Below, piece by piece: positions 1 through 64,000 of a stretch of 64,000 bases of DNA. The notes beneath the pieces are model-generated. The model worked only from the letters and a program-made list of their open reading frames with translations. It was not told the origin of the DNA and ran no database searches. The DNA comes from Candidatus Taenariivivens baikalensis (GTDB lineage: Bacteria > Omnitrophota > Omnitrophia > Omnitrophales > Aquincolibacteriaceae), in assembly GCA_009691445.1 (NCBI GenBank), contig SICL01000003.1:25834-89833 (forward strand). The letters run 5' to 3'. Position numbers and translations under genes: made by a program. Within the stretch, counting starts at the first letter, position 1, and each line of letters begins with the position of its first letter.

Positions 1-44
1 ACCCTTGCTGAAGCGCTGATGATTTAGTCTAATAGGGTCATAAT

Positions 45-113
45 TCGAGATTGCTTCGCTCCGCTCGCAATGACGGCATTGCGAGAAGACCCGCAGGCCG
101 GCGGCGCAATCTC
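45..113. repeat. Family-R palindromic repeat (core gtcattgcgag-N-gcgaagcaatctc and its reverse complement), intergenic copy
   Basis: gagattgcttcgctccgctcgcaatgac is the reverse complement of gtcattgcgagcggagcgaagcaatctc; a second half-unit cattgcgag..gcaatctc follows; the same core recurs at >=8 other sites in the window. Confidence 0.7.
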
Positions 114-174
114 TAACCAGCCAAATTTGTGCAGGACAGCTTATTAATAAATAGATACGGGGAATCACTCATCA

Positions 175-579
175 ATGCTGAATCAAATAAAGCCTTATAT
201 TCACATTATTTTGACGGAAAAAGAATGGTCATGGTCGGTTGTCGCCTTGGCCGCTCTGATCGTAGGTCTTATCCTGCGTAGTTATGTACTAAGACCCATC
301 CTTCGGCGCATCAAGGATCTTGAAAAAGCTGATTACACGGAAGTGAAGAAGCAGTATCTCGCACGCTCTCTCTGGGGCTGGATTTTTTTTATTCTTGCCA
401 TTATTTTTGCTGTAGGCCTTTGGAAAACACCGGTATCTTTTCCTCTTAGCCGCCCCGAGACACTCATTGTGATGGGCCTCATGGCGAGCTTTTTTTTAAG
501 CCTTCTTTTTCACCTCCTCGCCATCGGTACGGCAACCGCCATTGTCTTCGGACAGCATAAAGAACTCTTTCGATCCTAA
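175..579 (+). CDS. hypothetical small membrane protein (3-4 predicted TM helices)
   Basis: hydrophobic stretches VVALAALIVGLIL, IFFILAIIFAVGL, MGLMASFFLSLLFHLLAI; no recognisable family. Confidence 0.4.
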   Translation: MLNQIKPYIHIILTEKEWSWSVVALAALIVGLILRSYVLRPILRRIKDLEKADYTEVKKQYLARSLWGWIFFILAIIFAVGLWKTPVSFPLSRPETLIVMGLMASFFLSLLFHLLAIGTATAIVFGQHKELFRS

Positions 580-655
580 ATTCAAAATACCAAACAATGA
601 TCAAATCCCAACGTTCAAATAAACCTTTTGAATTTTGGAATTTTGAATTTTTTTT

Positions 656-1411
656 ATGTTGACCAAGCGCATCATTCCCTGCCTCGACGTCAAAGACGGC
701 CGCGTGGTCAAGGGCATCAATTTCCTGAATCTCAAAGATGCCGGCGATCCCGTCGACTGTGCCATTGCCTATGACAAGGAAAAAGCCGATGAACTTATTT
801 TTCTTGATATAACCGCCTCCCACGAAAAACGCAATATTATGATCTCCGTCGTGGAGCGCGTCGCGGAATCCATCTACATTCCATTCACCGTCGGCGGGGG
901 AATTCGCGGCGTGCAGGATATTCGGGATCTTTTGAAAGCAGGCTGTGATAAAGTTTCTATCAACAGCGCCGCGATTAAAAACCCGAACCTGATCCGTGAA
1001 TCCAGCGAACGCTTTGGCTCTCAGTGCATCGTGCTTGCCATTGATGCCAAAAAGGAACCGGGATTCGGCTGGCGCGTGTTTACTCACGGAGGACGAAATC
1101 CGGAGCCCCTGGAAGCGGTTGCCTGGGCCAGAGAGGGAGAGAAACGCGGAGCCGGAGAAATTCTTCTTACCAGCATGGACCGGGATGGCACCAAAGACGG
1201 GTACGATCTTGAACTTTTGTGCGCTGTCTCAAGAGCGCTAAGAATTCCCGTGATTGCTTCGGGAGGCGCGGGAAAACTGGAACACTTCTACGATGGCTTT
1301 GTGAAAGGGGAAGCCGATGCCTGCCTCGCCGCCTCCATCTTTCATTTTGGAGAGTATAAAATCTCGGAAGTGAAGCAGTATCTGCGCGAAAAAAAATTAC
1401 CGATCCGCTGA
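656..1411 (+). CDS. hisF: imidazole glycerol phosphate synthase cyclase subunit HisF
   Basis: N-terminal [26 protein letters not shown] motifs typical of HisF (TIM barrel). Confidence 0.9.
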
Positions 1412-1815
1412 TCAAGTTATGCTAAACTTCTTCGTTTAGGAGATCTTTCATGGGACTCGTTCACGCTACGGACATGTTAAAGAATCCGCGTATAAGACCG
1501 TGGTCAATTCCGAAGCATTGCACTTGCGTATTCCCCAACATCTCAGAATTCAGTTAAAACCTGAAGAAACGCACACAAATAGGGCTCTTGTCATCATCGC
1601 AAGCCGTCGAGTTTTGGATGTGAATCCCGATAACCCCAATGTTTTCTGTACGATTGCTAAGGGCTTGGCAAAAGGATAATCTTATTTCGTATGACTGAAT
1701 GAAGACTCTAGAAGCATCTATTCCCTCCATTTTTTTTAAATAAACACCTGAAAGGCATGAGAAATACCGGCATTTTTATGGCGGCTTTGTGAACGAAAGG
1801 TAAACGCCTGTCTTC

Positions 1816-4800
1816 ATGCACCCATCATCTTTAACTCCTATGGATCTATCCTTGTTAAACAATGACATCCCGCCCTTGCTACAAATGATTTCGTCTTTTA
1901 GTGAAACAGAAATCAGCCGCTTGACGGGGGGAGTTAGCTTCAGAAAAGGCTGGGATTATTTGCAGACGAAGAGATTAGAGGATTTTTTTTGGGGAGAAGA
2001 ATCCATCAGCCTTTGCGCAAAAATCAGAGGGACAAATCTTTATCAAGTCACTCTAACCCAGAATCAAAAAAAAGATAAGATCAAAGGCCATTGTTCATGT
2101 CCTGCCTGGAATAACGGGACAAACTGCAAACACGTTGCCTGCGCTCTCCTAGGGATCCTGCAGTTGATCAAACCTAATTTCAATCAAGGAAATATCAATT
2201 TAGATTATCTTGAAAAAATGCGGGTAAAAATTATGAGTTTCCCAACTCCTGCAGCCACGACACAATCCGGATCTCCCCCGTTGGAATCTCAGACCAAAGG
2301 TCTTGCGATTTATCTTAAAAAAAATCAGGCAGGGGAACTCACCGCTGAATGCAAAAAAAATAATCGCCGCGTCAACGCACTCCGGTTGGAAAACACTCAT
2401 GATTTCAATTCTCCCTATCACCAGGAAGCTTCCAGCACCGAGGCCACTGAGCTAGCGCTTTTCGACTTCCTTCATCAGGCCCAGAAAGACCCTTTTGAAC
2501 TTTATGTTGAAACGGACCAGGGTGTCTTAAGAGCAACCTGGGATCCCCACCTACAAATCGAAACGGAGCTTTCGCTCCATCTGATCTCCGAACAAAATAT
2601 GGAAATCAGATGCGTTCCTTCAAAAGATTCCAAGCCTCTCCAGAATTTTTATCAACTCGGACGCTGCCTGTGTCTGGATTCTGAATCAGGAAACCTTCAT
2701 TTTGCCGAGGATTTGTCGGCCCTTAGCTATTTTTATGAACTTAAAATGAAAATCAAAAAGGATTCGTTTCCTGACAGCGATATCCTTGACCCAAAACCCC
2801 AGTTTCAACCCATTGAATCCATCAAACTTTTTACCTGGGAATGGAATGATCTTGGCATTATCCTGTCACCAAATCTCTTTAAAAAAACCACTTTTTACAC
2901 TCAGGACATCCGGCAGGCCCCTGAGAGTCAAGCCCCTGAATTTCGGTTGGAAATTGAGCAGGATGTCAGGTCTCAAAATTCATACACCGTGCAAACTGAG
3001 TGGCAAATTAATGGCAAGCCCCTCGTTGCGAAGTACCATCCGATACGCGATCTTGTGAAAATGGTCATCAATCACCCCGAACTTTCGTCCATGTATCAAA
3101 GTGATAGAAACCGTGTGTATCAAGCTTTCCTTGAATTTCTAAATCTGCCCAGCCCTGAAGAACAAACATTATTTCAGACGAATTTCTTGAATTCACTTTC
3201 ATTTCGATATTACGAAAGAAAAGAAGCTCGTACGCTTTTTAAAATTCTGAACGATTGGCGTGACCCAAACCTCAATCCCCGTCAGCCTCTCATCAAAGAG
3301 GGTGCTTGGCAGATTATTGAGTACGACATCTTACGCGCATTTCGTTTGCTTGGAACAACGGGATTTGTCCTCAATCATTTGCCAAGCCTTGCTCTTCTTG
3401 AAAAAGAGGAGCGCATTTCAGTTTCAGCAAAGAAAGTCCTTTCCATCCTTCTGGATCTTAAGAAATCCGTTGAAGATCTAGGCGGATCCCTTTACTGGAA
3501 GAAAAAAGAGATCCTCGTTTCAAGTCTGGAAGTTTCGATTGACGCCTCGGTAAGCAATCAAGATTGGTTTGAAATTAGACCTGAAATCAAATTGAATGGA
3601 GAGCCTCTGAACGAAAAAGATTGGCAAAATATTCTGGACTCCACCTTTCTTGAAAACCAATCAGGGATTCATATTCTGGATTCCAATGCCCTTGCAATTC
3701 TAACCCGTCTGAAAAAATCCCTCACTTCCAAACCCGGAACTTTAAACTCCCGGGAATTCATCCCGATTCCACGGCTCGAAATCTTTGATCTCTTTTCACT
3801 GCGCAAGCTTGGAGCCCGGGTGCGATTCTCTGAAAATGATGAACGCATCCTGACCAACCTGATGCATCTGGAATCCATTCCGCCAAGAGAAATTCCGGCT
3901 GCATTTCAGGGGGAACTTCGGGATTATCAAAAACGAGGTTACGACTGGCTTTGCTTCTTATATGAACACCGTTTCGGCGCCTGCCTGGCTGATGATATGG
4001 GCCTTGGCAAAACGGTACAGGCCTTGACCCTTCTTGCCGGCCTTAAAGAGCAAAAGCTGCGAAGTCCTTTTCCCAATTCCAAAACGCCTCATCTAATTGT
4101 GGTTCCGCCCAGCCTGGTCTTCAATTGGGAGAATGAAATTAGAAAATTTTATCCCGATCTTCGCGTCAAACTTTATACACAGCCGGCGGCGAACTTATCC
4201 TTTTCCGATTGCGATATTGTCCTTGGAACTTATGACCGGGTCCGTCTGGATATCGAAGTGCTTAAAAAAATAAGATTTCACGTCATTTTGTTTGATGAGG
4301 CGCAGTGGATTAAAAATATTTTTGCGGCACGGACAAGCGCGGTCCGCCAACTCAAGGGAAACTTCAAAATTTGTTTAACCGGAACCCCCCTTGAAAATCA
4401 CGTGGGGGAGTATTATTCTGTCATGGATCTTTGTCTTCCAGGTTTACTGGGAAACCCTAGAGAATTCCGGTCACTGGCCCAAGAGCAAAACAGAGCCCTC
4501 TTCCTGGACCGAACCCGGCCCTTTGTTCTGCGGCGCCTCAAACAGACCATCCTTAAAGAACTTCCCCCAAAAATTGAAACCGAAGTTTATCTTGATCTGA
4601 GCGAGGAACAAAAACAGCTTTATCACAAAATGGTCAACGAAGTGCGAAATGAAATTGCCAAAGCCTATTCCAAAAAAACGGAGTCACAGGCGAGAATTAT
4701 TGCCCTGACCGCTATTTTAAGGCTTCGCCAAATCTGCGTTTCCTCTCGTTTGTTAAATCCGGATTCTAAAGAACTCTCTCCGAAACTTGAATTCATGACC

Positions 4801-5295
4801 CACAAACTGCTGGAACTGCAGGACGAAGGCCACGCCTGCGTGGTTTTTTCACAATTCACGCGTTTTCTCAACCTCGCGGAAGAAGCACTCAAGAATGCTA
4901 AACTAGACTTCATAAGGATGGACGGAAAAACTCCCATTCCAAAACGGAAATTCCTTGTTGAGAATTTTCAAAATCCAGAAGGACCTCCCATTTTTCTGGT
5001 CAGCCTTAAAACCGGAGGCGTCGGACTCAATCTAACCCGGGCAAGTTATGTCCTTCATCTGGATCCCTGGTGGAATCCCGCCGTGGATCAGCAGGCCTCT
5101 GACAGGGTGCACCGGATTGGACAGACGCAGACCGTCTTCATTCACCGGATCTTGATGCGCCACACCATTGAAGAAAAAATGATGAGCCTTCGCCAAAGTA
5201 AACTCGAACTCTTCAAAAGCATTTTGGATGAACAGTCCAGCACGGGACCCGATCTAAAAATTACTAAAGCGGATTTTGACTTTCTCCTTACTTAA
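1816..5295 (+). CDS. SNF2-family helicase with N-terminal SWIM zinc finger
   Basis: SWIM-like CxC...CxH (CSCPAWNNGTNCKHVACALL); SNF2 ATPase motifs DDMGLGKT (Walker A), DEAQWIKN (DEAQ box), C-terminal helicase domain (LVSLKTGGVGLNLT, HRIGQTQ). Confidence 0.85.
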   Translation: MHPSSLTPMDLSLLNNDIPPLLQMISSFSETEISRLTGGVSFRKGWDYLQTKRLEDFFWGEESISLCAKIRGTNLYQVTLTQNQKKDKIKGHCSCPAWNNGTNCKHVACALLGILQLIKPNFNQGNINLDYLEKMRVKIMSFPTPAATTQSGSPPLESQTKGLAIYLKKNQAGELTAECKKNNRRVNALRLENTHDFNSPYHQEASSTEATELALFDFLHQAQKDPFELYVETDQGVLRATWDPHLQIETELSLHLISEQNMEIRCVPSKDSKPLQNFYQLGRCLCLDSESGNLHFAEDLSALSYFYELKMKIKKDSFPDSDILDPKPQFQPIESIKLFTWEWNDLGIILSPNLFKKTTFYTQDIRQAPESQAPEFRLEIEQDVRSQNSYTVQTEWQINGKPLVAKYHPIRDLVKMVINHPELSSMYQSDRNRVYQAFLEFLNLPSPEEQTLFQTNFLNSLSFRYYERKEARTLFKILNDWRDPNLNPRQPLIKEGAWQIIEYDILRAFRLLGTTGFVLNHLPSLALLEKEERISVSAKKVLSILLDLKKSVEDLGGSLYWKKKEILVSSLEVSIDASVSNQDWFEIRPEIKLNGEPLNEKDWQNILDSTFLENQSGIHILDSNALAILTRLKKSLTSKPGTLNSREFIPIPRLEIFDLFSLRKLGARVRFSENDERILTNLMHLESIPPREIPAAFQGELRDYQKRGYDWLCFLYEHRFGACLADDMGLGKTVQALTLLAGLKEQKLRSPFPNSKTPHLIVVPPSLVFNWENEIRKFYPDLRVKLYTQPAANLSFSDCDIVLGTYDRVRLDIEVLKKIRFHVILFDEAQWIKNIFAARTSAVRQLKGNFKICLTGTPLENHVGEYYSVMDLCLPGLLGNPREFRSLAQEQNRALFLDRTRPFVLRRLKQTILKELPPKIETEVYLDLSEEQKQLYHKMVNEVRNEIAKAYSKKTESQARIIALTAILRLRQICVSSRLLNPDSKELSPKLEFMTHKLLELQDEGHACVVFSQFTRFLNLAEEALKNAKLDFIRMDGKTPIPKRKFLVENFQNPEGPPIFLVSLKTGGVGLNLTRASYVLHLDPWWNPAVDQQASDRVHRIGQTQTVFIHRILMRHTIEEKMMSLRQSKLELFKSILDEQSSTGPDLKITKADFDFLLT

Positions 5296-5647
5296 TGCTT
5301 GTGGTATTATGACCGCTATGATCTTGAGCCGCTTGACAGATCCCAAACTTCTTCGACAGATTGTCCGTATCCTTTTAAAAAGAAAACCCGTTTCCAAAGT
5401 TGTCCTTTTTGGATCGCGTGCAAGAGGAGATGCGACAACGGTCTCAGATCTGGACATCGCTATTTTTGACCGCCGCTGGACGGACCGGGACGTCAATCTT
5501 GCCAAGCAAGATTTGGAAGAAATGCTCTCCACGCCACTCAAAATTGATCTTGTCGAATATTATGGAATCCAAAAGGAAAAACTTCGGAAGAATATTTTAA
5601 AAGAAGGGAAGGTTCTCTATGACAGCAGACCGGGCCAGCGATCTTAA
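5276..5647 (+). CDS. minimal nucleotidyltransferase (MNT-type, TA antitoxin-like)
   Basis: VVLFGSRARGDATTVSDLDIAIF is the GS-x9-DxD nucleotidyltransferase motif; true start probably an internal Met about 5310-5320; overlaps next ORF. Confidence 0.75.
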   Translation: MTFSLLNACGIMTAMILSRLTDPKLLRQIVRILLKRKPVSKVVLFGSRARGDATTVSDLDIAIFDRRWTDRDVNLAKQDLEEMLSTPLKIDLVEYYGIQKEKLRKNILKEGKVLYDSRPGQRS

Positions 5648-6014
5648 ACACGATTACCTTAAAGCCCTCAAACGTCTTCGTGAAGCTGTCGAAGAAGATC
5701 TTTCGAAGGGAAGCATTGTCATTGATGGGACAATCCAGCGTTTTGAATTTGTCTATGAACTGGGATGGAAACTTCTGAAAGCGGTACTGGATTTTCAGGG
5801 CGTCAATGCTCCCACTCCCCGTCAAGCGATTAAAGAAGCCTTTCAAGCCGGGCTGATTCCCAATGGCGAAGATTGGATTGATATGCTTGAAGATAGAAAC
5901 CGGACTTCTCATATTTACGACGAAAAGTCGGCCAAAAAAATTTACCAAAAAATCAAGCGTGTTCATTTGAAGACTCTTGAAGGATTACCCCTCCATTTAC
6001 CAAAGAATATCTGA
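5619..6014 (+). CDS. HEPN-domain protein (HI0074-like nucleotidyltransferase substrate-binding protein), partner of the upstream MNT
   Basis: size, position immediately downstream and overlapping an MNT gene, and R-x4-HxY-like motif (RNRTSHIYD). Confidence 0.7.
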   Translation: MTADRASDLKHDYLKALKRLREAVEEDLSKGSIVIDGTIQRFEFVYELGWKLLKAVLDFQGVNAPTPRQAIKEAFQAGLIPNGEDWIDMLEDRNRTSHIYDEKSAKKIYQKIKRVHLKTLEGLPLHLPKNI

Positions 6015-6180
6015 ACGAGCCCAGGCCTCCTTGCCGCCCCGGATTTTCCTTAAAAATAATCCTGCTATAAAATGCTTGCTCATGAGCGAATAAATTCCCC
6101 CTCTTGGGCTTGATTAATGAATTTTCATCGTGCATACTTCTTGTTAATATTTATTCTACTTTTAGAAAGGGCATATTATC

Positions 6181-9100
6181 GTGACCTCCGTTCCGAAAAA
6201 AATGATGAAAAATCTTCCTAAAAAATCAGTCGCCCTGATCACGGGAATTGCCTTTGCCGTCACCAGCTTTGTCGCTCCCGCGTCTTATGCCGCACCCGTT
6301 CGCTTGACGGTACCGGGTACCGCCGCACCGAGTACTGCGCCGATGCCCAAAGAGTTTGGAGAAATTGTCTCGGAATATCACACCCAGGGAAATCAGACTT
6401 CTGTCTTTCTTATCCAGGATGCTCACGCAATACCAGAAGCACAAAAAAACATTCAAAAAATTATTCGTTTTCTGGCAGACAACTACGGCGTTCAAACCGT
6501 CGGCGTTGAAGGTGCTTCCAAAGAACTCGATACACAAATTTTTAAAAGTTTCCCGGATGCAAAGCGCTTGCAGGAAGTCTTTGATGATTATATGGAAAAA
6601 GGGGAACTCACGGGAGCGGCGGCGGCTGCGATTTTTAGGCAAGGAGCAGAGAGCAAGGAGCAAGGAGTCAAACCCCATGCCCCAAGCACCATGCTCCATG
6701 CTAAGTTTTATGGCTTAGAAGACCAACCCCTCTACGAAGAAGGCCTGAAGCTTTATCAGGAAGCGGCAGGGAAAGAGGCCGACCTCAAGACGAAGTTGGA
6801 AGTTAGAAGTAAGAAGTTAGAAGAAGAGAAGACGAAAGCGTATTCCAAAGCATTACTTGCGATTGATGAAGTCTTGGGTGCTTTCAATGAAAATCACGCA
6901 AATCTGACGGATGTCCTCTTTCTTCTCTCCAAAATCCGCAAACCGGAAAAGGGAAGTGAACTCCGGGCCATTCTGGATGAAATGAAACTTGAGAAGTCGG
7001 ACCGGACTTCGAGTGTGATCCAGGTGAGACGGCTTGCAAAAGAAGTGGAATGCGAAATGACGCAAAGTGCAAAGCGCATAGCGCATAGTGAAAAAAATTC
7101 AGAAAAACGCTTTGCCCTTAGCGCTATGCTCTATGCCGACTTCCACGCTAAACTCCAGCAATTCAACACTTCCCAGCTCACGCCTCAAGCATTTGCGTTT
7201 TATCTCAAAGAAGTGATCACGGAAAACAAGTTACCCCTGAAAGTATCCGATCATCTGCTCGGATTAGTCCGCCATCAAAAAACAGTTCAGGAAATTCAGG
7301 GAACAAAGCTGTTCAAAGATCTTGAAACCTACGCAGCGGCCATCAAAGAATCCCTTTTTGAAAATGCCGGACAGCGGGACCTCGATCGCAAGACGCATCA
7401 GCTTCAGCTGCTCACCAAACTCACAAAGCTTGAGCTCGCGAGGGAAGAGTGGGAAGAAGTAAAAAGGTTAGAAGTCGGAGGTTGGAAGTTGGAAGGAAAA
7501 TCGTCTTCACTTCAAACTCCTCATCTGTCTTTCTACCGCAACGCCGAAGCCCGGGAACGAGCCTTCCTGACGAAGTTAGACGTTAGAAGTTCGAAGTTAG
7601 AAGAGAAAAACCGCAGAGGCTCGTTACTTCCATCCTCCAACTTCAAACTTCAAACTTCTATCGTGGTCGCTGGCGGCTTCCACACCCAGGGCCTGGCCCA
7701 CAATCTCAAAGCCCGTGGAATTTCCTATCAAGTCATTATGCCGCGTATCCAGTCGCTTCCTGAACAGTCTTCTTACCGGGAGCAGATGAAAGGGAATGTT
7801 TCGTGGTCTTCTTATATGAAAGCAAAAGATGGACGGGTTAATTTGTATGAAGCTTTTACACGCGCTACGCGCGATAAACTCTTGAAGTTAGACGTTAGAA
7901 GTTTGAAGTTAGAAGAAAAAGAAGGAAATCAACCTGTCCAACTTCCGACCTCTAACTTGCAACTTCTTAAGCCTTGGCGAGACCAAATCCTAATCGACCT
8001 CGCTCAAACCGAACAGCTCGACAAGGCCGGAGAGTACACGCGGTTCATTGACGAAATCAGCAGAGAGCATAGTGCAGACCTGCCCGCCGAAGCGAAGCGG
8101 CAGGCGGGGAGCAGAGGGTCTGACTCTATGCCCTATGCCCTTAGCTCTATGCATCAGAAGTGGCAAGCCGCCGTTAAAAAATTTACCGATGGAATAATCC
8201 GCCTTGAATCCCAGGGCCGGTACACGCCGGATAATATCGTTCGCCTTCTTCAGCCTGCGACGATTCTTCCTGAAACGGGATTGGGACAATTTAATCCCGG
8301 ACAAACCTTTCCAGTATTTAGAGAAGGTCCGATGAGCGCGGAAGGGTTAACGGGTAAGCCGGTGCGCGGGTTCACGGGTACGAGCGCTCGCATACCCGCA
8401 TACACGCGTACCCGCACACGACAACCTCGCTCCGAAGCAAGAAATAATCTGCAATTAGGAGGGCCAAATGGAACGATTCGGTGGGTAGACATGAAATGGG
8501 GAAGCCAGCAGCTTCAACTTTCAGAAGCCATTCAATCTATGAATGATCCTGACATAAGCATAGCTCAAACCATAAAGGCCATAAAAGATTTTTATCTTGC
8601 GATTCAAGAAAGCGGAGAGGACGGGATGTATGATAGCATCGACAAACAGGATATCCTGACTGGGAACCTGCCTAACTTTTTACGCGCCTTGGGGATGCCC
8701 AAAAGCGACTCCGGAGAATCATTAACAGAAGCAGAAGCTCAATTTTCTTTTAATTATTTAAAAGAGCGATTCCATGATTTAGAATCTTTGAACGTTTCGT
8801 TTACAGGTTTGAATAATCCCTCTCTCAAGATCGAAATCTACTGGTGGATTTTTGTGCTTCTGTTAGTGGCTGATCACAACACGGCATCAGCGTCATCCGC
8901 CGACATTCAGGCTCTTTCAGAGACTGAAGAACTTTTGGCTCTGCTGATCTGTGCTATTTCCAGCGATCATGTGAGAGGACAAATTTCACAAAATCCCAAG
9001 GATTTGATTGAATCAAGATTGCTGGACTTGACCCGTACACAGCCTTTGCTTGGAAAATCCATTTCGAAAATCATGCGGCATTGGGATCCTTGGATTTCTG

Positions 9101-12100
9101 AAGGACAACGGATATGGATGGAGGCGGTGCATGCGGTCGGAGATGCCCAAGATGGGCAAGACTTTGAGCTGAAACCGGATCGTGCTGTTTCCGAGGCCTC
9201 GAAAGCCAAAAGATTATTTGATAAACTCACCGAATTAACCAATGTGTTAAAACCCAGTAACTCGGAAGAACTACGCCATTGGAATGAGCCTCTTACCACA
9301 GCCGTTGAAATAGCCTCTCAAGCGGAGACCGTTTTATTTGACGGTGCTCGTGCGGCTTTTTTGGGGGCAAAACAACCCGGATCTGATTTCTCCTGGGGAA
9401 CGGATTTTCAATTTTCGTGGCTGGAAGAAATGGCCCGGAAGGGTTGGAAACAAATCGCGTTTGTTGTAGATGATACCTACACCAAGGATTTGATCACTTT
9501 TTTTCCTTCTGAAGATCAAATCTCCGGCGATCAAATGGTTCTGAGTTTGGAAAAATACCTACATCTTCCTCAAGAAGCAACTCTGCGTGATTATTTACAT
9601 CTGCCCAAGGAGCATGAAAATCCAAGAGTGACTCGCGCGATTCAGTTTTGGCAAAGAATGAGAAGCCTTGTTCAGAAGCAAAACCTAAAAATTCATTTGA
9701 TTGTTTATCAACCTTTTGAAACGCACGAGCAAAACGAATGGCTTGAAAAAACTCCGGGTAAAAAGATTTTGTGGGATTCTTTGTTGGTTATGAGGCCTTA
9801 CAAAACAACCGGCATGGTTTCTATTGCGCAGTTTCTGACAAGAAATCAATACGAACAAGAAACCTTCAATCCGCCACTCGCCGTATCTTATGCGGCGCAT
9901 CAAGCCGCGATGGATCAGGGATGGGGGGAGTATCACTCAGTCGGATTCAAATTATCTAAACGCTTGGAAAATTTTATGCTTGCACAGCCTTTGATAAAAA
10001 CACCTCGTTCCATTTCTCTTGCGCGCCTGGACAGTGTGGATTTTTCAATTTATACAGGATCGGATGACGGAAAATTAGACGAGATGGAAATAGGTCTTCC
10101 CGAAGCTCCGGAAAAAGTCCCTGGTCCGAATGTTTTAGAACCCACCACCCGCTCCGAAGTGCGGGGCGGAGAAGGTGATTGGAGAACACGAGGTACGCCC
10201 ATCCAAGATTTTTCACGGCAAAAAATGGAAAAAAATGCTTATGAAGAGCTGGATGTTCCACGGAATGCAAGTGAGGATGAAATCAAAAGGGCATTTCGAA
10301 AACTAGCCGTTATCCATCACCCGGATAAAAATCCAAGTGACCGCCAAGGAGCGGAAGTGAAATTTAAGCGTTTAGGGGTTGCCTATGAACTTTTAATGGA
10401 CCCAGACCAGCGACGAGTCTATGATCAATTGCTTGATTCCAACTCGGCTCCGCGACCAAGCTCTTCCACGTTTACTGGTTACAAAGACCGGGCAGAAGTG
10501 CCTAACCGTGTCATGAGCTACGACGATATTGACAGGCACATCGACGAGATTCCCAAAGCACACCGGCCCAGCATCGGCTTTAACCTCGAAAGAGATCCAC
10601 AAGGGGGAGCCGTTTTGAACATTATCACAGAATACACGAAACAGTTGTGGAAGCAGGAAACGAACATTTTAGATTTTACTGCGCATAAAAATGAAGTTTT
10701 TATACTCCATCCTCGCTCCGCAAAGATAGCGGATAAACACGAGATTCATTGGTTTAATGGCTTTGGCTATTATCTTGTTTTATCCGAAGACGATCTCATT
10801 AAGTCATTTCCTGTCGTAGCTAAACGATTTGGATTTAAAAAGGAAATTAAAAACGATCCGCGCTTCATGACGCGGGTGGATATCTTCAATCAACTAAACA
10901 TGGATGAAAGTTGGAGTAAGCGAGGCAATTCCAAGCCTACGCTTCCAGGGATTAAAGCGTTAGTGGTTGGAAACCCGGGGAAAGATTTTTTGTGGATCTA
11001 TACGGAAATTTCGGCTGACCCTGTGGGAATCAATAACATTGTTGGCTTTTCACGTGAGCAGCACAACTTTTTTGTTCTTCATCACGATACGCCGGAAAGT
11101 CCTGAACCTATGATCTCAAGGTTTGATTCCGAAGGCCGGTTTGAACCCACTGTTTCCAGCGAGACGGTCTGGCCTGATTTTCCGGAGACAGCTTTGGAGT
11201 TCAAATTACCTCCGGTCAAAATAAAAATGAACGCCGAAGGACCGGCGATGAGAAGGGGGGAAATCATACTCCGGAATCAGGATTTATTGCAAGCTGCTAC
11301 GGCGGCCAGAATGAAGCTTGGGCCTCATCTCCCTCTAAATCCCGGGGATTTGGAAGTTGACACCAGGGAGAGAGAGCAGTGGTTCAGACGTAAACTTACC
11401 GGCGTTACGGCTTATACCATTTTTCAGAACCATTTTTTTGGGGTCAAACGCCGCGAGGGAGAGGATATCACAATTGCGCGGATTTCTGGCGATAACCCCG
11501 GAGCCGCTCAGCTCCTTAGCCGGAAAGAGCTCCTCGATCAATATCCGATTGTTGCGGCAGAATTCTCCCTCCGCTCCGAGGTGAGGGAAAAAGAGGTAGC
11601 GGGTTTGCGGGTAACTCGGTTAACGGGGGAACAGCCCGCCCCCGCCACTCAATCTTTGGCGGACAAGCGCACACAGGCTCACTCGCTCACCGGCACACCC
11701 GATTCCTCCCGTTCCGAAGTGAGGGGAGTCAGTAGCCGATCATTCTTGAAGACATTGGCCGTAGCTGCAAGCGCAATAGCTTTCCACCCACTCACCGCTT
11801 CAAGTCAGATGAATCCAGAAAATCAAACCATCAGCAAAATGCGCGATCTTTTTATTCCGGGCCGAGGAATTGATCGGACCACAGGGTATCCGCTTGATGT
11901 TGTGATCGGATCTGAAGGATGGAAAACAACTCAGCCCACGAGCATTGGTTTCCGGGCCGAAGAGCTGGCCTTATCCGCATCGAATAGGCTTCCCGTAAAA
12001 ACCGGCGGCGCCGCAACCGCGCAAGCCGAGGATCTTCAAACTCTCACAGAATTATTAACCCGGCTCCAAGGGGATCAAAAGTCGTCGCTTGCCTGGAAAG

Positions 12101-15100
12101 GTTTAATTCCCTGGTTCAAACTCACGAGCGAAGGGGCTGCCGCTGACCGAGATGAAATTGCCTACGTCGATAATGCCAATCTGTCAGGCAGTTTAATGGT
12201 CGTGATTGGGGCTTTACTTGAGGCAAAAAGAGCAAAGCCCCAACCATCCAAGGCCTTCGATGCCGCCATTGAAAAGGCCCAACAGATTCTGGATGCACAA
12301 AAAAAAGGTTACGAAGCGCTCTTTAATCCGGCGCGTGGACTTTTCCGCGGCGGGATTAAAAAATCATCCGGAGACTGGATTCATCCTAATTATTATATCG
12401 ATCGATTATTTTCTGAACATGCCGGAAAAACCGCAGCCATTATCAGTTACTTTGGTTTCGATGAAGCCGGATATACCAACCTCGGCCCCGCATTTCGAAC
12501 CCATACTTTCCGCGATCAGTCCACGGGCGACATTGCAGCGACCTGGGACGGTGGCGTTTTTCAATTTATTTGGAACTTTCCTTTTGTTGGCGATTCCAAA
12601 CTTTGGAAAACCTTGGCAGAAAATCATTTAAAAGCAATTACGGATGAGGCTCATCAAAAAAATCTTGGCGGAGTATTGTCCGCTTCCTGGGATGGCGCTT
12701 CTTATAATGCCGGAATTGGTCATGCTTTCCGTGAAAATAGCAATCCCGTCATCAAAAATAATGTCGCCTCGCTTTACAGTCTGGATGGATATACCTCAAT
12801 CTCTGCAAAAACAGTCGCCGCTTGGCGCTCGGGAATCGTAACCCAAGTTCCAGAGTTGATGGGACCCTACGGAAATTTTGATTCAATGACCGAGGGTGTT
12901 GTGAATTCGGGCGTCTATGTTGCGGTCGATCATTTATCTTCCATTTTAGGATCGGCGGCAGAAGCAAGGGCCAGTGCTTTTCGAACGCTGATGAAACAAA
13001 AAGCGAACCGTTACGAAGGCTTTCTTCAATTAATTGAAAAACCTCTGCTTCACGCTCAAACCAGTCATCCCAACGCTTTTCAAAAACTTAACATTGATTA
13101 CGCGCCCGTTCCTCAGGTTAAAAAAAATAAGCGCAGCGTGAGCGATGTACAGATCGTGGATAAGGGAAAAGTGATTAAGGCGGATGAAAAGAATTCTAAA
13201 ATTTCTTACGCGGACATTCCGAATGGTTTTGGATTCACGTATGAAGCAGACGCAGGTGATTTTGCGGGAACCTTTGCCAGCTTGAATATGCAAAAACCCG
13301 CAGGAAAAAAGCTGTCGTGGAAATGGGAAAAAATTAAGAATTATCCGCTCTCACCCGTCGTGACAGTGAAACTTGAGTGGGGCGGCACGACAAAGTTTCA
13401 GCAAACATTGCAGGTAGATCTCTCAAACCCTCGCGCTGAAATTGAGCTACCTTCGGACACGCCATCCGGTTTTACCTTTGTTCTTGTCATTGATGCCTGG
13501 GATACCGCCAAGGGATTTCATAAAAGAAGACAGGCTCTCGGCGCCGCCAACTTTTCTCTCCGCTCCGAGGTGAGGGAAGACGAAGAGGCTATGGAGTTAC
13601 CAGACTCAGCAGGTTCGACGAAATCAATGGGTGAACTCAAGCATCCGAATATTCTGGCGACGTCTCGCGCACCTGACGCTCGTGCTGAGCTAAGAACCCA
13701 TGCACCCAAAGATCTTAAAATAGGGAAGCTTGATTTATCACTGTCGAGGAAATTTTTATCAAACGACTCCACTCTTGAGAGTTTTGCCAACGAGTTACTC
13801 AAGGCAAGCGTCCTGGCTCCCGACGACCAAAGAGTCCATGGAATAACAAGCACCTCACTGAGAGAATATGATCATTTAATCTCACTTGGTTTTTCTACGA
13901 ATACTTCAAAAGAGACCGCCGTTAAAAACGCCACGGACAATCAAAGATCGAAGATTCAGAGAGCTCTAACGCTCGCTAATATTTGGGATATTGCCTATGA
14001 TTCTAAGGCGCAACGCATCACGCTTACCTTGGATGGAGGGGAACTCCTTCTGTTTAATGCGCCTGGTGATAAAGAACTCGCGTTGCTATCTGCAAAATTC
14101 CGTCACCTGCTATCCAACTCTCAACCTTTAACCGCGAATACAGCGAAAAGGGCGGCTCTTTCTTCAGGACTTAATAGTTTTCTGACTTATCTTGATCACG
14201 GAACTATTTCACCCCTAGACGAACCCAGTGAGGTCACGGCTGATTTTTTTATTCCTAATCAAGCCGCAAAGCAAGCGATTCTTCATCATATGTCTCAAAC
14301 TTTTGGATCAGATATCGTGACCACGGGCAGGGAAGCCTTGGATCGTTGGCTCATGGATGAGGAATCCTATCAGCAGTCTTTAGCCCTTGCCGATGCAGCC
14401 CATACCAAGGCCCTGGCTGAGCAGACAATCTTGGATAAGCAAGCGGCCGTAGCTCGAGCCGCAGAGGAATTCCGCCAGGCTCAAGAAACGGAGGCCAAAA
14501 AACGGTTGCAAAAAATCCATCAAACAAGAATCAGACGAATCAAAATATCCGCCGCCATCGCGGGTGTCCTTGCGGCCTTCGTTGGGATTGTTCTTGCGGT
14601 GAATGCTTTCACCGCCCGCTACCAAAAAGCAAAAAACGAAACAAGACTAACTCATGCCGAAGATTCAAAGCAAAAAGAATTCAGAAAGCGAACCATGGCG
14701 ACTTTAGTCGCTGATTTCAGAAATAATTTTCCTCACCCGGAAAATTATGGGAGTTTTATTCAGCATCTCGCAGGTAAAAACAAGCTTAATCAAGCTTGGG
14801 ATCTTCCCGAGATTAATTCCTATGCTTTGATTAAGGATGTTTATGATTCCTTATCACGCATCGAGTACGAACCAAAAAGGAACAGCCTCACACCCGCACG
14901 ACGAGCAGTAGATCCTATATTTCTCGCTTTGATGGAACTGGAGACTCAACTGCCAACGGAAAAAGCGGGCGGTATTTCCAAGGTGATAGCGAACGCACGT
15001 CTTATCGAGAGCGAACAAAAAAATACTTTACTCCAGCATTTAGTAATTAATTCTCTAAATCTGGTCAACCAGTGGCACCAATTCCCAGAGACAGAACGCA

Positions 15101-18100
15101 TTAAAAAACTCAAGGACCTTCTCGTGGGTTATGAAGAATATGTCGCCGTGAAACTAAGTCCTGAGAGCGCCATGATTGCATTGAAACAATTAATTCCTCC
15201 TCACCTTTTCGGAAATACTCGTAAAATAATGGGCGCAAAGTTAATCGGTGCGATCATCCAGGAGACTCAGACTTGGGAACTTCTTACTCCATCCTTGAAT
15301 ACTGCGCTGATGTTCAATGCTGAGTTAATGATCGATTTTATGAAGGTGTCGCCCCCCAAACTCGATTCATGGACGCAACCGAATAAGAATCTGGACAAGA
15401 AAAAAGCAATAACGCTAGCGGATGCTCAATCGATGCTGGAATTGACCATAGAGGAACGACAAACAAATAGAACAACAGCCACTTTTATTATGAAAGAAGA
15501 TGGGATTTCCTTTACTGACATGATCGAAGCCGGATATAAAATTCTCGCCCAGGAAGATCCTCGAATTTCAAGAGACATAGTCTTCATTTCTCTCAATGGG
15601 AAAGTGTTTGCTAATGTTGCAGAATGCTTCGCCGTCCGAATGAAGGCAGGCGACAGGGCTCTCCTTACTTATCTCCGCTCAGAGGTGAGGACAAAGAAAA
15701 TTGTGGGACAGGATATTTCAACCCGGGTTAATCCATTACGTTCTGCAACAGTTCCCGCTGAACGGTTTCAACCCGCGTCAAAGTCCCACCAGGAACTTCG
15801 AAGACATGATCCGATTGCAAAGAGGTTAACGCCCCTAAAAAAACCGCAGGCGAAGGCGGGGCCCAATCTACCCCCAAATAATCGCTCCAAAGCGAGTATG
15901 AAACAGACGCCCGGAGAGCTGATCCAGCTCGCGAATGACTGGCTTGGGATGCATCTGTTAGTTTCCGAGCATGGAGTGACGTCCACGATTCACGTGGTTC
16001 TGGACTCGACGATCCAAAGGTCGACCGCGAGTCGAAAAGAGTATGATAATTCTATAGGGAACAACGTTGATTTTAATATTACTATCCGGGTGCCGACAGC
16101 CCAAATCACATCCGTGACAAAGCTTATAGCCCAGATTGATGGTGCCTTGAAAAGCAAGGGATTAGACGTCAGCACTCCCTCTCCCCACATTCCGGCAGAA
16201 GGAGAGATTTCCTGGTCTAGGAATCTGAAATCGGATATGAAATTTGACTTTGGACAAAATGCTTCTGATGAGGCGATTGGGGAAATGACGCAAAAGATTA
16301 ACAGGATTTTGAGGCGGCATCCCTTTGCCGGCTATAAGAATCTCTTTGCCGAACAGACACGCCATGAATTCTACGATAGTCATTTTGATGTGGAGATCTT
16401 GCCGGCCGGTGAACCTACTGTCGATCAGCCGAGAGGAGGGTATGTTGTGTATTCCTGGTGGAGTGGTATGCTCATTCAGGTGCGCGGGAACTTACTCACG
16501 GGTCCCAAGTGGAAGAAGAAGCTCGTGGAGGAAGTTATCAAACAATTTAGAAACTATGTGACCCGCTATAAAATGCGATTTTATGCACCAGCTTTAAAAA
16601 GAATTATACTCAAAGATCCGCCCTATCAAGGGCACTACTGGGGGGATCCTGACAGCGAACAGTGGAAGAGCTATCTAAGCAGTACGCAGGCACACGTAAA
16701 ACAAATTGAAGCCAAACTTAGAACGTTATTAAAGCCCCCCCCCGCAGTCAAGCGAGCTGAAGTGAGGACTCAAAACGATCTGGATCAGATGACCAATTAT
16801 CAAGATGTTGATATTTCGCAGATAGGCACGCACATCCGTGCGGAGCTGCGAAGTATCAATCTAAGCAATGCAGCAATGTCAACCCTCCGCCGAATGTTGA
16901 GTTTGACGGAAGCGGAACTGAACCCTCAAGGTTTGACAACGAGTAAGGTCTCAGCTATATATGTTTCTCCGGATGAGCGTGTTGCTATTGTGTTGCCGGG
17001 TATGTTGACGAGGGTGGAAGGTCAGACAGACCCACAACTTGTAAAAATCTTTCATTTAGTAGGCGCGGAAGAGGTCCAAAGTCATGGTGTACCGAGTAAT
17101 ATAAAGGATGTGTTGTTTCAAAATGGTGGCTTTACAGTCAGTTATTGGGATCCAACAAAAACGCCTGAAACCTTCCAAATTCTGGATCAAAAGCCGTGGG
17201 TTCAAAAAGTTGAAGACCGCTCCGAGGTGAGAAGTAAGAAGGCGACCGAGAGCACATTATCCGGAGGCCATACGAAAGTAGTTAAGCCACGCTTTGCGGC
17301 ATCGGCGAAAAAAAATGCTTCGGATTTTAATCTCCCCCCCGCTCAAAGGGAGCGCAATAAGAACTTGAAGAATGATTCGCCCCAGGACCGATCTGAGATT
17401 CGGAGAATTATTTCGGATGAGGTATTACGCGTGGTTTGGGCAGGAATGACAGGAGAGCCTGCAGAAAATGTTTCTTCCAAATCAGTTGGCCCTTTGACCA
17501 AAGTTTCCGCAAACGAGGCCGCTGAAATGATCATTGCGTTGAGTGAAACCTACTTCCAAAATCACGCGGCTGAAGTAACGGCATTCAGACAAACCGATCA
17601 AGTTTTAGCGGGCAGTGCTCAAAGGATTGCGGCGAAGATTGCGAGCCTCAAACAAACGGTTGTGATTCGCCAGACGCTTACAAATGAACAGCTGAAAGCA
17701 AGCGGTGATCCGCAGGCAGCCGTCCGTCAATGGATGAAAGCTGCCGGAAATTTAGCGGCATCCACCGATAAACTTTTGATTCACGTGACGCTTCCTGCCA
17801 ATTTCAGATTTAAAAATCTGGACTATAACCGGCTTGCCGGCTGGAAGGTCGTACCGACAGGGGACGGGGGATACGCGGTGGTTAATTCCACAGTGGATAC
17901 AAACGCCATTAACTTTAACAGCCTTATTCCCACACTAGTGATTTCTGATGAAGCGCTTGATCAAACCCAGGAAACACTCATTTCCGGCACCGACGCGCAT
18001 GGAAATAATCTGACACTGAAACCTGCTGATTTTGCCAATATTCTGACGGCGGGTGCCGGTTTTATTGCGGATAAACTTTCTTTGCGAAGCTGGATTGTTT

Positions 18101-18213
18101 CCAAAGGTTCGATTTCTTTCTTTGAAGATCAAAATGCCCTGGCTCATGCTGTTGATGCTGCACGTCTGATTCAAAGAGCTTTGGCTTCCAGAAGAACTGC
18201 GTACTCGGCGTAA
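6181..18213 (+). CDS. giant (4010 aa) secreted/membrane-associated multidomain protein with TraB/GumN/TIKI-like N-terminal region, embedded DnaJ J-domain and one internal TM helix
   Basis: uninterrupted 12 kb ORF; N-terminal signal-like peptide ([26 protein letters not shown]); [14 protein letters not shown]...VQTVGVEGA and later [19 protein letters not shown] resemble the GTxH...AGHL signature of the TraB/PrgY/GumN family; J-domain with HPD motif ([31 protein letters not shown]) at nt about 10234-10440; hydrophobic helix [22 protein letters not shown] at nt about 14540-14610; GTG start at 6181 (alternative ATG 6202). Confidence 0.75.
6640..6703. repeat. Family-B palindromic insert (agcaaggag.../...ctccatgct) in-frame inside the 4010-aa gene
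   Basis: agcaaggagcaaggag ... ccatgctccatgct is an imperfect inverted repeat; related copies at 7071-7137, 8061-8152 and 30586-30660. Confidence 0.6.
6790..6828. repeat. Family-C repeat (gaagttagaag iterations) in-frame in the giant gene
   Basis: gaagttggaagttagaagtaagaagttagaagaag; related to copies at 7466-7520, 7572-7659, 7884-7968. Confidence 0.6.
7071..7137. repeat. Family-B palindromic insert in-frame (gcgcatagcgcatag ... cttagcgctatgctctatgc)
   Basis: clear inverted repeat flanking about 30 nt; encodes ...FALSAMLYA... Confidence 0.65.
7466..7520. repeat. Family-C palindromic insert in-frame (ggttagaagtcggaggttggaagttggaag ... cttcacttcaaactcc)
   Basis: inverted repeat of the gaagtt/aacttc motif. 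Confidence 0.55.
7572..7659. repeat. Family-C palindromic insert in-frame (gaagttagacgttagaagttcgaagttagaag ... ccaacttcaaacttcaaacttc)
   Basis: long imperfect inverted repeat; arms encode [11 protein letters not shown] and NFKLQTS. Confidence 0.7.
7884..7968. repeat. Family-C palindromic insert in-frame (gaagttagacgttagaagtttgaagttagaag ... ccaacttccgacctctaacttgcaacttc)
   Basis: near-identical left arm to the copy at 7572; right arm inverted. Confidence 0.7.
8061..8152. repeat. Family-B palindromic insert in-frame (cagagagcatagtgcagacc ... ggtctgactctatgccctatgcccttagctctatgc)
   Basis: inverted repeat gcagacc/ggtctgac and gagcatag/ctctatgc; encodes ...MPYALSSMH... (compare MPSALSSML in the nuclease gene at 30586-30660). 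Confidence 0.7.
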
Positions 18214-18273
18214 AATAAACGTTCCTTCCCAAAATTTAAAATTCTGATAAGATGCCATCTCACGGAGATCTGT

Positions 18274-18498
18274 ATGAAAAAAAAATTGATTACAAGTTCT
18301 AAAGATGTACTGGGAGGCACTCCCGTTTTTGCCAAAACCAGGGTTCCGGTCAGAGCCCTGTTTGACTATCTAGGAGCAGGCAGGTCTTTGGATGAGTTTC
18401 TTGATGATTTTCCCTCCGTAAAACGCAGCCAGGCTGTAGGCGTTCTGGGACAATTCAAAACCGTTGTCTTGGGTCCTTTTTATGAACGTGCTGCTTGA
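18274..18498 (+). CDS. DUF433-domain protein (antitoxin-like)
   Basis: VLGGTPVFAKTRVPVRALFDYLGAGRSLDEFLDDFPSV matches the DUF433 consensus (GG.P.i.GTRi.v..il..l..G.s.eeil.dyP.l). Confidence 0.75.
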   Translation: MKKKLITSSKDVLGGTPVFAKTRVPVRALFDYLGAGRSLDEFLDDFPSVKRSQAVGVLGQFKTVVLGPFYERAA

Positions 18499-18802
18499 CG
18501 AATGCCTGCCTCGCAAGCTGAAATTCGAGATCAAGGGACATTTTGTTTCCACGGTTACCCAAGAAGGCTGGACTGGGAAAAAAAATGGAGAACTGCTAAG
18601 ACTGGCGGAGAAAAAATTTGCCGTATTTGTCACCGTGGATCAAAACTTAAGTTATCAACAGAACATTAGCAAGTTCAAAATTTCTGTCATTCTTCTGACT
18701 GCAAAAGACAATGATCTTGAAACGTTAAAGCCGTTCATGCCGAAAGTTCATCAAGCACTTGACAAACTGGAAGCTGGAAGGATTTTCAGGATTCCGCCTT
18801 AA
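18482..18802 (+). CDS. DUF5615-domain protein (PIN-like putative toxin paired with DUF433)
   Basis: MNVLLDECLPRKL start typical of DUF5615 (LLDENLP); overlaps the DUF433 gene; the track ORF starts 18464, but the ATG at 18482 is more likely. Confidence 0.65.
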   Translation: MNVLLDECLPRKLKFEIKGHFVSTVTQEGWTGKKNGELLRLAEKKFAVFVTVDQNLSYQQNISKFKISVILLTAKDNDLETLKPFMPKVHQALDKLEAGRIFRIPP

Positions 18803-18806
18803 AAAA

Positions 18807-18845
18807 GGGGACAGGTTTTAAAACCTGTCCCCTTTTGATTTTGTT
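18807..18845. terminator. bidirectional rho-independent terminator between convergent genes
   Basis: ggggacaggtttt aaaacctgtcccc perfect 13-bp stem flanked by A-run on one side and ttttgatttt on the other. Confidence 0.75.
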
Positions 18846-18853
18846 TTAAGTCT

Positions 18854-19810
18854 TTATGTGGTCGTTTCCTGAGTAGCGCTGGTCCCACTGTTTGAAGAAT
18901 CAGAATTCATAGTCCCGCCGCCTTGCTGCCCTTGCTGCTGATAATTTCCTTGCGGTGGCGGACGACGAGGACGCTTTTTCTTTTTATGAGGAGGCGGCAT
19001 CGTCCCGCCCTGGTCCTCACTTATCTCACTGCTGCTTTCAGAATCTGAACTTTCTGATTCTGAAATCGCTTCACTCGATTCCGTGGAGCTCCCAGACGAT
19101 GCGCTTTCCGTCATGCCTTCCTGCGACCCTTCCTGCATTCCTTCTTGAGAAGGAGGCATCATTCCCGATCCGTCGCCGCCTTGCATTCCTCCACCATTCA
19201 TTCCGCCACCGGGTCCCATTCCCATTTGCCCTTGGCCACCGCCATTTTGACCACCGTTCATTCCACCATTAGGCCCCCCCTGCATTCCGCCAGGACCACC
19301 GCCGTTCATACCTCCGCCTCCAGGACCACCACCGTTCATGCCTCCACCTGGGCCACCCATCCCGCGACCTCCGGGACCACCACCGTTCATACCTCCGCCA
19401 GGTCCACCCATTCCGCCACCGCCGCCAGGACCACCACCGTTCATACCTCCGCCTGGGCCGCCCATTCCGCCACCGCCACCAGGACCACCACCGTTCATGC
19501 CTCCGCCTGGGCCGCCCATTCCGCCACCGCCACCAGGACCACCACCGTTCATGCCGCCGCCTGGGCCGCCCATTCCGCCACCGCCTCCAGGACCACCGCC
19601 GTTCATGCCTCCGCCAGGTCCGCCCATCCCGCCACCGCCGCCGCCGCCTTGCATACCTGGACCACCGCCTCCGGGGCCGCCACCACCGCGCCGTTCACCG
19701 CCGCCGCCGCCGCCACCACCGGGCCCACCGCCGCCAGGTCGGGCTTCAAGCGAGGTGACAAAAACAAGATTGGAAATAATTGCGAGCGCAATCAGGGAAG
19801 GACGCTTCAA
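18854..19810 (-). CDS. secreted glycine-rich low-complexity protein with tandem 19-aa repeats (GGMGGPGGGMNGGGPGGGG) and acidic Ser/Glu tail
   Basis: signal peptide MKRPSLIALAIISNLVFVTSLEA; >=6 near-identical 57-nt tandem units; chosen over the plus-strand Pro-rich shadow ORFs because of the signal peptide and convergent terminator. Confidence 0.55.
   Translation of the reverse strand: MKRPSLIALAIISNLVFVTSLEARPGGGGPGGGGGGGGERRGGGGPGGGGPGMQGGGGGGGMGGPGGGMNGGGPGGGGGMGGPGGGMNGGGPGGGGGMGGPGGGMNGGGPGGGGGMGGPGGGMNGGGPGGGGGMGGPGGGMNGGGPGGRGMGGPGGGMNGGGPGGGGMNGGGPGGMQGGPNGGMNGGQNGGGQGQMGMGPGGGMNGGGMQGGDGSGMMPPSQEGMQEGSQEGMTESASSGSSTESSEAISESESSDSESSSEISEDQGGTMPPPHKKKKRPRRPPPQGNYQQQGQQGGGTMNSDSSNSGTSATQETTT
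19290..19640. repeat. 57-nt tandem repeat array (coding, inside the Gly-rich protein)
   Basis: ccgccaccgccaccaggaccaccaccgttcatgcctccgcctgggccgcccattccg repeated head-to-tail. Confidence 0.8.
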
Positions 19811-20032
19811 TGGAATCTCCTTGGGTGAACTTCTTGGGTTGAGAACATGAACTCCGAATCCTCATGAAATATCGATAAAAACGCAACAAACTTGAATGTT
19901 GGCTTACTCAAATTTTTTGAAAATGTTCCGAAAGCGATGACGCTTATCAAAAAAATTCAGAACGAATCCAGTATTATGAAAAAAATTATTCCACTCCCGC
20001 AACGAAAGCTTAATCTTCGAAACTATTTTTCT

Positions 20033-20143
20033 GTCATTGCGAGGCCCGCGCTTTGGCGGAGACCTGCCTCGCCGGCAGGCGGGCGCGGCAATCCCGGAGC
20101 ATAACCCGAGATTGCTTCGGTCACTTCGTTCCCTCGCAATAAC
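20033..20143. repeat. Family-R composite palindromic repeat, intergenic (upstream of hisI)
   Basis: gtcattgcgaggcccgcgctttggcgg...cggcaatcccgg...cccgagattgcttcggtcacttcgttccctcgcaataac; about 80% similar to the copy at 45050-45190. Confidence 0.75.
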
Positions 20144-20224
20144 AAATGATCAGATCATTATGTATCCCCTTGACACACCTAGAGGATATCGGCATACTTC
20201 TGGCAATACAAATAGGAGAAAAAA

Positions 20225-20602
20225 ATGCATTCCTTCAAATTCAATGATCAAGGCCTTTTACCCGTCATTATTCAGGACTCTGAAAACGGAGAAGTCCTCA
20301 TGCTCGCCTATATGGATAAAATCGCCATTGAGCGGACCCTTTCCGAGAAAAAGAGCGTCTTCTATTCCCGTTCGCGCAACAAATACTGGGTCAAGGGGGA
20401 GAGCTCAGGCCACGTGCAAGCCGTTCTTCTGGCTCTAACAGACTGCGACAGCGATACCATTCTGATTAAGGTCACGCAAAAGGGAGGCGCCTGCCATCTT
20501 GGTTACCGGAGCTGTTTTGTTCATGAACTGGACAGCAAGGGCGATATTTCCCGCGTGACTCAGGAGAAATTTTTTGATCCGGATACCGTCTATAAAAAAT
20601 GA
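20225..20602 (+). CDS. hisI: phosphoribosyl-AMP cyclohydrolase HisI
   Basis: LLPVIIQD...GEVLMLAYM...YSRSR...WVKGESSGH...DCD.D..L..V.Q.GGACH.G..SCF conserved HisI motifs. Confidence 0.9.
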   Translation: MHSFKFNDQGLLPVIIQDSENGEVLMLAYMDKIAIERTLSEKKSVFYSRSRNKYWVKGESSGHVQAVLLALTDCDSDTILIKVTQKGGACHLGYRSCFVHELDSKGDISRVTQEKFFDPDTVYKK

Positions 20603-22074
20603 TTCTGTCTCCCGATTTTTCCACTTTTTCCAGGCTCGCCCGAAAGGGGAATCTGATTGCGGTTCAATTTTCCATCCCCGCAGATCTTGAAACTCCAGTC
20701 TCCGCTTATTTAAAACTCGCTCACAAAGAAGAACATTCGTTTTTGCTTGAATCCGCAGAACAAGGTGAAAAGGTCGGGCGCTACTCATTCATCGGGTTAA
20801 AACCCAGTTCTGTCATTTCGAGCGAAGCGAAGCAATCTCAGGCAAGAAAGATTGCTTCGTCGCTTACAGTTCCTTGCAATGACACAATCCTGGACCTGCT
20901 TGAAAAAAATATTTCCAAATTCAAACTTGCTAATCCCGAAACCCTGCCTGATTTCTGCGGCGGTTACGTCGGCTTTCTGTCGTATGAAAATGTCCGGGAT
21001 TTTGAACAGGTCAAACTGCAGGAAAAACCGGGGCCGAAAATCCCTCAATCCGTTTTTTTTCTGACTCGTGAATTCCTGGTCTTTGATCATTTCCGTAAAA
21101 ATCTTTCCATTGTGATTCTCGCCGACACCGGTTCATCCGCATCTCTGAAAACGGTGTATGCCCAGACACAAGTGAAAATCGAAAGCTATCTCAAGAAACT
21201 CTCGGCACCTCTAAAACAAACCACCACCGCTCGAAGCTCCAAAAGTCGCTTTGTTTCGAATATGAAACCCGCGCAGTATTACGCCAAGGTCAACCGCATC
21301 AAGGAATACATCCGCGCAGGGGATTGCATCCAAACCGTACTTTCCCAGCGTTTTCAGATTCCGGCATCGGGTGATGATTTTCAAATTTACCGTGCCCTTC
21401 GTTCGATTAATCCGTCGCCTTATATGTTTTATTTTCGCTCCGGAGATCTGCGGCTCATCGGATCGTCTCCGGAACTTCTCGTCAAGAAAAAGGGGAGGAT
21501 GGCAGAAGTGCGTCCCATTGCCGGCACAAGACCCCGCGGTAAAAATCAGGAAGACGATCAGCATCAGGAAGAAAATCTCAAGCGCTCTAAGAAAGAAGCA
21601 GCGGAACATTTAATGCTCGTCGATCTTGGCCGCAATGATTTGGGCCGCGTTTGCGAGTTCAGTACCATCCAAGTGAAAAATTTTGCGCGCGTCGAGCGTT
21701 ACTCTCATGTCATGCATTTGGTCAGCGATGTCGAGGGACGATTGAAGTCGGGGAAGACCGCTTTTGATTTACTGAAAGCAACGTTCCCGGCAGGGACAGT
21801 GACCGGAGCTCCCAAAATTCGTGCGATGGAAATCATCAATGAACTGGAGCCCGAAAAACGCGGGCCTTATGCCGGATGCCTTGGCTATTTCAGTTTCAAT
21901 CAGAATATGGATATGTGCATCACAATCCGCACCTTGGTAAACGATGGGAAAAAGATTTATCTTCAGGCGGGAGCTGGAATCGTCAAAGACTCCAATCCTC
22001 GAAGAGAATATCAAGAGACCGTCAACAAGGCCAAAGCACTGCTGAAGGCCGTCGAAATTAGAAATGATTTTTAA
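20599..22074 (+). CDS. trpE: anthranilate synthase component I TrpE
   Basis: [21 protein letters not shown]-terminal and [44 protein letters not shown]-terminal chorismate-binding signature; 4-nt overlap with hisI. Confidence 0.9.
20812..20868. repeat. Family-R palindromic repeat inserted in-frame (57 nt, 19 codons) in trpE
   Basis: tgtcatttcgagcgaagcgaagcaatctcaggcaagaaagattgcttcgtcgcttacag; translated [22 protein letters not shown] immediately after the conserved [10 protein letters not shown] motif. Confidence 0.8.
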
Positions 22075-22092
22075 ATAGCACGCACAATGTTT

Positions 22093-22122
22093 GTCATTGC
22101 GAACAAAGCGAAACAATCTCGA
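22093..22122. repeat. Family-R half-repeat, intergenic trpE-trpG
   Basis: gtcattgcgaacaaagcgaaacaatctc. Confidence 0.6.
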
Positions 22123-22139
22123 TTTGGAATTTAAACTTT

Positions 22140-22736
22140 ATGTTACTCGTCATCGATAACTACGACTCCTTTACCTATAACCTAGTCCAGTATCTCGGGG
22201 AGCTTAAGGCTGCACCCGTGGTCTACCGCAATGACCAGATCACGATTGAGCGCATCAAAAAAATGAAACCGGCTCAGATTGTGATTTCACCCGGACCGTG
22301 CACGCCCAAAGAGGCGGGGATTTCTCGTGACGTGATCCGTGCTTTCAGCGGAAAAATTCCGATCCTCGGCGTCTGCCTTGGGCATCAATGTCTCGGGGAT
22401 GTGTTCGGAGGAAAAATCATCCGCGCCAAAAGAATCATGCACGGGAAAACCTCACCGATTCATCATAAAAATACGGATATCTTCCAAGGCCTGAAAAATC
22501 CCTTTGAAGCGACGCGTTACCATTCGCTTTTGATTGAAAATAAATCCTTTCCATCGAAGGAACTCCAAATCACAGCCTGGACCAAGGAGAAAGAAATTAT
22601 GGGTGTCGCGCATAAATCGCATCCAACCTGGGGCGTTCAGTTTCATCCGGAATCGATTCTCACGACCGAAGGCATGAAACTCCTGAAAAATTTCCTTGAG
22701 CTTTCAAAGAAATTCCACAAAAAAAAGTTGTCATGA
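22140..22736 (+). CDS. trpG: anthranilate synthase component II / glutamine amidotransferase TrpG
   Basis: [26 protein letters not shown] catalytic Cys, HPES His/Glu. Confidence 0.9.
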
Positions 22737-23887
22737 AAATCAGCGATACTTTTGCTTCATTACTTGCCGGGCAAGATCTTTCCCTCAAAGTTTCCTGCTG
22801 GATTTTTCGGAATCTTTTTTTATCGTCATTGCGAGCAACGCAAAACAATCTGACTCAGAGTGTCATCCTGAGTGCAACGAAGGATCTCAATTCTGAGATT
22901 CTTCACTCCGTTCAGAATGACAAAAAACGTCAGATTGCCACGGCCGTCAAAAAAAATGACGAGCTTGCAATGACAAACGCTGAAGCCAAAAATCTACTGA
23001 TCCTTCTGGCACGCAAGGGCGAGGCACCGGATGAAATTGCAGGATGTCTTGCCGCCCTCAAATCTCTGGAGAATCCGCGAAAGACCGGGATCCTTCATCT
23101 GATGGACACCTGCGGCACCGGGGGAGATGGCAGCCACTCGGCTAATATCTCCACACTCGCGGCATTGGTCATTGCCGGAGCCGGAGGAAAAATTGCCAAA
23201 CACGGAAACCGGAGCCTTTCCTCAAAGTGCGGAAGCTCGGATCTCCTTGAAGCTCTTGGGGTCAATCTGAATGCTGGAGAAAATAAAATGGTTCAGTCCA
23301 TCCGCGAATCCGGGATCGGCTATTTTCATGCGCCCTTTTTTCATCCCGTTTTTTCCAGAATGCAGCCGCTGAGAAAATCCCTGGGCATCCGAACGATATT
23401 TAACTTTCTAGGCCCCCTGGCTAATCCGCTTGAACTTTCGTATCAGCTGATTGGGGTTTCAAAAAAAGAAATGGTAAAAACTTTTGCGGAAGTGCTTCGA
23501 CAAAAAAAAATCCACCACGCTCTAGTCTGTCACAGTGAGAATGGCCTCGATGAGCTGACCACCACTGCCGCTGCCTTTTGTGCTGAGGTGCAAAAGGGAA
23601 GGATTCAATATTTTACTCTCGAGCCAGGAAAGTTGGGATTCAAAAAGGCATCCGTATCCGATCTTCGAGGTGGAAATATTTCACGAAACAAACAACTGGC
23701 CCTGAAACTTCTTTCCGGGAAAACCAAAGACGCTCTTCGTGATACCGTCATCCTCAACGCCGGCGCCGGTCTGTGGATCAGCGGAATTTCGAAAAATTTG
23801 AAAGACGGAATAACCTTGGCACGGAAATCACTGGATAATGGCAATGCGTATTCAGCGCTCCAAAACTTGGTAAAAATTAGTTGCTAA
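22733..23887 (+). CDS. trpD: anthranilate phosphoribosyltransferase TrpD (N-terminal helix region carries an in-frame repeat insert)
   Basis: LLAGQDLS...[20 protein letters not shown]...[17 protein letters not shown]...GNRS..S..GSSD signature; overlaps trpG stop by 4 nt. Confidence 0.85.
22824..22910. repeat. Family-R palindromic repeat inserted in-frame in the trpD 5' region
   Basis: cgtcattgcgagcaacgcaaaacaatctgactcagagtgtcatcctgagtgcaacgaaggatctcaattctgagattcttcac; encodes [29 protein letters not shown] between the two conserved N-terminal helices. Confidence 0.75.
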
Positions 23888-24033
23888 TAACCAAGATACA
23901 AGGTACAAGAAACAAATAATTTCCAATTTTAAAAATAAAATTTCAAATGACCGTTTTTAAAATTAAAAATTGGAATTTTAATCATTTTTTGTATCTTGTT
24001 TCTTGTATCTTGAAATTTAAATAGGGCAATTTT

Positions 24034-24843
24034 ATGACTATTTTAGATGAAATTATTATTCGCCGAAAAAAGGACCTAGCGGAACTCAAGGAGAGATTTC
24101 CTTTAACGCGCCTCTCTCAGGCCGTAGAAAGTCAGAAGCGCTCCGAGCCCCGCTCCTTTCGCAAAGCCATTTCCAATCCCAAGCGGATTAATTTGATCTG
24201 CGAACTGAAGAAGGCTTCTCCGTCTGAAGGCTTGCTCCGTGAGGATTTCCAACCGCTTCGCATTGCCACTCATTTTGAATTTGCAGGCGCAGCCGCTATT
24301 TCCGTTTTAACCGAGCCGCATTACTTTAAAGGCCGGACCAGTTATTTGAAAACCGTTCGGCAGGTGACGAAGCTTCCGCTGCTGCGCAAAGACTTCATTT
24401 TTGAGACTTACCAGCTTTATGAAAGCCGGCTTTTGGAGGCCGACGCCTTTTTACTGATCGCCTCGATTCTGACTGAGAAAGAGATCAGGAACCTGATTGT
24501 GCTGGGACAAAAACTTGAGATGGATGCGCTCGTGGAAGTTCACAACGATGAAGACCTGCAGAAGGCACTTTCTGCCGGAGCCTTGATCATTGGTATCAAT
24601 AACCGGGATCTACGCACGTTTGCGACCGATCCTTACCGCGCCCAAAATCTTCTCCCGCATATTCCCAAGAATATTTCCGTGGTGATTGAAAGCGGAATCA
24701 AAACACATGAAGAAATTATGAGTTACAAAAGCCTAGGCGTTCATTCTTTTTTAATCGGAACCGCGCTCATGCGCGCCGACAACATCATCGACGCAATTGA
24801 GAATCTGCTGGGGCCTTCCTATAGAAAGGGACGGGTCTCATAG
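24034..24843 (+). CDS. trpC: indole-3-glycerol phosphate synthase TrpC
   Basis: ICELKKASPSEG, LRKDFI, INNRDL, TALMRA motifs. Confidence 0.85.
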   Translation: MTILDEIIIRRKKDLAELKERFPLTRLSQAVESQKRSEPRSFRKAISNPKRINLICELKKASPSEGLLREDFQPLRIATHFEFAGAAAISVLTEPHYFKGRTSYLKTVRQVTKLPLLRKDFIFETYQLYESRLLEADAFLLIASILTEKEIRNLIVLGQKLEMDALVEVHNDEDLQKALSAGALIIGINNRDLRTFATDPYRAQNLLPHIPKNISVVIESGIKTHEEIMSYKSLGVHSFLIGTALMRADNIIDAIENLLGPSYRKGRVS

Positions 24844-24936
24844 ACGATCTCATCATCGCCAAGTTGTGTTGAATATTTTCAATCAATATTTGACAGAACA
24901 GCGAAAGTGTCTGAGAACCGTCCCTGAGGGGAACAC

Positions 24937-25593
24937 ATGACCAAAGTAAAAGTTTGCGGAAACACTAACGCCGAGGATGTGACGCTCGCAATTTCACTCG
25001 GCGTGGATTATTTGGGATTCATCTTCGCGGAAAGCAAACGCCGCATTGAACCCACGATGGCGGCCAGAATCATCACGGCTGTTCCTGATTTCAAAAATTT
25101 CGTCGGAGTATTTGTGAATCATCCCAAAAAAGACGTGGAGCAAATCTCCCAAGATCTTGGGATAAAAATTCTCCAGTTTCACGGCGATGAGACGGCGCTC
25201 TATTGCCAATATTTTATGGACCATGGATTTCAGGTCATCAAAACCTTCCGCATCAAAGATGCGATGAGTCTCAAGCGGATGGATGAATACAATGTCGCGG
25301 CCTTTCTTTTTGATGCTTTTCAAAAAGATTCGTCAGGGGGTACCGGAATTCCCTTCGACTGGAACCTCATTGAAAAAAATCCTTATGTTCAGGAAAAATT
25401 ATTTCTTGCCGGCGGCCTGAATCCTGACAACCTGGAAGACGCGATCCAAAAAATCCATCCCTATGCCGTGGATGTGGCAAGCGGTGTGGAAAAATCTCCA
25501 GGCAAAAAAGATCCGGTGCTTCTTGAACGTTTTATTTCTATCGCGAAAAATTCTTTAGGATTGTCATCCGGGCCCCCGAGCCGGGATCCATGA
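24937..25593 (+). CDS. trpF: phosphoribosylanthranilate isomerase TrpF
   Basis: VKVCGNTNAEDV...GVDYLGFIF...LAGGLNPDN pattern. Confidence 0.85.
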   Translation: MTKVKVCGNTNAEDVTLAISLGVDYLGFIFAESKRRIEPTMAARIITAVPDFKNFVGVFVNHPKKDVEQISQDLGIKILQFHGDETALYCQYFMDHGFQVIKTFRIKDAMSLKRMDEYNVAAFLFDAFQKDSSGGTGIPFDWNLIEKNPYVQEKLFLAGGLNPDNLEDAIQKIHPYAVDVASGVEKSPGKKDPVLLERFISIAKNSLGLSSGPPSRDP

Positions 25594-25610
25594 CTTACGC
25601 GTCATTGCGA

Positions 25611-25675
25611 GCAAAGCGAAGCAATCTCAGGCTTTAGGATTGCCGCGTCGCCCTCAAGGGCGCATCGTCGTGACA
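25611..25675. repeat. Family-R palindromic repeat, intergenic (trpF to histidine kinase)
   Basis: gtcattgcgagcaaagcgaagcaatctcaggctttaggattgccgcgtcgccctcaagggcgcatcgtcgtgac. Confidence 0.8.
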
Positions 25676-25689
25676 TAATGGGAGAATGA

Positions 25690-26850
25690 ATGCTCCGAAA
25701 AGCCCCGTTCGTCCATAAACTGCTTGAGCGGCTTGACAAACTCAGCCCGCGCGAGATTCAAAAATATTTTGAAGAACTCGCCAGTGAGAATGCTGCTCTG
25801 GATCAAATCTTAGATCATCTGGAAGAAGGCGTCCTAATCCTGGATGAAAACGGAATGATTCAATATGCCAACCGCCAATCCTGCCGCTGGATTTTTCAGG
25901 ATGCCGAGTCCGGCAGAGAGCATCAAAAAATTTCGGAAATTATCAGTGACGCCCCTTTCAGCACTTGGGTTCTTGAAAATCTTGACGCCCTGAAAGACCC
26001 CGTCACGAAGGATTTTGATCTCATCGCTCCAAGAGAACTCAGAATCCGAGCTTCGCTTTTACCCCTCGTGGGGAAACGCGATAAGAAGATCCTTCTCCTT
26101 CTCTCACAACTTCAGGGCTCGGAGCCTTCGGACTCCGACAAACTTTATCACCTCACTTCGCTGCTGCGTCTCTCGGCCGGCATTGCCCATGAAATTGGGA
26201 ACCCCCTCAACTCGATCGGGATTCATTTGGAACTGCTTAAAAAACAAATCGAGGGAATTCCAGCGGATGCCAAAAGGAAAAATGTTGAAAAAAATCTGAA
26301 CGTCATCCGCGCTGAAACCCAGCGGCTTGATCACATTATCAAAAATTTCCTGAAGGCCACACGGAGGCCGCCGCTTCGTTTTAAAACCGAAAACCTCAAT
26401 CAGCTTCTTGAAGCCGCCATTTCTTTTATGGAGCCGGAACTCCGCCAAAACCGTGTGGCGCTTCAATTTCTCCGGGATCCCGCTCTCCCCGACTGCCTCG
26501 TGGACCGAGAAAGACTGCATCAGGTCTTCATCAACCTGATCAAAAATTCCATGGAAGCCATTGCTCCCAAGGACAAGGGGGGTAAATTGGACATTCGAAT
26601 CACGCATCGGGGCAAGGCCCTCTGGCTCCGGTTCAAGGATGACGGACTCGGCATTGAGGAAAAAGATTTACCGCATATTTTTGAGGCTTATTTCACGACC
26701 AAAAAAGAAGGCTCCGGCCTCGGGCTGATGACGGTTTATCAAATTGTCCGCGAGCACGGCGGAAGAATTGAAGTGGCGAGTCGACCAGGAAAGGGAAGCG
26801 AGTTTACAATTATTCTCCCTATCCGACAGCCGAAACTACAACTCACGTAA
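25690..26850 (+). CDS. sensor histidine kinase (NtrB-like; HisKA + HATPase_c)
   Basis: H-box SAGIAHEIGNPLNSI; G-boxes DDGLGI, GSGLGLMTVYQIVREHGGRIEV. Confidence 0.85.
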   Translation: MLRKAPFVHKLLERLDKLSPREIQKYFEELASENAALDQILDHLEEGVLILDENGMIQYANRQSCRWIFQDAESGREHQKISEIISDAPFSTWVLENLDALKDPVTKDFDLIAPRELRIRASLLPLVGKRDKKILLLLSQLQGSEPSDSDKLYHLTSLLRLSAGIAHEIGNPLNSIGIHLELLKKQIEGIPADAKRKNVEKNLNVIRAETQRLDHIIKNFLKATRRPPLRFKTENLNQLLEAAISFMEPELRQNRVALQFLRDPALPDCLVDRERLHQVFINLIKNSMEAIAPKDKGGKLDIRITHRGKALWLRFKDDGLGIEEKDLPHIFEAYFTTKKEGSGLGLMTVYQIVREHGGRIEVASRPGKGSEFTIILPIRQPKLQLT

Positions 26851-26905
26851 GATCCAAGAAACAATGGATCTTGTTTCTTGTATCTTGGTTATTCATTTGA
26901 GGTAA

Positions 26906-28279
26906 TTGATGTCTGCTTTTTCAAAAATCCTAATTGTTGACGACGAAAAAAATACCTGCGAAGGCCTGGCTCAATTTCTGGAAGCCCTCGATTATGATGT
27001 CCTCACGGCTTCAAGCGGAGAGGACGGCTGGAAAATTTATCAGCAGGAAAAACCCGATTTGATTTTGAGCGATATTAAAATGCCGGGAATGGGCGGCATT
27101 GAGCTGCTTGAAAAAATCAAACGCGCGAATCCTCGGGAACTCGTCATCTTGCTGACCGCTTACGGCTCCGTGGAAGACGCGGTTCAGTCCATGAAAAAGG
27201 GCGCCTATTACTATCTCACCAAGCCGGTGAATCTCGAGGAGCTGGAACTGCTCGTCAAAAAAGCCCTCAAAAGCCGCGAACTCGAAGAAGAAAATCAGGA
27301 ACTGAAGACCGCGCTTTTTTCCGAGCGGTTTGAAGAAGGTGAAATTCAGGGGAATTCATCGGTCATCAAAAATCTCCTGAACAAAGTCGATCAGGTAGCC
27401 AAATCAAATGCGACAGTCCTCATTGAAGGAGAAAGCGGTACGGGCAAAGAGCTGATTGCTCACAGGATTCATGAAAAGAGTGGGCGCGCTCATCATTCTT
27501 TTGTCGCCGTTCACTGCGCGGCCTTGACCGAGACACTTCTGGCGAGTGAGCTTTTTGGCCACGAGCGCGGAGCCTTTACCGGTGCTTACGAACGAAAGAT
27601 CGGACGTTTTGAAAAAGCCCATCAAGGAACCCTGTTCCTGGATGAAATCGGAGAGATCTCTCCCGAAACTCAGGTGAAATTACTGCGCGTTCTTCAGGGC
27701 GGGGAATTTGAACGCGTAGGCGGAACCAAAACCATCAAAGTGAATGTTCGTCTGGTTTGTGCGACCAATAAAAATCTTACGGATGAAGTGGCCAAAGGAA
27801 AATTCCGTGAAGATCTCTATTACCGAATCAATGTGATTTATCTGAAAGTGCCGCCGCTCCGGGAGCGCAAGGAAGATATCCCGCTTCTCGCTCATTCCTT
27901 CCTCAAGCATTTTGCACGTCTCAATGTAAAAAAAATCACAACCTTGGATGCCGACGCCCTGGAAGTCCTCAAAAAATATCCCTGGCCCGGAAATATCCGC
28001 GAGCTCAAAAATATCCTGGAGCGGATGGTCGTGCTCAGCACCAAAGATAAAATCACCCTGGATCTTGTCCCCGAGGATATTCGGCGTTCTTCAGTTTCCG
28101 GTTCTCCGGCCTTTGCTCCTGCTTCTGCTCCTGTTCCCGCTTCCATCCCCGAAATGGAAAAAGAACTGATCATCCGCACCCTCGCCGAAGTCAAAGGCAA
28201 CAAATCCATCGCCGCCAAGAAGCTCGGCATTTCGCGTCGGACTCTGTACCGGAAACTCGACGAATATAGGCTGGAGTAA
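26906..28279 (+). CDS. sigma-54-dependent response regulator (NtrC family: REC-AAA-Fis HTH)
   Basis: REC Asp (LILSDIKMPGMGG); GESGTGKE Walker A; GAFTGA sigma54 contact motif; C-terminal HTH ISRRTLYRKL. Confidence 0.9.
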   Translation: MMSAFSKILIVDDEKNTCEGLAQFLEALDYDVLTASSGEDGWKIYQQEKPDLILSDIKMPGMGGIELLEKIKRANPRELVILLTAYGSVEDAVQSMKKGAYYYLTKPVNLEELELLVKKALKSRELEEENQELKTALFSERFEEGEIQGNSSVIKNLLNKVDQVAKSNATVLIEGESGTGKELIAHRIHEKSGRAHHSFVAVHCAALTETLLASELFGHERGAFTGAYERKIGRFEKAHQGTLFLDEIGEISPETQVKLLRVLQGGEFERVGGTKTIKVNVRLVCATNKNLTDEVAKGKFREDLYYRINVIYLKVPPLRERKEDIPLLAHSFLKHFARLNVKKITTLDADALEVLKKYPWPGNIRELKNILERMVVLSTKDKITLDLVPEDIRRSSVSGSPAFAPASAPVPASIPEMEKELIIRTLAEVKGNKSIAAKKLGISRRTLYRKLDEYRLE

Positions 28280-28360
28280 GAGGTTACGTGTTATAATATC
28301 AGACAATATAACTAATAAACACAGCTTGAAATTATTAGTTTAATAGCATATAGTTATAGC

Positions 28361-28825
28361 ATGAAGAAACAAACCCTCGATTTTGAAATGAATGCCCAGT
28401 TCCGTCCCCAAGAGGAATTCCCCGCCTTTTTAAAAGACCGGCCTCCGCTTTCAGAGCAGATCAAGCAAATGCGTGAAGCGCTTGGGATGACTCAGTCTCA
28501 GCTTGCACAACGGGCTGGGATCAGTCAAAGCCGCTTGGCACAAATCGAGGGAAATCCGGACCAAGACCTGCAGGTCTCTACGCTCAAAAAATTGTCCGCC
28601 GCACTTGGATGTCATCTTCTGGAAGCACTTGTTCCCAATCAGGAAATTTCAAAAACGCTGGATGAGAAAGCAGGCCGGGTTGCCGCCAAGCTGATGAGAA
28701 TTTCTTCCGGCAATGCCGCACTTGAACTCCAGCTTCCGCAAAAAGCGTATCTGGATTTTCAATTCAAGCAAATGAAGGAAGAAATTCTTTCCAAATACCG
28801 CAAAGATTTATGGAAAGAACTCTAA
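28361..28825 (+). CDS. XRE-family HTH protein (mobile mystery protein A-like)
   Basis: MTQSQLAQRAGISQSRLAQIEG helix-turn-helix; overlaps and precedes a Fic-domain gene, the arrangement described for the mobile mystery protein A/B pairs. Confidence 0.7.
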   Translation: MKKQTLDFEMNAQFRPQEEFPAFLKDRPPLSEQIKQMREALGMTQSQLAQRAGISQSRLAQIEGNPDQDLQVSTLKKLSAALGCHLLEALVPNQEISKTLDEKAGRVAAKLMRISSGNAALELQLPQKAYLDFQFKQMKEEILSKYRKDLWKEL

Positions 28826-29421
28826 GCGGAACACCGGTTCCGGCCGAAACCCAGCTCAAAGATATTTCAGGCTTGATCCCAAAGCACGTGCGCACCAGGG
28901 AATCTCTGGATCGTGCCGAATTCGAAAATATCACCGCGATTTCGCGGAAATATTTTTTGAGCGTTCCCAGCCGTAAAAAAGCGCCGTTTACCTTCAAATG
29001 GTTCTCGGCACTTCACCGGGAAATGTTCGGAGAGGTTTGGGAGTGGGCCGGTCAGATCCGCACCACGGATGTCGGGATCGGATGCGCTCCGTCCAAAATC
29101 GGTGCTGAATTGCACAAACTGATTTACGATCTTGGTCTGTGGGAAAAAGAAAAGAAAGATGCTTTTGAAATCGCGGTCCGGCTGCATCATCGCCTGGTCT
29201 GGATCCATCCCTTTAACGGGGGCAATGGACGCTGGGCAAGAACCGCGGCCAATATTTATCTGGCGCAGTCCGGCCTTCTACTTTTTGAATGGCCGGAAGA
29301 CCGGATCAAAATTGAAGGTCGGATCCGAAAAGAATATGTCGAGGCTTTACGCAATGCCGACCACGGCGACATTCATCCTCTCCTTCGCTTTCACAAACGG
29401 TATTGGAAGGAGAAGAGGTGA
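28810..29421 (+). CDS. Fic/Doc family protein (mobile mystery protein B-like)
   Basis: Fic motif HPFNGGNGRWAR (HxFx[DE]GNGRxxR). Confidence 0.85.
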   Translation: MERTLSGTPVPAETQLKDISGLIPKHVRTRESLDRAEFENITAISRKYFLSVPSRKKAPFTFKWFSALHREMFGEVWEWAGQIRTTDVGIGCAPSKIGAELHKLIYDLGLWEKEKKDAFEIAVRLHHRLVWIHPFNGGNGRWARTAANIYLAQSGLLLFEWPEDRIKIEGRIRKEYVEALRNADHGDIHPLLRFHKRYWKEKR

Positions 29422-29518
29422 GTTGAATTCCCGGGACACTTAACTTAATTATTTTTTGGAATTCTGAATTTTGTGATGTGTCCTCAGAAAGAGAATTGGA
29501 ATAACCAGAGAGGGAGAA

Positions 29519-30736
29519 TTGCCTGTCATGGAATACGGCGTACTAAGTACTGTGGAAAATAAAAACGCCAGAACTCAACGTGGTACGCAGCGCGCAATAC
29601 TCAGTACTGGTTATAGTTCCTACGCCGAACTTCGTGACAAGGTTCGGAAAACCCTTCTCGAAGGCCAGCGTAAAATTGAACTCGCAAAGGTCCAGACTTA
29701 TTGGGATACCGGCAAACACATTAATGAGCACCTTCGGATTCATGAAGGGCGCACCGAGTACAAAAAGAAAACGCTGATCAGGCTGGGTAAAGATCTTGAT
29801 CTGGACGACAGTGTCCTTCGGCGGTGCGCAGAATTGAAGGAGGGATTCCCGGATTTACCAATTCGTGCCGGCTGGCACAAATCTGGTAATAATAGAATAA
29901 TCTCTATTAAAAAATATCCCTGGGCCTGCTTACACTGGAGTCATTTTCGGGCACTTCTTCCTCTTGAGGACCTGAAAACCCGCTACGAACTTGCCGATCA
30001 AGCCGCAGAAAAAGGCTGGATTGCCGAAGAGCTCGAAGCAAAGGTGAGGAAGATCAATGAAGATATCAGAGAAAAAAATGGCGGCGGGGGAAAACATCCC
30101 GTTCGTCCCTCGGAGCTGCTGACGCCCAAACTCGGTAAAACCGGCATTTATCAAATGATTCAGGACGGGGACTCGCTGACCGTGGATCTTGGGTTCACGT
30201 CTTACTGCAAACTTCCCAAGAATCAGGCAAGCAAATTCAAAGCCGGGGATTACTGCCTTTGGAAAGGCGACGCGCCGCCGAAAAAAATCCAGGGTGCGCC
30301 TTCCGATTTATTTACTTACGAAGCCGAAGTGCTGAAAGTCGTGGACGGGGATACGCTCTGGCTCAAGATCTGGCTCGCGGACGATCTGTGGCTGAAGGAA
30401 AAGGTACGGCTGCGCGGTATCAATTGTCCGGAGATGGATACGAGGGAAGGGAAGGATGCGAAAAAATTCGTGGAGTCCGTCATTGCGAGCAGTGCGAAGC
30501 AATCTCGCATCCTTATTGCTACGACGAAGCCCGACAAATACGATCGCTATCTAACGGATGTGTTTTTGCCAATCAGCATGGAGCAGAGAGCAAGGAGCAT
30601 AGAGAATAAATCTTTGAACTCCATGCCCTCTGCCCTAAGCTCTATGCTTTTTCTAAACAACGAACTCCTCAAGCACGGCTTGGCCGAGAAGAAAACCAAT
30701 TACTCGTTTAGCGATTGGGGAGATTTGGAACGCTGA
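29519..30736 (+). CDS. fusion protein: DUF1016 (YhcG-type) N-terminal domain + staphylococcal-nuclease-like (SNase/thermonuclease) C-terminal domain; carries two in-frame palindromic inserts
   Basis: N-term: LHWSHFRALLPLEDLKTRYELADQAAEKGWIAEELEAKV matches the DUF1016 N-domain consensus (LPWSHYR.LL...D...R.FY...A...GWS.R.LE.QI); C-term: VVDGDTLWL...VRLRGINCPE...GKDAKKFVE...YDRYLTDVF is the SNase fold pattern (GDT...RL.GIDaPE...G.eA......V......DrYGR.la.V). Confidence 0.7.
   Translation: MPVMEYGVLSTVENKNARTQRGTQRAILSTGYSSYAELRDKVRKTLLEGQRKIELAKVQTYWDTGKHINEHLRIHEGRTEYKKKTLIRLGKDLDLDDSVLRRCAELKEGFPDLPIRAGWHKSGNNRIISIKKYPWACLHWSHFRALLPLEDLKTRYELADQAAEKGWIAEELEAKVRKINEDIREKNGGGGKHPVRPSELLTPKLGKTGIYQMIQDGDSLTVDLGFTSYCKLPKNQASKFKAGDYCLWKGDAPPKKIQGAPSDLFTYEAEVLKVVDGDTLWLKIWLADDLWLKEKVRLRGINCPEMDTREGKDAKKFVESVIASSAKQSRILIATTKPDKYDRYLTDVFLPISMEQRARSIENKSLNSMPSALSSMLFLNNELLKHGLAEKKTNYSFSDWGDLER
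30479..30530. repeat. Family-R palindromic repeat in-frame inside the SNase domain
   Basis: gtcattgcgagcagtgcgaagcaatctcgcatccttattgctacgacgaag; encodes VIASSAKQSRILIATT. Confidence 0.75.
30586..30660. repeat. Family-B palindromic insert in-frame near the 3' end of the nuclease gene
   Basis: gagcagagagcaaggagcatagag ... ccatgccctctgccctaagctctatgc; same family as the three copies in the 4010-aa gene. Confidence 0.7.
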
Positions 30737-30737
30737 T

Positions 30738-31325
30738 TTATTCCAGATCCCGATGAAACCCGATTCGCCGTTTTGGTTTCTCCGGTTCCGGTGCCGGCTC
30801 AAGCAGCTGCTTCAAGGCATCAAAGACGACCTTAAACTGCAGGTCATACTTTTTCTCCATTGCCTCAATTTTCCGGCGCAGTTCTTTGTGCGCATCCAGC
30901 ATCTGTCTGATTTTCGTAAAGGTTCGCATGATTTGAATATTCACCTGAATCGCCCGTTTGCTTTTCAAAACACTTGAGAGCATGGAAACACCCTGTTCAG
31001 TAAAAGCGTAGGGAACTGCCCGTCTCAATCCTCCCCAACTTGAAGTCACAAATTGTGACTTCAAGTTGGTAAACTCTTCCGCGCTCAATTGAAACATGAA
31101 GTCCGAGGGAAACCTGTCCTGATTTCTTTTGACGGCTTGGATCAGTGCTTTTGGTTTCACCTGATAAAGATCAGCTAAATCGAGACTAAGCATGACCTTC
31201 TGATTCCGAAGAAAATAAATCTTTTGTCGAAGGGTTTCGTGGGAAATAGAAGCAGTATTTGAATCTCGAGTTTTCATTTTGGGCCTCCTGGAGTTGTTGG
31301 ATGTTTTACTTACTCCGAAAGCCAA
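30738..31325 (-). CDS. ORF6N-domain protein (KilA-N/antirepressor-like), copy 1
   Basis: KVMLSLDLADLYQV...QAVKRNQDRFPSDFMFQL...VTSSWGGLRRAVPYAFTEQGVSMLSSVLKSKRAIQVNIQIMR matches the ORF6N consensus. Confidence 0.8.
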   Translation of the reverse strand: MAFGVSKTSNNSRRPKMKTRDSNTASISHETLRQKIYFLRNQKVMLSLDLADLYQVKPKALIQAVKRNQDRFPSDFMFQLSAEEFTNLKSQFVTSSWGGLRRAVPYAFTEQGVSMLSSVLKSKRAIQVNIQIMRTFTKIRQMLDAHKELRRKIEAMEKKYDLQFKVVFDALKQLLEPAPEPEKPKRRIGFHRDLE

Positions 31326-31454
31326 AAAAAAAGAAGAACCCGCGGAGGAGTTTCACTTTCCGCAAGTTCTTCGCCCGTTGAAATGATACCAAAAAAGAGG
31401 ACTGAATCAACCGTTTTGTTCATTTCCCGGTACATTTTTTTGACGCTAGCAAAT

Positions 31455-31610
31455 GCTAGAAAAAGATCGTTGATCAGAAAAAAGGGTGAGCGGGTGAATG
31501 AGTATGCGAGTGCGCGCGTTGAAATTAACCCGTTAACCCTTGCGCTTTTTCATTTAATTTCACCTTCGGCGGGTTTACTCTGTCCCTCGGGCGGGGACTG
31601 TCCCCTTGAA
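31455..31610. repeat. Family-H hairpin repeat, copy 1 (long form)
   Basis: ...gatcgttgatcag...gcgcgcgttgaaattaacccgttaacccttgcgctttttcatttaatttcaccttcggcgggtttactctgtccctcgggcggggactgtcccctt; about 90% identical to the copy at 32460-32600; the core hairpin ctgtccc-tcgggc-ggggacag recurs at 40520-40595. Confidence 0.8.
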
Positions 31611-31945
31611 GTTCTCAAGCACGGCTTGGCCGAGAAGAAAACCAATTACTCGTTTAGCGATTGGGGAGATTTGGAACGCTGATTTATTCCAGATCCCGAT
31701 GAAACCCGATTCTCCGTTTTGGTTTCTCCGGTTGCGGTGCCGGCTCAAGCAGCTGCTTCAAGGCATCAAAGACGACCTTAAACTGCAGGTCATACTTTTT
31801 CTCCATTGCCTCAATTTTCTGGCGCAGATCTTTGTGCGCATCCAGCATCTGTCTGATTTTCGAAAAGGTCCTCATGATTTGTATATTGACTTGAATGGCG
31901 CGTTTGCTTTTCAAAACACTTGAAAGCATAGAGACGCCTTGTTCC
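31606..31945. repeat. segmental duplication: copy of 30672-31010 (3' tail of the nuclease gene plus 3' half of the ORF6N gene)
   Basis: about 340 bp at >90% identity read directly from both places (ctcaagcacggcttggccgagaagaaaaccaattactcgtttagcgattggggagatttggaacgctgatttattccagatcccgatgaaacccgattc...). Confidence 0.85.
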
Positions 31946-32235
31946 GTGAATATATAAGGCAAACTTCGCCGTCCTCCACGTCCCATGTTTGAAGTCACAT
32001 TTTGTGATATCAAAGCTCTAACCTCCTGCAAAGTAAGGCGTTGCATAAAATCATCAGGAAATCTTTCCCGGTTTCTTTTGACCGCTTGAATCAAGGCCCC
32101 GGTTGTGACTCCATAAAGTAAGGCCAAATCACTATCGAGCATGACCTTTCTGCCGCGAATGAAATAGATCTTTTGCTCGATCGCTTCTGAATCGTGGATA
32201 GCAGGTGTCTTGGTTGGTTTGATGGTTTTTGACAT
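31684..32235 (-). CDS. ORF6N-domain protein, copy 2 (paralog of 30738..31325; C-terminal 60 aa nearly identical, N-terminus diverged)
   Basis: KVMLDSDLALLYGV...QAVKRNRERFPDDFM...VTSNMGRGGRRSLPYIFTEQGVSMLSSVLKSKRAIQVNIQIMR. Confidence 0.8.
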   Translation of the reverse strand: MSKTIKPTKTPAIHDSEAIEQKIYFIRGRKVMLDSDLALLYGVTTGALIQAVKRNRERFPDDFMQRLTLQEVRALISQNVTSNMGRGGRRSLPYIFTEQGVSMLSSVLKSKRAIQVNIQIMRTFSKIRQMLDAHKDLRQKIEAMEKKYDLQFKVVFDALKQLLEPAPQPEKPKRRIGFHRDLE

Positions 32236-32459
32236 AAAAAAACCCTCCTAAGGTTGTGATGTTAGGAAGGTCTGAGCTCGCCATCAAAAAAAAGGGACGA
32301 GCATCAAACCTTCGTAGATGCTCGTCCGCCAAGCCTTATATCGTGGGAGTAGTCTAATAAATTCACGAATCAAATCAAGAAGAAAATCAGAGATTTCTCG
32401 GAACTTTTGGAGTAAGAACCGCTTGTTATAAGTTGCTACTTGTGGTGAGCCTGTCGAAC

Positions 32460-32600
32460 CAGCAAAAGATCGTTGATCAGGAAACCCGAGTTCACGAGTG
32501 CGCGGGTTGAAATTAACCCGTTAACCCTTGCGCTTTTTCATTTAATTTCCACCCTCAGCGGGTTTACTCTGTCCCTCGAGCGGGGACTGTCCCCTTGAAG
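32460..32600. repeat. Family-H hairpin repeat, copy 2 (long form), 3' of the subtilase giant gene
   Basis: agatcgttgatcaggaaacccgagttcacgagtgcgcgggttgaaattaacccgttaacccttgcgctttttcatttaatttccaccctcagcgggtttactctgtccctcgagcggggactgtcccctt. Confidence 0.8.
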
Positions 32601-32901
32601 TTTTCGATGACAATGATAGCCTCGACGATTTCAGAAGTGTGTTCCGAAGGAACCTCGCCGATGGCGTTAGAAATTTACCGCCAGACCAGGGCTTTTGGAA
32701 ATACCTTTGTTTTTTTAGTGGGCGGCATGGCCACGGATTACACGGTGATCGGGCTTCTTTGGAAAAACCTCAGAAAAAAAACAGGGCTTTGGATGCTTGT
32801 AATCAACATTCCCCAGATTATTTTCTTCGGCTGGATCTTTAATCGATTTTGATTTTTGGTAATCGGAAAGCGTTGCCCAAAATAGACTCTGAAGTTTCAC
32901 C

Positions 32902-35900
32902 CTATCCTTGAAGTAATCTTGCGAGCTCAGCACGTTTCGCTACAATTTGAGCGCGAAGTTCTTCCATTTCCCACTTGGGCCACAGTGAATATTCCGGCGC
33001 CATTTTGATTATATTTTGGGCTTGCAGGTCAAATTTACTTAAGCTTAAAAAAGATCCAGAAAATAGCGGCTGTTTGTATTCAATATCAAATATCTTCCGG
33101 TTCACCTCGTTTCTGACAGCTCCTACGGTGTTCATAATCGAAGAATAGGATTTAGGCGAGTTTCCGGTCGTTCCATCAAAACTACTTTCAATTTGCATGA
33201 TTCTTTCATGAAGTAATTTGAGATTTTCGAGATTGTTGTCTATGTGAATTTCTGTGTAGGTTTGATCGCTGACAATCACATAAGGATCCCGGTCTTTTTC
33301 TAGAACCAGAGAAATGGATTTGTAATATCCTCCGCGCCTGTCGGGCGAGCGTACGAATGAGGTCGAATTGATTTGTGTAGGGGCCACTGCCAGAGTGGTT
33401 TCGCCTATGGTGATCGATTGGCCAATGTCAGCGGCAGGTATCTCCCATGTCTGATTTCTCCCGGTTTCTTTTCCGGTTTCAGGATTGTAGGTGATGGCAA
33501 GGGCCATTACGACGGTTTGGGTATAGGTATTATAGTTTTCATCCAGCCTTTTTTGGAGATGCCCTTGCACGAAAGTATCCGTGACAATCCTGGAAGGTTT
33601 AGCTGTGGTGGAGTAGTAGCTAATTTGCTGCTGCGTTTCTAAGAGATTTTGGGAATCAAATATATCAATCGTTTTTTCGAGCAGATTCCCTCGTCCGTCG
33701 AATTGACTCACAGTGGTTTGATGAGGTTCTTGTGTTCCGGAGTCAAAAATAGTTAAAGTCTCCTGAGTGGGGAAACCTTGCGGATTAATTATCTTCACAG
33801 TTTTGCTTAGGATTTGATTTTGACTATTGGTCACGGTCTTTGTTTCGTTGACATTGTCATCAAAATCTTTCACGGAGATTGTTTCTACCGAATTTCCATC
33901 TTTATCAGTCGTAAAAGTTTTGACCGGAGGATAGATAATATCTATTTTTAACTCGAGGAGATGCTGCTCTCCTAATTGAACTTTTCCGGTTGCAGGATCC
34001 GTGATGATCGATTGGTAAGCCATCTGGACTTTATCTCCCCAAAGAAAGGCATAATTGATAACCACCGGCCGGCCTTGAGCGTCTTGATTAAACTCTTCCA
34101 TTCGGTTTCCCTGTGGATCCACAAGCATTACAGCTTGGGCTGTTTTATGAAAGATTCTAAAAGTGTTTCTGATCTGATCATTTGCGGAAGGGATCTTGGC
34201 GTAGTCTTCAACCAATAAAAGAAGAAACCTTCCATCGGGAGTGGATTGGGGAATGAATTTCGGATTCGTATAGTCCATCCGATACCAATAATGTTGTGCT
34301 AGGTTCTTATAACCCGCTATATAGAGAGCAAATCCAACTTGCAACCCATTCTCAAGGTTGTTGCTTTTGACATCGTAGCGCCAAAAACCTCTGGGCCAAA
34401 GAGAGATGGTATTATTCAGCGTAGTGGCTCGTTCATAAAAAGAAATTTTATCGATCACAAGACCACTTGGTTTCGATAAATCGATTTCAAAAAAGAAGGG
34501 ATTTTTTTCCCGGTCCAAACCCCCGGCAAGGGCTTTTGTTTTGGAACTCAAAATATCCACTCCGGTCATATCCATTCCGGTCCAAAGGGAATTTTTGAGG
34601 GTAAGTGAGCCTGGAGATTCTTCAAAAGTGATAATGCTTCGTCCGCTGGCAGCAACCAGCAGAGGAGTTCCCTGAGAATTTTGAGTCAGGGTAAGGTCTT
34701 TGATAGGACCGAGATTTGAAAAATGGCCTGAGGCCAAGCGGTGTGGTTCTTTGGGGTTGTTTAAATCCCAGCTTTCAAGGGTCACTCCGCCATCCGGTGT
34801 AATTTGAGTGACATAAACCTTGGTGCCAAAGGCATACATTCCGTTGACACTCTCAGATGGAATAGTGCCTTCCACTTGGCCGGTATTGGTATTCACAATT
34901 TGAATACCCGAATTACCGCCAAGGTGAACCAAGACACGGGCTGAGTCAAGAACTTCGACAAGGCCCGCGGAACGCTCCACTGGATTTTGGGAAGATGGAC
35001 GTGTGAGCTTTATCGTTTTTTCTAATTTCAGATTTTTAGGCTGCGTGACATCATAAATTTCTAATATCATTTCCTGCTCCAAAGCAGGAGATTGAGGAAG
35101 GGATTTAAGGATATAGGCTTTATTCCCGGCAAGGGCAAAATCTTTAATCTCTGCAGGAGAAGAGTTTGATTCCGGACGGATGGTGCCAATTTCAGGCCCT
35201 AAAGTACCGTTAAGATGGTCGGCATAGGCACGGTCGCTCAGATCAAAAATATGGATAGTTGAATCCGGGCTCATGACATAGAGATAATTACCTTGAAGTT
35301 TATAAGACCGGACGTCTCCTATATAGACCCATTTTTCTTTAACGTCATATGAATTCAACATACAGACTTGTTGATTGGCACAGTCCGAGTAATTCGACTC
35401 GGACACGCCAGTCGCGGAATGACCACTGTGGGAATCTGACATTACAGAAAAGATGGGGGTGGGCATAAATTCAGTGCCTTGGCCCAGGAAAGAATTTTTT
35501 TCGGGTTTACTCCAGGGAGCCGTTGGTACAGGATCAGTATTCGTAGGAGGAGGAGTATTATTTTTTTGTTCAAGGGCGGATTTTAAAGCACCTTCGGCAT
35601 TGAGAATTCCCTTTCCAAGATATTGATCGGCCGTATAGGGTTGTGCGCTTTTTGTCAGGTCACTTAAAATTTGGTCCGGAGTGTACTGGGGATTTAAGGT
35701 TTTGATCAAAGCGGCAACGCCCGCAACCTGCGGTGCTGCTGCGGAAGTTCCATTGTAGGAATCATATTTTTCTCCGGGCATCGTGGAATGAATTCCAATG
35801 GCAGGGGCTGCAATATCAACATCATTGCCATAATTGGATCCTGCTGTATCACCCGGTTTCGTTCCAAACATGGCCCGGTGGTCTGCTTTGTCAGTTCCTC

Positions 35901-38900
35901 CGACAGTGATCATGCCGGGGGTATTGGCAAGTACGCGATCTTTAGTGTCCTTACCCTCATTACCTGCCGCGGCAACCACCACAATATTTTTAAGATGAGC
36001 AAAATAAGTCACATCTGAAAAGGATCTGAAATCACGGCCGGAACCCGAGGCCTCACCGCCTAAAGAAAGATTAATGATATCCGCATTATGAAAAATGGCA
36101 TAGCCCATGCCGCTAAGAACATTGCTCAGTTTAATATTAGTTCCTTCGTTTCCGACTTTAACTCCCATTAAAGTGGCCCACGGAGCCACTCCCATGACTT
36201 CTCCATCGGCTGAACGGGCCCCGATTATTCCTGCAACGTAGGTCCCGTGGAAATGGTTGTCAGAAATATCGTTACCATTTCCATTCGTAGTATCGAAATT
36301 CCAGGACAAAATATCATCGATGTGATTATCGTTATCATTATCAATGCCGTCAAAAAGCACGGCCAGTTCATCAGGGCTCACTTTGCCGTCTTGACGCGCA
36401 GCGCTCCATTCGATTTTTCCAGCACGAGTTCTAATGAGGCCGTCGATATCCTCCAGGCTAATACGCGGTTTCCCATCAGGCATAAAATCCTGGTTGAAAT
36501 TCGCATCGGCTGAAGTAATTTTGCCGTCCCCGTTCTGGTCGCCAACTGCGTAGGCAATTTCCTGGGCGTTGACCCAAACATTATTAAAAAGCGCGGGATG
36601 ATTGAAGTCCATTCCCGTATCGATGAAAGCTACTGTAACACCCTTTCCAGGTTGCGTTTCTCCCGGGTCCCACTGTCCATTATGGTTCAGATCAAACAAG
36701 GCCCATGCCTCCGGAACGTTCGTTTTGTCCAGATGCCAAAGCTCGGAAATATTTTGATTAAGAAGATTATTTAACTCGGCCGGTGACAAAGCATTGGAAG
36801 TAGGCGTGACAACTTGGAATAAAACATTGGGATCCACATACTCCACCCAGTCATTGTTTTCCAAAGTGCTCTTTGCATTTTCAAACGGATGCGCGGCTTC
36901 GTCATATTTCACCAGGTACATATTATCCAGAGCTTTTTCAGCGTCACTTGCTGGATTCATCGCGCCAAATAATTTTTCTACCGCTTTGACACCAAGATTC
37001 ATAAAAGCATTGGTGAGAGAAGAGGAGAAATCAGAAACTGTATTTTGAACCGCATCCTTTATTCCAGTTAAGAAATTCTTAAATCCTTCGACCGCGGATT
37101 TGGCTTCTTCTTTAAACCGTACGATCAATTCCCCAAAGACATGGTCCGTGGGTTTGGGCTGAGAAACTACCGGATTTTTTCCGGTGTCGGTCGACGTTGT
37201 CGTTTGGGTTGTGGTCCCGGTAGTTGTAATTGTCTGGGTCGTGGAAGTGGTGGTTGTGGTCACTACAGTTGATTGAATAGTATTCCCAGTGCTGGTTTCA
37301 ATACCATTAATCGCGGCCAAAGGAGTGCTGCTTTGAGTTGCGATAGTAGTAGCTTCTCCCGAAGAGGAAACATCCGGCGGCGTCTGAAGCGGCGGCACAG
37401 GAAGTGGGGTTGGTCTTAAATCATTGGCCGGAGGCTGCGGAACAATCACGTTAGGAAGAGGTGTTGCGGACGAATTTCCCGAAGAACTTTGTGCCGCAGC
37501 CATCTTCGGCTGATTTGAAAGCATCTCAGCCGGAGAATTAGGTTGAGCTTGAGACTTCTCAAAAATGGTTTTCTTTTGAAGATCTACGGTGATCCACTTT
37601 TGATTTGAAGCATTGTCCATGTCATAAATCAGGATTTGCACTTGAGTGTCCGAGAGAAGCCGGTCATCTTGATAATTCAAGTTATTAAAGTCATCACGTT
37701 GTAATCCTAAAATCCCTGTAACCTGTTCAGGATTCTGGACAAGCAAATCAAAGGCAAGAGAGACGTTCTCTTGGGCTTTGAGCGAAGCAGCATCAATCAG
37801 AATATGCGGTTTTTTTTCAGAAGGGTTATCTTTTTTTTGCAGTTCATCCAGATATTTTAGGGATTGATAGGTCGCCAAGTAGCCATTTCTTTCAGTTTCA
37901 AGGGGAGCAATGTTTGGATTGTTTCGGCGGTCAAGGACATGTATGGCCTCATGGGCAATCTTGGTGATGAGCCAGCGTTTTTGGGCTTCGGCATCCGGCA
38001 AAGCGGCAAACGCTTCATATCCCACGACGACCATTCCTGGGTTCTCCGTCAAAGCCAAGGCAAAACTTTCCTGATTAGGAAGTCCTTTTAAAAAAAGGAC
38101 GGGGATATAGCCGGGGTCATCAACAGAATCCGTTTGCATAAAGCGGGGCATGACGTTTGCTTGGACAAGAGATTGGTAAGCCTCAAGTACTTCTTTTTGA
38201 TGAGCTCTTGAGAAATCCAGAGACTCCCTAAGAATCGATTCATTCACGTCTCCCAGGTTGGTATTTTTTTCTAACCGCTTTTGGATATCCCCCAAAGTCA
38301 TATTGCGGGTATTGAAGCTGAAATTAACCTCGCCCGGGGAATTGGGACTACCCGCATCCGGAACAACGGTCACTTCGTACATGCCATTTCCTCGGTAGCC
38401 AAAAACGTAAACATAGGTTTTCCCTTTGTCAAGATTCGGCCAGTCCCAGTGCGCCATCTTGATATCTTTTAAGAGCGTAACCTTCCCATTAGTCTTGAAT
38501 GTCCCTGTGTTAGTGGCCTCGTCTATATTAAGCTCACCGGGCGTTTTTGTGCCGTCAATCGCATTAAGAGAAGAATCTAAATATTTTCTTTGAACAATAC
38601 GGTCATTTTCGTAACTAAAAATCGAATTGAGTTGATCACGAAAATAGTTTTCGGTTCGGCCTTGGCCGTTTATCTCCGGATTGTTTCGAATGACGCGGGA
38701 TGACCACACGAGTTCGGGTTGTCCGGCAGGATTATCATAATAACCTTCAATCAAACGCATTCGTCCCTGGCTATTATAGAAATAGGTCTCGTCGTTACGG
38801 CTGTTTCTTCCATCCTGGTACCAAACGGTTTGAGTTGGAATACCCGTAATCGCTTCATGACGGAGCGTCAAGGGGTTGTACCACGAAGTCATCCGCTCAA

Positions 38901-40349
38901 AATTAAGATCACTGGAGAACCAAGATGCAGAAAATACTTCTTGTGAAGGAGCCGGGACTTTTGTCTGTAACGGAGTGGATTCTTCCCGTAATGTGTAATG
39001 GTTGACGACAAAAACTCCTCCGACATTTTCGATGGATTTATCTCCGATCTGGGTCAAAATATTCAGAGTGGAAGTCGAAGGCGATCGATTGGAAGCCGTG
39101 CCGTTTTTAATAATTTTTTCAAGCTGTCCGGCATTGTTATATTGGAAGTTCATCGTTTCGCCGTTGGAGGCGGTGTCTTTGACGATGCGGCCATTTTGAA
39201 TGATTTGATGATGGACCACTCCAGAAATATCTGTGGATTCAGCTTCGATAGGAATGATTCCCAGCCCATCAAACACCGATGCGATACTAGAAATGCTTTT
39301 TGATTGAGCTTCGTCTGGAACCCATCGTTCGCTGTCAAAAAACGGCGGTTGATTTCTAATCGAGGGCATATTGAAAAGGTTCCCGAAGTTTTTTAATGCC
39401 AAAGGATCCTTGGAAAGAGAAAAGATCACTTTGGCAGGAAGGACCTCGACGACACGAAAGAAACCGCTTGTGCCGCTTACGGCTTCTTTATAAGTCATTG
39501 CGGCTCCGGTCCCTTGGAGTTCGCCTACATTTTTCCAAGTTGAGGAAGAAAGATCAAAACTTTTTTGGATGACGTAGCGTTTTCCGGCAGATGAGTTAAA
39601 AGACACCTCAATTTTCCCCTGGTGGATTTGAATGGATGATTCCTTTGCTGCCAGGGCTGGGATTTCTGCGGTCAAACGCATGGTTTGAAAGTCAAAAGTT
39701 GCTTTTTCAAGACCTGGAAATGTGGTTGATCGAGGCAAAGTCATTACGGCCTGAAGCAGCCGGCCGTTTTCATATTTGAATTCAATTCGGGGCGCTAAAG
39801 GGTTATTGATAAGACTCGTGGCGTCTTGCCGGAGCAGAGTGCCTTTGGTGTCGAATGATTGCACGACAAAGTCAGGATAAACAATGACTTGCGGCTTTGT
39901 CGCTGCTACAGGATTCGGGGGCAAACTCGAAGTATTTGAAAGAGTTTCAACTGGGGAATTGGCTTGCGAGACGGCAGCATGAGAGTTAGATTTTTGAATA
40001 GAAGGAGTTGGACTTACCGGTTTTGAATTTGCCAGCATCCAATGAGTGGTTGAGTTGTCCATAGCCGTGGAAGTCGTCGTGTCCGTGGTTCTCGTTGAGT
40101 GTTCTATGGATGATGCTGTGGTTGTTTGAGTTCCGGCCTGGTCGCCGGTCGCCGTACTTGTTTCCATCGACGTGTAATTCTTGGTTTGGATATAAGAGGT
40201 CTTTTCATATTGAGTAGGAACAGATTCAGCCAGGAGAGCCTGCGGGCCTAAGGTCAGGCATTGGGCCATGAGAAAGACAGAAGCAATCAAAGCGCTCACT
40301 GATTTTTTAAAAGCCAGCTTTGAGTTTAAGAGGGCGAGAAGTTTTTTCA
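32902..40349 (-). CDS. giant (about 2480 aa) secreted multidomain protein with S8 subtilisin-like peptidase domain, Thr-rich linkers and an HExxH-containing segment
   Basis: S8 catalytic triad contexts VAFIDTGMD (Asp), HGTYVAGIIGA (His), GTSAAAPQVAGVAALI (Ser); signal peptide MKKLLALLNSKLAFKKSVSALIASVFLMAQ; poly-Thr tracts; IAHEAIHVLD (HExxH); the track ORF extends to 40521, but the Met at 40349 with signal peptide and upstream aaggtaagg is the more likely start. Confidence 0.8.
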
Positions 40350-40519
40350 TAGATCTGTTTAACCTTACCTTTTTAGCAGACCGCTCACTTATTAAGTAAA
40401 AGATAACCCATTGGAGAGGGAATACAAGAACCCCTTTAAGGGAGTTCTCATTTTTTATAAGGATAGTAAGATTATATGGGAATGTTATGAAATGATTGAA
40501 TTTGAGATTTTGAGATCCC

Positions 40520-40595
40520 ATGCTGCGTTTTTCATTTGATTTCCGTCTTTAGCAGGTTTAACCTGTCCCTCGAACGGGGACTGTCCCCTTACCTT
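40520..40595. repeat. Family-H hairpin repeat, copy 3 (short form), immediately upstream of the subtilase gene promoter region
   Basis: cgtttttcatttgatttccgtctttagcaggtttaacctgtccctcgaacggggactgtcccctt shares ttttcatttaatttc...ggtttac-ctgtccctcg-rcggggactgtcccctt with copies 1 and 2. Confidence 0.75.
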
Positions 40596-40739
40596 GGACC
40601 CTGCGAAACCGCGTTAACCATTGCCCAGGAGGGAATCCCCGCGGTCATTCCTATTGAAATGTGCTATTTGGGATGGCAGGAATCACTCCAGCAGTTGGCA
40701 AATCTTATTGAACCGGAAATTGCTGGGTAAAAAGGAGGT

Positions 40740-40928
40740 TTGAAAAAAATTATGAAATCGAAAGCACTTATTGTTTTGGCTTTTATGGTCGCGACCTTTT
40801 ATAGTTTAGAGATTGTTATCATGGTGTCGGGAAAGCAGTTTGGGGTGCCCCTCATTCTTAAGCTGATTATTGCGGCCCTGTGTTTTTCTTACGGAATTAA
40901 AAATAGTCGGAGAGATGGGGATAAATAA
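40740..40928 (+). CDS. hypothetical small membrane protein (two hydrophobic helices)
   Basis: ALIVLAFMVATFYSLEIVIMV and LILKLIIAALCFSYGI; weak support. Confidence 0.3.
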   Translation: MKKIMKSKALIVLAFMVATFYSLEIVIMVSGKQFGVPLILKLIIAALCFSYGIKNSRRDGDK

Positions 40929-40974
40929 TGCAGTAGAGAAGGCAGTCGGCAGGAGGCAGGAGCGGTAAACCCCA

Positions 40975-41181
40975 GGTGACAGTCACCCAAACAGGGGACA
41001 GAGGAAAATTACTACGCTATTAGCGTAGTAGCTCCAAAACTTGCACCAATGGTGCAAGAAATAGGGAACTTAAATCTCCAACCATTGGTTGAAGATATCT
41101 AAAACGGGTCTTAAGGTCAAAAAAACTCTCGCCATGGGTGAGAGAAATGGGGCCAGAGTTTCTACACACGGTGTGTGCAGA
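40975..41181. other. array of six different short perfect hairpins/palindromes (13-21 nt each) with semi-conserved linkers; candidate structured ncRNA or protein-binding array
   Basis: ggtgacagtcacc; actacgctattagcgtagt; cttgcaccaatggtgcaag; ctccaaccattggttgaag; ctctcgccatgggtgagag; tctacacacggtgtgtgcaga. Three are followed by agaaatRgRg, two by ctccaaaac/tctaaaac. No ORF >=60 aa in the region. Confidence 0.5.
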
Positions 41182-41224
41182 AATGAGAGTTAGGTAGAAA
41201 GAATGCTATCAGTAACGCTGCCTC

Positions 41225-41673
41225 TTGATTTTTCCTGACCAAGATCTTTCACTAGCATTAGCTAGCCCTTTATTTTTTCTGAAAAAGCTCTGGAAGTTTC
41301 GGCCTGTCTTTTCTATAATTCTCCTCACTAGACGTGGCGGACGCGTGAAACCGGAAGGTTTGACGCTCCGCCTTTTTTGTGTGGCCCGCCAAGCTTTCCT
41401 AAACGAACAATTTTATGTGCTGATCGATCTCAAAGCGGGAAGGTTGACGCATCAGGATTTTTTTAGATGCAAATGTATGTTAATTATTACGACCGTGAAA
41501 TCCTGGAAAAGGATGATGATCCGACGGTGGGTTTGATCTTGTACGAAGACAAGAAAGAGGCGGTGGTTCGTTACACGCTCTCCAAAGCTAACCGACAAAT
41601 TTTCGCGTCCCGCTATAAGCTCTATTTACCAACTGAAGAAACGCTCAAGCATCAGATAAGGGCTAGAGCTTAA
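41225..41673 (+). pseudogene. degraded DUF1016 (YhcG-type PDDEXK nuclease) C-terminal fragment, frameshifted
   Basis: two ORFs in different frames (41225..41536 frame 2; 41467..41673 frame 1) together spell ...FCVARQAFLNEQFYVLIDLKAGRL...//...YVNYYDREILEKDDDPTVGLILYEDKKEAVVRYTLSKANRQIFASRYKLYLPTEETLK, matching the DUF1016 C-terminal consensus (F.ArQ....d..FyiDLLfY.R.L..LVaiELK.g.F....GQm.fYl...D......enPtIGliLC..Kn..vveYaL......IgVa.Y.L...LP.el); the frame switch sits at a T7 homopolymer (gattttttt) about 41455; the N-terminal half is missing. Confidence 0.65.
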
Positions 41674-41809
41674 AATTTAATCTAACGATAACAGAAGCGT
41701 GAGAAACTCGTGCTGGTATGTCCCCCTGTGTTCGTCGCCGCTTTAACGAAATTAAAATACGACTTACGAAGAAACATATTGAGTTATTGAATTTGATAGG
41801 TTATTATTC

Positions 41810-42088
41810 ATGATAATGTGGCGTATTCACGAACACCGGCAGGTTGAAAAGATTTGCCCAAAATTGCCCTCGCAGGTGCTCAAAAAATATGAGCTCTGGA
41901 AAAGTCTTGTTTACAGGCATGGCCCTGAAAAGCTGAAAGAATTTCCGGGCTTTCATGATGAGGCGCTGGAAGGACGTCGTCAGGGGCAACGATCCTCCCG
42001 GCTCAGTCTTAAATACCGGGTTATTTACGAGGCCGAAAATGATGTGGTTACCGTCTACGTGCTGGAAATTACACCGCATCAATATTAG
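41810..42088 (+). CDS. RelE/ParE-superfamily toxin (HigB-like; toxin encoded upstream of antitoxin)
   Basis: size about 90 aa, C-terminal YRVIYEAENDVVTVYVLEITPH typical of RelE/HigB; followed 9 nt later by an XRE-HTH gene. Confidence 0.6.
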   Translation: MIMWRIHEHRQVEKICPKLPSQVLKKYELWKSLVYRHGPEKLKEFPGFHDEALEGRRQGQRSSRLSLKYRVIYEAENDVVTVYVLEITPHQY

Positions 42089-42097
42089 GAGAATACT

Positions 42098-42376
42098 ATG
42101 ACTAAGAAAAAACTGAAAGATTTTATGCCGGCTAAATCACACGTGGTTCTTACCACGGGTGAAGCGATTCGAATGCTGCGTGAATTAAAAGGCTGGACTC
42201 AGGATCAGCTGGCGGAAAAATCGGGGATTCATGCGGTGAATATCAGCTCCCTTGAAAATAACCGAATTGATATCGGGAAAAAACGGGCAGAACAGTTAGC
42301 TTCGGCCTTTAAAGTCCATCCCGCTATTTTTATGTTTCCGGAGTATGAATCTGAACTCATTCGTAAAGCAGCTTAG
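42098..42376 (+). CDS. XRE-family HTH antitoxin (HigA-like)
   Basis: LKGWTQDQLAEKSGIHAVNISSLENNR helix-turn-helix. Confidence 0.7.
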   Translation: MTKKKLKDFMPAKSHVVLTTGEAIRMLRELKGWTQDQLAEKSGIHAVNISSLENNRIDIGKKRAEQLASAFKVHPAIFMFPEYESELIRKAA

Positions 42377-42433
42377 AAAAAAGCAGACGGCAGTGAGCAG
42401 TAAACACTCAGCAGAAGGCGGAAGGGGAATCAG

Positions 42434-42889
42434 TTGTTTGAGATTTATGTCGACGCCGATGCTTGTCCGGTGAAACAGGAAGTCATCAAGGTGGCGGAAC
42501 GCTTTGAATGTCACGTCACTTTTGTGGCGAATGCAGCTATGCGAATTCCTGAATCCCAGAGAAGCAAACTGGTGGTGGTTGAAAGCCGTCAGCTCGACGC
42601 GGCCGATGACTGGATTGTGAACCATCTTTCTCGGGATGATCTTGTCATTACCACGGACATTCCCTTGGCGTATCGATGCGTTCAAGCCGGGGCCGCGGCG
42701 CTTGATTCTTCAGGGCATATTTTTACCGAAGAAAATGTGGGACAGCTGCTGGCTCAACGCGATCTGATGTCCTCGCTTCGGGACACGGGCATGGTCACTG
42801 GAGGAGGTCCGGCTCCGTTTCAAAAACAGGATCGTTCGCGTTTTCTCCATAGTCTTGATCAGATGATTCGGAACCGAGCACGCCAATAG
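42434..42889 (+). CDS. yaiI: YaiI/UPF0178 (DUF188) family protein
   Basis: IYVDADACPVKQEVIKVAER...VANAAMRIP...DLVITTDIPLAYRCVQAGAAALDSSGH matches the UPF0178 consensus (IWVDADACP..v.e.i...A.R.....vaN........DLVITaDIPLAa......A.Aln.rGe). Confidence 0.8.
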   Translation: MFEIYVDADACPVKQEVIKVAERFECHVTFVANAAMRIPESQRSKLVVVESRQLDAADDWIVNHLSRDDLVITTDIPLAYRCVQAGAAALDSSGHIFTEENVGQLLAQRDLMSSLRDTGMVTGGGPAPFQKQDRSRFLHSLDQMIRNRARQ

Positions 42890-43106
42890 GTTACAGTCGT
42901 GCGTGCCATGATGACTCAACACCCACTCAATCGCCCCCGATGAAATCCTAGAAAATTAACTTAACCTGTGATGATGATATGAGTTATAATTCGCGCTCAC
43001 TCTTGGCATCATTCTTGAAGGATTAAGGCCGAGGGACAGGTCTACGAAAGCAAAACAGACCTTTCCCTGAGTTCTAAACGTTTTCATTAAAAGGAGCACG
43101 AACAAT

Positions 43107-45041
43107 ATGGGTAAAGTTCTCGGAATCGATTTAGGAACGACCAATTCATGTATGGCTATTATGGAAGGGGGAGAGCCGAAGGTTATTCCCAATAAAGAGG
43201 GAAACCGCACCACGCCTTCCGTGGTTGCCTTTACCAAGACCAAGGAAAGACTGGTCGGGCAATCTGCCAAACGTCAGGCAGTTACCAATCCCGAAAACAC
43301 AATTTTCAGCGCCAAACGTTTCATCGGACGCCGCTTCACTGAAGTGGAACGCGAAAGCAAACTCGTCCCGTTTAAGGTCAGCGCCGGGAAACATGGGGAA
43401 GCGGTTATTCAGGTCCCCGCAGAAAACCGGGATTTCACGCCTCCGGAAATCTCCGCAATGGTACTTCAGAAACTTAAAGCCGATGCAGAAGCTTATCTCG
43501 GCGAGCCCATCACGCAAGCCGTGATTACAGTTCCTGCTTATTTTAATGACTCCCAGCGCCAGGCTACCAAAGATGCGGGGCAGGTAGCGGGACTTGAAGT
43601 GCTTCGTATTATCAACGAACCGACAGCCGCTTCGCTTGCCTACGGTCTAGATAAAAAGAAAGATGAAAAAATTGTCGTCTATGATTTGGGCGGCGGAACC
43701 TTTGACGTTTCGATTCTTGAAATCGGCGAAGGCGTTTTTGAGGTCAAATCCACCAACGGTGACACTCATCTCGGCGGTGATGATTTTGACCACAAGATCA
43801 TTGAATGGATGATTCAAGAATTCAAGAAATCTGAAGGCATTGATCTGGGCAAAGACCGTATGGCGCTCCAGCGTTTGAAAGAAGCCGGGGAAAAAGCCAA
43901 ATGCGAACTTTCCACAGCGCAAAGCACGGAAATTAATCTGCCGTTTATCACGGCCGATGCATCCGGCCCCAAGCATTTCCTCCTGTCTCTCACACGAGCC
44001 AAACTCGAACAGCTCGTGGAAGATCTGATTGAGCGGACTGTCGCCCCGTGTGTGAATGCCCTCAAGGATTCAGGCATTGACGCCAAGAATATTGATGAAG
44101 TGATTCTCGTCGGTGGTCAGACGCGTATGCCGGCGGTGGTGGCAAAAGTCCGCAAGCTCTTCGGTAAGGATCCTCACCAGGGTGTGAATCCGGATGAAGT
44201 CGTTGCTGTCGGTGCTGCCATTCAAGGCGGAGTATTAAAAGGCGACGTCAAAGATATTGTCCTTCTGGACGTAACCCCGCTTTCTCTGGGTATCGAAACC
44301 CTGGGCGGCATCTTGACCAAGCTGATCGAAAGAAACACGACCATCCCCACGCAAAAGTCAGAGATTTTCTCCACGGCTGCAGATAGTCAAACCGCAGTCA
44401 CGGTTAAGGTGCTCCAAGGGGAACGCGAGATGGCTAATGACAACCGGTCACTCGGAATTTTTAATCTGGAAGGACTTCCTCCGGCTCCACGCGGAGTGCC
44501 TCAGATTGAAGTGACCTTTGACATTGACGCCAACGGTATTGTCCATGTCTCAGCCAAGGATCTCGGGACCGGAAAATCTCAAAAAATCCGCATCGAGTCT
44601 TCTTCCGGCCTTTCCAAAGAAGAAGTCGAGAAGCTCATTAAGGAAGCGGAAGCTCATGCCGCGGATGATAAAAAGAAACACGAAGTCATCACTGCCCGCA
44701 ATCAGCTCGATAACCTGATTTACGCCACGGAAAAAAGTCTGAAGGATTACGGCGATAAAATCACCGAGGATGAAAAGAAAAAAGTCGAAGAGGCTTTAGA
44801 AGAAGCAAAGAAATCTTTGACCACGGATTCTGCAGAAACGCTTCAGCAGGCGACGACAAAACTCACGACTGCTTCGCATACGATCGCACAGAAAGTCTAC
44901 GAAGAAGCCGCCAAGAAAGCTCAAGCTTCCAAAGACGGCCCCTCCGCTGGACAGGGTGAAGATGATGCGCCTAAAAAAGAAGATGTTGTGGACGCAGATT
45001 ACGAAGTCGTTGACGAAGAAGGCAAAGAAAAAAAGAAATAA
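43107..45041 (+). CDS. dnaK: molecular chaperone DnaK (Hsp70)
   Basis: [28 protein letters not shown]...[12 protein letters not shown]...[11 protein letters not shown] canonical Hsp70 motifs; no grpE/dnaJ adjacent. Confidence 0.95.
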
Positions 45042-45049
45042 GGTTTTGG

Positions 45050-45190
45050 TCGTTGCGCGAGAGGAGTCCCCGCAGGGCGACGAAGCAATCTCGGGCTACA
45101 ACCCGAGATTGCTTCGATGCGCGCGCGCAATGTCCAACCCTCGTGTCATTGCGAGTCCCGCGCTTTGGCGGCGACGCGGCAATCTCAAGT
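45050..45190. repeat. Family-R composite palindromic repeat, intergenic downstream of dnaK
   Basis: gtcgttgcgcgag...cgacgaagcaatctcgggctacaacccgagattgcttcgatgcgcgcgcgcaatg...gtcattgcgagtcccgcgctttggcggcgacgcggcaatctc; shares cccgagattgcttcg and gtcattgcgag[gt]cccgcgctttggcgg with the copy at 20033-20143. Confidence 0.8.
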
Positions 45191-45246
45191 GCACAACCAG
45201 GAGATTACTTTTCTGCAGCTCCTAATGTCAGCACCCAGTTCTGTAT

Positions 45247-46126
45247 TATGAAAAAATATCGTTTGGCTTTATTTTTTCTGTTCTATTTTTATCTACCCCT
45301 TTGTCTTTTCGCTTCGACTCCTAAATTTGAAGTCTCTCTGTCAAACTCCCGCGTCCAAACCGGGGAGAGCGTCCTTTACACGATTACGGCAAAATGGCCT
45401 AAATCGAATTCTTCTTACTCCTTTCTATCCCCCGATCCTCTCCTAGAAAATCTCATCCTTCTCCGGAAAGGGGAGTCCCAGGAAGTCATTGTCGATGAAG
45501 GGAAGGAATGGCTCCAGAAAACCTTTGAACTGGAATTTAGCGCCCCAGTAAAAGGACAGGCCCGAATCAGATCCTTTGATTTGAATTATCTTTCCCGTTC
45601 AGAAGAGGCGGGTGACGCTCAAAACCAAATCACGGGAAAATTCAATTCTCCCGAACAAATACTGTCGATTCAGTCCCCTGAAAAATTCACTCCCCTTCAT
45701 TTACTTCTGTTTTCCCTTCTCGGGATAGGCGGCGCAGCCTTAGGGGGATTTCTGATCTTTTTCCCAAAGAAATCTGCTCCGGAAGCTTGCCTCATTGTTG
45801 AAACTCCTCAGGAAATCGCCCTTAGAGGGATTAAAGTTCTGGGGGAATCCTTAACCCTTTCTCCCAAAGAAATTCTTCAGGAACTTTTTTTTCAATTTCG
45901 TGATTTCATTATTCGGCATTTTGATTTATCATTAGCCGCTCATTCCGAAGCGGATCTCATTCGAATTTTAAATGAATCAGGTAAGGAGATCGGAAAAACG
46001 CCCGTTTGCATTCTGGAAAAGATCAGTGAACTCCGATATGCGAACGAAGAACTCAGCCGCGAACCAATGGTTTCGCTCATCAAAGATGTCCTGCGTTATA
46101 TCGAAGTAACTAAATCTGTTTCATAA
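45247..46126 (+). CDS. hypothetical membrane-anchored protein (signal peptide + one TM; possibly BatD-like)
   Basis: MKKYRLALFFLFYFYLPLCLFAS signal; TM LLLFSLLGIGGAALGGFLIFF; the track ORF starts 45053, but that extension reads through the Family-R repeat and is rejected. Confidence 0.45.
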
Positions 46127-46265
46127 AAGAAATAAGATATAAACTTTAATCGCTAAGAAACAAGATGCGAATAAATTGCGTTTCATCAAATCCGGATTTT
46201 GAAATTAGAAATTGAAATTTGGTCTTTATTTGGAACTTGATTTTATATAAAAACGAGGAGAACTT

Positions 46266-47255
46266 ATGGATGCTAACATTCAGGAAATCAATGCACGAGT
46301 CAAAGAAGCCAGCACTTCAGTCAATGAGGTTCTGCGGGAAATTGGAAAAGTCATTGTCGGTCAGCAATACCTGATCGAACGTCTTATTATTGCCTTACTC
46401 GCGGATGGTCACGTGCTGATTGAAGGCGTGCCGGGACTCGCCAAAACTCTTTCGGTTAAAACCCTAGCCCAAACTCTGAATACCAAGTTCCAGCGAATTC
46501 AGTTTACCCCGGATCTTCTTCCGGCCGATATTATCGGAACACTTGTGTATAACCCCAAGGATGGGAATTTCACCACCAAACACGGGCCCATCTTCTCCAA
46601 TATTATTCTTGCCGATGAAATTAACCGTGCCCCATCCAAAGTCCAAAGCGCTCTTCTGGAAGCGATGCAGGAGCGCCAGGTAACCATCGGAGAAAAAACC
46701 TTTCCCTTGGAAAAACCCTTTCTGGTGCTTGCAACTCAAAACCCGATTGAACAGGAAGGAACCTATCCTCTTCCCGAAGCCCAAGTCGACCGCTTCATGC
46801 TGAAACTGCTCGTCACTTATCCCAGCAAAAAAGAGGAGAAAGAAATCCTGGAGCGAATGACCTCTGGAAAGCAAATTGATGCCAAACCCGTCCTGACGCT
46901 GGAAAGACTCCTCGAGCTTCGCGACCTCATGAATCAAATTTATGTGGATGATAAGGTGAAAGATTATGTGCTGGATCTTGTGTTCGCAACCCGCGAACCG
47001 GAAAAATACAAACTTGCAGATATCAAACCCCTGATCAGCTACGGGGCTTCGCCGCGCGCCAGCATCATGCTGACCAAGGCTGCCAAGGCCCACGCCTTTT
47101 TGCGCGGCAGGGGATATGTCACTCCCGATGATGTTAAATTGATCGGGTTTGACGTTCTGCGCCACCGAATTACCACCACCTACGAAGCAGAAGCGGAAGA
47201 AGTCACGTCCGATGACCTTGTCAAAAAGATATTTGACCAGGTCGAAGTTCCATGA
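46266..47255 (+). CDS. MoxR-family AAA+ ATPase
   Basis: VIVGQQYLIERLIIALLADGHVLIEGVPGLAKT Walker A; ILADEINRA Walker B; QNPIEQEGTYPLPEAQ. Confidence 0.9.
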   Translation: MDANIQEINARVKEASTSVNEVLREIGKVIVGQQYLIERLIIALLADGHVLIEGVPGLAKTLSVKTLAQTLNTKFQRIQFTPDLLPADIIGTLVYNPKDGNFTTKHGPIFSNIILADEINRAPSKVQSALLEAMQERQVTIGEKTFPLEKPFLVLATQNPIEQEGTYPLPEAQVDRFMLKLLVTYPSKKEEKEILERMTSGKQIDAKPVLTLERLLELRDLMNQIYVDDKVKDYVLDLVFATREPEKYKLADIKPLISYGASPRASIMLTKAAKAHAFLRGRGYVTPDDVKLIGFDVLRHRITTTYEAEAEEVTSDDLVKKIFDQVEVP

Positions 47256-48127
47256 TCCCAAAGGAAATCCTTCGAAAAGTCCGTCATATTGAACTCAGAA
47301 CCACCCGATTAGTGAACCATCTTTTCGGGGGAGAATATAAGTCTGTTTTCAAAGGACAAGGCATTGAGTTTGCGGACGTCCGCGAGTATGTTCCTGGCGA
47401 TGACATTCGCACAATTGACTGGAATGTCACCGCCAGGTCCCAGAATCCCTTTGTCAAAAAGTTTATTGAGGAACGCGAACTAACCGTCATGTTCGTGGTA
47501 GATATGTCTGGCTCCCAATTTTTCGGATCCGCCAACCGCCTAAAATCCGAAGTGGCGGCTGAAATCACCGCCCTTTTGGCTTTTTCTGCAGTGCGCAATC
47601 ACGACAAAACGGGCCTTTTGATCACAACCGATCGCGTTGAAAAATTCATTCCCCCTAAAAAGGGAAAGACCAACGTTCTTCGCGTGGTCCGCGAAATCCT
47701 GTACTTCAAGCCTAAGCGGCGTGAGACCAAACTCGCTGCGGTCTTTGAACATCTGAATAAAGCTCTCACCCGTACCGCCATCATCTTTGTCGTTTCAGAT
47801 TTTTTAGATGCGGGCTATGAAAAAAGCCTTAAAATTCTGAATCGCCGCCACGATGTGATTGTGCTTCATCTCAAGGACCGCCGTGAAGAGGAACTCCCCG
47901 ATCTAGGGCTTCTTATGGCTAAGGACCCGGAAACCGGCAAAGAATTTCTCGTGGATACCTCCCAGCGGAATCTCCGTGAAGACTATCATAAGAAATTCCA
48001 GCGGCATCAAACTCAGTTGGACAGTTTTTTTAAAACTCTCGGGATCGATAAAGTTGCCATTAATGCAGATCAATCTTACATTGAACCCATCATGCGATTT
48101 TTTAGGCTGAGGGAGAGAAGGTTGTGA
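47252..48127 (+). CDS. DUF58-domain protein (VWA-like, MoxR partner)
   Basis: REYVPGDDIRTIDWNVTAR is the DUF58 signature. Confidence 0.85.
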   Translation: MIPKEILRKVRHIELRTTRLVNHLFGGEYKSVFKGQGIEFADVREYVPGDDIRTIDWNVTARSQNPFVKKFIEERELTVMFVVDMSGSQFFGSANRLKSEVAAEITALLAFSAVRNHDKTGLLITTDRVEKFIPPKKGKTNVLRVVREILYFKPKRRETKLAAVFEHLNKALTRTAIIFVVSDFLDAGYEKSLKILNRRHDVIVLHLKDRREEELPDLGLLMAKDPETGKEFLVDTSQRNLREDYHKKFQRHQTQLDSFFKTLGIDKVAINADQSYIEPIMRFFRLRERRL

Positions 48128-49083
48128 AGTCAATCGTGTCATTGCGAACAAATCTAAGCACTCTGACTCTTTTCTTAGTCTGTTCCCTCAGCGCTTTTGC
48201 CGCTGTGCCGAAATCATCTTCGTCGATTTCGGTTAAGGCAGAAGTCGACCACGCATTTATCACGATTGGAGATCCCGTCACCTACAGCGTCACCATCAAG
48301 CACGCGGCCGATGTGTTGGTGCTTTCCACACTGAATCCGCCGTCCGAAGAGACGTTCAAACTTAAAAACATGCAAGAGATTCACCGCAAGGAAGGCGCCT
48401 TGACCGTGGAAGGCCGCAAATACACGCTGACCTGCCTACGGCTTGGAGAATTCATCCTGGATCCTCAGGAAATTCAGTACCGGGCCGGTGGGGGAGAAGT
48501 CAAAACGATTCGAACTGAAAAAATTTATGTCACGGTAAAAAGCGTCGCCGAAGGAGAAGAGAAAAAGGACATTCGCGGAATTAAATCTGTGGTCCGCCTT
48601 GAGATTTCTCTCATTCCTTGGATCATTACCGGAATCGTCCTTTTAATTTGCGTCGTGGGATTCATGATTTATCAAAAAATTAAAAAGAGCAAGGGTCAGC
48701 CGCCCAAGCCAGAAACCAGGCTTTCCCTGGAAGAACAAGCCCTTCTCGATCTCGACCAGCTTTACGACTCTGATTTTCTCCGAAATGGGAAGATCAAGGA
48801 ATACCATTTACGACTCTCGGAAATTTTAAGGGTGTATTTTGAGCACCGCTATGACATTCTGGCGGCTGAATCCACCACCAGTGAAATCAGCCACTTGCTT
48901 CGGCAAAAAAATATGGACCTCAAGCTTCGCGAGAAAATTGAGACAGTGCTTGAGGCCGCTGATCTCGCTAAATTCGCCAAATGGAAACCCGATCCCCAGA
49001 TGATTAAAGAGAATTTTAAAAAAGCCAAGGAAATTGTTGAGGATTCTAAAGTCGTTCCCATTCAAGAGGGAGGAGCGGCATGA
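48124..49083 (+). CDS. hypothetical membrane protein of the Bat/MoxR aerotolerance-type operon (signal + TM; BatD-like?)
   Basis: signal LTLFLVCSLSAFAA; TM ISLIPWIITGIVLLICVVGFMIY; operon context only. Confidence 0.4.
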   Translation: MKSIVSLRTNLSTLTLFLVCSLSAFAAVPKSSSSISVKAEVDHAFITIGDPVTYSVTIKHAADVLVLSTLNPPSEETFKLKNMQEIHRKEGALTVEGRKYTLTCLRLGEFILDPQEIQYRAGGGEVKTIRTEKIYVTVKSVAEGEEKKDIRGIKSVVRLEISLIPWIITGIVLLICVVGFMIYQKIKKSKGQPPKPETRLSLEEQALLDLDQLYDSDFLRNGKIKEYHLRLSEILRVYFEHRYDILAAESTTSEISHLLRQKNMDLKLREKIETVLEAADLAKFAKWKPDPQMIKENFKKAKEIVEDSKVVPIQEGGAA

Positions 49084-50063
49084 TTGAGTTTCGCCATCCG
49101 GCCTTTTTCTTTTTGATTTTTTTGCTTCCCCTCATTTTTTACTTCTCTTTCCGAAGAAAAAAATCTACGCTTATTTATTCAACCGCTGCGTTTCTTGAAC
49201 ATCAGTCACTTTCCTGGCGGATGATGGGCTATCGCTTCATGCCCATTGCGCACGCCCTCGTATTTCTCCTTTTCATTATCGCTTTGGCGCGTCCCCAGCG
49301 CGTCACCGCCGAACGGGATGTTCAATCCTTTGGGGTCGATATTATCCTGGCTCTGGATATCTCCGGATCCATGCTGGCTGAAGATTTTAAGCCTGAAAAC
49401 CGTATGCAAGTAGCCAAGCAGGAAGCCGCAAAATTTATTCAGGGACGTCAAAATGACCGGATTGGTTTGGTCGTGTTTGCCCGTAAGGCCTTCACACAAT
49501 GCCCGCTCACGATGGATTACGATGTCCTGCTCCGCCTGTTGAAGGAAATTAAAATCGGGATGATTTCGGATGGTACGGCCGTCGGAATGGGGCTGGCAAC
49601 GGCGGTGAACCGTCTGCGGGACAGTCATGCTAAAAGTAAGGTGATTATCCTTCTGACGGATGGTGATAGTAACGCCGGCAATATTGATCCGATTACGGCG
49701 GCCGAGCTTGCCAAGACATTCGGGCTCAAGGTCTACACGATTTGTGTCGGCAGGGGAGGGCTTGTGCCTTTTCCGGTCAATGATCCGCTTTTTGGAAAAC
49801 GTTATGTCCAGGCGAGTATTGAAGTGGATGAAACGGTTCTAAAACGTATCGCCGATATCACCGGCGGTCTTTTCTTCCGCGCCCGCGACCCCAAGGGCCT
49901 GTCCGAGATTTATGAGAAGATCAATCGGCTTGAAAAAACGGAAATCAAGGTCAAGGTCTTCCGAACCTATGACGAGCTTTTCTCCTTATTTTTGATCCCG
50001 GCGCTTTGCCTTCTTTTGCTCGAATCCCTTTTGAATCATACGATTTTTTCCAAGGTGCCCTAA
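49080..50063 (+). CDS. VWA-domain protein BatA-like
   Basis: two N-terminal TMs then VWA MIDAS motif DIILALDISGSM...LTDGDSN. Confidence 0.8.
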   Translation: MIEFRHPAFFFLIFLLPLIFYFSFRRKKSTLIYSTAAFLEHQSLSWRMMGYRFMPIAHALVFLLFIIALARPQRVTAERDVQSFGVDIILALDISGSMLAEDFKPENRMQVAKQEAAKFIQGRQNDRIGLVVFARKAFTQCPLTMDYDVLLRLLKEIKIGMISDGTAVGMGLATAVNRLRDSHAKSKVIILLTDGDSNAGNIDPITAAELAKTFGLKVYTICVGRGGLVPFPVNDPLFGKRYVQASIEVDETVLKRIADITGGLFFRARDPKGLSEIYEKINRLEKTEIKVKVFRTYDELFSLFLIPALCLLLLESLLNHTIFSKVP

Positions 50064-50064
50064 G

Positions 50065-52137
50065 ATGCAATTTTACGCGCCTGAATATTTCAATTTTTTC
50101 TGGTCGGTGTCGCTTCTTGCCGGTATTTTCTGGCTGACTCAGGCTGACTGGAAGCGGCGTATCGCCAAAATAGGAAACCGCGATTTGGTGCTCTCTAAAC
50201 TGATGCCCAACTTTGATCCCTCCACCAAACTTAAACAGTTTTTCTTTCTCATCCTGGCCATCATTTTCGCAACGATCGCTCTGGCAAGACCGCAATGGGG
50301 TGAGGAAAAGAAAAAAATTCAGCGCAAGGGGATTGATCTTCTCTTTATGCTCGATACCTCACTCAGCATGCTCGCGGAGGATATCAAACCAAGCCGTTTA
50401 GAAAAATCAAAGAGTGAAATCCGAAGTGTTCTGCGGCAGCTCAAGGGCGACCGCGTCGGCATGATTGCCTTTGCCGGAACAAGTTACCTCCAGTCGCCTC
50501 TCACCCTTGATTATTCTGCCTTCCAGCTCTTTGTTGATGCTATCCAGACCGGCTATATTCCTGACCCTGGAACTTCCCTGAGTCAGGCCCTCATGTTGGC
50601 AATTAAGTCGTTTCCTCCTGATAATCTTAAACATAAGGCCGTCATTCTTTTTTCGGATGGGGAAGACCTCGAAGGGGGCGTGGAAGAGGCCTTAAAGCAG
50701 GCCGCTGCTTCAGGACTGCGAATCTATGTCCTGGGAACAGGTTCTGAAAAAGGGGATCCGATTCCTCTCAAAAATGAAGCCAAACAAAAATCCGGATTCA
50801 AAAAAGACCGTAACGGCCAGATTGTGATTACTAAATTAAACCGGCCTTTACTCGAACAAATCGCTCAGAAAGCGGGCGGTCTTTATCTTCCCGCCACACC
50901 CGGTGAACAGGAAATTCCTGTCATTCTAAAACACATGGGAACCTTGGATAAAAAACAATTCAAAGAAAACGTGATCACCGATAAAGAAGATCATTTCCAG
51001 CTGTTCCTTATGTTGTCTTTCCTGATGCTTTGCTTGGAGATGTTCGTACGGCAAGCGAAAAAAAATAAGAAGAACAACGGACAATCCAATGGAGTGATCG
51101 TCGCAGGACTCGCCGCGCTTTGGATACTTCATTCGGGTTTTTTTGAAAATTCAAAGTCGTTGAATAATAAGGCGAATGAGGAGTACAAGCAAAAAAAATA
51201 TCAATCTGCCATTGAAAAGTACCGAAAAGCAGAGATCAAAACACCCGAAGATCCTACGATCCGGTACAACCTTGGATCCACCCTTTATCAGGTTCAAAAC
51301 TACAATCAAGCCGCCAAGGAATTGCAACATACACTTGAGCATAGCCTTCCAGATAATAAATCACTTTTAGCAAACGCCCAGTACAACTACGGCAATACCC
51401 AGTACCGTCTCGGGAACTTCGAAAAAGCGATTGATGCTTATCAGAAAACTCTGGATCTTGCCCCGGGAGATAAGGACGCAAAATATAATCTGGAGTTTCT
51501 GCAAATCAAAAAAAATGCCTTTGATAAAAAAGATCAGGAAAATAAGAAGCAGGATAAGCAACAGCAAAAAAATCAGCCCAAACCTAACGATCAAAAAGAT
51601 CAGCAGCAGAATCAACAGCAGCAGAAGCAAGACCAGCAACAGCAGAAAAATCAGGATCAAAGCAAAGACCAGGATAAGAAAGATCAGCAAGATCAAAAGG
51701 ATCAGCAGCAGCAGGACCAAAAAAAAGATCAACAAGACCAAAAAGATAAGCAAGACCAGGATCAAAAAAATCAGGATCAGAAGGAGCAAGGACAAAACAA
51801 GGATCAGGACGAGAAAAAGGATCAAGACCAACCTGATAAACAGAAAAACCCTGAGGAAGAAAATAAACGAGATCAGGAAAAAGAGGATGAAGAAAAGCAG
51901 CCCCAGGATCAAGACCCCCAGCAAAACGAGGAAAAGAAACCGGATCAGGAGGATCAAAAGGATCAGCAGAAGCCCCAGCCCGCTCAAGGTTCAAGCCAGC
52001 AGCAACTGCAGGGCCAAATGTCGCTTAATGACGCCTTGAGACTGCTCGAGGCCCTCAAAGACTCGGAGAAAGACCTTCAGGACCTTCGGCGGCCTCCAAT
52101 TCCTGAACGGCCGAGACAGGTCGAAAAAGATTGGTAA
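50065..52137 (+). CDS. VWA + TPR protein BatB-like with long C-terminal low-complexity K/D/Q/E-rich tail
   Basis: DLLFMLDTSLSM...FSDGEDL VWA motifs; TPR repeats (YNLGSTLYQVQNYNQAAKE, YNYGNTQYRLGNFEKAIDAYQKTL); about 170-aa KDQQ-type repeat tail. Confidence 0.8.
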   Translation: MQFYAPEYFNFFWSVSLLAGIFWLTQADWKRRIAKIGNRDLVLSKLMPNFDPSTKLKQFFFLILAIIFATIALARPQWGEEKKKIQRKGIDLLFMLDTSLSMLAEDIKPSRLEKSKSEIRSVLRQLKGDRVGMIAFAGTSYLQSPLTLDYSAFQLFVDAIQTGYIPDPGTSLSQALMLAIKSFPPDNLKHKAVILFSDGEDLEGGVEEALKQAAASGLRIYVLGTGSEKGDPIPLKNEAKQKSGFKKDRNGQIVITKLNRPLLEQIAQKAGGLYLPATPGEQEIPVILKHMGTLDKKQFKENVITDKEDHFQLFLMLSFLMLCLEMFVRQAKKNKKNNGQSNGVIVAGLAALWILHSGFFENSKSLNNKANEEYKQKKYQSAIEKYRKAEIKTPEDPTIRYNLGSTLYQVQNYNQAAKELQHTLEHSLPDNKSLLANAQYNYGNTQYRLGNFEKAIDAYQKTLDLAPGDKDAKYNLEFLQIKKNAFDKKDQENKKQDKQQQKNQPKPNDQKDQQQNQQQQKQDQQQQKNQDQSKDQDKKDQQDQKDQQQQDQKKDQQDQKDKQDQDQKNQDQKEQGQNKDQDEKKDQDQPDKQKNPEEENKRDQEKEDEEKQPQDQDPQQNEEKKPDQEDQKDQQKPQPAQGSSQQQLQGQMSLNDALRLLEALKDSEKDLQDLRRPPIPERPRQVEKDW
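51500..51990. repeat. coding low-complexity nucleotide repeat (aaagatcagcag / caggatcaaaaa iterations) inside the BatB-like gene
   Basis: direct reading of cagcagcag / gatcaaaag iterations; generates shadow ORFs on all other frames. Confidence 0.8.
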
Positions 52138-52160
52138 GGAAGCTAGGCAAATTAACCGAT

Positions 52161-52616
52161 GGAGTTTTTATGTCTCTTAATCTTAGAATTGACGACGAAA
52201 TCAAACAAGCGATGAAGTCGAGAAATGCTGATGCGCTTTCAACACTGCGAATGTTGAAATCAGCAATCATGAACGACGCAATCAACAAAAAGAAAAACCA
52301 GTTGGAGGACACCGAGATTCTCGAGATCATCCAAAAACAGGTTAAACAGCGCAGGGAAAGCATTGACAGTTTTAAAGCTGCCGCCCGCATTGAACTTGCC
52401 CAAAAAGAGGAACGTGAGATTGAAGTTCTCCAGACTTATCTTCCCAAACAACTTTCCGAAGCGGAAATCAAGAATCTTGTCGAAAAGGCCATTGCCAGTA
52501 CCGGCGCCACAAAAAAGACTGAGCTTGGTAAGATCATGAAAGTGCTCATGCCGGATACCAAGGGACGCGCCGACGGTAAAGTTGTCAGCGATCTTGCCCA
52601 ATCCATGCTTCAGTAG
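52161..52616 (+). CDS. yqeY: GatB/YqeY-domain protein
   Basis: MSLNLRIDDEIKQAMKSRNADALSTLRMLKSAI...EILEIIQKQVKQRRESIDSFKAA...ELGKIMKVLMPDTKGRADGKVVSDL is the YqeY signature; start set at Met 52161 rather than track 52131. Confidence 0.8.
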   Translation, partial: GVFMSLNLRIDDEIKQAMKSRNADALSTLRMLKSAIMNDAINKKKNQLEDTEILEIIQKQVKQRRESIDSFKAAARIELAQKEEREIEVLQTYLPKQLSEAEIKNLVEKAIASTGATKKTELGKIMKVLMPDTKGRADGKVVSDLAQSMLQ

Positions 52617-52807
52617 ACCACAAATTTCGCCTTCCCACTTTACATAGTATCTATTTTACATAAGATACATTATAGGACGTTATTAATCCCTGTAGAGCAC
52701 AATTCACCACGATCGCTGTAAGGTTTGATGGTGGGAAAAGCCGCAAAAGAAGTCGCGTTCGACGTATTCGGAGCTACGCGCTGCTTCGCTGAAGACTTAG
52801 GAAAAAA

Positions 52808-53305
52808 CTAGTGGATCTTGCGAGGAAGCAGATCCCTTTTAAGGCTGGCAACTCGGTCGATAAAAAGCAAACCACTCAGATGATCGACTTCATGCTGAAT
52901 GCAGATGGCTTCAATCCCTTCGGAAATCTTCTGGAGCTTTCGGCCCTTCTCGTTGTGCCATTCCACCAAGATACGCTTATAGCGTTTGATATCACCCCGG
53001 TAATCCGGAATACTCATACACCCTTCACGACTAGTGGTCTCTTCCCAAAATTCGCGAATCAAGGGATTGATCAGGCAGAGCTTTTGGCCTTTAGGATCGC
53101 GCTCAGTAACATCGACAAGGGCCACCTGAAGCCCGCTTCCGATTTGAGGCGCTGCAAGCCCAATCCCGTGGGTTTGTTTTTTCATAATACGATGAAGATC
53201 GGATATCAAGCGCGTGAGCTCCACGGTACCAAAATCACGGACAACCTGACACGGCGTTCTGAGGATGGGGTCAGGAAAGATTCGGATTTTAGCTTCGGAA
53301 GACAT
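52808..53305 (-). CDS. def: peptide deformylase
   Basis: GIGLAAPQIG, EGCMSIP, HEVDHL three conserved PDF motifs. Confidence 0.9.
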   Translation of the reverse strand: MSSEAKIRIFPDPILRTPCQVVRDFGTVELTRLISDLHRIMKKQTHGIGLAAPQIGSGLQVALVDVTERDPKGQKLCLINPLIREFWEETTSREGCMSIPDYRGDIKRYKRILVEWHNEKGRKLQKISEGIEAICIQHEVDHLSGLLFIDRVASLKRDLLPRKIH

Positions 53306-53883
53306 TATGAGAAATCTAAAATTTCAATGGGTTTTAAGCGGATTTCAATCTGGAGCAAGAGGGCCAGAGTTTTTAATTTTTTCTCAAGAACCGCCGCAAT
53401 GGCCTTGGACGGAAGAAAAGTTTCGAGCATTAACGAATAGAGATTTCCGGAAGAGGCTTCCAACACTTTACAATTCAGATCCGTAATGTTCAACCCTTGA
53501 CTCGCCAAAATCCGGCTGAGTTTATAAACAATCCCGGTTTGATCCGGCCCAATCACACTGATCAAATAATTGGCTTCCTGAGACGCTTTACATTGATGGT
53601 GCTTGGATGATGGCGAGGCCGGGAATTCCTTTAAAAAACAGCTCAGATTTTCACTTTTCTCAAAAAGTCCGGCAGCTTTTTTAAACGCATCGAGCTTGGC
53701 GGTCGAGAGAGTAAATACCATCATCATGGCGAATTTCCCATCCAAAAGAGTCATGCTGGCATCTTCCAGGTTTCCACCGTGGTTAAAAAGAATCCGGGTC
53801 ACGGAGGCAATAATCCCGGGACGGTCTTCTCCTGCCACATTTAAAAAAACCAGCCGTTGAGATGATGATGCGGGCGTCTTCAT
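53305..53883 (-). CDS. tandem ACT-domain protein (GcvR-like)
   Basis: two repeats of the ACT pattern (VFLNVAGEDRPGIIASVTRILFNHGGNL; ISVIGPDQTGIVYKLSRILASQGLNI). Confidence 0.65.
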   Translation of the reverse strand: MKTPASSSQRLVFLNVAGEDRPGIIASVTRILFNHGGNLEDASMTLLDGKFAMMMVFTLSTAKLDAFKKAAGLFEKSENLSCFLKEFPASPSSKHHQCKASQEANYLISVIGPDQTGIVYKLSRILASQGLNITDLNCKVLEASSGNLYSLMLETFLPSKAIAAVLEKKLKTLALLLQIEIRLKPIEILDFS

Positions 53884-54377
53884 CGCGAAAATCGTCCTTT
53901 TCCCTTTAGGGGATGTTCCTCATATGACCAAATCCCCTGGCCCGTTTGCTTTGCCTCGGCTTCCAGTGCGAGGAACTTTTCTTTAAGCTTAAAAATAGCC
54001 TTGGTATCTCCATCGACTTTGGCAGCTCCCGTCTTTAAAAGCACTTCGTTCACCATATAGCGCTTGGCCTCGGGCTGCTCGCCAAGTTTAAAGGGAAGGG
54101 GCAATTCGCTTGTATTCACGTAGAGATACCCGCACGGGTTCCCCTCTGTCTCCCCTTCAAAATCCACGTCCTTTTTTGATAAAAGGGCCGCAAGAAATGG
54201 GTGTGACTCCTCGCTCAATTTGAGTCCGGCAAGACAGATACTTTTCCCATTTTCCAGGATGATTGACCCTTGCGGCTCTATACTTTTGACGTGTTGGGAA
54301 AAACCGGGCGCAGGGATAGAACCCAGAAGGATAAAACTAAAAACCAATAATTTGGCAGGGAAATATCGCATCAACAT
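53880..54377 (-). CDS. hypothetical secreted protein
   Basis: signal peptide LLVFSFILLGSIPAPGFSQ; no family recognised. Confidence 0.35.
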   Translation of the reverse strand: MLMRYFPAKLLVFSFILLGSIPAPGFSQHVKSIEPQGSIILENGKSICLAGLKLSEESHPFLAALLSKKDVDFEGETEGNPCGYLYVNTSELPLPFKLGEQPEAKRYMVNEVLLKTGAAKVDGDTKAIFKLKEKFLALEAEAKQTGQGIWSYEEHPLKGKGRFSR

Positions 54378-54428
54378 TTGAGTACTCTAGCATAGGGGAA
54401 ACAAAAAAGGAACTCTCGCAGAAAAAAA

Positions 54429-54977
54429 TCAGGACGCCGAAGAACCCTTACCTTCACTATCGATGAGCGGTAAATTCATACTCAAACCGAAAGCCGGCTT
54501 TTCAATCTTTTGAGTCGCTTCTTTCTGAGGAAAATGTTCATAACTCACCATCTGCCCCTGGGCATAAACCACTCCACCGGGAAAGGCTTCGGAATCAAGC
54601 GCAGGCCAGTACTTCACATGGATAACGGCATCTGCCCCATAGTGATCTCTGGCTTTCACCTGAAGCTGATGATCTAATTTTTCTTTAAGCTTTTGAGCGC
54701 GGCTGGGAGTTTTTTTGAAGCCCAAAGTCAAGAGTTTGAGAGGCCTATAAAAAATATCTGAGGGACGAAAGATAGAAGCTTTTTCCTGAACTTCCAAAAT
54801 CCCAAGGGCCTGGTACGGGATATTGATATCACCTTCAAGGACTCGTAATTTCTCGACACGGGCAAACCCCAGCATCAAACTCACGCTCAGAAAGAAAAAG
54901 AGATATTTTAAAAAACCAGTGGGCGGATAAGCGTGTGTATTCATAATTATAATTGTATCACTAGATCGGGAAAACAC
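54429..54977 (-). CDS. hypothetical exported/membrane-anchored protein
   Basis: N-terminal hydrophobic segment LKYLFFFLSVSLMLGFA; no family recognised. Confidence 0.35.
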   Translation of the reverse strand: MFSRSSDTIIIMNTHAYPPTGFLKYLFFFLSVSLMLGFARVEKLRVLEGDINIPYQALGILEVQEKASIFRPSDIFYRPLKLLTLGFKKTPSRAQKLKEKLDHQLQVKARDHYGADAVIHVKYWPALDSEAFPGGVVYAQGQMVSYEHFPQKEATQKIEKPAFGLSMNLPLIDSEGKGSSAS

Positions 54978-55033
54978 GAAAAAACCTTTAGAAGAAAACT
55001 GAATCCTCTCTCATCCTAATGACCCTTCCGATA

Positions 55034-56365
55034 TCAGGCCTGATATTTATCCCGAATCATTTGACGGGCGTACTCCAAAGCTTCTTCGCGTCCCGGAAAA
55101 CGGCCTTCAAGCTGAAGTTCATAGAGCTCTTCCAGGGCCTCCTTCATGGACGGACTCGGTTTCATGCCCAGAGCCATCAGATCATGACCATTCAGAAGAG
55201 GCTTAGGCTGAAGCTCCTCTTTTTCAAATTCTTTCAACTTGGACTCGAGAAAATGGTAATTATCCAGCATCCCGTGACTTGAAGCACAGTCGATCCGATG
55301 AAGTTCCATCTCATCCGTAAAGGTATTCCGGACAATAAATCTTTTGAGCTTTCCGGAGCGCATTTTCTGAACATCTGCGAATTTCATATGGTTTTTTACG
55401 CATTCCGTTACATCCCGAATCTCATCATTTGAAAACCGCAGACGCTTCATGATTGTTTGCGTGATTTCCGCGCCCAAATGTTCGTGCTGATAAAACGTTA
55501 TTTTTCCATTTCTTACCTCAAAAGTACCGGGTTTCCCCACATCATGAAACAAGGCCCCTAAAGCCAGAGCGGTGGAAGGTTTCTCAAGCTTCTCCATCAA
55601 AAGATGCGTATGCACGAAGACATCTCCCTCTGGATGATAATCCGGCTGCTGTTGAACGCCTTTCATGGTCTCAATCTCAGGCAAAACTTCTTTCATAAGA
55701 CCCGATTCACTCAAAAGCAAAAAACCACGCCCTGAATCTTTTCGGGTAAAAATTTTTATCAGCTCATCGCGGATCCGCTCTGGACTCACCTGGTGAATCA
55801 AATTTGATTTTTGACACACGGCTTTCCAGGTATCCGGATCAATCTTAAAACCAAGCGTGGAAGCAAACCTTACCGCCCGAAGCAGTCTTAGCTTATCTTC
55901 ATCAAAGCGGTCTTCTGGATTTCCAATCGCTCGGATCAGCTTTCCTTTTATATCCGCCTCCCCTCCCACAAAATCAATCACCTGCTCCTTAAAAGGATCA
56001 TAAAAAAGTCCGTTGACCGTAAAATCACGGCGTTTAGCATCTTCTTCCGGAACTGTAAATTCCACTTGGGTTGGATGGCGGCCATCCACATAACCGCCCT
56101 CAGAACGAAAAGTCGCCACCTCAAAAGTCAGGTCTTCCTCGACAACCAGCACCACCCCAAACTGTTTTCCCACCGGAATGGTACGCGGGAAAATTTTTTC
56201 AACCTGGTCCGGAGTTGCCGTGGTCGCGATATCAATATCGTAAGATTCCAATGCCATCAAATGGTCCCGAACACAACCGCCCGCAAAATAGGCAGTGCAT
56301 CCATGATCCTTGAGTGTTTTTGCAATCTGAAAAGCAATCTTTGCCTTACCAGCGGATAAGTTCAT
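55034..56365 (-). CDS. cca: CCA-adding tRNA nucleotidyltransferase / poly(A) polymerase family with HD domain
   Basis: GGCVRDHLM...DIDIAT head motif (GGxVRD...DxD) and HD-domain HTHLLMEK...FHDVGK. Confidence 0.85.
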   Translation of the reverse strand: MNLSAGKAKIAFQIAKTLKDHGCTAYFAGGCVRDHLMALESYDIDIATTATPDQVEKIFPRTIPVGKQFGVVLVVEEDLTFEVATFRSEGGYVDGRHPTQVEFTVPEEDAKRRDFTVNGLFYDPFKEQVIDFVGGEADIKGKLIRAIGNPEDRFDEDKLRLLRAVRFASTLGFKIDPDTWKAVCQKSNLIHQVSPERIRDELIKIFTRKDSGRGFLLLSESGLMKEVLPEIETMKGVQQQPDYHPEGDVFVHTHLLMEKLEKPSTALALGALFHDVGKPGTFEVRNGKITFYQHEHLGAEITQTIMKRLRFSNDEIRDVTECVKNHMKFADVQKMRSGKLKRFIVRNTFTDEMELHRIDCASSHGMLDNYHFLESKLKEFEKEELQPKPLLNGHDLMALGMKPSPSMKEALEELYELQLEGRFPGREEALEYARQMIRDKYQA

Positions 56366-57612
56366 ATGTGATAGTATCCGGGATAGAGGCGCACTTTACG
56401 GACAAAAATAAGACCTGAAAGCAAAAAGAATCCGGTGACAATGATCAAAGTTTGTAAGCTTAAAGCTCCGTAGATTTTACCGCCAATAAATCCAAAGAAA
56501 ATTTGTCCTGAATTAAATATCCCCATTAAGACCGCAAAAAAAGTCCCTTCAACTCCTGTTTTATGAAGAAGCGCTGCCGAAGCTGTCACAAGGCAAAGCA
56601 TCGTGATGCAAGCGGCGGTGCCTCCCAGAGACATTAATAGAACCGCCATTAGTTTCTGATGCACGAGCAGACAGGCTAGGGTCAGAAGCGAATTAATCCA
56701 GATCGCATGAGTGAGGAGTTTTTCCTGAGGCACTTTGCGCAGTACTAAAAAATAAAATACACTGCCCAAAACGCCCCCGGCACTGAACAGACTATTGAGC
56801 AGTCCCAGAAAATCTTCATCAAAACCCAGGGTCTCCCTCATGAAAAAAAAGAACGGGACACCGAAGAGTGATCCCGTGGAGAACACCACCAAAAGCATCA
56901 TATACCAACGCATATTATCGGTTTTAATAATATCCCAGCAACGGGAGAGCGATGTTTTAAAAGAAGCCGAGGGTTTAAATTCCACTTTTGACTCCCGAGC
57001 AAGAAACGTGGCAAAGATCACCAGAAGAGGAAGAATGACGGGAATCATAAAAACTGGCTTTAAATCATGTCTCCAGTGGTGCGCAAGAATCCCGCCGACA
57101 TAACCCGAAATAAAAGCCCCCACATTCCGGGATCCCCAGGCGACGCTTTGAAAAAAGGAACTGAGGGGTCCCCGGGAATACTCCACAATCAAACCGTCGG
57201 TTACCACATCCACTGCAGCAAATCCGAGATTGGCAAGAGCAAGCGATAAAACTATCCAGGACGTCCTTGGAGGCAGAGTGATTAAAAGGAACCAACCGAG
57301 GGAAGAAAGGATCGAACAAATAATTAAGTAGGGCTTTCTTCGGTAGCCAAAAAGAGGGAAACTATCCGAAAGAAAGCCATAAAATATTTTGAAGATCCAG
57401 GGAAATCCAACCAGTGCTGAAATCTGGGCAATCTTTCCAATCGACCAGCCAAGGCCTCGTAAATATAGCGGGAGTGCCACTCCCGCCACTCCCAAAGCGC
57501 CTTGAATAAAATAGACAACACCCGCCAGAATAGCAATTTGCCGAACCGGTTTATCCAAAGATGTCCCGCGCCTTTTTTTTGCCCAAAATCTTGGCGTAGT
57601 CACTGTAGTCAA
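56362..57612 (-). CDS. MFS transporter
   Basis: about 12 predicted TM helices; the 5' 60 nt overlap the next ORF, so the true start is probably an internal codon. Confidence 0.7.
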   Translation of the reverse strand: MTTVTTPRFWAKKRRGTSLDKPVRQIAILAGVVYFIQGALGVAGVALPLYLRGLGWSIGKIAQISALVGFPWIFKIFYGFLSDSFPLFGYRRKPYLIICSILSSLGWFLLITLPPRTSWIVLSLALANLGFAAVDVVTDGLIVEYSRGPLSSFFQSVAWGSRNVGAFISGYVGGILAHHWRHDLKPVFMIPVILPLLVIFATFLARESKVEFKPSASFKTSLSRCWDIIKTDNMRWYMMLLVVFSTGSLFGVPFFFFMRETLGFDEDFLGLLNSLFSAGGVLGSVFYFLVLRKVPQEKLLTHAIWINSLLTLACLLVHQKLMAVLLMSLGGTAACITMLCLVTASAALLHKTGVEGTFFAVLMGIFNSGQIFFGFIGGKIYGALSLQTLIIVTGFFLLSGLIFVRKVRLYPGYYHI

Positions 57613-57868
57613 TCAAAGTGAGGTCGGGCCGCTTTTCCTGCATATGGCGAGCCCACTGAAATCTTTCTCCAGGATTCATCTCAAGCCGGCGACTGGCACA
57701 ATACTTGAAAGGTGTTCCGCACTCCGGGCAGGTTTCCGCCGAATAAAAATCAATTCCCAAAGCCCGGCAGGAAGCACAATCTCCTTTAAGATCCCCACTA
57801 ATCAGGAGATGTTTTTCAACCTCATCGAAATCAAAAAGTCTGAAGGTTCTCAGATATTCTTTAGCCAT
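57551..57868 (-). CDS. hypothetical protein with Cys4 zinc-ribbon
   Basis: CASCRALGIDFYSAETCPECGTPFKYC. Confidence 0.4.
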   Translation of the reverse strand: MAKEYLRTFRLFDFDEVEKHLLISGDLKGDCASCRALGIDFYSAETCPECGTPFKYCASRRLEMNPGERFQWARHMQEKRPDLTLIDYSDYAKILGKKKARDIFG

Positions 57869-57877
57869 AACTTCTGA

Positions 57878-58648
57878 TTATCGCCCCGCAGAAACGTAAT
57901 CCACCCGAAATACCTGGTCCCCCTCAATGACGGGGTCCTGCACCTTCATTCCAACTTCTTCCCCCACCCGACCGACAGTGACGGGCTGATGATTCATCTC
58001 AAGAGAGGTAATCTTCTGGCGAAATTTAGTCTTCTCGCCTTCAAAGGCCAGAAGGTCATTGACCTGCACAGCTCCCTTTTGAACCTTCACGATGGCGACA
58101 CTTAACTCAGCAAGATACTGGGTCACTGTTCCCACAAGAAATTTGCGTTCTTCTCGGGGTAAAGAGGATGCACTAGGTCTCTGGGAGTAACGATTACCGC
58201 CGCCGCTCCCACCCGATGATCCATACTGGCGATTTCCGCCACGGTCGCGCGAAGAAGGCCTTCCTCCTCTTCCACGATCATAACCACCCCGGTCCCTTGG
58301 GGCGCTTGGACTGCGATCCCGGTTGTAATTGGGATTCCGGTCCCGTGAATCGCGTGAATCCCGCGAATGCCCTTGTCCCTGGCCAGCTTGGCTCTGGCCC
58401 TGGCTTGAACTTCCTCCGCCACTGCCACTACGATTTTCAGGTCTGCCGCCACTATTTCGATAGTTTCGTCCGCCGCTCCGAGGATTGCCTCCCCGGTAAT
58501 CTTTCTGCCGGGCAGAATACGAATCGCGGTCCTGATCTCTCTGCGATCTCGTCGATTCATTAATTTTAAGATCTTTAAGATCCATGGAATCTGATTTGAT
58601 TCCCAATACACCTTTGAAAAATTTTTGAACTTGCTTTAAGACTCCCAT
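57878..58648 (-). CDS. hypothetical protein: Arg/Gly/Ser-rich disordered N-terminal region + C-terminal EF-Tu-domain-2-like beta-barrel
   Basis: RGG/SGG repeats; C-term VGTVTQYLAELSVAIVKVQKGAVQVNDLLAFEGEKT...GEEVGMKVQDPVIEGDQVFRV resembles the translation-factor barrel fold pattern. Confidence 0.4.
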   Translation of the reverse strand: MGVLKQVQKFFKGVLGIKSDSMDLKDLKINESTRSQRDQDRDSYSARQKDYRGGNPRSGGRNYRNSGGRPENRSGSGGGSSSQGQSQAGQGQGHSRDSRDSRDRNPNYNRDRSPSAPRDRGGYDRGRGGRPSSRDRGGNRQYGSSGGSGGGNRYSQRPSASSLPREERKFLVGTVTQYLAELSVAIVKVQKGAVQVNDLLAFEGEKTKFRQKITSLEMNHQPVTVGRVGEEVGMKVQDPVIEGDQVFRVDYVSAGR

Positions 58649-58752
58649 TCCCTCTCCAAAACGTTAAAAAGTTAAATTGATGAGACTTTGATATTTATTT
58701 TCGCAGCTATTTCCATCTCACCTGCCGGCCTCAAAGACCGAGGCTTGCCGCA

Positions 58753-59832
58753 TCAGGCGGATACCTCACTCGCGATGAGTTTCTTTTCTCCTTCTTCTCC
58801 GAGGGTGTTAAGTCTCGTTTGAAGTTTCACCATTCCCTTCAGGGACCTTTCATAGGCGCTTTGGGCATTCGTAAAGTGACCGCCTATTTTTTCAAAATCA
58901 TCCATCACTTTACGAAAATCATTTTCCAGTTGCTGAAGACTTTCAAGAATCACGGACGCTGAACGTTCAATTTTAAGCCCCCGGAGCCCTTTGGCAATGA
59001 CCCCAAGATACGCATAAAGACTATTGGGAGAAACCGGAATGACGTGTCTTTTCTGTGCGTATTCCGAGAGACTCTCTTTTTGAGAATCCCCTTTGATGAG
59101 AATCTCATAATACACATTCTCGGCAGGAATATACATCAACGCGAAATCATAGGTTCCTTCCTGGGGAAGAATGTATTTTGAAGCGATCTCATCCACACGC
59201 TTTCGGACATCGGACATGAATTGTTTGCGGGACTGTTGCTGCTTCTCTTCATCCTTTTCCTCAAGATACCGTCTAAAATTCTCCAAAGGGAATTTAGCAT
59301 CCACAGGAATCAGACCATCACCCATCCGAATCACAGCATCCACTTTGGATCCATCCCGGAAGGCGTACTGAAGCGTGAAATTTTCCTCCGGCAAAATCTG
59401 GGCGAGAAGTTGCTCAAGCAAAAACTCTCCTAACCCGCCTCTCAATTTGGGTGATCTCAAAATATCCTGCAAAGAAGCAATATCCTTGCCGATCCCCACC
59501 ATCGTTTGCGTCGCATGCTGAAGCTCACCGAGACGATTCTGAACTTTTTCCACGGAATCAGAATACCCCTTATGCGAATCAATCAAAAATCGGGTATTTT
59601 GAGAATATTGATCAGTAATCTGACGGTTGAGTCCCAAGACTTGATCCTGGAAAGAGTGTCGAAACTCTGCCATTTCTTTTTGCATCTTCGCCAAGGCTTC
59701 ATTCATAAAAACAGCCTCAGGATTAGGCCGCGCAGTCGATGCCGTACGTTGGATTTTCCAAAGCATGACACCGATTCCGGCCAAAATCAAGATCAACAAA
59801 AAGCCCAAAAAAAACATGGGGTCGATACTCAT
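58753..59832 (-). CDS. rmuC: DNA recombination protein RmuC
   Basis: N-terminal TM, coiled coil, then RmuC-domain region LRGGLGEFLLEQLLAQILPEENFTLQYAF...DAVIRMGDGLIPVDAKFPLENF. Confidence 0.8.
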   Translation of the reverse strand: MSIDPMFFLGFLLILILAGIGVMLWKIQRTASTARPNPEAVFMNEALAKMQKEMAEFRHSFQDQVLGLNRQITDQYSQNTRFLIDSHKGYSDSVEKVQNRLGELQHATQTMVGIGKDIASLQDILRSPKLRGGLGEFLLEQLLAQILPEENFTLQYAFRDGSKVDAVIRMGDGLIPVDAKFPLENFRRYLEEKDEEKQQQSRKQFMSDVRKRVDEIASKYILPQEGTYDFALMYIPAENVYYEILIKGDSQKESLSEYAQKRHVIPVSPNSLYAYLGVIAKGLRGLKIERSASVILESLQQLENDFRKVMDDFEKIGGHFTNAQSAYERSLKGMVKLQTRLNTLGEEGEKKLIASEVSA

Positions 59833-61343
59833 TTAATAAACGTAATATTCACATCTTCAATGTGAAGCGTATGATCCGCATACGCAAAAATCCGACAGTG
59901 ATGCATCTTTTCAAGTTCCTGGAGTGTTTTCTTTTCCTGTTCCAGAAGACGCTCTGAAATTTTGGGATGCACGTACACATTTAGCACTTTTCCTTGCGTG
60001 TGTCCCAATGCTTTACGAATCTCCTTCACCGCCTGAATCACCATCGTGGTGGGTGATTTGACACGTCCCTTACCTTCACAGTACGGACAAGCATCATACA
60101 CCGCACTTTCCAGTGAGGGACGCATACGCTGACGCGTCATTTCAACAAGACCAAGCTCGGAAATCTGAAGAAGATTTGTCTTTGCCCGGTCCCGGCGCAT
60201 CGCCTCTTTAAAAGTCCGGAAAAGTTGACGCCGATGATCTTCGGTATCCAAGTCAATAAAGTCAATAATAATGATTCCCCCAACGTCTCTCAATCTTAAC
60301 TGACGTGCCACTTCATCCGCGGCTTCCATATTCGTTTTAAAAACCGTCTCTTCCAAATTCTTGGACCCGGTAAATTTCCCGGTATTGACGTCGATCGCCA
60401 CAAGCCCTTCGGTCTGTTCAATCACAATGTGGCCGCCTGACTTCAGAATAACGTTTTTCTGAAAAGTCCTCTCAATCTCTTTTTCGATATTGTATTTTTC
60501 AAAAAGAGAAATCTTTGAATCGTGATACAGCACGTCCATATGACTGTCTGGGATATAAAAGCTTAGAAATTTCTGCACCTGCCGCTTAATTTCAGGGCTA
60601 TCGGTAATCAGCAGATGCGTATCATCCGTCATGTGATCCCGGATCGTGCGCTCCACAAGATCGAGCTCTTCATGAATCAGCGCCGAGCCACGCTTTTGTT
60701 GCGCCGTAATCGCTTCCTGAATTTTCTTCCAAAGCTTGGTCAAATAGCGGATGTCCCGGATAAATTCTTTTTCTGATTTTCCCTCTGCGGCTGTACGGAC
60801 AATGAATCCGGCGCCCTTGGGAATTTCAATCTGCTTAAAGATACCGCGGATTCTGTCACGTTCCCGACGGTCTTCAATCCGGCGCGAGACGCCCACCTTG
60901 CTTTCTCCGGGCATCATCACAAGGTAACGGGCAGGCAGTGAAAAGCACGTGGTAAGCCGCGGCCCTTTGCTTCGAATGGGATCCTTGACCACCTGAACAA
61001 TAATTTCCTGTCCGTTTTTGAGCACATCCTCAATTCTCTTCATGCGTTCGTGCCGGCGATGATCCCGCCCGCGTTCGGTAGGTGCGTCATCAAATTCAAC
61101 ATCCATATCCGAAGGATCATTGAGCGCATCCGCGACATACAAAAACCCGTCTTTCTTGGTACCAAGATCCACGAATGCCGCCTGCATCCCCGGGACAATG
61201 CTTTTAACAATCCCCTTGTAGATATGGCCGCACATCCGGCTCGCATCTGACCTCTCAATATAATATTCTTCCAGACGGCCATCTTCGAGAATCGCCACCC
61301 GTTTTTCATTTGAATCTTCACTGATCAGAATTTCACGTTTCAT
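59829..61343 (-). CDS. rng: ribonuclease G (RNase E/G family)
   Basis: S1 domain N-term; catalytic region LVAIDVNTGKFTG; CPYCEGKGRVKS zinc-link motif. Confidence 0.85.
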   Translation of the reverse strand: MKREILISEDSNEKRVAILEDGRLEEYYIERSDASRMCGHIYKGIVKSIVPGMQAAFVDLGTKKDGFLYVADALNDPSDMDVEFDDAPTERGRDHRRHERMKRIEDVLKNGQEIIVQVVKDPIRSKGPRLTTCFSLPARYLVMMPGESKVGVSRRIEDRRERDRIRGIFKQIEIPKGAGFIVRTAAEGKSEKEFIRDIRYLTKLWKKIQEAITAQQKRGSALIHEELDLVERTIRDHMTDDTHLLITDSPEIKRQVQKFLSFYIPDSHMDVLYHDSKISLFEKYNIEKEIERTFQKNVILKSGGHIVIEQTEGLVAIDVNTGKFTGSKNLEETVFKTNMEAADEVARQLRLRDVGGIIIIDFIDLDTEDHRRQLFRTFKEAMRRDRAKTNLLQISELGLVEMTRQRMRPSLESAVYDACPYCEGKGRVKSPTTMVIQAVKEIRKALGHTQGKVLNVYVHPKISERLLEQEKKTLQELEKMHHCRIFAYADHTLHIEDVNITFIK

Positions 61344-61526
61344 CTTGATGATCCTTTAGACTTGTTTCATGTAAGTCTCCACGTGCAACACAGTAGAGAC
61401 TTACTTTTTCATTATTCCCCAAAGGGGAAATGAAGGGTTGCTTCCTTGATGGAATAGAAGGAGGGAACAAAACAAAACCGCACGAAACGTAGAAAATAAA
61501 TAATCCGAAAGTTTGTCATGCAACGA

Positions 61527-63251
61527 TCAAGCTGCTTTAACAGACCCCGTAACTAGCGTTTTCTGTGTGGGTCCCATAGGATCCATGACGACAGAATTTT
61601 CGGCTTCTTGTTTTGATCCGCCAACATTCATTTCTTCGGCCCCAACCTGTAATGCCCTCGGGGCATTGGCCGCAGCATGACCGCCTTGCTTGCGCTGTTT
61701 CCTTTCTTCAAGGCGATGGCCCATCGGTTGACCTTCCGTATCCACCATTGTTACTGTAATAAAAAAGAGCGTTTCTACTTTCCCGTTACCTGACCCCGAT
61801 GTTTGGCGCTTAGAACGAAATAATTTCCCAATAATTGGAATATCCCCCAAAAAGGGAACGGACACCTGATTCGTTTGAGAAGTATCCGTTAAAAGCCCTC
61901 CGATAGCAATGGTTTCACCACTACGTATCAGCACCTGGGTATTGGCCTGCGTAATATTGAAACTGGGCATTTGAAACTCTCCAAAATCAATCGTTTCGCC
62001 GACAGAACTCACTTCGGGAGCCAATTCGACCAGAATCTCCTCTTCTGAGTTAATATGCGGCGTCACATTCATGACCACGCCCACATCCCGATAATTAAAT
62101 CCGGTCACTTCCACGCTCCCGGTAGTTTCGTTCCGTTCATAGTTGGGAAGCGGAATTTGTTTTCCCACCTGGACTTTCGCCTTTTGATTATTGAGAACCA
62201 CGATTCTAGGATTAGAAACAACCTTGGTATCACTCCTGCTTTTTAAAGCCTGCAGAGCGGCTGAAAAATCTGTAAAACTCAGAGTTCCATAGGTATACGC
62301 TGCCGTTGCCGTAAGACCAGGCGCTGGAAAGGTGCGAATATCCGAATTATTCAATGTGGCTGATGTCAAGCTAACCGCTGTACCATGATCGGTCGGAGCC
62401 GGATTAAAAGGAAAAAAACTCTTGATGACATCTGGGATCGCTTCCCGGTCATCCTTCGATCGCAGAAAAAAAGGAAAGGTCGTTGGCCTGCTGCTACCCG
62501 CAAGACTCATCGCAGGGTTCCACTGGACTCCCAGATTTTCCGCCACCGTAAAGTTAGTATTCACAATTTTAGAATCAATAAAGGCCTGAGCCGTACGCTG
62601 ATCCAGTTTTCTAATCACCTCCTGAAGACGATACAGGTTGGTCGGAATATCCGTAACAATCAAAGCATTGGTTCTCTCAGCAATACGAATTCTCCCGCGC
62701 TCGGTCAACATATCCTTCACTGAATCTTGCACCTCGACGGCACGCGTATAGTTCAAAATATAAGTTTGCGTCACTACGGGCTCTTGGGACATTTTTTCCC
62801 GAGTTGTCACCCGGATAATATTATCGTTTCTTTCATACACATAATTATAGGTTCGCAGCACCACCTCGAGCGCCTTCTCCCAGGCCACATTCTCCAAACG
62901 GATCGTCACGGTTCCCTGAACCTCTGGACCTGCAACAATATTCACCCTACTTTTAAGACTCAGGACACGAAGCACCGTATTAATATCCGCATCCTTAAAG
63001 TCGAGGGTAATACTATTAGGATCATCCGAATTGTTTACCACCGACGCAGAAACAGCATCCCGCTGTGCAGACTCCGCAGCTGGATCAGACGATGAGGCCG
63101 ACGACGAAGGGCTTGAGGAACGCGGCGACGTCGGGGAAGAATTATCTGCCCATAAATACGGAGTGAAAAAAATCCCTAACAAACCGCTGCCAATCATGAG
63201 TCTAAAAACTCTTACGGTTACCATCCTTTGAAAAAACCACCTGCATCGCAT
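61527..63251 (-). CDS. pilQ: secretin (type IV pilus PilQ / GspD family)
   Basis: C-terminal secretin motif VLIRSGETIAIGGLL...VPFLGDIPIIGKLFRS; N-terminal Ser/Pro-rich linker after signal peptide. Confidence 0.85.
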   Translation of the reverse strand: MRCRWFFQRMVTVRVFRLMIGSGLLGIFFTPYLWADNSSPTSPRSSSPSSSASSSDPAAESAQRDAVSASVVNNSDDPNSITLDFKDADINTVLRVLSLKSRVNIVAGPEVQGTVTIRLENVAWEKALEVVLRTYNYVYERNDNIIRVTTREKMSQEPVVTQTYILNYTRAVEVQDSVKDMLTERGRIRIAERTNALIVTDIPTNLYRLQEVIRKLDQRTAQAFIDSKIVNTNFTVAENLGVQWNPAMSLAGSSRPTTFPFFLRSKDDREAIPDVIKSFFPFNPAPTDHGTAVSLTSATLNNSDIRTFPAPGLTATAAYTYGTLSFTDFSAALQALKSRSDTKVVSNPRIVVLNNQKAKVQVGKQIPLPNYERNETTGSVEVTGFNYRDVGVVMNVTPHINSEEEILVELAPEVSSVGETIDFGEFQMPSFNITQANTQVLIRSGETIAIGGLLTDTSQTNQVSVPFLGDIPIIGKLFRSKRQTSGSGNGKVETLFFITVTMVDTEGQPMGHRLEERKQRKQGGHAAANAPRALQVGAEEMNVGGSKQEAENSVVMDPMGPTQKTLVTGSVKAA

Positions 63252-63692
63252 CTATTTTTGTCCTACAATTTCTTCCCGGAGCCAAAAAATTTTCTCCGCA
63301 TCATTGACGGATAGAACAACCCGGTCTTTGAAGATGGAGATGAGCTGCGCATTATCCACTTGCTCACCTTCTTTATAAAATTTGCCATTGATCAGAGCGA
63401 ACGAGCCACCCTTTGGATCAAAGATAATACCCTCTACTTTCAGCCCGCTTGATTTTTTTACTCCTACCGCTGTTATTGCCATCGCACCTTCGGAAGTGAC
63501 GAGCGGAATAAATGGATTTCGCTGACCGGCACTATCATACTTAATTTCTTCAGCCGAAGCCAACGGAAAAAAAAGAACGATCACGAGCACACCCAACCCA
63601 CACCCTTTCAAAACCCGTGAAAGATTCTTACCTCTAAATCGACTCAAAGAACCTGAAGCCTTAGTTCGAAAAATCCCAGTCTGGCACTTCAT
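63252..63692 (-). CDS. small pilus-assembly lipoprotein, PilP-like (by size and position upstream of pilQ)
   Basis: N-terminal hydrophobic anchor LGVLVIVLFFPLASA; synteny only. Confidence 0.45.
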   Translation of the reverse strand: MKCQTGIFRTKASGSLSRFRGKNLSRVLKGCGLGVLVIVLFFPLASAEEIKYDSAGQRNPFIPLVTSEGAMAITAVGVKKSSGLKVEGIIFDPKGGSFALINGKFYKEGEQVDNAQLISIFKDRVVLSVNDAEKIFWLREEIVGQK

Positions 63693-63997
63693 GGCGGAGA
63701 TCCTTCTTTTAAAGAAATGGCCGCGACAGTCAAGCTCGCCATCTGAGTGGTTACTTCCTTGCCTTTGACCAAACTGGGATGGATCTGAAAATTCTGTACG
63801 CGGAACAATTTTGGATGGGATTCGATCCTCGCCGCCAGAGTTCCGATTTCGTGGTAGCCACCCTCGAGCGTGAATTCACAAAGGTTGGCTTCATAAAGAG
63901 TATCAAAAGGCGCTGGGAATTTTTCAGAAACCTCTTTGGGACTCGAAGAAACAATCGCGACCTTGCTTTCATTGGCAAGTTTTGAAATCGTCCCCAA
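63689..63997 (-). CDS. PilO-like pilus assembly protein, N-terminally truncated by the window edge
   Basis: position upstream of the PilP/PilQ-like genes, overlapping stop/start; the ORF runs off the window. Confidence 0.4.
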   Translation of the reverse strand: MGTISKLANESKVAIVSSSPKEVSEKFPAPFDTLYEANLCEFTLEGGYHEIGTLAARIESHPKLFRVQNFQIHPSLVKGKEVTTQMASLTVAAISLKEGSPP

Positions 63998-64000
63998 AAG

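Follow-up and report, generated by a model that had tools for sequence, protein, structure and literature searches.

Candidate orphan REP-type repeats at rearrangement joints of a variable island in an Omnitrophica genome

The 64-kb stretch of DNA analysed here (the window), which belongs to a Candidatus Omnitrophica MAG, contains four copies of a short palindromic repeat. By analogy with related loci these are probably orphan REP-type singlets of a known kind, located at rearrangement joints of a variable island. The island covers 28.3-42.4 kb and is bordered by the trp/two-component genes on one side and by yaiI-dnaK on the other. An initial annotation of the sequence had suggested either REP-like elements associated with a RAYT or recombination sites around a mobile subtilase gene. 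The former suggestion gains support from unrelated metagenome contigs, in which RayT-type Y1 transposase genes are bordered by inverted copies of this hairpin-plus-palindrome.

Three copies in the same orientation had been reported at 31455-31610, 32460-32600 and 40520-40595, and all of them were found there on the plus strand. The first copy, c1, is a long form of approximately 150 nt (31457-31607, plus strand) with the REP core at 31575-31607. The second, c2 (32460-32596, plus strand), is also long; its identity to c1 is 91%, and a 15-nt indel sets the two apart. The longer element common to both aligns 31458-31616 with 32461-32605 at 91% identity. The third, c3 (40522-40590, plus strand), is a short form. 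The homology between c1 and c2 thus covers about 150 nt, whereas c3 shares only about 68 nt with either of them, and the gapped identity in this common part is 96% for c1-c2, 84% for c1-c3 and 85% for c2-c3. The 28-nt core CTGTCCCTCGRRCGGGGACTGTCCCCTT (equivalently, CTGTCCCTCGNNCGGGGACTGTCCCCTT) occurs without mismatches at 31580-31607, 32569-32596 and 40563-40590, always on the plus strand. Its chance expectation is 0, and none of 100 dinucleotide-preserving shuffles gave a match. The repeat is also represented by the sequence CTGTCCCNNNNNNGGGGACWGTCCCC and by the 68-nt unit.

A fourth, diverged copy, c4, which was absent from the initial annotation, lies in inverted orientation at 40975-41001, where the minus strand reads CTGTCCCC-TGTTTGG-GTGACTGTCACC. 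It has two mismatches to the motif (G3>T and C11>A), and these are mutually complementary, so that the 13-nt palindrome is retained; by our own estimate, the chance expectation of such a copy is about 1e-3. All four copies are extragenic, each being situated between called genes or gene fragments, and all fall within 9.5 kb of the 64-kb window. Two of the four result from a local duplication: c1 and c2 are not independent copies, and c3 and c4 are separate ones.

The conserved core of approximately 33 nt has the form T(T/A)AC/ACT - CTGTCCCT - CGRRC - GGGGAC - TGTCCCC - TT. The hairpin ctgtccc/gggacag proposed earlier needs correction, as GGGACAG, the exact complement of CTGTCCC, is absent from the plus strand. 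The actual pairings are either GTCCCT with GGGGAC (6 bp including one G-T pair, closing the 5-nt loop CGRRC), which is present in c1, c2 and c3, or the 13-nt near-palindrome GGGGAC-T-GTCCCC, which is perfect save for its centre. In c1 these parts are the stem arm GTCCCT at 31582-31587, the loop at 31588-31592, GGGGAC at 31593-31598 and the palindrome GGGGACTGTCCCC at 31593-31605, all on the plus strand. Both arms are invariant across the copies and the loop is variable (GG, AG, AA). Folding of either pairing is no better than that of shuffled sequence (z from -0.2 to -2.0). The copies begin with TTTAAC or TTTACT and end with TT, and this TT is all that follows the REP stem, in agreement with the earlier observation that a trailing T-run is missing. 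No GTAG/CTAC or CGTC/GACG adjoins the copies. REPIN doublets were not seen, as c1-c3 share the plus strand and are spaced by 1 kb or more; c3 and c4 have opposite orientations, yet 385 nt lie between them and it is their outer ends that face one another.

Evidence for the REP assignment comes from metagenome contigs. The pattern CTGTCCC-N6-GGGGACTGTCCCC matched at least 120 metagenome loci. Since these loci were selected with a pattern derived from the window, 20 nt in common are there by construction, and the association with RAYT genes, together with additional flanking matches, is the sole independent evidence. A RAYT homologue detected by HMM is encoded in 18 of the 120 matches listed (693 kb in all), and among these matches 17 of the 18 RAYT genes lie within 107 nt of a motif. 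The encoded proteins match Pfam Y1_Tnp, and their highest-scoring model is NCBIfam NF047646, REP-associated tyrosine transposase (E from 1e-18 to 1e-22), far ahead of the IS200 model. The enzyme of locus L079, whose family is the closest of the RAYT families and is likewise annotated from Omnitrophica MAGs, obtains 80 bits with the RayT model vs 27 bits with the IS200 model, and some homologues bear the JGI label 'REP element-mobilizing transposase RayT'. In loci L079, L068, L040, L083, L122 and L123 an inverted pair of motifs flanks the RAYT gene, and the 13-nt palindrome is on the outer side. At the right end, the REPs of L122 and L079 have the form (G)TTTAAC/GTAAC-CTGTCCCC-loop-GGGGACTGTCCCC(TT). 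They are matched by c3 (GTTTAAC-CTGTCCCT-CGAAC-GGGGACTGTCCCCTT), whose 5' tag GTTTAAC recurs unchanged in the right-end REPs next to the RAYT of L122. A 39-nt stretch of c3 aligns at 92% with solo copies from L017 and L120. The approximately 40 nt upstream of the hairpin, common to c1-c3, had no counterpart in the other loci compared.

The motif-linked RAYTs are only 25-44% identical to each other, and their host contigs have a GC content of 35-70%. Among 2.9 million viral contigs the motif had 0 matches with either the strict or the relaxed pattern. An over-strict pattern with the loop fixed as TCGNNC had one match in the GTDB species genomes, on a high-GC Solirubrobacteraceae contig, which looks like a chance occurrence. 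Literature searches for the palindrome string yielded no bacterial description.

The window repeats resemble the known REP/RAYT systems (Nunvar 2010; PMC3116915; PMC3479197; PMC5581495) in several respects. Firstly, they are short extragenic stem-loops or palindromes with invariant arms and a variable loop. Secondly, inverted copies of the identical motif are found on either side of a single RayT-type Y1 HUH gene in related contigs, and RAYTs are known to be single-copy genes flanked by REPs (PMC5581495). Finally, orphan copies occur away from the enzyme gene. The differences are the absence of a GTAG or CGTC tag and of REPIN doublets, a stem of only 6 bp with the 5' arm repeated on its 3' side, a small number of copies, a copied unit extending 40-120 nt beyond the hairpin, and the lack of a RAYT within 64 kb. 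The two REP superfamilies described in PMC3733652 carry GTAG or CGTC end tags. The low copy number is compatible with RAYT biology, because the 16-mers flanking RAYTs of groups 1 and 4 occur only about 12-14 times per replicon (PMC5581495).

A search of the 64-kb window for a recombinase or a RAYT, as proposed in the initial annotation, revealed neither, and no integrase or transposase was found in it. A tblastn search of the window for RAYT remnants, first with 9 RAYT proteins and later with 129, produced matches at noise level only; suggestive ones among them fall at 40405-40467 (plus strand) and at 40989-41665 (both strands). RAYT profile HMMs run against ORF segments and against translations with stops as X yielded nothing above background across the window. 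The region of about 40 nt upstream of the hairpin may be what is left of a RAYT C-terminus (FKIY to FFI-stop) or N-terminus (MKKRKG) after decay; since the profile searches gave nothing above background, this is a lead only. As the cognate RAYT is not in the 64 kb, the four copies are read as orphan singlets, and as the window contains no RAYT or detectable remnant of one, the link between REP and RAYT is drawn for this genome by analogy only. The REP core would be recognised on single-stranded DNA by a RAYT, a Y1 HUH endonuclease, and then cut and copied; the copies would have been made by a RAYT encoded elsewhere in this genome. The unit copied in this lineage would exceed the hairpin, covering about 68 nt in c1-c3 and about 150 nt in c1 and c2.

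The copies are situated next to rearranged genes. Repeats c1 and c2 are parts of a mosaic tandem duplication of an ORF6N unit of approximately 950-990 bp. Unit 1 (30662-31607) consists of the last 75 nt of a DUF1016_N-SNase gene, ORF6N-1 (30738-31277, minus strand) and c1. Unit 2 (31608-32605) consists of a duplicate of the SNase 3' fragment (31608-31682), ORF6N-2 (31684-32235, minus strand) and c2. The identity between the units changes along their length, being 94%, 59%, 43% and 91% in this order; the middle of the duplication has since been replaced or has diverged. The novel joint lies 6-9 nt from c1. Only one partner of the joint has a REP, the other one being inside coding sequence, and the partners share only the 9-nt microhomology GAAsTyyTC. 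ORF6N homologues were also found on two other contigs (L125 and L126, with 80% and 67% identity), and there the element is absent.

The right flank of each plus-strand copy is a gene fragment lacking its 5' part, 9-17 nt away in the case of c2 and c3. About 17 nt after c2 there is an internal fragment of an ArsP_1/SaoE-type permease gene (32613-32852, plus strand; profile positions 56-133 of 294). The fragment beyond c3, which begins about 9 nt from it, is the C-terminal part of an AHSA1/SRPBCC-like gene (40599-40730, plus strand; profile positions 87-125 of 125), although this match is weak (E 4e-4, 21.1 bits vs the cut-off of 22.1). The earlier proposal of recombination sites thus holds in a weaker form, insofar as the copies mark rearrangement joints, with c1 at the joint of the duplication and c2 and c3 abutting 5'-truncated genes, but not in the sense of cassette sites. 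Shyamala, Schneider and Ames reportedly described in 1990 REP sequences at the join-points of tandem chromosomal duplications in Salmonella. The situation of c1 is similar, in that the novel joint of the duplication follows this REP at a distance of 6-9 nt, except that in the window one joint partner only carries a REP. The hairpins may have promoted the breaks rather than merely survived beside them.

The giant Peptidase_S8 (subtilase) gene encodes 2482 aa and occupies 32902-40350 on the minus strand between c2 and c3; the upper coordinate, previously given as 40349, is corrected. The initial annotation had placed c2 and c3 right beside the gene, as would be expected of direct repeats around an inserted cassette. 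The gene is indeed located between the two copies, but the permease fragment separates c2 from its stop codon. A version of this interpretation in which the copies are att or cassette-boundary sites of site-specific recombination of an integron-like or island type, with c2 and c3 left by insertion of the subtilase gene and with c1 and c2 bounding an ORF6N cassette, is in our opinion improbable. It would account for the common orientation of the three main copies, for their delimiting of gene-sized units (ORF6N-2 and the subtilase gene) and for the broken gene at each right flank. Integron attC arrays likewise alternate gene-sized units with imperfect palindromes of 60-150 nt that all point the same way, and GTTTAAC of c3, and of c3 only, fits the attC inverse-core consensus RYYYAAC. 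However, the window contains no intI or other integrase or recombinase, and no R''/R' core pair. No copy has a GTTRRRY core site at its 3' side, and c1 and c2 read GTTTACT. The genes are on the opposite strand, and the neighbours of the repeats are gene fragments rather than promoterless cassettes. Further, c2 and c3 share only about 68 nt at 85%, with low identity outside the hairpin, and the segment between them includes the unrelated permease fragment. The two ORF6N homologues on other contigs lack the element, and elsewhere the motif flanks RAYT genes. Nothing in these data indicates that c2 and c3 bracket the subtilase gene because a cassette was inserted. The gene is a neighbour of the repeat and not demonstrably part of a mobile unit.

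The 13-bp palindrome GGGGACnGTCCCC could also be the operator of a dimeric transcription factor, within an upstream module shared by the minus-strand genes ORF6N-1, ORF6N-2 and subtilase. Such a role would agree with the nearly perfect symmetry of the palindrome, with the position of each copy 170-360 nt upstream of a minus-strand start codon, and with the presence of genes for a sigma-54 activator and HTH proteins nearby. It is nevertheless improbable, as the distances to the start codons vary approximately two-fold, the element is not flagged by a consensus promoter scan, and in other contigs the motif follows stop codons and borders RAYT genes at either end. Involvement of the element in ORF6N regulation in particular was rejected, since the homologous genes in L125 and L126 do without it. 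A candidate outward sigma-70 promoter TTGAY-17-TAnnCT, seen in c3, L120 and L092, was rejected as well, being weak in c1 and c2 and not picked up by the consensus scan.

Very improbable is the reading in which c2 and c3, and likewise c1 and c2, are the subterminal hairpins at the left and right ends of non-autonomous elements in the IS200/IS605 style; a Y1 transposase acting in trans would move their cargo, including the 7.4-kb subtilase gene, in the form of single-stranded circles. According to PMC6006769, the ends of IS200/IS605 elements bear similar hairpins, directly oriented on one strand and recognised by a Y1 HUH enzyme, and the window hairpins are also in direct orientation. Both IS200/IS605 with the non-autonomous PATEs and the motif-linked enzymes belong to the Y1 HUH superfamily (Pfam Y1_Tnp), which recognises single-stranded hairpins. 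However, the motif-linked enzymes score as RayT rather than IS200 TnpA, and, where an enzyme is present, its own hairpins are inverted, which is the RAYT pattern. No tnpA (Y1_Tnp) or tnpB ORF occurs between the window copies, the element would have to include the dead permease fragment, and a second instance of such a cargo unit was not found.

A small RNA, a transcription terminator or an mRNA-stabilising stem-loop is hardly credible: the long form in c1 and c2 does have, immediately before the core, an imperfect GC-rich hairpin with TTTTT behind it, and a 4-bp helix upstream of the REP stem pairs in c1-c3 with one compensatory change, but the covariation in these three sequences is indistinguishable from shuffles (343 of 500), fold z-scores are ordinary, the terminator scan reports nothing at the copies, whose REP stem lacks a T-run, there is no plus-strand gene upstream of c1 or c2 to be terminated, and Rfam gave no relevant match over the whole window at gathering thresholds or in two sub-regions at E-value thresholds, where only eukaryotic snoRNA and miRNA models appeared at chance level. 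No tRNA or tmRNA genes were found in the window.

The reading as orphan REP-type singlets has a practical consequence for annotation: the appropriate label for the repeat is REP-like element rather than att site, and on this evidence the subtilase gene should not be labelled a mobile cassette. A far-reaching extension, which we consider unlikely, is that a deep clade of RAYTs has kept one palindrome (GGGGAC-W-GTCCCC) across phyla, and that the Omnitrophica singlets serve as break-and-join points or as IS200-like ends shuffling island cargo, including giant surface-protease genes. If true, this would amount to a REP superfamily distinct from the GTAG and CGTC classes and directly involved in the turnover of islands and giant genes. 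The repeat itself represents a class of REP sequences without a tag (GGGGACWGTCCCC), which in Omnitrophica and other uncultivated lineages is linked to RayT-type genes. Very divergent RAYTs keep the same palindrome. As a duplication joint and truncated genes are found right at the hairpins, a role of REPs in illegitimate recombination becomes testable in these genomes.

The repeat described in the initial annotation as three same-strand copies is borne out both by reading of regions 31200-33000 and 40250-40900 and by a repeat finder. Copies c1 (31457-31607), c2 (32460-32596) and c3 (40522-40590) share the core CTGTCCCTCGNNCGGGGACTGTCCCCTT at 31580-31607, 32569-32596 and 40563-40590 with no mismatches, variation within the core being confined to two loop bases (GG, AG, AA). 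No matches to the core were found in 100 dinucleotide-preserving shuffles. The long form of about 150 nt is common to c1 and c2 (31458-31616 and 32461-32605, 91% identity, one 15-nt indel), and c3 has only about 68 nt in common with them; the gapped identities are 96% for c1-c2, 84% for c1-c3 and 85% for c2-c3. A fuzzy search revealed c4, a diverged fourth copy in inverted orientation at 40975-41001. Its two substitutions are complementary and thus the palindrome is kept (GGTGACAGTCACC); by our own estimate, the chance expectation of such a match is about 1e-3.

The hairpin arm had been given as GGGACAG, but the plus strand has GGGGACTG instead. Pairing can occur as GTCCCT/GGGGAC (6 bp, 5-nt loop) or as the 13-nt near-palindrome GGGGAC-T-GTCCCC. 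Neither DNA nor RNA folding makes the element more stable than shuffled sequences (z from -0.2 to -2.0); the conserved feature is the sequence and not an unusually strong structure. The element has no match in Rfam, and scans found no terminators or consensus promoters at the copies. In c1-c3 the hairpin is preceded by a common stretch of about 40 nt, GCGYTTTTTCATTTRATTTCC...GGTTTA, that is matched in none of the fetched loci. A 4-bp helix within it keeps its pairing throughout c1-c3, with a single compensatory change; however, 343 of 500 shuffles do as well, and with three sequences only it is indistinguishable from chance.

The metagenome scan with the pattern CTGTCCC-N6-GGGGACTGTCCCC produced at least 120 loci, and the same pattern had no matches in 2.9 million viral contigs. 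The majority of the listed matches have a fuller form, GGGGACTGTCCCC-loop-GGGGACTGTCCCC. Their contigs differ widely in GC content; the matches often lie right behind stop codons and sometimes occur several times per contig. Clustering of the neighbouring ORFs among the listed loci yielded one recurrent family of 150-230 aa with the Pfam domain Y1_Tnp, whose best-scoring model is NCBIfam NF047646, the REP-associated tyrosine transposase or RAYT (E from 1e-18 to 1e-22), REP being a short palindromic hairpin element. The protein from metagenome locus L079 reaches the 80-bit equivalog cut-off of this model and scores 27 bits with the IS200 model. By HMM search, a RAYT-type gene is present in 18 of the 120 listed loci (693 kb in total), in all but one of which (17) the motif is at most 107 nt away. 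In L079, L068, L040 and L083 inverted copies of the motif lie on both sides of the gene, the 13-nt palindrome forming the outer end, and two more homologues fetched via the protein database (L122, L123) have the same arrangement. RAYT/REP systems are defined by just this layout (PMC5581495; PMC3116915, PMC3479197).

The RAYTs of L005, L010, L015, L040, L068, L079, L083, L122 and L123 are all flanked by GGGGAC(A/T)GTCCCC. Their mutual identity is only 25-44% and their contigs have 35-70% GC; judged from these sequences, conservation of the 13-nt palindrome appears unusually deep for a REP recognition sequence, although the sample was chosen by that motif. Dense motif arrays occur in L003, L028, L060 and L070, among them an 18-nt tandem of GGGGACTGTCCCC-ACCCC (L003), at least 12 palindromes in 1 kb beside the RAYT (L060), and a REP-containing unit as a 164-bp tandem duplicate (L070).

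Among the fetched loci, the copies most closely related to those in the window have a T(T/C)AAC tag ahead of the stem, like c3 (GTTTAAC-CTGTCCCT...), and in L122, L123 and L079 the TAA of this tag is the RAYT stop codon. c3 is 92% identical over 39 nt to solo copies in L017 and L120. The RAYT family of L079 is annotated from metagenome-assembled genomes of Omnitrophica, the same phylum as the window, whose ORF6N-2 protein is 100% identical to an NCBI protein from a Candidatus Omnitrophica assembly (116-kb contig). TTTAAC-tagged solo copies from different organisms, in L120 (5900-6004), L092 (minus strand, 799-900) and, among c1-c3 of the window, c3, lie about 35 nt 3' of a terminator-like hairpin with a T-run, and have a TTGAY-17 nt-TAnnCT arrangement directed into the REP, which is weak in c1 and c2. 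Possible explanations are a favoured insertion context and a weak promoter pointing outward; the consensus scan does not flag the arrangement.

The core is best read as a REP-type hairpin that belongs to a RAYT-type Y1 HUH system, with the window copies as orphan singlets; the REP-like nature proposed initially gains its support from the inverse flanking of RAYT-type genes by this motif in other contigs. By analogy with the characterised RAYT/REP and IS200/IS605 enzymes (PMC3479197, PMC6006769), the enzyme would be expected to recognise the hairpin once folded in single-stranded DNA, and to cut alongside it. No RAYT is present in the 64-kb window. Recombinases, integrases and transposases were sought with Pfam across essentially all larger ORFs except the 4010-aa giant ORF (6181-18213), and none was found; tblastn with 129 RAYTs gave noise only and stop-tolerant profile searches gave nothing above background, and thus short matches upstream of c3 and right of c4 are leads only. 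A low number of local copies is in keeping with published RAYT groups in which the 16-mers beside the gene number just about a dozen per replicon (PMC5581495).

A variable island spanning some 14 kb (28.3-42.4 kb) holds the copies. To its left are the trp operon and a histidine kinase/sigma-54 regulator, to its right yaiI and dnaK, all of them core genes. The island contains an HTH-Fic pair, a DUF1016_N-SNase gene (29519-30736), two ORF6N genes on the minus strand, a subtilase gene (2482 aa, 32902-40350, minus strand), an orphan 68-aa C-terminal fragment of YhcG_C (41467-41673) and a RelE-like/HTH pair. In 29519-30736, DUF1016_N is fused to an SNase domain where the YhcG_C PDDEXK nuclease is usual, and the orphan YhcG_C fragment lies 11 kb away on the opposite side of the island; the two may derive from a YhcG-type gene that was split or remodelled. 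Directly right of c4, within 40960-41200, there is a run of five more palindromes, all different, each near-perfect, 19-21 bp long with a 1-nt centre (e.g. TACTACGCTA-T-TAGCGTAGTA, CTTGCACCA-A-TGGTGCAAG) and set at a spacing of 29-51 bp with A-rich linkers. This 241-nt stretch folds far better than shuffled sequences (-80.4 kcal/mol, z -5.4, 0 of 200 shuffles), has no match in Rfam, and its palindromes are found neither in the rest of the window nor in the fetched loci. It could be a structured RNA or a set of protein-binding sites. In both L122 and L123 (1-10588 in each) the RAYT is just 3' of a giant gene, encoding 7140 and 4453 residues respectively, and the window's own giant ORFs encode 4010 and 2482 aa. 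Genes of this size appear to be frequent in such Omnitrophica-like genomes, and their nearness to REP/RAYT may be no more than coincidence.

Alignment of 30640-31625 with 31586-32615, with identity measured blockwise, maps a mosaic tandem duplication whose units end with c1 and c2. The SNase 3' end and the C-terminal half of ORF6N are 94-98% identical (94% for the whole block, 30662-30999 and 31608-31945), the N-terminal half with the DNA-binding ORF6N domain about 59% (31000-31260 and 31946-32215), the 5' region including the promoter 43%, that is, essentially unalignable (31261-31458 and 32216-32460), and the 150-nt element 91% (31458-31616 and 32461-32605). The novel joint, CCCCTT GAAGTT/CTCAAGCACGG, is 6-9 nt past the REP and falls where the sequence after the REP (GAAGTTTTC) and the SNase gene (GAACTCCTC) share 9 nt of microhomology. 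Thus c1 and c2 are one ancestral copy duplicated along with its ORF6N neighbour, and the separate copies are c1/c2 (counted once), c3 and c4. The middle of one unit was subsequently replaced or diverged, and the ORF6N pair looks like a specificity-domain replacement following duplication. Two ORF6N homologues elsewhere (80% and 67% identity) have neither the REP nor the 150-nt element nearby; the element therefore does not belong inherently to ORF6N gene regulation or to a cassette with ORF6N.

A broken gene on the plus strand begins a few bases 3' of each of c1-c3: a second copy of the SNase gene's final 75 nt (EVLKHGLAEKKTNYSFSDWGDLER and stop) at c1, an internal piece of an ArsP_1/SaoE-type permease (profile positions 56-133 of 294) at c2, and, by a weak match, the C-terminal end of an AHSA1-like gene (87-125 of 125) at c3. 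The copies lie at rearrangement joints: c1 at that of the duplication, c2 and c3 at 5'-truncated genes. Nicking or pausing at the hairpin could promote illegitimate joining, for which we would give about even odds at best; alternatively, such elements could merely accumulate in a junk-rich island. The initial annotation also proposed that c2 and c3 are direct repeats left by insertion of a subtilase cassette. They do lie on either side of the subtilase gene in the same orientation, but nothing else supports insertion: there is no recombinase and there are no core sites, c2/c3 identity beyond the hairpin is modest, the bracket encloses a dead permease fragment, the flanks are unrelated, and the motif has a clear other identity. 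An IS200-like cargo element with direct hairpins at its ends, moved in trans, is possible in principle but improbable, and has no positive evidence.

RAYT/REP systems in general are already well known. The class GGGGACWGTCCCC differs from the tagged REPs (PMC3733652) in having no GTAG or CGTC tag, and the searchable literature yielded no account of it. The new points are modest: the untagged class itself, the retention of its palindrome beside divergent RAYTs, and its occurrence in Omnitrophica.

Follow-up and report, generated by a model that had tools for sequence, protein, structure and literature searches.

Genes of the DUF1016/YhcG family, a large uncharacterised family that includes E. 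coli K-12 yhcG and is frequent in phages, on plasmids and in defence or restriction-modification islands, carry a short palindromic DNA unit in frame at one fixed position, and the element is present in about 98% of the genes sampled. The array of six palindromes at 40975-41181 of the window (the whole stretch of 64 kb of DNA that was analysed) is probably the relic of a unit array that belonged to an adjacent, decayed YhcG (DUF1016) gene. The family-wide palindrome is apparently unreported and new for the family, and no description of it was met in the available portions of the open-access literature on DUF1016 or yhcG, including under palindrome terms.

All six palindromes that a previous, sequence-only reading of this DNA had placed at 40975-41181 are present, and they are given here on the + strand. 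H1 (40975-40987) is a perfect 13-nt palindrome, GGTGACAGTCACC, with arms of 6 bp (GGTGAC-A-GTCACC), evident in the sequence and in the hairpin scan. H2 (41010-41030) is a perfect 21-nt palindrome, TACTACGCTATTAGCGTAGTA, with arms of 10 bp (TACTACGCTA-T-TAGCGTAGTA), and H3 (41040-41058) is a perfect palindrome, CTTGCACCAATGGTGCAAG, with arms of 9 bp. The earlier description of the hairpins as perfect fits these three and not the others: H4 (41074-41096, 10 pairs) and H6 (41159-41183, 10 pairs) each contain a mismatch of the C.A type (C.A in H4, A.C in H6), and H5 (41126-41144) has 7 pairs and one G.T, with no hairpin holding more than one mismatch. When extended, H1-H6 measure 13, 21, 19, 23, 19 and 25 nt, all of them odd lengths with a single central base. 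The hairpin cluster in the window is non-random. Four hairpins with at least 9 pairs and at most one mismatch lie within 220 nt, against a maximum of two in 100 Markov shuffles of the window, and the cluster contains five hairpins with at least 7 pairs, a number attained by 2 of 100 Markov shuffles; at a looser cut-off of 6 pairs the cluster of six is not significant, being matched by 4 of 30 shuffles. The region had also been said to hold no ORF, which is nearly right, as the sole ORF that overlaps the array is a minus-strand frame of 49 aa (41020-41169).

Part of the array is built from a tandem unit that is longer than the palindrome itself. Unit 3 (41036-41066, + strand), which contains H3, is AAAACTTGCACCAATGGTGCAAGAAATAGGG and codes K-L-A-P-M-V-Q-E-I-G; unit 4 (41072-41102, +), which contains H4, is AAATCTCCAACCATTGGTTGAAGATATCTAA and codes N-L-Q-P-L-V-E-D-I-stop in the frame of unit 3; and unit 5 (41122-41152, +), which contains H5, is AAAACTCTCGCCATGGGTGAGAGAAATGGGG and codes K-L-S-P-W-V-R-E-M-G. 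Unit 6 (H6, 41159-41183, +) reads TTTCTACACAC-GGT-GTGTGCAGAAA, then TGAGAG, codes LHTVCAEM in frame with unit 5, and has a 'symmetrised' form, its left flank TTTCT being the reverse complement of AGAAA. H3, H4 and H5 make up a direct-repeat family, D1, with an identity of 61-74% and a start-to-start spacing of 36 and 50 nt, and the pattern AAAWCT-N4-CCAWKGG-N4-AGAWAT occurs at three sites (41036, 41072 and 41122) and at no other in 64 kb, where 0.07 would be expected. The arms differ (H3 TTGCACCA, H4 TCCAACCA, H5 TCTCGCCA, H6 CTACACAC), and a CCA-W-TGG core is common to H3-H5 only. When H3, H4 and H5 are compared column by column, arm positions 3/17, 4/16 and 5/15 differ on both sides together, and these paired changes show that the palindromes have been maintained and are not accidental. 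The trailing segment agaaatRgRg, earlier noted after three of the hairpins, is exact after H3 and H5 only, and H6 has agaaatgagag. H2-H6 fall into two reading frames, one common to H2-H3-H4 (NYYAISVVAPKLAPMVQEIGNLNLQPLVEDI*) and another common to H5-H6. The readable peptides are KLAPMVQEI (H3), NLQPLVEDI* (H4), KLSPWVREM (H5) and that of H6; stops and frameshifts intervene, and no W-S-H continuation is present after the window units.

The counterpart of this unit in intact DUF1016/YhcG genes has the form AAAWCT-arm-N-arm-AGAAAT, codes K-L-x-P-x-V-x-E-I, and is located in frame, in a stretch coding for a loop, immediately ahead of the L-S/T-W-S/T-H motif, a conserved helix of the DUF1016_N domain. 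A scan of IMG/VR with the window unit pattern returned four matches, one of them a perfect palindrome, CTCGCACCATTGGTGCGAG. The perfect palindrome of locus L084 sits inside a phage YhcG gene (...SEKLAPLVREISW..., with the codons ...SEKLAPLVREISWS...), and an identical copy lies in the leader of this gene, 15 nt before the start codon, and in a homologue of 69% identity (L086-L088) gene and leader both carry another palindrome, CTTTCACCACTGGTGAAAG. An independent test set of 80 metagenomic DUF1016 loci (514 kb) was obtained purely by protein similarity, and the best matches of H3 and H5 in these 514 kb (23-26/33) are all found at aligned residue ~100 or in a leader copy. Unit 3 (H3) is identical at 26/33 positions to the in-gene units of L134 and L084, unit 5 (H5) at 24-26/33 to units of L134, L171, L161 and L130 (at residue ~100 or in the leader copy of L134), and tblastn aligns KLAPMVQEI (H3) with KLAPLVREI and KLSPWVREM (H5) with KLSPLVREI. 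Unit 4 (H4) reaches 23/33 against the leader copy of L084 and at best 21/33 in the independent loci, which is partly background, and unit 6 (H6) reaches 23/33 against a Clostridium unit in L128 and 20-21/33 against L191, L198 and L187 at residue 100. On this similarity, H3 and H5 are clear DUF1016 palindromic units and H4 and H6 more weakly so, and it is very likely that H3-H6 are all DUF1016 units. H1 and H2 have no match of at least 20/33 at the residue-~100 site in the 514 kb, and their membership in the unit family, which is suggested by position and form only, is uncertain. The window 'linkers' (AAAACT..., ...AGAAAT) represent what is left of the K-L and E-I codons on either side of the palindrome. 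The previous claim that the array is not explained by any gene is therefore overturned, since its units are the in-frame palindromic units of DUF1016/YhcG genes and its neighbour is a YhcG remnant.

Within the independent set, a palindrome with 8 or more pairs is centred at aligned residue ~100 in 78 of the 80 genes, and the histogram of palindrome positions over these loci shows 87 matches in bins 90-119 above a background of ~2-3 per bin. Similarly, plasmid DUF1016 genes sampled along the tblastn ranking have the palindrome at the same position in 9 of 10 cases (Fusobacterium, Segatella, Acinetobacter, Granulicella, Citrobacter, Fulvitalea, Leptolyngbya, Clostridium and Pseudomonas), and the phyla sampled include Fusobacteriota, Bacteroidota, Pseudomonadota, Acidobacteriota, Cyanobacteriota and Bacillota; the gene of a Nocardioides plasmid has no palindrome of at least 8 pairs at the residue-~100 position. 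E. coli K-12 yhcG also bears a palindrome at this position, and the Omnitrophota-like loci L090, L097 and L104, which are closest to the YhcG remnant of the window, have perfect palindromes of 17-29 nt with other arms at the same aligned position. The occurrence of the native unit at one fixed homologous position in 78/80 genes across phyla points to an ancient resident feature rather than to repeated insertion. As a separate observation made by eye only, the arms of H1 resemble the L104 unit GTGACGCA-T-TGCGTCAC, and H2 and a Fusobacterium unit, GCTACGCACTGCGTAGC, have CTACGC/GCGTAG in common.

The encoded peptide does not account for the palindrome. The mean palindrome has 11.5 pairs as observed versus 4.7 ± 1.2 after synonymous recoding, and 0.34% of the recodings reach the observed value, an excess which indicates that the DNA itself is under selection. 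At pair positions 3-9, counted from the centre, 91-97% of the pairs are Watson-Crick and each position shows 2-4 pair types, and the 961 pairs include only 23 mismatches (2.4%; G.T 5, A.C 8, other 10), with neither a G.U bias nor a strand bias among the family palindromes. Furthermore, the length is odd in 82/85 family palindromes and the arms keep a fixed register; the unit class is delimited as near-perfect palindromes of odd length with one central base and arms of 6-17 bp. Strict Watson-Crick pairing, odd length and fixed register together suggest either a double-stranded site for a symmetric dimer or a structure that is needed on both strands. Inferring a strand from G.U versus C.A mismatches was tried and rejected, with H4 and H6 favouring the minus strand, H5 the plus strand, and the family showing no bias.

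The unit is prone to multiply, and deletions and truncations concentrate at it. Within E. coli K-12 yhcG, three different tandem units stand in frame, coding EIHQTMSGEL, GIPQTPSAEF and KIWQTLSAKS, and a fourth copy is located 16 nt after the stop codon. On NC_000913.3 these four palindromes occupy 3368129-3368155, 3368164-3368198, 3368201-3368239 and 3368970-3368994. Three units are likewise present in L174, L185, L190 and L162, and two in L146, L153, L172, L186 and L204; in L190 each unit is followed by GAAAT, like the window 'linker'. Extragenic unit pairs are found upstream in L150 and downstream in L164, and in L084, L086, L121, L149/L151 and L167 a leader copy precedes the RBS or start codon by 10-30 nt. 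In E. coli the number of units is polymorphic (one in strain CEC08123, three in K-12), some yhcG alleles end exactly at the right edge of unit 3, one of which is also without units 1-2, and in some strains the 3' part of yhcG is replaced by a 101-aa 'transposase' that has no Pfam match. Across 3952 E. coli genomes, yhcG units occupy a median of 2 places per genome, all at yhcG. Gene homology begins exactly at the palindrome in L089 and at the palindrome also in L131. The unit explains the length polymorphism and the truncations of yhcG among E. coli strains. A recurrent truncated form of YhcG was considered as well and dropped, the 120 short YhcG_C matches being mostly contig-edge partials or frameshifted genes. 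Given that intact genes carry arrays of different units, the window array can be understood as the standard architecture of the family in a decayed gene.

The genomic context agrees with the earlier description of an array between a subtilase and a nuclease pseudogene. A subtilase gene of 2539 aa on the minus strand, with its start at 40521, precedes the array, and an orphan two-TM ORF of 58 aa (40753-40928, +), for which no homologue was found, also lies in between. The 3' remnant of a YhcG/DUF1016 PD-(D/E)XK nuclease gene (41408-41673, +), recognised by Pfam and a profile HMM, starts 225 nt 3' of H6 on the same + strand as the array. It consists of QFYVLIDLKAGRLTHQD (41408-41458), a frameshift, and MQMYVNYYD... 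up to the stop (41461-41673). The YhcG_C match of Pfam (41467-41673) has an E value of 7.5e-16 and covers 91-155 of the 157 profile positions, matches to an HMM built from alignment A2 (344 positions) fall at 246-262 and 264-334 in two frames, and identity with metagenomic YhcG C-termini is 57-82%. Between the array and the remnant there is a strong terminator-like hairpin (41336-41378, +; GGCGGACGCG...CGCTCCGCC then T6), preceded by TATAAT at 41316-41321, and this hairpin stretch is foreign or filler sequence and not YhcG-like. Neither tblastn nor the profile HMM detected anything similar to YhcG in 41182-41400 or on the upstream side of H1 and the array, or any N-terminal or middle coding remnant of YhcG around the array. 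Beyond the YhcG_C fragment, a Pfam scan of the neighbours identified a HigB/HigA pair, YaiI and DnaK, in that order. Synteny is uninformative, with no relatives of the subtilase N-terminus in the genome or metagenome contigs. The window belongs to a Candidatus Omnitrophota genome, and the loci closest to it by DnaK are from Omnitrophota MAGs. The array region has no DNA similarity at the nearest Omnitrophota dnaK loci, and the hairpins found upstream of dnaK in Omnitrophota L002 and L006 are unrelated to the array.

In the proposed course of events, the window YhcG gene would have lost its N-terminus and middle, and the unit array would have stayed behind in two frames (H2-H3-H4, then H5-H6), followed by ~210 nt of unrelated sequence ending in the terminator and by the last ~90 codons of the nuclease domain. 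As continuous coding homology is absent, the link between array and remnant rests on adjacency, orientation and unit identity. Two further findings count against the relic: H1 and H2 have no sequence similarity to any unit, and the remnant is closest to genes with another unit type (L090/L097/L104, ILDAVRQEL), whereas H3-H5 resemble the KLAPLVREI type. The window array is probably non-functional, because its cognate gene is dead. Of the three candidates in the sequence-only reading, two are near to what is supported here, namely clustered operator sites and a decayed repeat array.

A second DUF1016_N gene of the window is intact and helps to narrow down what the unit belongs to. This gene (29519-30736) is a DUF1016_N-SNase fusion that contains the palindrome ATTCGTGCC-GGCT-GGCACAAAT (29861-29882, +) at residue ~115, and the presence of a palindrome in an SNase-fused gene shows that the unit goes with DUF1016_N and not with the nuclease type. 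In a structure model of its product, the stretch coded by the palindrome forms a low-confidence loop just before HTH-like helices, and the predicted DUF1016_N fold resembles the DNA-binding domains of ParB, Spo0J, KorB and SopB; sequence searches of the PDB, run with E. coli YhcG and with the family profile, produced no significant match. ParB-family proteins bind short palindromes, and spo0J itself contains one parS. In plasmid F, the sopC centromere has 12 tandem repeats of 43 bp, and SopB binds a 16-bp inverted repeat in each of them. The favoured reading, quite possible if somewhat short of probable, is that the units are likewise putative double-stranded DNA sites bound by DUF1016_N. The dimeric ParB/KorB-like HTH of DUF1016_N would then recognise them as double-stranded palindromes, and such binding would serve to tether the nuclease to its own locus or to autoregulate it there, in a manner comparable to parS, KorB operators and sopC repeats. 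Two findings count against binding sites: the differing arms within one array are awkward for one protein that has to bind all units, and strict Watson-Crick symmetry is equally expected of hairpin folding on both strands.

The nuclease domain offers a further connection. In Kosinski et al. (PMC1189080), the YhcG nuclease domain is placed nearest to Holliday-junction resolvases. The palindromes could extrude cruciforms, which would be substrates for a Holliday-junction-resolvase-like nuclease domain, and since extruded palindromes are four-way junctions, they could account for the breakpoints at unit edges and for the 'symmetrised' ectopic copies. A broader and more tentative proposal is that, across Bacteria, DUF1016_N nucleases are ParB-like site-specific binders with their cognate palindrome hard-wired, in frame, in the gene that encodes them, at times with further copies in tandem, in the leader or in the 3' flank. 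Such a site might nucleate or restrain the resolvase-like nuclease at its own locus (by autoregulation, self-marking or cruciform cleavage), and the arrays might record nuclease-driven expansion and breakage.

Alternatively, the units could be selfish or structure-driven palindromic DNA (hairpin or cruciform) rather than protein-recognition sequences, with the window array representing accumulated insertions. Their spread would be local and occasionally ectopic, via cruciform resolution or hairpin-end replication, perhaps by the YhcG nuclease itself, in a loose parallel to REP/RAYT or to the in-frame palindromic elements of Rickettsia. A 41-nt perfect palindrome with the same core and right flank (TGGTGCGAGAAATCGGCTGG) does occur in frame in one of two paralogous non-YhcG small ORFs (L114/L116), L119 and L108/L109 have further copies that are not within YhcG genes, and the 'symmetrised' form is seen in copies that are ectopic or truncating (L131, L114 and window H6). 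The polymorphic unit number of E. coli with its breakpoints at unit edges, the low-confidence loop that tolerates insertions, and the proximity of the nuclease domain to Holliday-junction resolvases (PMC1189080) would also suit mobility. Nevertheless, mobility of this kind is rather unlikely, as the units show no genome-wide dispersal (a median of 2 places in E. coli, all at yhcG, and a single site in the window) and the native unit keeps one fixed homologous position in 78/80 genes across phyla. It also counts against mobility that, to our knowledge, no transposition mechanism exists for proteins combining PD-(D/E)XK and a ParB-like HTH. A REP-like dispersed element was ruled out by the copy distribution in the 64-kb window and in the E. 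coli genomes.

The sequence-only reading had offered a multi-stem-loop ncRNA as a candidate, with folding, an Rfam search and a comparison with relatives as ways to check it. The hairpins would then act as RNA, either as a + strand multi-stem-loop ncRNA or 3'-UTR extending from the 40753-40928 ORF to the 41336-41378 terminator, or as an mRNA hairpin that controls translation or stability in intact genes. Folding turned out as the candidate would have it, 40930-41230 folding far better than shuffles on both strands (z -4.3 on +, -5.4 on -), and further points in favour are the otherwise orphan + strand terminator 150 nt downstream of the array, the leader copies directly before the RBS, and the T-runs that follow H5, H3 and H2 on the minus strand. 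The other two checks went against it. Rfam 15 at the gathering score matched neither any part of the window nor any of nine DUF1016 loci, and a search at E up to 10 on 40700-41500 produced chance-level matches only; moreover, the array region is not conserved in the nearest Omnitrophota genomes. In addition, G.U pairs are nearly missing (5 in 961 pairs) and strand bias is absent, in contrast to typical structured RNAs, in which G.U is used freely on one strand, the window mismatches disagree on the strand (G.U on minus in H4 and H6, on plus in H5), arm conservation keeps its register around a fixed centre, and the 58-aa ORF is without a homologue. The multi-stem-loop ncRNA is unsupported, and a role as RNA is improbable.

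Less probable still is a reading of the array as stacked intrinsic terminators, in part bidirectional, that would insulate the divergent subtilase/small-ORF unit against the side of dnaK and the toxin-antitoxin genes. Although H5, H3 and H2 are followed on the minus strand by TTTTTTT, TTTT and ATTTT (H2 being called terminator-like by the scan), the leader copy of L086 has the perfect A5-stem-T5 shape of a bidirectional terminator and the E. coli 3' copy lies between the convergent yhcG and nanQ, no minus-strand gene ends upstream of the array, the regional count is within chance (3 found vs 1.5 ± 1.2 expected), and the coding-type flanks, the homology to in-gene units and the in-frame position in 78/80 genes are left unexplained.

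Taken as the relic of a YhcG unit array, the window array is in itself ordinary, a remnant of a pseudogene, and the finding on the family is directly testable in E. coli K-12. The palindrome offers a cheap and concrete entry to the function of the family, through the possible binding of the self-palindrome by the N-terminal domain and its possible cutting as a cruciform by the nuclease. Furthermore, it carries a warning for genome scans, because different perfect hairpins clustered beside a nuclease pseudogene can be relics of coding sequence and not RNA genes.

Several known systems bear a likeness to the element. CRISPR arrays and type III ToxI arrays are similarly composed of tandem short units with a hairpin-forming core beside a nuclease gene, but their repeats are near-identical and are transcribed and processed as RNA, and CRISPR spacers are unique and 25-40 nt long. 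In the window array, by contrast, the arms differ, the linkers are coding remnants, and neither cas nor toxN genes are among the neighbours. A CRISPR array was rejected, in agreement with the earlier reading, on the 61-74% identity of the D1 repeats, the lack of an Rfam CRISPR-DR match and the lack of cas domains in the neighbours, and a ToxI-type array was rejected on the differing arms and the lack of toxN among the neighbours. REP/BIME-RAYT systems share clustered short imperfect palindromes with conserved flanks that are tied to a nuclease or transposase gene flanked by its own palindromes. However, REPs are extragenic and dispersed in hundreds, whereas DUF1016 units are confined to the gene and its flanks with the native copy inside the coding sequence, and RAYT is a Y1 HUH enzyme, unlike YhcG.

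Rickettsia palindromic elements (RPEs), reportedly described by Ogata and colleagues in 2000, are said to be in-frame palindromic insertions in protein genes. The likeness lies in palindromic DNA that is in frame, is translated as a tolerated surface or loop segment and varies in copy number between strains, and one ectopic in-frame case is also present here (L114). RPEs are ~100-150 bp long and occur in many unrelated genes of one genus with no tie to a domain, whereas DUF1016 units measure 17-41 nt and are tied to DUF1016_N across phyla.

By analogy, the element may work most like the parS, OB and sopC sites, which makes these the candidate likeness. The differences are nonetheless considerable. 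Copies of sopC and parS are near-identical, while the window units H3-H6 differ in their arms; Pfam reveals no ParA partner among the ten ORFs scanned (30738-45041), and no ParB N-terminal CTPase domain in the DUF1016_N genes examined, in which Pfam finds only DUF1016_N and a nuclease domain. Compared with ParB systems, the partner domain of DUF1016_N is a nuclease (PD-(D/E)XK or SNase), and nearly every member has the DUF1016 site in frame at a single fixed position of its gene.

Frameshifts or deletions split all of the YhcG genes that are nearest to the remnant of this PD-(D/E)XK nuclease gene in the window (41408-41673), namely those of the loci L090 (1960-2785), L097 (1743-2731) and L104 (1243-2254). 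The breaks in these three genes and in the window remnant cluster around the catalytic E-x-K / GQMQMY region, with their exact points differing, and judging from these sequences the YhcG nuclease domain seems to have been inactivated repeatedly among these relatives. The exact junction of the remnant and the array, the cluster of six palindromes at 40975-41183, is occupied by a plus-strand element (41316-41378) that runs from a TATAAT hexamer through a strong hairpin (GGCGGACGCG...CGCTCCGCC) to T6, and that could be an orphan terminator or could specify a ~50-nt transcript. Immediately upstream of the array, positions 40753-40928 hold an ORF of 58 aa whose product has two hydrophobic stretches. 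It matched only itself and no other homologue in the protein database, and is perhaps not a genuine gene.

Several members of one DUF1016 subfamily carry another palindromic unit, related to the first and ~60 codons 3' of it, within the peptide ...VLSPxKLSxxLRELHPD... (L148 1828-1854; L152 1933-1951; L161 1936-1954; L192 1954-1972; L194 1597-1615). Outside YhcG genes, two paralogous small Cys-rich phage ORFs (L114 8391-8874; also in L116) are distinguished by a 45-nt in-frame insertion that is a 41-nt perfect palindrome with a YhcG-type core and right flank. In the E. coli strains L65 and OkiPb01713, yhcG is replaced, starting at the right edge of palindromic unit 3 and ending ~25 nt past the 3' palindrome, by a ~470-nt segment (L212 1015-1485; L213 927-1397) that holds a 101-aa ORF that is annotated as 'transposase' and was without a match in a Pfam search.

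The window contains other long palindromes as well. A perfect one of 35 nt, CCAACTTGAAGTCACAAATTGTGACTTCAAGTTGG (31035-31069), is located inside a minus-strand ORF6N-domain gene (30738-31325), where it coincides with residues ~85-97 of the product, a further putative DNA-binding protein with a long palindrome in its coding sequence. Another perfect palindrome, the 34-nt AAAAGGGGACAGGTTTTAAAACCTGTCCCCTTTT (18803-18836), lies between a plus-strand ORF of 4010 aa (6181-18213) and a convergent minus-strand ORF (18854-19810), and is shaped like a bidirectional terminator.

Separately, a sigma-54-type promoter is suggested for dnaK in Omnitrophota, because TGGCAT-N5-TTGA precedes the gene in the window (~43005-43020) and TGGCAC-N5-TTGT precedes it in two relatives (L002 ~4944-4958; L006 ~1044-1058).

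Finally, an intact gene of the window (29519-30736), whose product had a single homologue in a search of 5.8 billion proteins, joins DUF1016_N to a staphylococcal-nuclease (SNase) domain, which stands in the place of the PD-(D/E)XK domain, the usual partner of DUF1016_N.
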